A stretch of 50,240 bases of DNA, the filler included, from Sphacelaria rigidula (taxonomy: Eukaryota): the NCBI GenBank assembly GCA_964200075.2. It is 3 parts of 3 records of this genome, joined end to end, with 100 filler letters (N's around TTAATTAATTAA, not from the genome) between each part and the next. Parts side by side here need not be neighbours in the genome. Positions count along the whole stretch, not along the records: positions 33,562 to 50,240 come from CAXNAA020001278.1; 2 more parts are not named here. One strand, 5' to 3'. The position numbers were made by a program, and so were the translations under genes. Of this stretch, positions 1-50,240 are shown piece by piece (within the stretch, counting starts at the first letter, position 1; each line of letters begins with the position of its first letter). Under the pieces are notes generated by a model. That model saw only the letters and a list, made by a program, of their open reading frames with translations, ran no database searches and had not been told where the DNA came from.

Positions 1-40
1 TTTTTCAACCGTTTGATATCCCGGGCATGTCCATCTGTTG

Positions 41-97
41 AGGCCGTGTCTTATCAAATTGTTTTCGAGTCGAGAACAATTTGATAAGACACGGCCT
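41..97. repeat. 57-bp near-perfect palindrome
   Basis: AGGCCGTGTCTTATCAAATTGTTTTCGA (41-68) pairs with 70-97 with one mismatch and a 1-nt loop. Confidence 0.9.
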
Positions 98-464
98 GGG
101 TCGGCATCATAGTCAGTCGAAGAGTGAATAAATACTGTACCAGATCCGGGTATCCAAAGCGGCTGGTTTCACATACAATATTTAAAATCCCAATGTCCGG
201 CGAATTGGCGCCCAAGGGGCAGCGAGCAAAGGCTTCTTGCGGCCCTCACCCCTAATCGACCGGTTGATCAGCTTCTCGGGACAAACGCAGCTCAACACAC
301 TTGGGTGCCGAACATCTCCAGATTGATCCTAGGTGGTACCACCAAAACGTGTAAAGAACAACTACTGATCTGGTGGGGGGGAAAATACGGTACACGATGA
401 AGGGTTGGGTTGAGATTCATGGGTGGAGGATGGACCATATGTTTCCATGGGGATCATCAATAGC

Positions 465-773
465 GTTCACCCGCGTTGGGCTACAAATGTTCATGGTCGG
501 TATTACTTGATTTGAGTGTGTACAACAAGAATCGGAATTTAAGCAGGGCTGACAGTCCCGTGTGCTCCTCGTGTGCGCAGAACGCGTTTTCGTTGAAATG
601 GGCGCCACAGGCGCTGATTTGGGGTCTATCAAGGCCGCATTTTGTCTAGGGAATGTATGCGCAGCCCTTGCCCGAGGGTTCTCGGTATGCGTTGGGTTGG
701 GGTTAGGTTCAGGGGTAGCGATACTTGTAAAATTGTGTCCACCATGGACATTTGTAGCCCAACGCCGGTAAAC
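465..773 (-). mobile_element. MITE with ~33-bp TIRs and degenerate telomeric repeats
   Basis: GTTCACCCGCGTTGGGCTACAAATGTTCATGGT (465-497) versus its inverted copy at 741-773; degenerate TTAGGG-like run at 691-720; interior homologous to 30624-30948. Confidence 0.8.
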
Positions 774-1092
774 TAGTCTCATGGAGATAGCCCTCGCATA
801 CATGGAGGAGTTGCTCAGCTTCAGCTTTGGGGTCACCTGCGTTAAAGTTCAAGCGGTGATAATCCGGAAAAAATTATCGTACATAAGACTTCAGCAGATA
901 CAATCACAATTTTAAACTACCGAAATGTTTAAACCCTTTTGAAACCCTCCCTAAAAAATCCACGGGTCATACGCGCCATGATTCAGAGGTAGGTGCCCAT
1001 GGTTGCGGAACAAGTACAATAAAAGCACAACTTTTCTTGGGTTTGCTAGAGAAAAACCTCATGGAAAATTATTTGCCGCTCCGTCGTTGTTT

Positions 1093-1420
1093 CAGGGGCG
1101 GACTTCCCGTCCCGTCCTGTCTCGACATTATCCCAATTTTCTGTTCCGTCTCATTTTTTTCCGGAGACGGGAACAACCTCGCGGTCCGTCCCACCCCGTC
1201 GTTTTCCAGGCACGTGAGAAAGTTCCCGTCCCGACCTCTTTAATTTTTCCTGTTCCCGGCCCGTCCGCATGCGTAGCGGGTGGACTGAGTCCCGTAATAT
1301 TTGATGGGATGCCCCGTCCTCTTCTCACAGGACGTCCCGTCAACGGCTCGGGAACTCCCATCCAAACTCACGGATTTTTGAAGAAATCCAGGGACGTGTT
1401 CGGATATGCTCCACACCTTG
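1093..1420. mobile_element. Degenerate hAT-like MITE with CCCGTCC subterminal motifs
   Basis: Starts CAGGGGCGG, ends CACCTTG, with many CCCGT(CC) motifs inside; no clear TSD. Confidence 0.4.
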
Positions 1421-2363
1421 AACAATATATGATCAATGGTTGCAATAGACGAAACTATGTACTGCCTGAAAAATAGGTCTGTAGCAACTATTGTCGGCCG
1501 ACAATGGTTGCTATATGCCTATACTTCATGCAGTACATTTCTTCTCAATTGCAGCCATTGACTATGCCTTATCCAAGGTTTGATGTTTTCTAAATGTGGG
1601 ACATGTTCTTACAAGAAATGGTTGAAAGCAAATTTTCCAGCCGGTTTTAGCGTTTCGTGTCAGTCCCTGGGCAACCCCGTGCCCTTACAGCACAGTGCGG
1701 TTGTACTGCCACACGCATCGTACGAAAACGGACAACACTAAAGGCTGTACAATCATAACAGAGCAATATTCTTGTGTGGTTGCCCTCGATACGAAGGCTA
1801 GCTTTTTTTTTTTCAGGGCTACAGTTCAGCTGTTTGCTCGGTCAACATGAAAGTTTTTTTTTTTACTTTTCAGAACGTGGATAATGGAAATACATGATGA
1901 AAAACATATCCCATCCTTCAAATCGTCGGTTCCAATGGCGTCAGTCCTAGCACACAGCATGTCACGTGGTTATGTGTGTGATCCTCAATAGGGTCACGTA
2001 ATACACCACGTAGTGCAGTATTTTACAACCCCACTCTGTTGTACTGTACTATCATACTGTATATGCACGATGGATAATAACAGAACATCTAAGCAAGCAT
2101 CCCGCTCTCTGAGCCTGCAACGAGCCTCGAGCACGCTTCGTTGTACACGCCACGGTCTTCGGTCGTACACGTAAATAGAGCTGTGCTGTACATTTTATCC
2201 ACGCGCAGCACCATTATGCAAGTCAACATGAGCTAATCTTCGGTTCAGGCCTGACATGTTCACTTTGTTCATGAAGTTTAATGAATAATCCTCGTGCTGG
2301 GAGCTATGTGGATATTTTCGCTTTCATCCCCGATTACTGAAAGTAATCGAGTCATCCTACGAC

Positions 2364-2805
2364 AGGGGGCGTACTCATTCGTTGCTTGCCTTGGTCATTT
2401 GGCCACTGACCACGCATCCCTTTCGAGACCAAGCACCGTTTCTCCTCCCGATAGAGACACCTCCAACATTTAGGTGCTCATTACGGTTCTTCCATACATT
2501 ACACAAACACATTTTACGCATTTCTTACCCCCGTCCTGTTTCGCCGTCTGTGGCCACCAGCTATCTCCTAGTATAGCCATCGTTTACCCGCTTCTGTCTA
2601 ATGCATCAAACGATCTCATGCCACCTTCGTTCACTTCCCGCATTTCCCCCTCTACAGTAGCACGTCCCGTTCCTCCTTGAATAATGCCACAATATGAATT
2701 CTGCTCTCTATTGCTTTGCCATTGGGGCAATTCTGTGCATCTACTTCCTCCTCCTCTCGACTACTGGTAAAGCTCTTTCTTCTTTCTGGCAGGTCCAGGC
2801 CCCCC
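2364..2805 (+). repeat. Dispersed ~440-bp repeat, copy 1
   Basis: Colinear similarity to 14523-14954, from GGGGG..TCATTCGTT through TCTTTCTGGCAGGTCCAGG. Confidence 0.8.
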
Positions 2806-4948
2806 ACCCGAAATCGCTACTTGTAGGGAGGGGGGCTAGGTGGGGCCATTTCTTCCACGAAAGCAGCAGCAGTTGTTCGAACGCGGCTGTTACCGATAAA
2901 TAACGCTTGTTCATACTGCTTGGCACCGTTTTTCACCAAGGTACAAGCGCACCGAGAGAGTGTTAAGTCGTCTGACACACCCGTGAGCCTTTCTCTCGTG
3001 GAATCAACCCCCCCCCCCTTTCAAGTCGGTGCTCCGTCTCGAAAGGGATGCGTGGTCGATGGTCAAACGGCCAATTATTATGTTCGTCACATTAGCCCGA
3101 TCTCTCGAACCCGTGGTCACAGAGGGCAAGAAGCAAGCATACCACCCACACCATAAATCAAACAGCCCGCAGAGGAAGGCAAGAAACAGAACATCTACAT
3201 GAAAAAAGGTCACCTTCACTACGACAGATCCGTACAAGACCGATTGAACTACAGGAGATCTACTGGAATCTAAAAATTCCTCACGTGCGATCTCTCCGAC
3301 TACCTTGCCACGTACTGGCGACTAAGGCAAGCAAGAAATGAATCCCCCCCCCCACCTACCGTAGGATCATTCGATCCTGGGTTCTGACGGAGCGTACGTT
3401 AGTTCGAGGCCAAGTATGTCGAGTAGGTACACACACACATGCTGCTGTTTGTCTCGTCTATGGCATCGCCCGAGCAGAGATAGGAGAGTCGTCCACGGCA
3501 TGGCAAAAACAAAAACAAATAAGCCTGAAATTGGGATCAGCGTGTTGGAGTAAAACTTGTTCATGGCCCAGCTCACGGCTGCGGCACATATGAGGATTCC
3601 AAAGGGCGGCGAAACACCATCAGCCATTCATTCAAAGTTGTGTTTTGTAAGGTATACGAGCTGAAATTATTAATGGGATATTTACCCCTTGGACCGCGAG
3701 GGTAGTCCATCTGGATCATGGCATGCTTTTTTCAGGTCACATTAATGCCGATTCAATAGACAACCTCTCCTCGCTGTCAAAGGGTTGTAGAAGTATGAAA
3801 TAGGTACGTTGTCGGTAAACGCCCTTACGAACCGTACCGGAGTGTTCAGAATAGGGCTCGATACCTTGCTGAACCGTACCGGAATGTTGGGTACATATTC
3901 CGATAGGGTTTATCAATAGTGCGCCAACCAAAAATCCCCCCATTTCCGGGTATACCCTATCTAAACATAACCTTGAAACCAGTAGTGCAGGATTACTTGT
4001 AGATCCGTTGATGGGAAAATGACGATTTACAATTGACGTTTTCTTGGGCAAGATACGATTGTTGTTTCTCTGCAAGTGTTGATAATGATGCTTCCCACCA
4101 AAACAGTGCACGACTCTAAGTTCAAGTATACTCATGCGATAGATTCGTGCACCGAACTCGGAGTTACGATTTCCCGGTGACGAAAGCTCGCACACATATA
4201 TATATATATATATTTATGTAGGTGATTGTACTGTTTTTCTCGAGTTTCAAAAGGGTTAATTTAATGTACGGTGTTACGCTGGTGCTGGATGATGACGATA
4301 GTTGGTGTACGCTTGGAGGAGACTACACTGAGTAATGGGGCATATTCCTGACTAATAATTTGTGTTTGTAGCGGTCTGCACTGACGTGCACTCGTGTGAA
4401 TGTGCAGGAGACAGCGTAGTGATCGTGATCAACCATGCGTGCCGTTTTCGCACCACCCAAGATTTTGCAAATCTGACGATCCCGTAATGTAGTATCGGAT
4501 GAAAACTAACTAGCAAGTGCGCTTGCTGCGGAATTTGAAATTTTCTGTGGGTTGGGGGGCCACGGTGTGTTCCTGTGGGCACATTCTTTCAACGAGATCG
4601 TCATTATTTTTCAAAAACCGCTTCTTAACGGCCTTTGAGTTTTGCACGTCAGCTGGCAGGCGTGAAGTTTCGGAGGCGGGGTTGCACTTGGGCCATGGAC
4701 AACAGTTTTTTAGATCGCACGTACACGGTGACCAGAGCAGGAACATTGCATATGACATGACATGCTCTGCCCCTCAGAGAAATCATGACACGTGTGCATC
4801 TCGAGGACGGGAGACGGCACCGAAGTTACGGAAAATTCGTCGTCAAAAGGACCTTTAGTGTCATGTCAGCCCCCGATAAGTCCGAGTACGAAATGAGCGC
4901 CGGAATGTTTGAGGTGGCTCTACTAGGAGCAGGAACGGTGCTCCGTCT

Positions 4949-4958
4949 NNNNNNNNNN
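4949..4958. other. Assembly gap (10 N)
   Basis: N run. Both flanks carry GTCT, and joining them restores the repeat consensus GGTGCTCCGTCTCGAAAGGG seen at ~3028. Confidence 0.95.
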
Positions 4959-6132
4959 GTCTCGAAAGGGATGCGTGGTCAATGGTCAAGCGACTAAGGC
5001 AAGCAACAAATGAGGACGCCCCCGATGAGTTCTCGCCGTCAAAATGTCATCGGAGGGCATGTGATGCATCGCGGTTGCCATATTATCAAGCTGGTGCATG
5101 TGCACCATGGCTGGCACACCTTCGACGAGGTCTTCGTTGGACCCACAGGCTGATCCCACTTCTTGGGGAACAAAACACTGTCATCGGCGATTTTCCGCTC
5201 GAAGTTTGAGAGTTGAGACCTGAAAATGTTGAGGAGAGGTGCAAATCGACGATTTGAAGGCCATGCCTAGGGGAGTTCGTAACTCTCTTCTTTTTTTTTT
5301 CGGAGCTAGGTCCATTTGACCGAATTAAAATATATATATGTATATATACACCCTCCCTCATCTTGGGAATAAAAAAATAAAATCTCCTCGATATGGCCTT
5401 GAAATGTTCGATTCGCATCTCTGCTCTAAAATTCAGGTCCCAACACTTGAATTTCGAGCGAAAAATCCAAGATGTGTATAATTGATTCCCAATAAGGTAC
5501 GAAACCCGTACAAAGTATCAAATAATTTTTTTCCCTCCTTTCGCTTCCGGCCATATCTTCCGAACGGCGACGATCTAGAAGCCGAAACAGGTGTCGTTGT
5601 TTTTGCCTTGACGTCAGCTGCACCCCCACTATTTTTTTTCAGCGTAATCGGACAAGATTCCGGGTTCTCTTTATTTTCGCACCAAGCCGCCACGAACGGG
5701 TACCGCCTGCCGGTTCGACTGTCCAGCTTGAAGAGTGGGAATGTTACCATTTCTCACACGATTGTCCGAAAAATGGCTCTCGTTGAGAAATAAAGAATTT
5801 ACACGTGGGACAGATCATGATCCGTCTGAAATGAATAAGTAAAAAAAAGACTTCTCAAATCCGTTGGTCCAAAAACACACAATATGTGGCCGCCGAGTCA
5901 GAAAAGTCAAGGCGCAACCTTTGCGCTACTTGGCGTGCTCGGCGTCCGGCGCTGTAGGGGGCAAATATGGGAAGGGGGGGGGCAAATGATCTGGATCATC
6001 GGATCCGGATCAGTAAACTGAGAGGACACTTTCTACGATAGCCCCCCTACAAAAACAGCCCAAAAGTGTCACAAAAAAAATGGTAATACAGCGCCTGATG
6101 TTCGAGTTCAGGCTGCATTAAGCGCCTCATAT

Positions 6133-6232
6133 GGGCGACATTGGCAAGAACGAACCCAACCGTGGGAATTCCCAGCTGCTCGTTGTGCTCGGTCTTTTCT
6201 TTTTCGATTCACGTGAACATTTTTTCCTCCCC
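6133..6232 (+). repeat. Dispersed repeat fragment (second copy ~10066-10165)
   Basis: CGACATTGGCAA.AACGA.CC...TTCCC.GCTGCTCG.TGTGCTCGG is shared by both sites. Confidence 0.65.
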
Positions 6233-6620
6233 AAACCAAGCACTTTTTGAGTATCGTAGAAAGTGTCAGAGGAAGCACTTTTCAGACGGATCATGATCTG
6301 TCCGATGTGCAAAAAATTCCATACAGTATACGGATTTTCTCGCACAAAGCGTCCCAGAAAAAATGGTGGAGAAATCTGTCCGGAAACGACCAGAAAAAGC
6401 TTCTTTTTTTCTTCTGTCGTAGCACAAGAAGCAGCCTGCATACCGCGTCAACGATGCTTGGATAATAAATCGCCGTTCCGAATTCGTCATCCTAGTGTTT
6501 GCCGGAGTCCCAAAAAAAGGTTCACTGTGTAAATTGACTGCCTCCACCGTCCATCTCGCGTGTAATGTTCTTTGCTGTACGTGTATCGCCCAACACTACT
6601 TGTTCTTTTCCAAAATCTAG

Positions 6621-6766
6621 GCGCCCCGTTTTCGCGGAGAACCTTCATGGCTCTGGGGGTTTCGCTGGGGTCAGAGAAAGTGATGGTCAGCCTAAGTGAG
6701 GACCAATCCATCCTTTCATGGCAGGGCGTGGATTCCGTTAGTTCCCCAACACGCGGCAGCGTTCAG
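6621..6766 (+). CDS. PH-protein internal exon (N-terminal part of PH domain)
   Basis: tctag|GC (phase 1) ... CAG|gtgagg; open frame. Confidence 0.75.
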
Positions 6767-9700
6767 GTGAGGGCCATGCGTGATATGATCGCGTAAAAGC
6801 AAGTGGAGGAGTGAGCACACGAGGAGTTTCACTTGATACCTGCGGTTTGTCTCCAAAAATTGAAGTATGAGGGGATGTCGGTGGGGCTGATGGGGTCAGA
6901 CACATCGCATTGACCGTCGACCTGCCCGCCGCACTTGCGACATTTGTGACAGTCTGGGATGGGGGGCTCGGTGTGTGTTGTTCGGGCTCAATACCCGTTC
7001 CCCCCCCTGCCTGATACGGGGTAGGTACGAGAGTGGCGGAATGAGTCAGAAATCAAATCGCAGAATAGCAGTCTCGTCTTGGAGGGGGAGGGTGTTGATG
7101 AGATCATAGTCGAGCATCCCGCCCCCTCCCCCCCGTGATACCTGATTTTTTTTTCAGAGGCTGCCAATGACAATATTATTCCGAAAAGAGGTCTCCCGTC
7201 GTTGGGGTCAAGTCTCATGGAGCGGGGCGGGCGCGGGGAGGGATAACCATCGTCGCCATCGACAGATTTACTAAGGCATCAATCGGTAGCCATTGCCGTC
7301 ATCAATAGACTTGGTATGACATCTATCGACAGTCATTGCCGTCATCAATAGAGTTAGTGAGCCATCTATCGATAACCTCTGCCATCACCAATAGAGCTTT
7401 GGAATCACTGTAGGTGTGTATATGTTTTTCATTGCAGTGGTCTTACGGCATCATCGGCGATAATCTCAACACGGTATCACGCAACTACCTGGGGCGATAG
7501 CTGGTGATAGCTTTTGTGGAAGGTGGAAGCATCCACCGCAAAATGTGTATCAACAGCTCTCAAACCACGCCATTAAGCTCTTTTTATGCCCAGTAATAGA
7601 TGTTGGTGACCGCGATTCAGATCCTATTGTGGTTAGCATTAGACATGGGTGGCCGCAAGTCACATCTCCTTGTGACCAGGAATATGCAGATTCTATTGTG
7701 GTTGGCACTAGACATTGATGGCCACGATTCATAACCTATTGCAACAGATACCATATATCGATGGACGATTTTGCCACTTCATTATCCCGGCAATGATACA
7801 TGCTGTCCCTTGTCCCGAATCTGTTGTTGCCTACAATAGCGATCGATAGACGGTAATGCCAGTCTCTTGTGGCCGACAATGGACATGGACAGTCACGTTT
7901 CCGGGGCGATTATAGCGGCAATGTTCTATTACGGTCTTTTGTCAAGGATATAAGCATACTCACCCACCCACACACTCAAAAGTACTGAGTGCTCTTGTCC
8001 GTCTGAGGGAGGAAGAAACCTGAGCACCAAGACAACACCAACAACAAAACTCGTTAACTCCTGAAAGACACGTCGCGGGTTCCTGCAACGTGCAACCTTT
8101 CCGAATTTGTATCATCGCGATGCCATGTTTTCACAAGTAGTATCATCATGTACCCGCCGAAAGTTCAAGTGCGGCCTCCCTACCGTATTTCTACAGAGCA
8201 AATACTCTTTACATGGTATATTGCATTGCAGGTGTGGCAGCAGACAACAGAGGATGTCTACAGGTGTAGGCATTGTATACCACAATCGATTCTGGTATGT
8301 ATCTACAAATTGATGGCCATTGCGGTCGTCAATGAATTTGGTGAGCTATCTATCGACAGCTATTGCCGACATCAATAGATTTGGTCGACAAATCCATCAA
8401 AAACCATTGCCGTTATCAAAAGATTTGGCACAGTCTATCGATAGTCATTGTCGTCATCAATAGATTTGGAAGTCTATCTGTCGGTATAGGGACGCAACAG
8501 GCTGCTACCCGGGCGACAGTGTGGGGAAAGGATATATCGATACATATTACCAACGATAGCAGACAGAAAACCCCTGCAGATCGATAGCCATTACCGACGA
8601 CAAATATTGGCGTCTATCGCAAAAGATCCTATTGCTATTCTGGTGTCTACTGCCTGTTGTCTAGGGTGTGAACCATGAGCAATTCAAAATATATTCAAAA
8701 TAAAATGGCAGTTTTACCCACACGTTATTTTCCCGCACAAACACTCTTGCGATCTCACCAAATATCTCATACCTCCTTCACAAGAGTGGGATTAAACCCT
8801 GCGTCGGTTCGTCACTATCGTGGCTTGTCGCTTATCCTCGGGGAACCACCACTTGTCCCCTTTCTTCAAGATTCACTACTGTACTTTATACTGTACGACC
8901 GCGGGTCTGAGCGACTGAACTGATACGATTGATGTAATGAACAATGCCACGCTGTGGACCTCCGCAGGTGGCTCGAGTAGAGAAAGTGAAGCCGACTGGG
9001 AGCGCAGGCCTCGCACTCATGGGCAAGGGACATAGCAAAGAGCTGGAGCTTGAGGCTGAGGATGCCGCCACCAGGGATACCTGGGTGAGATTTTCACCAA
9101 TGGAAGGGCGCCTGAGATTTGGCTCTGTAGTGTTTCCTTGACTTGGTCAAATCCGCGTGGTTGATCCCATATGGTCGGTGACTCGAATGCCGTGTAGCAG
9201 TGTTTTCGTCGGGTTTGTGCTCGATTGGGATGTAGACCTTGATATCGGGGATGCTGGGTTCAATTAGGTGAGAGGAAATCAGAGTAAGTTCAGATGCCTA
9301 CACACCCTACTACTCTACTGTACTCGGCATGGCGTTCCGAGGAAGGGGGTCGGCCCCTACAGGGGAAGCGCCGTGTCTGCCCCACGTAGACTCCCCATCG
9401 TGTAGATAGTTGCTCCACCAGACCCCCCCCCCCACCCCCCCGCGCGCCCCGTAGCCCAAACTCGCAAAAATAGTCTTGCGTCTGCGAGACTCACAGGAAA
9501 AAGAGTGTCTTGAGGATTCCCTTCGTGGAAGGTAGACGTAGGGAAGAGACTTCAGGCGTCCCGGAGTAATGTGGGTAGCTACTTTCGTGTTATTTCTGTC
9601 GCGCGAGGTGGATCGTTATCGTTTCTGCCGCAGCTAGTGATTTTTCTTCACTTCCAGCGATGTATTACGACGTGTAAATGTATTTAGTGTACTTCGGGGG

Positions 9701-11104
9701 CAGTTTGTCATTTTTGGTGTTCACTCTGTCCAGTTTGCAGTGTGATGAAAAGCTCGAGTTTCTTGAGTGACATCTATCGCATATTTCGTTTCCGTCGTTT
9801 TGAACAAAGGTCACGGCGCTTACAGAGCTGGTCGCCCGATCAAAAGAAACGGGGGAAATCGAAGAGGCGGAGGTAACGGAGCGAGCAGAGGAGCAAGCAG
9901 AGAGCGATGCTCTACAGAAGGTACGCGCGGTAACTGAGTGGGGAGTGTATGAGTGATGCCGCGGTAGCCCCCCCCCCCACGCCCAAACCAGCCCCAGAAC
10001 TGTTACGAAGAAAACGGTCATCCAGGGTACGATAGCTGCTTTCAGACTTGATGAAGCGCCTAGTGTGGACGACATTGGCAAAAACGATCCTGAGCGTATG
10101 ATTTCCCGGCTGCTCGGTGTGCTCGGCTTTCATTTTGATTCTACGTGTGAAATTTCGCTTCCTCGAACCAACCACTCTTCTGGTGGAGGGGGGCGGGGGG
10201 GGGGGCGGGAAGAGACTGTCGCGGCATCGGTCGTATGGCCATGTAGTCGGCCTCCACATTTTGAAAGATCGGGCTGATCAGACACCCGTTACAAACGTGA
10301 GACGCATGAACTGGATGGCGTATTCACAGCGCTTTCATCAGGTCTCCACGCATGCGCCAGCACGAACCGTGTGTCGTCTGGGGCTGCACTGGATATTTTT
10401 GTAGATTTCTAGAGCCCGACTTGGGAAGCTGGGCTGGGCCTTCACGACAGGCGCGCCTTGGCCGATAGTGAACATGCGGCAAGCGCTTTGTGTTCTGCGT
10501 CGCAGCTTGCCTGTACCTGCGATAATAACGGAACGTACAGCCGAGCAAGGGACGGAAAAAGGTACAGAAAAAGGTACACACCGTTTTGCCCGATCTGACG
10601 ACGCGTAGAGTTTGGCCAAAGACTCTCCATGACGACTGATGTGTTGTTCTGATCGCTCCCATCCCTACTTGAAGACGACTGTGTTAGTACTGTAGTGCCG
10701 ACTCAATCACGTCCAGAGGTTGAATTTCAGTCCGTGAGCATACGTCAGTTCTGCACCCAAACCGCTGTTGAAAATTTCATGCTCGGGCCATTTTCACTCT
10801 CTTCGTGAACGTGATAGATTTTGTCAAAGTCAAGCAAACCGTACGATGCTTCCATTGTTGACAGTCCCTGGTTTAACCTTGGCTGTAGTCTGATCCGCCT
10901 CGCCCCCTACTCCTGCCACGACCCTCTGGTATCCCACCGCATCATCTGTTTCGTTCGCCGTCACTGTGCATCGTGAGCCAGAGCGATTATTGGTCCACCA
11001 GGAGGAACGAGCTCGCGCAAATTGAGGCTGCTGCGGCGGAGCGAAAAAAGAAGTATGCTAATACGGGGATGAAACACACTGCGGAGGCCATGGCACGAAG
11101 ATAA
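6621..11104 (+). CDS. PH-domain + coiled-coil protein, 3' four exons: join(6621-6766, 8968-9084, 9810-9920, 10982-11104); 5' exons not located
   Basis: GT-AG introns with consistent phase give (G)APFSRRTFMALGVSLGSEKVMVSLSEDQSILSWQGVDSVSSPTRGSVQ|VARVEKVKPTGSAGLALMGKGHSKELELEAEDAATRDTW|VTALTELVARSKETGEIEEAEVTERAEEQAESDALQK|SDYWSTRRNELAQIEAAAAERKKKYANTGMKHTAEAMARR*. The L.L.A.....R..WV.AL helix and LS.D...L.W strand are PH-fold signatures. Confidence 0.8.
7247..8666. mobile_element. Degenerate DNA-transposon remnant with ~43-bp tandem repeats (intronic)
   Basis: CCATTGCCGTCATCAATAG-like units at 7247/7290/7333/7376 and 8317/8360/8404/8445; right terminus TTGTCTAGGG resembles the TTGTCCAGGG end at 48014. 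Confidence 0.6.
8968..9084 (+). CDS. PH-protein internal exon
   Basis: cgcag|GTG ... TGG|gtgaga; 39 codons ending ...EAEDAATRDTW. Confidence 0.85.
9810..9920 (+). CDS. PH-protein internal exon
   Basis: caaag|GTC ... AAG|gtacgc; VTALTELV completes the PH C-terminal helix. Confidence 0.8.
10982..11104 (+). CDS. PH-protein terminal exon
   Basis: gccag|AGC ... AGA TAA; helical, charged C-terminus. Confidence 0.78.
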   Translation, partial: SDYWSTRRNELAQIEAAAAERKKKYANTGMKHTAEAMARR

Positions 11105-13536
11105 AGACACACGTTCACGATGGCACTGAGGATGTCGAGCAGGAATTTCGAGGGGTCCGTGGTGATGCAGTCAAGATGGTGTGCGCCGGGGTGACTTTGG
11201 TCGTGTACGGTGATGAAATGGTAACCCCAACAATTCTCTTCAACCGGAAAAAAAATTGCGTTCGACTTGACTTTACTTGTTGACTGTTTTGTCCTTTGTA
11301 TGCAAATGTGCAATCGTTGTCTGTTTTTGTCTCTGATATTCGCGCTTTTTGTTGTGCGTACTGTTTCTTTCTTCCCCACATTTGTATATTGTAGCGGTTT
11401 GAATCCTTTTACTGAGAAATTCGCGACGACGTTACGCGTGTTTAGACGACCAGGCAAGCAAGGGCATATATAGAGATGGATAATTTTCAGAGGGTGTCAA
11501 TGTGCATTGCTTGAAATTTTGTCTGTTTTGTTTTTATTTATACTTGAGGCATTGGCGAATCCATTTGTCGATTGACACGTGACTCAAGTAAAGTGGATTT
11601 GGTTCAAACGTTTATCTTGGTATCCCCGAGATTTGAAGCTAGATTGATCATGATATTTAACTATCCAGCGAAGTGCCCTGTAGCATGTCCCGGAATGTCT
11701 TTTTCGAGCACGGAAACGAGTATTCACATCTGTGGCGAAAAGATCTTGGTGACGGGGTGCGAATTCGTGTCCTTGCCTTGGCTTGTGATGAAAGGGTCAT
11801 GTGTGGTCAGGATTTTGTCTCGAATTCTGTCGAATTCCGTAAGTATTGTCGACTTTGTTCTGGTTCACTTGTGGCAGCTGTAAGTAGCGCGTGGCACATA
11901 CTTGAACAGATGAGGCGTTTTCATAACACATGGCACGTTCCATCGTGTCGCGGGGGATCGCTTTTTTTTTTTTTCTCGTGTGGAAACCGGTTCCATGTCT
12001 TTCTCATGTCGCTGTTGCCTTGATACGTAAATATGAAGCACTGAGATTGTTTGAGACGATTAGTCCTTAGACGTCAACCCTTTGACAGCGAACGTGTCAA
12101 CTCTTGCCCATGTGTGCCCAAAGCGGACTCGCTTGTGACTCGGGCTTCATGCGCCAGTATGCTTTTCCAGGAAAACTCGAATGAAAATCGCCTCAACGAC
12201 GATTGCGTTGTGGATTTGTCCTGTGCCCACTAGCGAGGAACATGACCCCGAGGTTTCAACCTCTCCACCGCAGACGCGGGTCACCTGTTGAATCAGAATC
12301 ACTTGCACTTGAAACATTAATGAATGACCAGAATGACATATCCTCGCGGTCAAAGGGTGAACAGGCTTCCGTAGCCGCCTTTGAGAATAAGTGCGCAACT
12401 CAAGATACTGAAAATCCCGCCATCCTCGACCAAGGCCTCCTCTCCATAGCAGAGTTCAACAACGTTCAGTCGAAGTTTGTCTTCCGTCCACGCTCAATCT
12501 ACGAGCCCTCCCGACATATGGCAGCTGCAGAAAAATAAAAATAAAATCCTACTCTGGCCATCCCATTAAAATATACTTCTCGAGGGTCAAACACGGGAAC
12601 TCATGGATAAAAAATCGCGCACAGAGTATAACTGTATCGCAAGGACAAATTTACTACAAGTGGATACTGCCTCAGGTCTTCAGAGGCTTCTTCTTTCGCC
12701 TGTTAGCCAGCGCATCCTTGGCAGTTTGCGCCCGCTTGACGTATCCTTTCGACCGTTTCTGGCACACAGGACACACGAGACGTCAAGTGCGGCGGCAAAG
12801 GGAACAAATATTTTGTAAAGAGAGTTGCGGCCTGTCTCCATCGAGTACGTAAGCGCGCTCCTGTAACAAACACGAACCTCGACGGTGAGACGAGCAATCG
12901 ACGGTCGAAACGGCAGACGGGCATGGCGCAACAACAACCTCCGAGTATTGGTAGAAAGGTTGCCACTAGCAGCAGTGAGCTCGACATTGATCTGAACAAA
13001 AGAATATGGCAATACCCAAACGAAATATATGCACACAAGTTTCCGACGTCGCGGCGCAGTTGAGTACGGAAAATGATGGAGACGCTCCTCGCCCGACGAA
13101 GCAAATATTTCAAAGCGCAGTCAAATGGTCGCGGCGTTCTGTGGGCATTCCTCACCTGCTGCGTAACGGTCTTCGGAACGATCTGCAACACGTCTTCGTC
13201 CTGCAAGATGTGGCTGAGGCCACATCGCTGAGGGTCATGCTTAGTACTTCGCCCCCAAACCTGGGAGCAAAATGTCGTACATGCGTTATTCTCAAGAAAC
13301 CAAGTACATCGAAAACATTACCGACATTTTCCGAGCAAGAGAAGGCGGAGCGAAGAGCCGGCGAGCAATAACATACCGCGACGATGGCCTGTACACCACA
13401 AATACGTCCGCTGTGTTTCACAGCCCTGCCATAGTCACGTTCACTACTTCCATTCTGCATTTTTTCCTCAACCGCGGCAGGGGGCTGGCCGATGTAGGCA
13501 ACCATACGACCGCTTCCCATAGACTGAAGAAGATTC

Positions 13537-13953
13537 TCTCTGAGAACTGCCCTTTTGAACCTTTCATCACGGATTATTGGCGGAATACAGGCCATGGCAG
13601 ATTGGGCCTCCTCGGAAAGATTTGCTATATTTTCCACGAGGATTCCAGCGCGCTTGTCCGATCTTTCGTATGCCCAGTGTTACTTTTGGCCATTTCTAGA
13701 TTTTTTCCTCAAAAAAGTTCGAGTTGTTGGGAAAAAGTACGTGTCTTTTTCTCGACAACTCGAAGTTTTTTGGGGCGACTGAAACAATTCAGAATTTCGG
13801 TCAGAAGTAAAACTGCGTGTACAAACAATCGGAAAAGTGCGCTAGAATCCTCGTGAAAAATATAGCAAATCTTCCCGACGAGGCCAAATCCGCCAAGGCC
13901 CGTATTCCGCCAATAATCCGTGATGAAAGGTTAACGAGGGCAGTTCTCAGAGA
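13537..13953. mobile_element. ~417-bp foldback (whole-length palindromic) MITE
   Basis: TCTCTGAGAACTGCCC...CCTTTCATCACGGATTATTGGCGGAATAC arms pair, imperfectly, all the way to the centre near 13741 (GAAAAAG / CTTTTTC). Confidence 0.85.
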
Positions 13954-14522
13954 TGATATGTTTCAGTTCACCAGAAGCCGCTTGACAAAGAAGCGACACT
14001 GTGCATTTCAGTGCAATCGTTGTGGTTCTATGGTCAACACATCGCCATGATAACCCCGTTGATCGAAGCCCGACTCGGTGGATATCCTAAATAAGGAAGA
14101 TGAAACATCTGCCTACTGCCGATGAAGACAGGTGAAAAGCAACGCTGTCGGTCGGTAACATTCCCATGAATGTCCGTGAAACTCGACTGAAGTGCAGTTT
14201 GTGGACAACGTCTCGCACCAGGGCATAGTTGAATACGTCGATCATCTCCCTGGAGATGTGCTGCGCCGCCGCCTTCACGTTGGTGCCGCTCCGCTCCGAG
14301 CTGAGGATGACAGGATCCACGAAATCCGGCGGATGGCCTCTGCGCTTCGTGAAAATACGGATGAGTCCCATGAAGTCCCACATCTTCGCCTGTTCATGCA
14401 AACCATATACATCCAATGTTATCGCGTGGGGCAAGTAAGAGACGGGTGACGGATACACAGCGTACCATGGAGAGATTCATGATTCATGAGGAGAGGGGGC
14501 ACCGGGGGGAGGGGGAGGGGGA

Positions 14523-14954
14523 GGGGGTATTCATTCGTTACTCGCCTCAGTCATTCGGCCATTGACCACGCATCCCTTTCGAAACGGAGCACCACTCCTA
14601 CTCCTCATGGAGACACCAACACTTGAGCGCTCACGACGTTTCTTGCATACACTACACAAAAAAACTTATACATATCCCATCCTCTTCCTATTCCACCGTC
14701 TGTGGCCACCATACATCTTCTAGCATGGCCATCGTTTCTCCCTACAATCCAATGTACAAAACGATGCCATGCCACCTTCGCTTACTCCCCACATTTTCCC
14801 CCGTCAACACGTCCCGTTCCTCCTTGTGTAGATCACTCTCCCCCATTATGAATTCTACTCTCTACTCCATTGCCACAGCGGCAATCCTGTGCATCTACTT
14901 TCTCCTCCACCCGACCTCTGGTATATTTAGTTCTTTCTGGCAGGTCCAGGTCCC
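14523..14954 (+). repeat. Dispersed ~440-bp repeat, copy 2
   Basis: Homologous to 2364-2805; a further head-only copy follows at ~14995-15068. Confidence 0.8.
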
Positions 14955-15631
14955 GGGGGGCGGACGGTGGTGGACGGTGATGGGTGGGTGGGTGGGGGGA
15001 GCGTACTCATGTGTTGCTTGCCTTCGTCGTTTGACCCTTGACCACGCACCCCTTTCGAGACGGAGCGGTGGGGGGTGGGGGGAACGGGCAGCCCAGCGTC
15101 TGCCCCAAACTCTAATGAAACCGGCACGGCGACGTTTGCGTTCCGCCCCACATCCGTCTTCTTATCCCCAGGATGGACACACAATCAGTCACGTACAGCT
15201 CAACGACTACACGGCGCGCATCACACGATGAGCATCAAAGCCGCACACGATGACTGCAGCCCACCAGCGGTCAACGTCATACTTATTTATTTTTGGTCGA
15301 CGGCGGTTTTCAGGTTCCTTTTGATACGATCATGCGTCACCCTATACGCTTGATTTCAACATTTGGGGATCAACAGATACCGGTACTTCACGCTCATCCT
15401 CGAGGTAATTGTATCTTCACCGTCAACTTTGAAACAGTTCACGGCTGCCCGGTCATGAGCGGTTCTGTTAGGAGCTCAAAGGGTACACAGCCTCGGCTTT
15501 TGGCTGTTGAATAATTCGGTTCATCAAAATAGCCTCGGTTATATGGAATTCAATATATCCCTCGCCCTTTATCGAAAAAAGCGATTTGACACCAGAAGTG
15601 GTTACTATTTTCCGTGACCCCCCCTCCGTGG

Positions 15632-15740
15632 TGAGCCTGGACCGGCGAAAACCTGGCGTGGTCGCGTCCCGGCCTTGTATGGATGCGAGGTTAACGCTCT
15701 CATCACTGCGACATGCAAGATCGTGAGTACACCCCCCCCC
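15632..15740 (-). repeat. Shared repeat head (GGGG-GTACTC...CCTCGCATCC...CACGCC)
   Basis: Reverse-complement match to 16972-17072 and 33377-33461. Confidence 0.75.
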
Positions 15741-16681
15741 TCCTTTCGCCCCCGACGACACAAGCTTGGGAGAGGGAGATATCTCCTGCGGATGTACATT
15801 TTTTTGTTCATGCCAATATCTACCGATATCACGAGCTGGGCCAGCCTAAAAACAAGCTCGAGCATTGCAGGCGATTGAGGAGCCTCGGTTTTGAGAGTTG
15901 TGCTTTCAGATTTGGGGTGGATGATCGAGTAAGGACGTAATAAAATAAGTCACGGAAAGGCGTTGGGATATTTTTCATGAGACAACGATGAAAAATAGCA
16001 TCCATTTTCACAATAAGCATCCGCACTCACGAAAAAGAAATGTCAAGATCTTTCCGCAACCATTACATTCTTGCGATTTCTCTACACAATATTGCAAATC
16101 ACACCTCTGAAAACTGAGCTGCCAAGTCCACATTTCGCGTAGTTGGTGCAATGTACTGAATTTAGTATGGAATATTGTTATCGCCACATCTCTCGCTAGA
16201 AAACGAATGAGGTGAAGGTGACCGATCGATGGTTTCCTCCTGCCCCAAGGAACATTCACACCAAATTTCAGCACCATCCGCTGACTGTATTGTGACAGGG
16301 GTTTCGTATAGACTTTGGTACCGAGATATACCGAAGGTCAGGGGATTTCCTCGACAAAGTGTTGTACAACAAACAAGAAGGCATCAAACAGAGCTGCTGA
16401 GTAGACGGTCATCTGCTCTTTGATTAGACGATTTGACGACATGTGCCGATCACAGCCCAACTCGTCGACGTCAATCAGATATGGGTATGACAGTTCAAAT
16501 CCGTTTTCAGGCTGGTCCAGCTCGCAGAGTTCTCGAGTGCAAAAGAGAGTACTATTCGGGGAGAGATTTCCCGATCGAGTGAAATCATATTTCAAATATA
16601 TATGCACATATATATTTTTCATACGTCGGACGAGCACGAGTGTCACTCGTGGCACTCGTGCTCGTTGGGCTGCTCGTTGGC

Positions 16682-16781
16682 NNNNNNNNNNNNNNNNNNN
16701 NNNNNNNNNNNNNNNNNNNNNNNNNTTAATTAATTAANNNNNNNNNNNNNNNNNNNNNNNNNNNNNNNNNNNNNNNNNNNN
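16682..16781. other. Assembly gap with TTAATTAATTAA linker
   Basis: N-run / TTAATTAATTAA / N-run; an identical structure occurs at 33462-33561. Confidence 0.97.
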
Positions 16782-16971
16782 CCTAGGGATTGATTCGTAC
16801 GATTTGAATCAATTACACTAAAAGCAAGTAATTTTAGGCGAATCATTGATTTGTCCGACCCTCGCAATATTGTCAAAGGATTGGATCTATGGTAGTAATT
16901 GTGCTCGTTCGCCACCGTGTTCGGTCGACGATCTGTGAGTGCTACAACGTCTCCAACGGCGTCGAAACGGT

Positions 16972-17072
16972 GGCGTACTCGTGATCATGCATGCCATAGT
17001 CATAAGACCGTTGACCTCGCATCCCTACAAAACCAGGATGGAGCACGCCGGGTTTTCGCCGGACCAGGCTCG
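16972..17072 (+). repeat. Shared repeat head
   Basis: GATCATGCATGCCATAGTCATAAGACCGTTGACCTCGCATCCCTACAAAACCAGGATGGAGCACGCCGGGTTTTCGCCGGACCAGG. Confidence 0.85.
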
Positions 17073-18293
17073 AGGTGGGGGGGAGGGCAGAAGGGGAGAC
17101 GGTGAAAATCGATCAATTCATCGATTGCCGCATATTACTTGTTAGACGGGCCATTTTTTTCTGTCCTTTCCTTTCTTTTTTTTTCTATTTGTCCGTTTTT
17201 TTGGTTTGTTTGCGTCTTAGTCTACTATGTCGTTCTGTCGACCTTTCATGTTCAGTCTTGTTTGTGCCGGGTACGTCTATCTTGTGACCACGGCTGGATC
17301 ATGACTCCTGGGGGATCAGTTGAAGCGCGACAATCAATCAATCAATCAATCAATAACTGATCTTCCGCGAATGGAGCAGTGGCCACGGGATAGAAGGATC
17401 CAGGGTGAATTTCGACGGAAACAGTCGCCAGAGGAAACTCGAGAAGTGGGAACAATAAGTTTAAGAAGTCAACAAGATGAGTACACAACTTTAGGAAAGT
17501 TCACGCGTTTTACTTCTGCGCCACGTATATACAGTCACTCTCGGCCGTTTGACAGTAGGGTGAAAAATTGCGCACACTTCACAATTTAATGAAAGTTTCA
17601 GTGGCTCGATTGTACAAGCTTGAAGACAAAACACAGGAGGATGAAGAACATAAGATCACGACGTCGATTTGGAAATAAGGTAAACATTTGCGGACACTTC
17701 ACAATTTTTTTATATGAAAGGTTCAGTAGCTCAATCATGTCTGAGAGTTTGAAGATAACACAGGAGGGTGGAAAGCATAGGGTCACGGCGTTCAGCGGTG
17801 CCTTGGCCCTTCCTTCGAGCTCTCTCAGGCGTGTCCATCTGTTACAATCAGCATCATGGGGCACCTCGCTTGATACATGTGACTTTTTTCAGGTACTACT
17901 ACTGTATTTTGTCCGCATATTTTTGCTCGTAACCAAATCGGTCAACAACAACTACCACGCGTTCAAAAATCGGCGGTTCTCTTCTTCTGACCCCACATTT
18001 ACGGTATCTCTGCGCACACCATCCTCGTCTGTCCCCGCGATCGATCGCATGCCCGCGTCCATGTGCGAGTTGATGCTGCCGTTTCTTCAGGTAAGTCATC
18101 TTCCCGGAGCATCACATCGCATATGGCGTAGTACTCAAGGGCGGGTCGTGCCACCTTCCAAAGCGTTGGCAGACTCTCCTCATTATACCGGAGTGGTGCT
18201 ACGGGTAGGGGTGCACTCATGTTTTCCGAGGTTCGAATTGCCAGGAGAGCCCTCTATCTCATCCAAATATTATGTGAAAGCACGCCATGATTA

Positions 18294-18598
18294 ATATTCA
18301 AATGGGTTAGGAATATCCCGAATGGGTGTTTGAAAAAAAGGTAACAGAGTTTCGGACAACGCTTTTTGGTCATTTCAGAGTGCAAATATCTCAGGATCAG
18401 AGTGTAACGAAAAATTATTTCCCCCTCCGTCAAATATGGTGTCCCCTCAACGTTTTCTCGATGAGATGTTTTTTCTTATTCTGCACTCCGATCCCGAGAT
18501 ATTTGCACTCTAAAATGGCAAAAAAGCGTTTTCCGAAACTCTCTGATGTCTCGACCCATGTTCTTGTGTAGCTCATATCTTCAGGAGCCCTTGAATAT
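18294..18598. mobile_element. Foldback MITE
   Basis: Inverted arms TTTCGGACAACGCTTTTTGGTCATTTCAGAGTGCAAATATCTC (~18350-18414) versus ~18471-18538; outer ATATTCAA / TTGAATAT. Confidence 0.7.
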
Positions 18599-20457
18599 GA
18601 GAAAGATCTGGGCCCGAATATGCAACCCCTACCGTGCAGTAGCATGACTCACCGCTGTTTGGGACGGCCGTCCATATTTCCGACAAAACGCTGCAGGTAC
18701 TCATTTTCCACCTTACCAACCACTACGCTCTCATTTTTGCACTTCGAGAGTGGCGGACGGGCAGCGCCAGCAGCACTACCACCTACGGAGGCCAAGGACC
18801 CTCTGCGAGTCATACTCCACTACCCCCCAACTATGCCGAATGCGGCGGGAATCGCACAGAATCTGATCGCAGCGCTGAGATGGGTGGCGATCAGGCCAAA
18901 TTTGTGCGAAGCAAAGCGGCAGTCGGAGTGGATGATGATACAAGTGCGGGGTGGACGAGGCAGTTGCTCACGGCGAAAAGGGGACAGCGACCCGCGACGT
19001 GGATAGAGTTCGAGGCGGCAAGGCGCACCATGCTCAGTTGGGAGGGGTACAAGATTATTGCGATCCAGCGCGGCAGAGGGACGTCTGCGCCTCCTGCTTC
19101 ATCTTGATTCCCTCTGCGATTGACGCCCGTTTGATTCTTGTAGCTGTTGATTACTGATTGCTGAGTGTGTGTGTTTAGGGCCCATTCTTCTTCGCGGATG
19201 AGTTTTCTCTGCCGAGAGGTATGAATTCTTGATTCCGTGATCAGCAACGGGAATTATTTTCTTTACGTATATATGTATATATGTATATATATTGCGTCGC
19301 CACTGACGATTTGGTCAATAACAGGCCCACCACCAGAAGTGTAATAGCTTTTGCTTCATCCTTTATATTCAGGTGCAACCAAATTGGCACATACATGCCG
19401 CGAAAGCAGACGACTTCTCCCAGGGACTCTTCACTCCCAACAACGTTTTCGTGAGATTGAGAGTAGAGCGCTGATTGAGAGAGTCTTTGATCAGTCGCTT
19501 CAACTTACTCAAAAAAAATTTCCGTGTGTGCTCTTCTTGGCCTTCTGTATCATTGGCGTGTGCTTAGAGCTACACGTCGTTATGCTACTCAGGTGTATCA
19601 AGAGCCTCAGTAGCAAGCTTCTACAGAAAGCATATCGGGCCTAGCGGAGTAGCATTCCGACACTGGAACGATTCATCTACCAATCGACCGCTCTTCACTC
19701 TCAATCGTGTTTGCCGCCCTAAATCTCACGAGAACATTGTTTTCTTCAGAGGTAGTCATCGCGATAATCCGAAGGTGAAAAGCGAAGGCACTTTTGCCGC
19801 TTCCTTTCATGTCGAAGTGAACCAGGTATATTCCGTGTGCGCGTGGCACAGCCATGCCAAGAGCACGTCCCGTACACTCCATCCCTGGACAACAACAAAA
19901 ACATGGTTTACCGGTACGTACTCATCTCGAAACATAACTTGTTGACAGCTTCAATTAGAATAATACTAATAATAGCGTACGATCTTGTGAAGCGGTAGCT
20001 GGGGGCGAGCAATCGAAAAACCGTGGTTGCACAGCATGCCGAACCGCAAGCCGCCACATGTTTGCGCACTCTCAACTAACGGCGACCTCACGATATAACA
20101 CTGTTATGGATCAAAACATCTTCCCCTTAATTTTTTTTCTTGCTCGGAGGCCAATCATCGATCCTCCGACGTGGAAATCCACCAAACTCACGACCGCAAA
20201 CATTGGATACCCATTAACGAGCTCTTGACGGACACCCGATCAAAAGACGCACATTTCAACCAGACACCGAGTCATCCCTCATGACCACCGCACGGGAATA
20301 TCCAACCAACAGGCATCCTTGAAACCAAGATCGAATCCACCCCCCGAATCGGACGTCTCATCAAGACGTCACTTGACCGTCTGGCATATCACGGATCGGA
20401 AGCATGAGTCCCTCCCACCCCACTGGACTCCCTTTCCCTCGAAGAACGAAAAACGGC

Positions 20458-32124
<11,667 letters not shown>

Positions 32125-33376
32125 AGCTCAACCACTAACCTGCCCTGTGAGGCTCCTGTCCAAGTGAGAAGCTCGTGAGAAGTGATGTTATCATCGTGCT
32201 GGTATTCCGTATTTTTCTTTTTTATATTGATATCAGGTAAGCATGTTCAGACCTGTTTGCGGTGTTCAGCAGATCTTTATGGTAGTAGAGAAAGCGCGAT
32301 AAGTTCAACAAGAATGGCAAAATCAGAGGCATGGACACAGAATTTTATGACACCATTCTTTCATCTAAAGGACGTGATGAATCAACCAGTTTTCATGTAT
32401 CCCCCCTCACATGATAAGACGTTTCCATAATAACCAAATCACGCAGATTCCAATGGATACTGACAGTGTGATAAGTTCCCACAAGTAGATATCTCCTCTG
32501 GGTATCTGGTAGACGAACAGGCAAGGGTAGTGGGGCAGGCCTGCAGCTAGAGTGAGAGAAAAAGATAGATATATGTACGACCTCGATGGCGCTGCATTAT
32601 CTGGATGCCTCTTGGCATCGTTGCTGAATGAAGCAGTGTCTCCGTACGCCGGTCCTGACCAACGAGCGGTGGGTGTCTTAATCGTCCTGCCCAGACGAGT
32701 TGGTGCAAACAGCACGACAGTAACACTATTTATGGTATATTCACGAAGGAACAGCCAACGCGGAAGGTACAGCAGTTTTCTCGTACTGATGTTGGTGTGT
32801 GCACTTAGCCGTAGTTTAAGAGAGGACGATGGACTGCTACCGATATTGGGATAGGATATACGAGGAACATATTGCAGTGAAGTCAGCATTGCAGTATGCT
32901 ACTCTCTCGATGTACTCGTAGTCGTCAGCTGTTGTAAATCGACTGACAGCTGCCTGAAGATTCGAATGTCCCACCCAGCCGCTCGGTGCTTGCGGCACAA
33001 CTCTCGAATAATACAGTACGGTCTTGCGCGAAAATAAAAAAATACATATCGGAATGCCCGCCCAGTATTTGTGACTGCCCGCACTTGGCCCGCACACAAA
33101 GGTCACTTTTACACGGAAACTCTGATTTTGCATTTCTCGACCGTGGGTACAGTCACCACCATGAAACTTGGTGCACTAGTTGGACACAACACAGGTAGTA
33201 TGTGCACCAAGTTTCAGCTCCTTTCGGCCAACTAGCAAATCAAACCAAGCAAATACCGATGTACCGTCGATAGGCCCTCAAAACGGCTATCTCGAGCCCA
33301 CCATGCTGCATACCCATACCCTACAGCACTGCAGACCGTCAGGATGGATCAACCCCAGACTCGAGTGATGGCTCGA

Positions 33377-33461
33377 GGGGGTGTATTTATGATCATGCAT
33401 ACCATAGTCATAAGACCATTGACCTCGCATCTCTACAAAGCCGGGACGGAGCACACCGGGT
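33377..33461 (+). repeat. Shared repeat head, truncated by the gap
   Basis: Near-identical to 16972-17052. Confidence 0.85.
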
Positions 33462-33561
33462 NNNNNNNNNNNNNNNNNNNNNNNNNNNNNNNNNNNNNNN
33501 NNNNNTTAATTAATTAANNNNNNNNNNNNNNNNNNNNNNNNNNNNNNNNNNNNNNNNNNNN
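33462..33561. other. Assembly gap with TTAATTAATTAA linker
   Basis: Same linker as 16682-16781. Confidence 0.97.
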
Positions 33562-33635
33562 AGATCGCTCCGGGAATCGAACCCCCCAACTCAACCATCA
33601 GAAGGTTACGAGGTTACCAACTGAGCCACACAATG
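33562..33635 (-). mobile_element. tRNA-derived SINE head / tRNA pseudogene
   Basis: Minus strand TGGCTCAGTTGGT (A box) ... AACC-TTCTGAT-GGTT anticodon-like arm (CTG) ... GGTTCGATTCCC (B box); no acceptor-stem pairing; runs into the gap. Confidence 0.7.
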
Positions 33636-35515
33636 CGACGTAAAAAGGACTTCAGCGACGTGCAGCTTTGTACTACCTGCACTGTCCATGGGGGTGGACG
33701 CAACTCGGTTGCCCACCACACCACGCAGTTCCGTCGCTGATCCCTACCATGAGAGGAGATGCGCAAGTTTTCGCCAACAAAAAAATAAGCAAAGCACACC
33801 CGACTACTGCAGTGTATATATATCCCTGGGCTCAACTCGTGCTCTATCCTGCAAAGTTGCGGTGGTAGCTAAGAATGAGTTGGATGGAGTTTGCATGGTC
33901 CTGTGGACAGGTATTATCTGGCGTGGTGGTCTGTAAGATAGGAGTCAACTGCCGCTTCGTTCCTTTCGACCGCATGTTTTCGATCGAAAGCGATTGTTTT
34001 TCACCTCGACCTATTCTTCTCCGCGCGCCGCTAATTATAATTTGGAGTTGAAGCCTTCTAGGAACATGAATGCGGTGGATTTATCAGACCGGCAAAAAAT
34101 AATCGACCGCACTTTTTCGATCGGAAATAAAAGGTGCTGAGACACGCCTCGACCGTGGTTTTTGAACGAAGAGTGGAGATGCCATTGGTGATTCGAAGAG
34201 TTAGGCCGATTCTTCCGGTTCGTTTTCTCCCCCCGTTTTTTGCAACAAATTATGAGAAAGAAAGACCGCTAGGAAAATACTATGAGAGGTGTTAGCCCTA
34301 GCTCATCGTCGCAGATACATTTTTGAGCGAGGTGTGGTACCAAAAGAGTGGGGAGGTACCAAAAGTACGGTCAGCGGGATTCAAAGGGGTGTGCACGCCA
34401 AGGCGAGGTACAACGACCTGAAGACTTCGCCATGCCAAGCTTCCTGTGTTTGTGTAAGAAGACGTGAAACATAGGCTTCCCCGATCGCTGCTGGCCCAGC
34501 TAGCACTGTGTGCAAACTGACATATTCAATCTATATTGCCGTATCCCGTGTGCGGCAGTACAGACAGTAGTACTGTACTGTCTATTACTCTGTCCTGCAC
34601 TCCTCCACATCATTTTTAGTGCAGCCGTTGTATATTACCGTCTCCAACCTGACATGTGCGCATGTATACTTCCGTATGCGGCAGGTAGAACAGGCAGTAT
34701 CGTACAGCTTAGTTATGTCTGTACTGCACGTTGCCCACAGCATTTTTAATGCAGCCGCTGTACTACTATACTGGCAAACTAACATTTCCATCCTACTGTA
34801 CTACTGTTGAATGCGGCAGTACAAGCCATGCACTGTCTGCACTACACGTCGTCCGAATCATTTCCGACAGTCGCTGGGTGCAGCATGGCATGTGGACCCT
34901 ACTGTTCAATGCGGCAGTGTAGACAGTATACTACTGCCTGGTGTTGTCTGTATTGCACGTTATCCACATATTTCACGTTGTACGCATCATCTTTACTACA
35001 ACCGTACGTACTACGGTTGCGTGAAAACTGACACCTACAACTCACTGCATAAGACAGCACAGACAGTATCCTGTGACCTCTGCGCTGGGTACTGTCTGTG
35101 CTGCAGGTTTTCGAGAGCACGGTCGATGCCAATAGATCATCAACCCTTGGCGACATCTCGTGCACGCCGGGATGGCGAAGCAAATTTCAGTGTAGTGTGC
35201 AAACGGCGCTGGGGATGTTCGACATTGATGTCAGAAGAGCCCCGCAGATGTCGAAGGGCACAAACATATTCAGGGCTGGCGGGCGTTGCTAGTCTCGCCG
35301 CGCCGCGAATGAAAAAAACGAGAGAAAGATACAAGTCGATATCGTCTCGTACTTTAAAAAAAGGCAAGCCAGGAGGGCCCATGTCGTAAAATTTCCCTCG
35401 TCTTGTATTTTGTTTCCGAGAATCTTGTGGAAAAAACGAACCGTAAGTAGCAATCTTGTATTTTTCCGTCGTTATTTGCAAAATGAGGGGAAAAAACGAA
35501 CGAGATGAATCGGCC

Positions 35516-36056
35516 TTGGGCGCTGAAATTTTGACACGACATTTTTATCATCAACCTGCGCAACCCTATTGGGGGTACAGAGTACAAAGGAAAAAACAGA
35601 CAAACATGAAGTTAGAGCGAGTTAAAGTTTTAGCAGAAACATGGAAAATGCTATAACTTCCTTGAAAAATGACAAAAACGACAACACTCCAGCACATACG
35701 GACACTCGCGTCAACGACATTCTGGTAAAGTTTCGGCCCCAAATACTTCAAATTGGGCGCGGCATCGCACTTTTCGTGTGACACGGCCGCGCCCATGTAA
35801 TTCACGGGATCCATGAGACTCCAATTAGGAGGTCATGAGTTCAAATCCCGACATATCCTCTCATGTTTTCGTCCGTCGTTAAGGTTATATCATGCAGTAC
35901 ATTTTTTCAGTGATTTTTCTTTATTCAGCGGCGATGCCGTGTGTTACCAGGTTCGTCTGCACTTCACAGCGATATGCTCAATTCGCGCTTATGTGGAAAA
36001 CTTGAGAAGTCTAGGTGTGGTAGGCGCATGCGGGATTTACTGCTATCCCAGCTCGT
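35516..36056 (+). repeat. ~540-bp dispersed repeat (inverted copy at 45333-45851)
   Basis: For example TTCAGCGGCGATGCCGTGTGTTACCAGGTT.GTCTGCACTTCACAGCGATATGCTC is shared in opposite orientation. Confidence 0.85.
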
Positions 36057-36897
36057 ATGGACACTGGAGCAAGTTCAAACAACAACAGCTTCGCTCATTC
36101 ATGGATGGACAGTGCACAACAGTGTCTGAATATTGCTGGCGAAGTAGTCTTTCTGCTCGCCAGTGGACGTCTCCCTACGAATAACACAGTGATGCAGCAG
36201 TTGACACCAAGGCTCGCAAGCTCCATACCATTGTCGATTACGCTTACTATATTCGAAAGTGACCGCGGGTCAGATACGTTCCGGCCCGGGTACAGCAACC
36301 GCAACCTACACGGCGGTCCGCGCATGAAGACTGCCACGCAAATGTCGCGAAACATGCTCGCTGCTTGCGCCTTCAAACACGAATACAAGTGCAAGATGGG
36401 TTGCAACTACGTGGCACGAGTCCCCCAGCAACACAAGAATCGACTGCATTCGTCGAAAGTTACCCGGGTCAACGGGATATCCCCCGCCCCCCCCGTTGTC
36501 CCCCTAAACGTTTTTCGTTGTGCACATACACGGTACATGTCGCCTGCCAGCGCACGAACGTGTTTGGCACCTGAAGAACTCGCCTTCAAACCGACGCGGC
36601 ACACAGTGGCAACATACGGATTGAAGAGAGATTTACGTGGTTTCGTTGAAAATTTCGGGCCCGGAAAGGGGGTTCGTAGGAGGTCGGGGTTGGTCACTTC
36701 CAATCCTGATGTTCCCCCTGGGAGACCCCAATTTCCTCAACATCGGAGAGACTCATGTGAGCGAAACTCAGATCCGTGGGGACGGTTTTGCGGTCTCACA
36801 GGTTTGTGAAATAGTTCTATAAACAGTAATTTCCTGTATGAGGGTGGTATCGCGTACTCGTGAAGCGGAAGAGCAGGCAGGCGGTGGATAAGATCTC

Positions 36898-37478
36898 CAA
36901 GGTTGTGTTCTGTAGGGTAAGGTTTTCTGTATACCCGGGGTATTTTTCCGGGTATTTACCGTACCTGACAGTTCTGGGACTCCTGTAAGACTTTCATACC
37001 GATACCCGACAGTTTTGTAATATGTCCTGAAAACTTGCATACCCTTACCCGATAGTTCTGTAGTCTCTGTAAGACTCCCGCACCGTTACCGGGGGGCACC
37101 GGTACGCTCTGGGTGAGATACCCGATTGCGGGTATGGTTTTCTGTGCAACCTCCGTACCCGACCCGAGGGATTCTGTGAGTTCTGTACGCCTTCCATACC
37201 CTTACCCGACAGTTCTGTGAGTTCTGCACAGAATATTTATTCGTACCCGGAGCGCGGGAATGCTTTTGAAGAAATACCCGATTGCAGGTACGGTTTTCCT
37301 CTAAGCCTCCCATACCGTACCCGACAAGTTCTAAAGTTTATGTTGGACTTTCAAACCGGTACCAGACATTTGTGTGATTCCTGTGAGACTTTCATACCGG
37401 TACCCGACATTGCCGTAAGTTCTGTAAGGAATCTCATACCCCACAGAACATGCCCGTACCCTACAGAACACAACCTTG
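36898..37478. mobile_element. hAT-like MITE with ACCG.TACCCGACAGTTCTGT internal repeats
   Basis: TIR CAAGGTTGTGTTCTGTAGGGTA / TACCCTACAGAACACAACCTTG; related fragments at ~3820-3975, ~41800-42136 and ~43365-43815. Confidence 0.85.
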
Positions 37479-38101
37479 GAATAATCCTTCGAGTACAGTG
37501 TCGTGCCGTGGTACCCTAGGGTGATGAAGTACAGTGCAGGACACGCCATCATTGCAGTATACGATAATGCCGGGTGGTAACACATGATGCACAGTCGGTA
37601 TTGCGAGAACAGTAAACAGTGCGCGAGAAGAGCTCAGTAGTGCCATACATCATCCTGAGAGTACAGCGACGACAGAGATGAGGATAGTACAGTACCACTC
37701 ATTACGGTGATATGTGCGACAGCGCAGTGCAGCATGAAATGTTGCCATCGCCATAGGATACGACGTTAGCACTTCTTATCCGCTTGTCGAACCCAGTGCG
37801 AAGCTTCGCCAGCAGCTGGCGTGGGCAGGCACAGCTTGCGCTGTCACGAGACTGTCTGCTGCTGCGGTTGGAAGAATATCAAAAGCCTGTTATCCTATTC
37901 CTGTACGTCACTGCACGTACGTCACTCCCTACAGATTGGGGAGACCTTAACGTTCCCTCGATTTTGGCGAAAATGGAGGGAAATCGTTCTCGAATGGAGA
38001 CTTCCCGACTTTCACTTCCCTGATCAGGTTCGTATTGAAGTCCGTAACATGCGTTTCCCTATTGGAGGTTTGTTGCCTTAAAATTTGTCTCCGCGAGGTG
38101 T

Positions 38102-38171
38102 GTTCACCACTTGTTGGATGAATAAGTTTATCGGAAACATACTATTTCGAGCTAACGCTAACCCTAACCCT
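38102..38171 (+). mobile_element. Left end of a telomere-repeat-bearing MITE (third copy)
   Basis: GTTCACCACTTG...GAAAC resembles the 30624 TIR and is followed by CTAACGCTAACCCTAACCCT. Confidence 0.65.
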
Positions 38172-41100
38172 CAGGGCCAATCTTGACGAAGGGGGCTATC
38201 CCCTTTTTCGCAATCCCTTTTGCCAGGGAATTGGTCCCATAACGACCAGTTCTGAGTCCTAGCGAGGAGCAGTTTTGTACAGACTGGACGCCAGATCTGC
38301 TCGTAGGGTAAAAAATACCGCGGGTCTGCATGTGGGCGTTAGTCCGAGGTTTGTGTAATACTGCAGACAAGACGCAACGAGGCAACACGATACCTACACA
38401 CCCAGCCCCGAAAAAACACGCACAGAGACCCACTACTCACGCGCATTAGTTCCACTGCTAGCCCTTGCTAATCTACACACGGCAGGCTTTGTTTGACGGC
38501 AATCCGGTCTGTATTGGACGAATGTCCGCTACGTGCGTGTCACAAACAACCGAAAACGTGTCGTTGCTAACCGTTTTGTGGGCGTGTGCTGTGCGCGCGT
38601 CTCACACAAATCAACATTTGTCGGTGAATTCTGAACAGATTTGATCAAGGTCACGCATAACGTGCACAGCTGATGAGCAGCTACGGCTCGAGCAATGAAA
38701 ACAATAAATCCGTCTGAAGGGATGGATGTACGCCACGCGCCGGCCACTGCGCGGTACAGCACGCGTTGTGACTGTCTGCTGTGTTTCTTCATTTTCTCGT
38801 TTTCTCCGTTTTTCCTGTTTCATCCAGTTGTTGCCTGTATCAATGAATCGTCGGAAGATGAGGTCGAGCGTAGAAATCAGCTCGACCCTTTCGGGACTGA
38901 AGCTCAGTGACAAGAGGTTCACCATGTAGTGGTAAAATAATGATGAACAAGTCTAGGAGCTACCTGCTCAATCATGGTGAGGCGAAAGTTATCGACCACA
39001 TCCGAGCGACCAGTGGCGGGGCTGTCGCCGGGAGTGACGTCACTGCCAAGTTGGTGTGTGTACCCTGTCCCTCGCCCACGAAAAAGCCTTCGAAGCAAAA
39101 TAAAGCCCAAGTGGTCGGGGCACGGTTTCTCGATTTTTTGTCATTTACTTGCATTTTATATAGGTCCGACCTCCACTCCTCCGTTTTTTTTGGTGTCACC
39201 ATCCTTTAGTAAACCCTAGTTGATTACACTTACACATAGTGCTGGGGGGAAACTCGGGAAAAATTGTACCCTACTATGTATATGTGGTCATGTTCACAAG
39301 GCGACTAAATCTAGCAATGCTGTGGGATGAGAGACGGAGCTAGAGGCATGAGTTCTGCGATATTCCTCTGTCGAAGCGGTACAAGCGGCGATGAGGTCGT
39401 ATGTAATCGACGGGAACGAACAAGCTGTGTATAGGCAGCTGATCTCCGTTGCGGAGAACTGCCTAGGACATGTGAGAGAGTATGCAGCCGCAGCTGCTGC
39501 TACATTCGAAGAGGCGTACTGTACTGTATCTGCGGCGCAACGCCCACGCCGTTCGAAGAGAATCTGCCGCTTGCAACGAGAAGGGAAATCGCGGCCCACC
39601 CCGACCACAAAGGGCCGCGTGGCGAGGTGATGGGGACAATATCCAAGGCCACAAGTGGCGGGCGGCGGCTGTAACATTCTGTCGAAAGCTCTCCACGGCG
39701 ACTCATACTGCTTGACACATCTATACATTACCTGATGCACGCAACACCCGGATGATAGTACAGGCAGTTTGTACCTGCACCTGGAAATAGATGGGATGAA
39801 ACTTTGGGAACTTGAGACTTACACCGCTTTTGCGTTTGTTTTTTCGCGACCCAAACATGCACCACTTTTTCGAGTGCCATCTGCTCCACCCTAAATGAAC
39901 GTCGACTCGTCTGTCGCTGTGACCCACTCGATATTATATGCAGCTGGCATGTGGCGAGTTTTCACCACTGTCGACATTTATACCATTTCAAGACGTCGAT
40001 TTTCCACCACGGGCATTACGCACTGCCGTTCTGGGGGAGGTACACGACTGAACCGCCCCATCGAAATATGTTATTTTGACCCGCAACGTGCACCTTCGAC
40101 AAACAAAGCACGTCTTTTCACCCGAGAATGCTTTGAAAGGTCTTACCGTGCGACTTTTCCGTTGTCGTGAGAAGTGGTCTGATGCCGTCAAACAAGGCCT
40201 GGCATCGGTAGCTGAGCAAGGGTGGGCCTTGGGGTTGTTGCACTGGTTCCCTCCATTCGTGGGTTCTACATCGAACGTGTTTCTCTTCGCATGTTAACCG
40301 CAGATTAGAAACATGGCCTGGAACCACACATCGCTCGGATATTATGTGAAACGGAACGATCAGCGCCGTCACCAGTCTTTTTCATCTGCACTTGCCTTTA
40401 GCTGTCAACAAAGGGTAACGTTTGTTTCATATGAAGCTGTGCATCGAAGGGGAGGCAAAAATGTGATGTGCCAAAAAACTCTGTGGCGAAAATGCCGTTT
40501 TTCATTCTTGTCATGAAATACCTAGGACATTGTTGCGTCGCCCCGGTAATCTCGTGATGAATGCTATGCCCACCGAGCAGCGAGTGAAGAACCAAGGGCT
40601 ACCTACCCCTGGAAAGGTACTGAAGTCGTCACTACACCGTCAGTGTAGCATCATCCCGCTGGGTGTCCAGTGAATGGAAATGTGGTGCGCTACACAAGCG
40701 ATGCAGAATAGCGCTCATTTTCCTTTTTTGCGGCTTAATCGTGCCCCTCAAAACCCCAACGTTGTTACAGTATTTGTAAGTTCCTCATAGGGGAAAATGG
40801 AGATGAAATGTGAAAATGAAGCCGAGCGTGCTGTAATCTCTTTGTGCGCATGAGAGTGCAGGGTATTGGCAACTCGACTTGGGGGTTCCCAACCGAATTG
40901 CTTCGATTTCGTTCTCATTTTAACATGGAATACGTGAGGCAAAGGTTCTCACAGCAAGGACAAGCAAATAGATACGTCACGTGCCTTATGTTATGCGTGA
41001 GGGATCACTGTCCAGATAAGCTCCAAGGACATGAGTACCCGCAAAGCTGTCGTGGCTGCAAGCCGCCCCGACCAAGACGCGGTAGAGTACAACCCTCATG

Positions 41101-42269
41101 GTTACATGAGATGAGTGCGCATCGGCCTTGTAGTGTGAAGATGTAGGAAATGCCTACACTGCACACATCTTTCATGGTGGGGTATGTCGATCCACGGATG
41201 GAACACGGAAAAAGGAAGAGGTTTGTTGGGGAGTGCGATCAGAGGCAGGGTCTGATCACCGGTTTGCTGTTGTTTTGTCGGGTGCAACTATTGGCATGTT
41301 GTAAACAGTCGCCAAGGCTAAGCAGACAGACATGGACAGGCAGAAGAAAGAGGCTAGTGGCGTTTGTACCTCTTGCTCACTCTGAGTTTGTACATGTTTT
41401 TTTCGCATGTTTGAATCATGATCCCATACGAATGATAGAGGCGGGTTCACGCTTATCTCCCATGCGTTCATCGGCAGAACTTCTCGATTTGTTTTTGGAG
41501 GTAGAATTCGAAACTTGGCACAAATGTAGTATGTGTTATCACGAAACGTTTGATGGATGAGATTATTGTACTTTTCATTTTATACAGGTTGTCGAGGTCC
41601 CAGGGTTCTCTCCGTGATTCTTCCCCTTTTCCACCCCATGTGACCCCCGAAAGCCGGCGAAAATAGCTCAAAAGTCAAGCAACGTCGTCTTTCACAAGTT
41701 TGGAATGACGCATGGTACATGTGTAGAACGTTTCGGTCTCACTGCATAAAATTGCGTAAAATTTAGCGCCTTCCTGGTATAAGGTTTTCAAACGTCCTGT
41801 TTTGTAGGGTACGGGTATTCTCAGTAGCGCAGGAGATTCTTTCAAAAACTTGGGGAACTGTCGGGTACCGGTGTGAAAGCCTGACAAAACTCACAGGATC
41901 TGTCCAGTACAGGATGAAGTTGATGCAAAAATGCGTATCCGCAACCGGGTATATTTACAAGATTCTACCCGGAGCCCGGGTGAGGGTAGAGATAACGTTC
42001 TGAACGTACACAATTGCCGGGTATCGGTATGGAAAGCTTGCAGAAGGCACAGAACCTTTCGGGTACGGTACACCCGGGTGAACAAAACTCGTACCATACA
42101 ATACAGAGGCTTGAATTGTGCCGAAACCGTACCTTGATGCATCAAGGCATGGTTTTAGCGCATAGTTGCGTTGACGTTCGGTCTTGGTCCTTTCCTCCCC
42201 CCCCCCCTCCCCTAGCTGGTCCGGTGAAAACCAGGCGTGGTCCGTCCCGGCTCTGTACGGGGGGGGGGC

Positions 42270-43321
42270 GCCAATGGGGTCAGCGTCGGTTGGTGATGAC
42301 GCTGTAAAACATGCCACTAACTGCATGAGCTAGGTATTCAGGTTGCCGATTTATTTGCGCACTTGCTTTTTTCGGCGGTGTCCATGTTGGTGGTCGAGCT
42401 GGATCATATTGTGCGGAGTGGGAGAACCTCAACTCCGCGCAAAGAGGGTTATCGTACTACGTAGTGTTTATAGGGTGAGACACCCATCAGACAGTGTATA
42501 AGTAGTGACTCTCTGGAAGAGGCGATACCAGAAAATGAAGCAACTTATTGCAGGCTGTCATCCATATGCGAGATAAGCAGTATGCCTCGGGCGCAACAAG
42601 CTTAGTAGGATGCAGCTCACCCTTCATGCGACTCGCCGAAAACACCACGTTGCTTTGCGCTTGTTGATTGGTTGCTAGTGAGTCTGGCGAAAACTCGGCG
42701 TGCTCCGTCCCGGCTTTGTTTAGGTGCGAGATTAATGGCCATATGACTTGTGGCATGCAACATCATGAGTGCCTCCCTTGCCCTCCCTTTCCCCCCCAAA
42801 TTCCCCTCCATTTTGGGTGCTTGGCGGCGGTTGGCAACGATGCTGTAAAACATGCCACTCACTGCATAAGCTAGGCCAACAAGTTACAGCACCGGGTTTT
42901 GTTCTCTGGCTTACGTTTTTTCGCGGGGAGCATGGTTGCGGTTGAGCTAGATCGTATGGCGCAGGGTGGGAGAGCCTCAACTCCGCGCATTGGGAATGAT
43001 GGTACTACGTAGTGCTTTGATGTGGAGACACCCATGGAGGCAGTGAAAATCGTGGCTATCTCTTGAAGTGGCGACACCAGAAAATGAAGCAACCTGTCGT
43101 AGGCTGTCAGCCACGTTGAAACAATAAGTACGCTTCGGACCAAATTGTTTGGTAGAGCGCAGCTCACTCCTCATGCGACTCGCCGAGCACATGACGGCGC
43201 TTTGCGCTTGGTGATCGACTGCGAGACTGGTCCGACGAAAACCCGACGTGCTCCGTTCCGACTTTGTAGGGATGCGAGGTCAAAAGTCTTATGACTACGG
43301 CATGCAAGATCATGAATACCC
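42270..43321 (-). repeat. Two tandem ~550-bp copies of the shared-head element
   Basis: Parallel landmarks about 545 bp apart (GCTGTAAAACATGCCACT at 42301/42842; ACCAGAAAATGAAGCAAC at 42527/43076; TCATGCGACTCGCCGA at 42624/43171). Confidence 0.85.
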
Positions 43322-43819
43322 TGCTGTAGATGACACTGAGGACGGTTGAGAGAAAAGGATAACTCCGAAGTTTTCTGTAGGGTCCAGGTTTTTCGGTAGG
43401 GTACAAGCTTTCTCACAGAACTTACAGAACGGTCGGATACTGGTTTGGGAGTCTTGCAGAACCTGCAGAACCTGTCAGGTTCCGGTACGCAATTCTTGCG
43501 GAGCTTACAGAAACTGTCGAGTACGGTATGAAGATGATACGGAAACCCGGACCCGCAACCGGGTGTATCTAGAAGGGTGTCCCTGTGACCCGGGTAAGGG
43601 TAAACATTCCGTAGATGTATATCAATGTCGCGGGAGGCATCAGAATGGAGGTCGTACAGGAACCCGTACCTGCCACCGGATATCTCTACAAGGGTATACC
43701 TGTGCCCTGAGTAAGGGTGAGCATTTGACACAGATGTCACAAAGGTGTCGGGTACCGGTGTGGGAGGAGGCCGGAACTCACATAACTATCGGGTACAGAT
43801 ACGAATGGCTTACAGAACT

Positions 43820-44695
43820 CAAGGCACGTCGGGTAGGGTACGTACATTTGAATACTCGGGCAAAATACCCGAGTATTCACTCTACCCAACTTCTGGGGAA
43901 ATTGGGTACGGCCTCAATACCCCACCCAATTTTTGGGTAGTTTGGGTAGTTTTGATGCGGCCTAAAATACTCTGCCCAGTATAGGGTAAGTACTGTCAGT
44001 AATGCTCGAGTGAAGAGTATCACTTGAGTATGACCTCAATACTCTACCCATTTTTGGGTAGATTGAGTGTAACCTCGAATACTCCACCGATTATTGGGTA
44101 AGTACTGTCAGTAATACTTGAGTAAAGAGTATCACTTGGGTATGACTTCAAATCTCTACCCATTTTGGGGTAGATTGACTACGACCTCAAATGCTCCACC
44201 CAATATTGGGTAAGTACTGTCAGTAATACTTGAGTAAAGAGTATCACTTGGGTATGACCTCAACACTCTACCCGAATTCTGGGTAGATTGATTGCGACCT
44301 CAAATACTCTCACAAATAATGGGAAATTACTGTCAGTAATACTTGAGTAAAGAGTATCACGTGGGTATGACCTCAACACTCTACCCGAATTTTGGGTGGA
44401 TTGAGTGCGACCTCAAATTCTCTACCCTATATTGCGTAAGTACTGTCAGTAATACGAAGAGTATCACTTGGGTATAACCGTAACACTCTACCCAACATTT
44501 GGGTAGATTGGTTACGACCTCAAATACTCTACCCGAGATTGGGTAAGTACTGTCAGTAATACTTGAGTAAAGAGTATCACTTGGGTATGACTTCAAATCT
44601 CTACCCGAATTTTGGGTAGATTGACTACGACCTCAAATGCTCCACCTAATATTGGGCAAGTAATACTTGAGTTAAAGAGTATCACTTGGGTATGA
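43820..44695. repeat. ~112-bp minisatellite inside a CAAGG-ended element (left part)
   Basis: TACTGTCAGTAAT at 43991, 44103, 44215, 44328, 44441, 44548; the unit includes GAGTATCACTTGGGTATGACCTCAA..CTCTACCC..TTTTGGGTAG. Confidence 0.92.
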
Positions 44696-45332
44696 TAAGT
44701 AACGGTGACCGCCGGCGACTTCGTGACGTCACTTCGCAGGCTATGTTGAATACATAGGCAAACAGTGGCCATCAACGAGATGAATGACGTCACATCACAG
44801 GCTACCGCAAATTCTAATGGCACCCAGGGGGCGGGAATAAGGATCCACCCAGAACTTGTCATCGGTCGTATACTACCAATAGAGGAGTTACAGACACCGA
44901 CGGACCCTGAGCCAGCTTCTTTCATTCGAGGGCTCGAGCACAGCTGCACGTGTGGTGAAATAAAAGCACTACGCCGACCGCACCACTGCCGCGAAATGCG
45001 AGCCTGCCTTCAGACCCGCCTGCAAATGACTGCACTGCGTACTTCGAAATGTATCGTACCGCCTGTGCTTGTAACGTAGTACAGACTGCTGTAGTGTTGG
45101 AAAATACTACTGCATCCTGTACTCTACTGTACTTCACAGGTAACTGCTGTTCAAGTCGTCAAGTTTGCATCGTAACTAGCTACATATTCTGTGTACTCTA
45201 CTGCACTACTATTGTACTACTGTACCATATACGGTGAAGCTGTATGCTGTGGGTCCGTCACGCTGTCTGCTGTTGATGTAAATATTTACTGTTCACAGTT
45301 CACCTTTGATATGTATTGTTCCCATATACAGC

Positions 45333-45900
45333 ACGAGCTGGGTCAGCAGTAAATTCCGCATTCGCTTTCCACACCACAACTTCTCAAGTTTTCCACATAA
45401 GCGCGACTAGAGCATATCGCTGTGAAGTGCAGACCAACCTGGTAACACACGGCATCGCCGCTGAATGAAGAAAAAAATGAAAAACATTGTACTGCATAAT
45501 TTATAACCTTTACGACGGACGAAAACAAATATTATCTGTCGGGATTCAAGCTCATGACCTTCATAATTGGAGTCTCCGGTATCACTCGAATTAAAGAGGC
45601 GCGGCCGTGCCACACGAGAAGTGCGACGCCGCGCCCGATTTGAGGTATTTTTGGCCGAACCTTCACGAAGATGTCGTTGACGCGAGTGCCCGTATGTGTT
45701 GTAGCGTTATCGTCGTTTTTATATTTTCAAGAAAGTTACAGCATCTGTTTTTGCTGAAACTTCAACTCGCTGTGACTTCCTGTTTTGTTTTGTTTTTCCC
45801 CTGCACAACACGGGTTTGATGTTCAAAATGTCGTGTAATAAATTCAGTGCCTATCTCTTCGAATTACGAATGACATCTCCACTCTTCGTTGAAAAATCAT
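45333..45900 (-). repeat. Inverted copy of 35516-36056 joined directly to the homologue of 34155-34206
   Basis: Reverse complement matches both segments, without the ~1.3 kb that separates them in the other copy. Confidence 0.8.
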
Positions 45901-45930
45901 TGTCAGCTGGCCCTGCTCGTAGTGCCAGAT

Positions 45931-46394
45931 GATGAAAAAAGCTCAGCACGTTATTTCCATCCGGTTTCGCAGCTGGACCGCTGTGACCGGACGGAGTAGA
46001 ACCGCGCGCTCTAGGCGTCGCACGGCGCGTGTTCTCTGTCTGCTCACCATGTGATTCTCAGCAGGGAGGGTAAACAGTTCGTGATCGGTAATGCCGATGA
46101 AAACAACTGCGCCCACAGAGCCGATGTTGAGCGGGCAGGGTGAACAGCTCGCGGTAGGTGATCAGATAAACACAGCCGCACGCGCAGGGTTGATGCTCAG
46201 CTGGCATGGTAACAGCTCGGGATCGGTAATGCAGATGAACACAGCCGAACGTACAGAGCTGATGCTCAGCGGAAAGGGTGAGCAAGTAGAAATTAGGCGG
46301 TGTGCGACCGCTAGAGCGCGCGGTTCCACTCCGTCCGGTCACAGCGGTCCAGCTGTGAAACAAGACGAAAATAAGGTACTGAGGTTTTTTCATC
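45931..46394. mobile_element. MITE with ~118-bp inverted arms and ~69-bp internal tandem repeats
   Basis: CAGCTGGACCGCTGTGACCGGACGGAGT.GAACCGCGCGCTCTAG and its inverse; AACAG(T/C)TCG at 46073, 46143, 46211. Confidence 0.88.
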
Positions 46395-46552
46395 GTCCAG
46401 TCGTATTTTATATGGGAACAATATTCATGAGAAATTAATCATGAACAGCACATATGTTCAACAAGAGTAGACAGCGTAGCGGATCCACAACATACAGCTT
46501 AAGCGCCCACGGTTCTGTAGAATGATGATATCGTGCAGCACTTGGGTGCTTT

Positions 46553-46861
46553 TATCACTTGGGTATGACCGCAATACTCTACTCAAAGTTTGGGTAGATG
46601 GACAGCTGACAACGACCTTGAATACTCTGCCTAAATATCGGGTAAGCGCTCTCAGCGATACCTGGGTATAATGTATCACTTGAGTATGACCTCAATGCTC
46701 TACCCAAATTTTGATTAGATTGAGTGTGACCTCAAATACTCTACCCAAATTTTGGGTGAATTGGGTACGACCTAAAAAACTCCACCCGAATTTTGAGTAC
46801 TGAGAGTATAACTTTTCAAAAATACCGACTATTGGGTATTACTCTACACCACCCGCCCTTG
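46553..46861. repeat. Right part of the 112-bp-repeat element
   Basis: Resumes TATCACTTGGGTATGACC... units and ends CCCTTG, inverse to CAAGG at 43820. Confidence 0.75.
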
Positions 46862-47034
46862 CAAAAATGCTAGCTTTTAGAACAGATCCTTGAAGTTTTG
46901 CGTACCTGGTGCAAACTACGAACTACTTGGTTTTAGGAATATGACATCTTTTCGGAGACGGTGAACGTTTCAACCAGAGAAAATTGTATAAGGTCTTCGA
47001 GTTACGCAACGGAACATTGCACAAATGTTCCAAA

Positions 47035-48014
47035 CCCTGGACAATACAATATGCAATATGTATATATATATATATATATATGTGTATATATCTTGCCCGC
47101 TCAATACGTCGACGCGTCGGGTGATCAATATATATTGGGTGAGCAATATGATGGCACGAGAGAGGGTCAATATATATTGTGCCATCAATATGTCAAGGCT
47201 CACGACATACAATATATATCGACCGAACATATATCACGACATGCGCCGCCTCAATATATATTGGCCGAGTAATATGTTGGTGCGAGAAGCCACCAATATA
47301 TATTTGTCGAGTAATATACTAGCTGCCACACGAGATCAATATATATATATATATATATATTGATTCAATATACTCAACACTCGAAGCGCCAATATATGTT
47401 GCCGCCCCAATATGTTGTGCGTCAATGCGTCCAATATATATTGGGCGGATAGAACACAAGGGAACCGACGGTCACAAGACATATTTGTGTAGCAATATAT
47501 TTTTGTTTTCAACATGAATATTGGAAAGTGTATTGGAATTGGTATGGTGGGCAGTTCCATGTTCGCGGGCGCCATTCAAAGATGTATCACCACATGCCGA
47601 AAACGCTCAAGGAGTTCCTCCGCAAGCGTGTTCAATATATATTGGCTGCACAATAACTATGCGATGAGCGTGCGCAACATATATTGGAAAAACAACACTT
47701 CTGCATGGTTTGCGTTCAATATATATTATGGTAACAATATGCTACGCATCGCTTCGACTCGATATATATTGACACTTCAATACATACACGGCCGACACGC
47801 ACAATATGTGTTGAATGTTTTTTTCCTGGAGCAAAATGCATGTCCAATGTATATTGTCATACATTACTTCATGATCATGGCACGAGCACTATATGTTGTT
47901 GCTTCAATATCCCTGAGGACATCTCGACACAATATATATTAAAAGGACGATATTTGTGCTGGCTCCAATGCGAAGTGTTGGTATAAATATTGGAACATAT
48001 TGTATTGTCCAGGG
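47035..48014. mobile_element. Non-autonomous TIR element carrying two phased 42-43-bp repeat-spacer arrays
   Basis: Perfect 20-bp inverted repeat ACCCTGGACAATACAATATG (47034-47053 / 47996-48015); CAATATATATTG-like motifs at 47126, 47168, 47210, 47252, 47294, 47337, 47390, 47432 and 47633, 47675, 47717, 47760, 47802, 47845, 47887, 47930. Confidence 0.85.
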
Positions 48015-50240
48015 TATAAGCAACACAGCCCTGGTGACCACAGGGGTACCAAAAGGGGCATATCGACCCGCGTTTTCTGTCATCGTGATGTTTAGCCAAG
48101 ATATATTAATTACATGCTGGGAAGGAGATGGGCGGCCCCGCACCGGTGGCCAGATGGGTGTCAGGAGGCATATATTCCGCGTCGCCTCTTCTGTCACTAT
48201 AATTTCCGACCAGTGTATGTACATGTATTATTTCTCAATTTTCACCACGTTTGCCGAGTTTTCTCTGGCGGCAAGGCATCTCATCACTTTCTTTCTTTTG
48301 CAGTGCACGAAGAAGGTGCAGCGATACATTACGTTTCAGGTTTGTGTGTCATCTGATACCTATGGCGCGTGTTCTGGCCATCGAAAGTCGCCCACATTGG
48401 CTCTATATCGCGGGGTGTCGATCCCGGACCACAAAAGCCTCCTCAAGTTCATGAAAAACTTCGAGCAGCAGGATGATTGTTGGCAGGATATTTTCCCCCC
48501 GTCTTTCCCTTTGCCGGGTTCTCGTTCATTTGGGAGGACGAACACACCGGTTGTGCCGCCAATGTCACGAGAATATGAGAGCAATGCAGTTGGAAGCAAT
48601 TGATCATTGCCTCGGCCTTGGTCAGCAGCAAACACCAGACCGTGCGACGAGTCGTTGACGAGTTGAACAAGGTACACACGTAGACAAACGTCCCCACTGT
48701 GGGTCACGTGTGTAGGACCAGCAAAGGGGGGTGCCAAAATCCCCGTGATCATGCAACCCGTAACACAGAGTTCCCTCAAAGGATGCACCTGTGAAGTACA
48801 GGCGCAGGGATGTCCCTGTGTCAGGGTTGACAGGTTTGTCCTTGTGACGGGGATGGCAGGGAAAATCATACGAGTACGCACCTCATGTATCTTTCGACGG
48901 CTTAGTAATGTATTTTCAGTATAAGTCAAGCGTTACGTTGCTTGTGGATTTCTCCGCCGTGTCTGAACGAAGCAGCCTGAATATTGGCACAGAGGTACAC
49001 CATAACACAGACAGCATATTCCCGGATCGGCGGCACGTTTTACGTGGTGCGCCAGACGCACGAAGTGAATACGGATTCTGGGCAATGCCATCGATACGCC
49101 CTCAAAACGGAGTCTCCTCGGCCCACACTGTGTGAGACGTCAGTGGATGCATATATAGACGCGCAGATGCGCTCACTTCCACAACATGACCTGCTGGGTG
49201 GCTCTTGCCCCGGCAAATAAGGGCCTTTATTATCGAGAGATGAAGAAATGGGAGAAGGTCTATAATTTCTGCAATCGCCTGGGGCTCGTTATCTCGTATC
49301 CAGACCTACTTTGCTGTTAGATATCTCATTACAGATGGTGCTGGTCTCGTCGTTTAGCTTGCCTTCGCCAGCAAAATATTGGACAGGGTTATGCTACCTG
49401 CCCGTGTATGGCGTGCATAACTGGGAAACACCTTTCTCACAAACTCTCTGTGACACAGGGGGACAGGCGGACAGGCTAGGGCGTGATCGACCGACTCTCT
49501 CGGGATGCTGCAGCATCACACATGAGTAAAAATACCGACTGTAGAAAGCCCCGTGCATAGATTGCAGTATGGTTGCTTTCTGTGAGCTGTATGCGCAGAT
49601 ACACCAAATAAAACCACCAGCTATATACTTTTCAGACGGTGCGGTAGCGTACACTCGTAGCAGCACTGCAGGCAAGTAGGTAGCTACTGGATTGTTTCTG
49701 CTCTTCACTTCGAAAGTGCGCATGTCTGCAAATGACGACCACCGTGCTTGGCCCCAACAGCTCCAACAGCGCTGTCGGGGCACACACCGTCAAAGGATAT
49801 AGGTACCGCCAACCCGCGGTGCTTTTTACTCTACGACGTAGCCCAGGATGTCATTAGCAAGGTCCCTGATTATTCTTGCTTGCTTGCGAGCGCCACGGCG
49901 TCCGCCAAGGGCAGCTCTGCGGAGTATTGCGCTGCGATCCGAAATATTTGACGTTCGCCAAACGTGAAGGCTTGGCGAAAAAATCTAGTCGCTTCGTTTT
50001 CAGAGAACGCCAAGCGCCAGGTGCGAAAATGCCTAAAATCTTTGCGATCTCCCAAAAAGCTGTGTACTGTGTCGATAATAACGGCCCTACCCTGGCCTTA
50101 CATACAAGCATCGATCCGTATTGGGCACACTCTGGATAATGACATTTCCGCGGTACCTATCGTGGTATCGCCTGTAGAGGTACTCACTTCAGGAGGCACG
50201 GTCGTGCAAGCGATGTCAGTGCTTTTACGCGCATTGTATA

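What the first reader, a model, noticed from the sequence alone, without database searches (positions are those of the whole stretch)
47035..48014. CRISPR/TIGR-like phased repeat-spacer arrays inside a TIR-bounded element
Seen: two arrays (about 9 and 8 units, same orientation) with a 42-43-bp period. Most units are a 12-bp palindrome CAATATATATTG + a 6-nt variable segment + CAATA(T/C)N-type 7-mer + a 17-18-nt variable segment, e.g. caatatatattg-ggtgag-caatatg-atggcacgagagagggt; caatatatattg-tgccat-caatatg-tcaaggctcacgacata; caatatatattg-gccgag-taatatg-ttggtgcgagaagccac. The variable parts look unrelated between units while motif and spacing are kept, unlike an ordinary decaying minisatellite. 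Each array is followed by a similar tail (GAC.ATATTTGTG...AATATTGGAA), and the whole is bounded by a 20-bp TIR that itself contains CAATATG. Known: two conserved motifs alternating with two variable spacers is the layout of prokaryotic TIGR guide arrays, and phased subterminal motifs are transposase-binding sites in CACTA/EnSpm elements. Inference: either a helically phased (4 turns) protein-binding lattice under selection, or a transposon-borne guide-RNA-like array. No associated protein gene is visible.
Basis: partly seen in the sequence, partly recalled or inferred. Interest (0 to 1): 0.75.

Follow-up and report, generated by a model that had tools for sequence, protein, structure and literature searches.

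The report
High-copy transposon-like repeat with phased palindromes
This is one worn copy of a very abundant, non-coding mobile-element-like repeat in an algal-type eukaryotic genome, and its evenly spaced palindromes are most likely docking sites for the protein that once moved it, not a CRISPR-like guide array.

Summary
A perfect 20-nt inverted repeat (47034-47053 / 47996-48015) encloses two direct arrays, 8-9 and 8 units, of 42-43 bp. Each unit has the 12-bp palindrome CAATATATATTG. Most also have a third CAATAT half-site 6 bp downstream. Palindromes are 88% alike between units; the spacers are 27% alike against a null of 25%.

About 5,000-5,900 contigs per public DNA run align to the element, spacers included. 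Nine read-through ORFs from other copies are colinear with it. Between copies, palindromes and spacers decay alike (49% vs 50% amino-acid identity). No Nop or Cas-like protein, box C/D motif or prokaryotic context was found.

The same half-site stands at the inner edge of both inverted repeats. It is 42-fold enriched in the element.

Best reading: a non-autonomous DNA-transposon-type repeat whose interior is a reiterated, helically phased binding lattice. Selection acted on the master element, not on the copies.

Still open: family homology continues at least 200 bp past the right inverted repeat, no target-site duplication is visible, and the superfamily and autonomous partner are unknown.

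The parts
47034..47053 (+). Left inverted repeat, ACCCTGGA + CAATA + CAATATG. It holds the CAATAT half-site at its inner end.
   Evidence: I8, 20 nt, 100%; 2 matches, 0 of 100 shuffles.
47054..47096 (+). A third CAATATG half-site (47054-47060) running into an (AT)n microsatellite. Alignments of public contigs break here.
   Evidence: 47056-47091, period 2; reads cut at 47051-47096.
47084..47473 (+). Array A: one degenerate unit plus 8 units of 42-43 bp. Each is a 12-bp palindrome, 6 nt, a CAATATG-type motif and 17 nt. The unit at 47337 has its palindrome stretched by (AT)n.
47474..47632 (+). Tail of array A and the linker between the arrays. It holds isolated half-sites at 47493 and 47518 but no phased units.
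47633..47971 (+). Array B: 8 units of 42-43 bp in the same orientation as array A. More of its cores are hit by point changes in this copy.
47972..47995 (+). Tail of array B, with a half-site at 47987 on the minus strand, abutting the right inverted repeat.
47996..48015 (-). Right inverted repeat, a perfect complement of 47034-47053.
   Evidence: I8.
48016..48222 (+). Stretch beyond the right inverted repeat that is still part of the repeated family in other copies. Its true right end is not determined.
   Evidence: summed depth stays at 11,000-35,000 in X1; contigs span 47852-48150, 47615-48065 and 47890-48197. P0003 reaches 48060 and P0011 reaches 48222.

Best explanation
The locus is one decayed copy of a very abundant, non-coding, DNA-transposon-type interspersed repeat of a eukaryotic (by run labels, algal) nuclear genome.

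Its interior is a reiterated recognition motif. Sixteen 12-bp palindromes, each two inverted CAATAT half-sites, sit every 42-43 bp, about four helical turns apart. Most are followed 6 bp later by a third half-site. The same half-site stands two to three times at the inner edge of each inverted repeat.

Proposed mechanism (inferred): a dimeric DNA-binding protein of the unknown autonomous partner, either the transposase itself or an accessory protein, binds the palindromes. The phasing puts the bound dimers on one face of the helix, so they can assemble cooperatively and bring the two ends together.

Proposed history: the arrays grew by tandem duplication, and a 3-unit trace remains. In the master element, selection then kept the cores and the spacing while the spacers drifted to near randomness. 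That fixed arrangement was copied on the order of a thousand times. The copies have since decayed neutrally.

Shown: the anatomy, the core/spacer contrast, the enrichment of the half-site and its presence in the inverted repeats, the high copy number, the colinearity of other copies, and the even decay between copies.

Inferred: protein binding, the identity of the binder, the role in transposition, and the element's superfamily.
For: Anatomy and contrast
- Core identity is 88% and spacer identity 27.2% (null 25.2 +/- 0.8%). Core columns carry 1.1-2.0 bits and spacer columns 0.6 bits or less.
- Unit length is 42 or 43 in 13 of 14 within-array intervals. The one exception (53) is an (AT)n expansion inside a core.

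Link to the element's ends
- 33 of the window's 72 CAATAT half-sites lie in these 982 bp: 33.6 per kb against 0.79 per kb elsewhere.
- Half-sites occur in both inverted repeats, at 47047, 47054, 47987 and 47997.

Mobile, high-copy family
- 4,970, 5,618 and 5,856 contigs of three DNA-like runs align at 80% or more. The left flank has 1-4 contigs.
- In X1, summed depth is 2,600-38,000 inside, against 27-57 at 46850-46996.

Fixed spacers
- Contigs of 240-450 nt align across several units at about 81-86% (table 8).
- 9 of 10 hits of a library-wide phmmer search are read-through ORFs of other copies. They are colinear with 47390-48222.

Majority of the family versus this copy
- The majority has better cores than this copy: 47398 G>A, 47889 C>A and 47941 A>G restore core letters. 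47949 G>A restores motif 2. A loose-end consensus restores the core at 47802.

Neutral decay after insertion
- Between-copy amino-acid identity is 86/176 (49%) for the core, 31/68 for spacer 1, 32/81 for motif 2, 123/246 (50%) for spacer 2 and 208/399 (52%) outside.

Origin by duplication
- Spacer identity at lag 3 is 84/227 (37%) against 24-30% at the other lags.

Precedent
- Tandem repeats inside the ends of the foldback element Galileo carry extra transposase (THAP) binding sites (passage in PMC4079207 citing Marzo et al. 2013).
Against: - No target-site duplication is recognisable at either candidate pair of ends (my reading of the flanks).
- The family does not stop at the right inverted repeat. 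Depth and several bridging contigs continue to at least 48197, and one ORF copy to 48222. No pile of loose ends at 48015 appears among the 24 loose-end rows listed of 1,748.
- The left inverted repeat itself could not be seen in other copies, because alignments break in the adjoining (AT)n. Its status as a family terminus therefore rests on the depth step and on 5 contigs of one run that diverge after 47031.
- Both arrays point the same way instead of mirroring each other, as transposon ends usually do.
- No transposase or any autonomous partner was found. No whole genome was available.
- Protein binding is untested.
- The between-copy comparison rests on only 9 ORF-bearing copies at the amino-acid level.
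- The fit of all cores to one helical face holds at 10.6 bp per turn (R 0.91) but not at 10.5 (R 0.39), and it was chosen after the fact.
Confidence: 0.6

Rival explanations
1. The element has the same binding lattice but a different vehicle. It is a rolling-circle (Helentron-associated, HINE/DINE-1-like) or otherwise composite repeat. In that case the 20-nt inverted repeats are subterminal, the arrays are its 'central repeats', and the true 3' end lies to the right of 48015.
For: - Family homology continues past the right inverted repeat.
- The left boundary suggested by 5 diverging contigs is 47031/47032, 2 nt outside the left inverted repeat. HINE subTIRs lie 2-4 nt from the 5' end (PMC4067079, passages).
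- A short palindrome (48030-48046, 5-bp stem) follows the right inverted repeat (my reading).
- Summed depth falls about 3-fold after roughly 48075.
- HINEs can carry central tandem repeats making up about half their length.
Against: - HINE subTIRs are 12-15 bp and lie 38-60 bp from the 3' end. The elements insert in TT and have runs of T at their borders. Here the repeat is 20 nt, the extension is at least 180-200 bp, and the left border reads CC|AAACCC with no T run.
- Folding 47990-48230 as DNA gives no unusual structure (z +0.73).
- No Rep/helicase was found among the 150 ORFs scanned.
Confidence: 0.17
2. A neutrally decayed minisatellite inside an old repeat. The palindromes survive by chance or by mutational bias (A/T-only cores escape C-to-T decay) and bind nothing.
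For: - Tandem-duplication ancestry is visible: lag-3 identity is 37% and TRF finds 2.3 copies at 75%.
- Transitions dominate the differences from other copies, e.g. G>A at 32 and T>C at 20 of 128 places in X1.
- One core has grown into an (AT)n microsatellite.
Against: - Spacers also contain 45% A/T, yet no spacer column exceeds 0.6 bits, while core columns carry 1.1-2.0 bits. A base-specific bias cannot erase A/T positions in spacers and spare them in cores.
- Spacer sequence is near saturation, yet unit length stays at 42-43.
- The motif recurs in both inverted repeats, outside the arrays.
Confidence: 0.08
3. A lattice used by the host. The dispersed copies would serve as arrays of sites for a host transcription factor or chromatin protein, or as nucleosome-phasing signals, and would be kept for that reason.
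For: - AT palindromes recur regularly in spacers of 55% G+C.
- Four units add up to 168-170 bp (arithmetic).
- The element is present among the contigs of a run guessed to be RNA. The tool warns that this does not show transcription.
Against: - Between copies, cores are no better kept than spacers: 49% vs 50%.
- This copy has lost perfect cores at 11 of 16 units.
- No host factor is known for the motif. A full-text search for the 12-mer found 0 papers.
Confidence: 0.06
4. A guide-RNA array (TIGR- or CRISPR-like) carried by a transposon. Units would be transcribed and cut into RNAs of about 42 nt whose two variable segments pair with targets.
For: - The layout of two conserved motifs alternating with two variable segments of fixed length is real.
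- Spacers are near random relative to each other.
Against: - Spacers and their order are the same in the other copies examined.
- No Nop, Cas, TnpB/Fanzor or any other family was found among 150 ORFs, apart from peptidase M24 and TGS exons in other pieces of the window.
- Box C is absent and the box D word occurs once in the arrays (motifs recalled).
- No Rfam family matches.
- Spacers do not match anything else in the window.
- Unit and spacer lengths differ from TIGR.
- The core-pair pattern is absent from viral contigs, and in prokaryote genomes it occurs only as two single pairs, not arrays.
Confidence: 0.02

Closest known systems
Foldback-type DNA transposons with tandem repeats inside their ends (Galileo; Tetris)
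   Same: Non-coding copies with inverted ends. Internal tandem repeats reiterate part of the end sequence. In Galileo the repeats carry extra transposase (THAP) binding sites, thought to raise transposition efficiency (PMC4079207, passages).
   Different: In those elements the repeats lie within long inverted arms and so mirror each other. Units are 100-220 bp and are similar along their whole length. Here both arrays are direct, units are 42-43 bp, and only 12 + 6 nt of each unit is kept.
En/Spm (CACTA) subterminal repeats bound by TnpA (recalled; no paper was read for it)
   Same: A short motif, including inverted pairs, is reiterated many times in the subterminal regions of autonomous and non-autonomous copies. 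It is bound by an element-encoded protein that helps bring the ends together.
   Different: The ends here do not start with CACTA and no 3-bp duplication is seen. As I recall it, CACTA motifs are irregularly spaced and in both orientations. Here the spacing is strict.
Helentron-associated interspersed elements (HINE / DINE-1)
   Same: Very abundant and non-coding, with subterminal inverted repeats a few nt from the 5' end, central tandem repeats or microsatellites, and sequence continuing beyond the 3' inverted repeat (PMC4067079, passages).
   Different: The inverted repeat is 20 nt, not 12-15. The extension is at least 180 bp, not 38-60. There is no TT target or T runs, and no clear 3' hairpin.
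Plasmid F centromere sopC
   Same: Twelve direct repeats of 43 bp, each carrying a 16-bp inverted-repeat motif bound by SopB (PMC3177203, abstract seen in the listing). Period and logic are almost the same: a palindromic dimer site once per roughly 4 helical turns.
   Different: sopC is bacterial, single-locus and used for partition. The comparison is of architecture only, with no homology. As I recall, its 43-bp units are alike along their whole length, whereas here the spacers are unrelated.
TIGR arrays (TIGR-Tas)
   Same: Two conserved segments alternate with two variable segments in a short tandem unit (PMC12045711, passages).
   Different: TIGR arrays lie beside a Nop-domain Tas gene in phages and prokaryotes. 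They give 36-nt RNAs and have spacers of about 8-12 nt flanked by box C/D motifs. None of these features is met here, and the spacers are fixed among copies.

Membership tests
Non-autonomous TIR DNA transposon (MITE-like) | Terminal inverted repeats | tested here: met
   20 nt, 100% complementary, at 47034-47053 and 47996-48015. Whether they are truly terminal on the right is doubtful.
Non-autonomous TIR DNA transposon (MITE-like) | Target-site duplication flanking the ends | tested here: not met
   Flanks read ...GTTCCAA|A and T|ATAAGCAA. No direct repeat of 2-9 bp is evident at any of the three candidate end positions.
Non-autonomous TIR DNA transposon (MITE-like) | High copy number, dispersed, with unrelated flanks | tested here: inconclusive
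   About 5,000-5,900 aligned contigs per run and a sharp depth step on the left. The right flank is also repetitive and homologous among copies. Dispersal could not be checked because no genome is held.
Non-autonomous TIR DNA transposon (MITE-like) | No coding capacity; small size | tested here: met
   ORFs across it have no Pfam family. Library hits to the ORF over array B are only read-through ORFs of other copies. At 982 bp it is above the usual MITE size (the size limit is recalled).
CACTA / En-Spm | Ends beginning CACTA/CACTG and a 3-bp target duplication (recalled definition) | tested here: not met
   The ends begin (A)CCCTGG, and no 3-bp duplication is present.
piggyBac-like | Ends CCC...GGG with a TTAA target duplication (recalled definition) | tested here: not met
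   The ends do read CCCTGG...CCAGGG, but the flanking tetranucleotides are CAAA and TATA.
HINE / Helentron non-autonomous | [quoted passage not shown] | tested here: inconclusive
   The 5' offset of about 2 nt fits. The repeat length (20 nt), the extension of at least 180 bp, the absence of T runs and the lack of a notable hairpin do not fit.
TIGR array | Adjacent Nop-domain Tas protein | tested here: not met
   0 of 150 ORFs of 90 aa or more match a Nop family at E 0.001 or better. 5 of the window's 155 such ORFs were not sent. 3 of these 5 overlap the element, and one of them (47493-47939) was later searched against the protein library.
TIGR array | [quoted passage not shown] | tested here: not met
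   Units are 42-43 nt with spacers of 6 and 17 nt. Box C occurs 0 times and box D once in the arrays (motif letters recalled).
TIGR / CRISPR array | Spacers differ between loci or strains | tested here: not met
   Other copies align through the spacers and are colinear. Spacer identity between copies equals core identity.
CRISPR array | Repeats of about 23-47 nt, cas genes nearby, prokaryotic genome (recalled definition) | tested here: not met
   The conserved core is 12 nt. No Cas family was found. Genes in other pieces of the window are split into exons.
Satellite / minisatellite | Units alike along their whole length; copy number of units varies between loci | tested here: not met
   Only 12 + 6 of 42 positions are kept. 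Some copies show deletions, and one shows a roughly 2-unit duplication (joint 47317 to 47246 with 13 letters between). The order of units is otherwise fixed.

The most novel reading that the evidence does not exclude
The arrays are more than redundant transposase sites. They form a spacing-selected nucleoprotein scaffold: 16 palindrome-bound dimers on one face of the DNA, a eukaryotic mobile-element counterpart of plasmid centromeres such as sopC (12 x 43 bp). The scaffold would nucleate a protein filament, or would tether or partition the excised element, and this would explain the family's success. The still bolder reading, that the near-random, fixed-length spacers were once acquired rather than diverged (a fossil guide array), is not strictly excluded for the master element. 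I put that below 0.02.
Probability: 0.1. Interest if true: 0.6.

Novelty: new member of a known kind. Interest (0 to 1): 0.3.

Why it matters
A layout that looks like a guide-RNA array turns out here to be a reiterated binding motif of a mobile element. Scans for CRISPR- or TIGR-like arrays in eukaryotes should expect this false positive. A simple test separates the two: are the spacers the same in the other copies?

The element is also a clean natural example of selection on motif and spacing only. Twelve conserved bases recur every four helical turns with free sequence in between. If the binding protein were found, it would give a ready-made system for studying cooperative, phase-dependent assembly on DNA. 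As it stands it is an ordinary, if unusually regular, repeat family.

Tried and rejected
- Whole genome: none is held. Copies could not be collected, ends could not be defined, and no autonomous partner could be sought.
- Metagenome scan with the 19-mer of the inverted repeat: 5 loci, each matching over the 19 nt only and nowhere else in 46900-48700. These are chance hits.
- Viral contigs: 0 hits for the inverted repeat, for the core + motif 2 pattern and for two cores 42-43 bp apart.
- Prokaryote genomes: the two-core pattern gave 2 loci with one pair each and no array.
- The search for homologous proteins with the ORFs over array B (P0002) and over 47917-48600 (P0001): no hit at E 0.001 or better.
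- The listing of cluster members: the query could not be made. The sources and organisms of the ORF copies are therefore unknown.
- P0009 (1074 aa, repetitive) was dropped from the copy set. It has 5 short matched stretches and no tblastn match to the window.
- The empty-site test failed. The sequence that follows 47031 in 5 contigs of run X6 is not found anywhere in the window.
- RNA: no RNA holder is listed. Run X6 is only guessed to be RNA, and 154 of its contigs align. This says nothing either way on transcription or small RNAs.
- RNA folding: array A has z -4.2 and array B z -1.55. This is explained by palindromic cores pairing with each other and by the (AU)n run, and is not evidence of a structured RNA.
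- An 8-nt inverted repeat around the core at 47168 is within chance by my estimate.
- Rfam and tRNA scans: nothing.
- Earlier findings of this scan: nothing by sequence, place or words.
- Literature: 0 papers hold the 12-mer. 0 papers hold Harbinger + Myb-like + palindromic + subterminal together. This family is not claimed to be absent from repeat libraries, which I could not search.
Full report
WHAT IS THERE

The stretch 47034-48015 is framed by a perfect 20-nt inverted repeat, ACCCTGGACAATACAATATG (pair I8). The 19-mer occurs nowhere else in the window with up to 3 mismatches, and 0 of 100 shuffles gave two matches. After a 3-nt gap on one side, the match continues inward through another CAATAT(G/T)TATA.

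Inside lie two arrays in the same orientation.
- Cores resembling CAATATATATTG start at 47126, 47168, 47210, 47252, 47294, 47337, 47390 and 47432.
- A second set starts at 47633, 47675, 47717, 47760, 47802, 47845, 47887 and 47930.
- They are 42 or 43 bp apart. The one exception is the unit at 47337, where the palindrome itself has grown into an (AT)n run.
- A degenerate extra unit precedes array A at 47084.
- Of the 14 cores with one mismatch or none in the whole 50,240-base window, 13 are here.

HOW UNUSUAL THE UNITS ARE

I put the 16 units in register and measured conservation.

| Part of unit | Information per column | Mean pairwise identity |
|---|---|---|
| Core (12 nt) | 1.1-2.0 bits | 88% |
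| Second motif, offsets 19-24 (CAATAT) | 0.7-1.1 bits | 48% |
| Spacers | 0.6 bits or less | 27.2% |

The shuffle null for spacers is 25.2 +/- 0.8%; 23 of 2000 shuffles reach the observed value.

It is not quite random, though.
- Spacers three units apart are 37% identical (84 of 227), against 24-30% at other lags.
- TRF sees 2.3 copies at 75% at 47251-47346.
- So the arrays did arise by tandem duplication, apparently in 3-unit blocks, and then diverged.

A neutral minisatellite cannot give this picture.
- The spacers hold 45% A/T, so a bias sparing A/T cannot erase them while keeping the A/T cores.
- Near-saturated spacers with an unchanged 42-43-bp length argue that spacing was selected too.

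Arrays A and B align weakly in direct orientation (score 48; shuffle maximum 30) and not in inverted orientation. Unit-by-unit, their spacers are unrelated (25%). The two 'tails' share short motifs but do not align above shuffles.

THE MOTIF BELONGS TO THE ELEMENT'S ENDS

CAATAT is the half-site of the palindrome. It is also the second motif, and it forms the inner edge of both inverted repeats.
- The left end reads CAATA-CAATATG-CAATATG.
- The right end reads CAATA-CAATATG, then 3 nt, then CAATATT.
- Of the 72 half-sites in the window, 33 lie in these 982 bp: 33.6 per kb against 0.79 per kb elsewhere.

IT IS A HIGH-COPY FAMILY WITH FIXED SPACERS

No genome is held for the window. I therefore laid the contigs of four public runs on 46850-48300 at 80% likeness or more. 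The runs carry one coded organism label and the label 'algae metagenome'.
- In the three DNA-like runs, 4,970, 5,618 and 5,856 contigs aligned.
- In X1, summed depth is 27-57 on the left flank (46850-46996; 1-4 contigs in the three DNA-like runs). From 47095 onward it is 2,600-38,000.
- The tool warns that summed depth is not a copy number. I infer only 'on the order of a thousand copies'.
- Contigs of 240-450 nt align across several units, spacers included, at about 81-86% (table 8).
- Where this copy differs from nearly all others, the majority often has the better motif. 47398 G>A, 47889 C>A and 47941 A>G restore core letters. 47949 G>A restores motif 2. 47140 T>C removes a TpG. A loose-end consensus restores the core at 47802.
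- Only 40 of 279 differing places were printed, so this is a sample.

A second, independent look used the open frame over array B (P0002), searched with phmmer against 1.84 billion representative proteins.
- It gave 10 hits.
- Nine are read-through ORFs of other copies, colinear with 47390-48222 by tblastn.
- The tenth, P0009, is a long repetitive protein with no match to the window. I dropped it.
- Across those nine copies, amino-acid identity to this copy is the same everywhere: core 86/176 (49%), spacer 1 31/68, motif 2 32/81, spacer 2 123/246 (50%), outside the units 208/399 (52%).

So the spacers are as fixed as the cores between copies, and the copies decay evenly.

WHERE THE ELEMENT ENDS

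The left edge is sharp in depth. Five contigs of one run leave the window's sequence after 47031, 2 nt outside the inverted repeat. But the left inverted repeat itself cannot be seen in other copies, because alignments break in the adjoining (AT)n.

On the right the family does not stop at 48015.
- Depth stays at 11,000-35,000 in X1.
- Contigs span 47852-48150, 47615-48065 and 47890-48197.
- Two ORF copies run to 48060 and 48222.
- A further boundary appears at 48216, where 47-53 contigs per run have heterogeneous AT-rich sequence before it.

I see no target-site duplication. The 19-mer has no third copy in the window. The fold of 47990-48230 is unremarkable. The vehicle is therefore uncertain. 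It could be a TIR transposon nested in, or co-amplified with, a neighbouring repeat. It could also be an element with subterminal inverted repeats like Helentron-associated HINEs, some of whose defining features fit and others do not.

WHAT IT IS NOT

- Rfam and tRNA scans find nothing.
- Of 150 ORFs of 90 aa or more scanned against Pfam (150 of 155; 3 of the 5 omitted overlap the element), only peptidase M24 exons (22824-26614, minus strand) and a TGS exon (12706-13317, minus strand) match. No Nop, Cas, TnpB/Fanzor or transposase family is present.
- The arrays hold no box C word and one box D word (motifs recalled).
- TIGR arrays, from passages of PMC12045711, sit beside a Nop-domain gene in phages and prokaryotes, yield 36-nt RNAs and have spacers of about 8-12 nt. 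None of this is met.
- The two-core pattern is absent from viral contigs. In prokaryote genomes it occurs only as two isolated pairs.

HOW IT MOST LIKELY WORKS

A palindrome made of two half-sites suggests a dimeric DNA-binding protein. The same half-site in the inverted repeats suggests the protein that recognises the ends: the partner's transposase or an accessory protein.

A period of 42.4 bp is four turns of 10.6 bp. At that pitch all 15 unexpanded cores of both arrays fall on one face (resultant 0.91). At 10.5 the fit over 800 bp is poor (0.39), and the pitch was fitted after the fact.

I therefore propose, as inference, a cooperative one-face assembly that helps to find and pair the ends. 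Two precedents:
- In function, the tandem repeats with extra THAP sites in Galileo (passage in PMC4079207) and, from memory, the TnpA motifs of En/Spm.
- In architecture, sopC of plasmid F: 12 x 43 bp, each with a 16-bp inverted repeat bound by SopB (abstract of PMC3177203).

VERDICT

The guide-array interpretation is rejected. The binding-lattice interpretation is supported as inference. The 'TIR-bounded' claim is only partly supported. This is a new, unusually regular member of a known kind of thing, a non-autonomous mobile repeat with reiterated binding motifs. Interest is modest.

Noticed in passing
window 16682-16781 and 33462-33561: Two 100-base linkers (44 N, TTAATTAATTAA, 44 N) divide the window into three pieces of about 16.68 kb: 1-16681, 16782-33461 and 33562-50240. 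The pieces need not be neighbours in the genome, so only 33562-50240 is true context for the element.
   Followed up: partly
window 48216-48300 and beyond: Another abundant repeat starts at about 48216. In each DNA run, 47-53 contigs have heterogeneous AT-rich sequence before it. Its depth in run X6 (guessed to be RNA) is 710, against about 20-135 over the element. A splice-acceptor-like TTTCTTTTGCAG lies at 48289-48300.
   Followed up: no
window 46553-46814 and 43879-44660: A 41-bp tandem repeat (46680-46799, 3 copies) just left of the element is 73-80% similar to a block of repeats with roughly 112-bp periodicity at 43879-44660. A separate 69-bp tandem repeat lies at 46052-46270.
   Followed up: no
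window 22824-26614 (-) and 12706-13317 (-): Exon-sized ORFs match peptidase family M24 (best E 1.7e-07) and a TGS domain (E 6.1e-05). These are intron-split eukaryotic genes in the other two pieces of the window.
   Followed up: no
window 46997-47031: The last 35 bases or so of the left flank are themselves moderately repeated (summed depth 333-950). In 5 contigs of run X6 they continue into a sequence that is not in the window. The element may therefore sit inside another repeat or transcript.
   Followed up: partly
L006 1501-1554; L007 1501-1554: Two Clostridia-type MAG contigs carry the same locus, in reverse complement of each other, with two perfect CAATATATATTG palindromes 42 bp apart around an A/T-rich stretch. 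It looks like an operator pair and has no relation to the element.
   Followed up: partly
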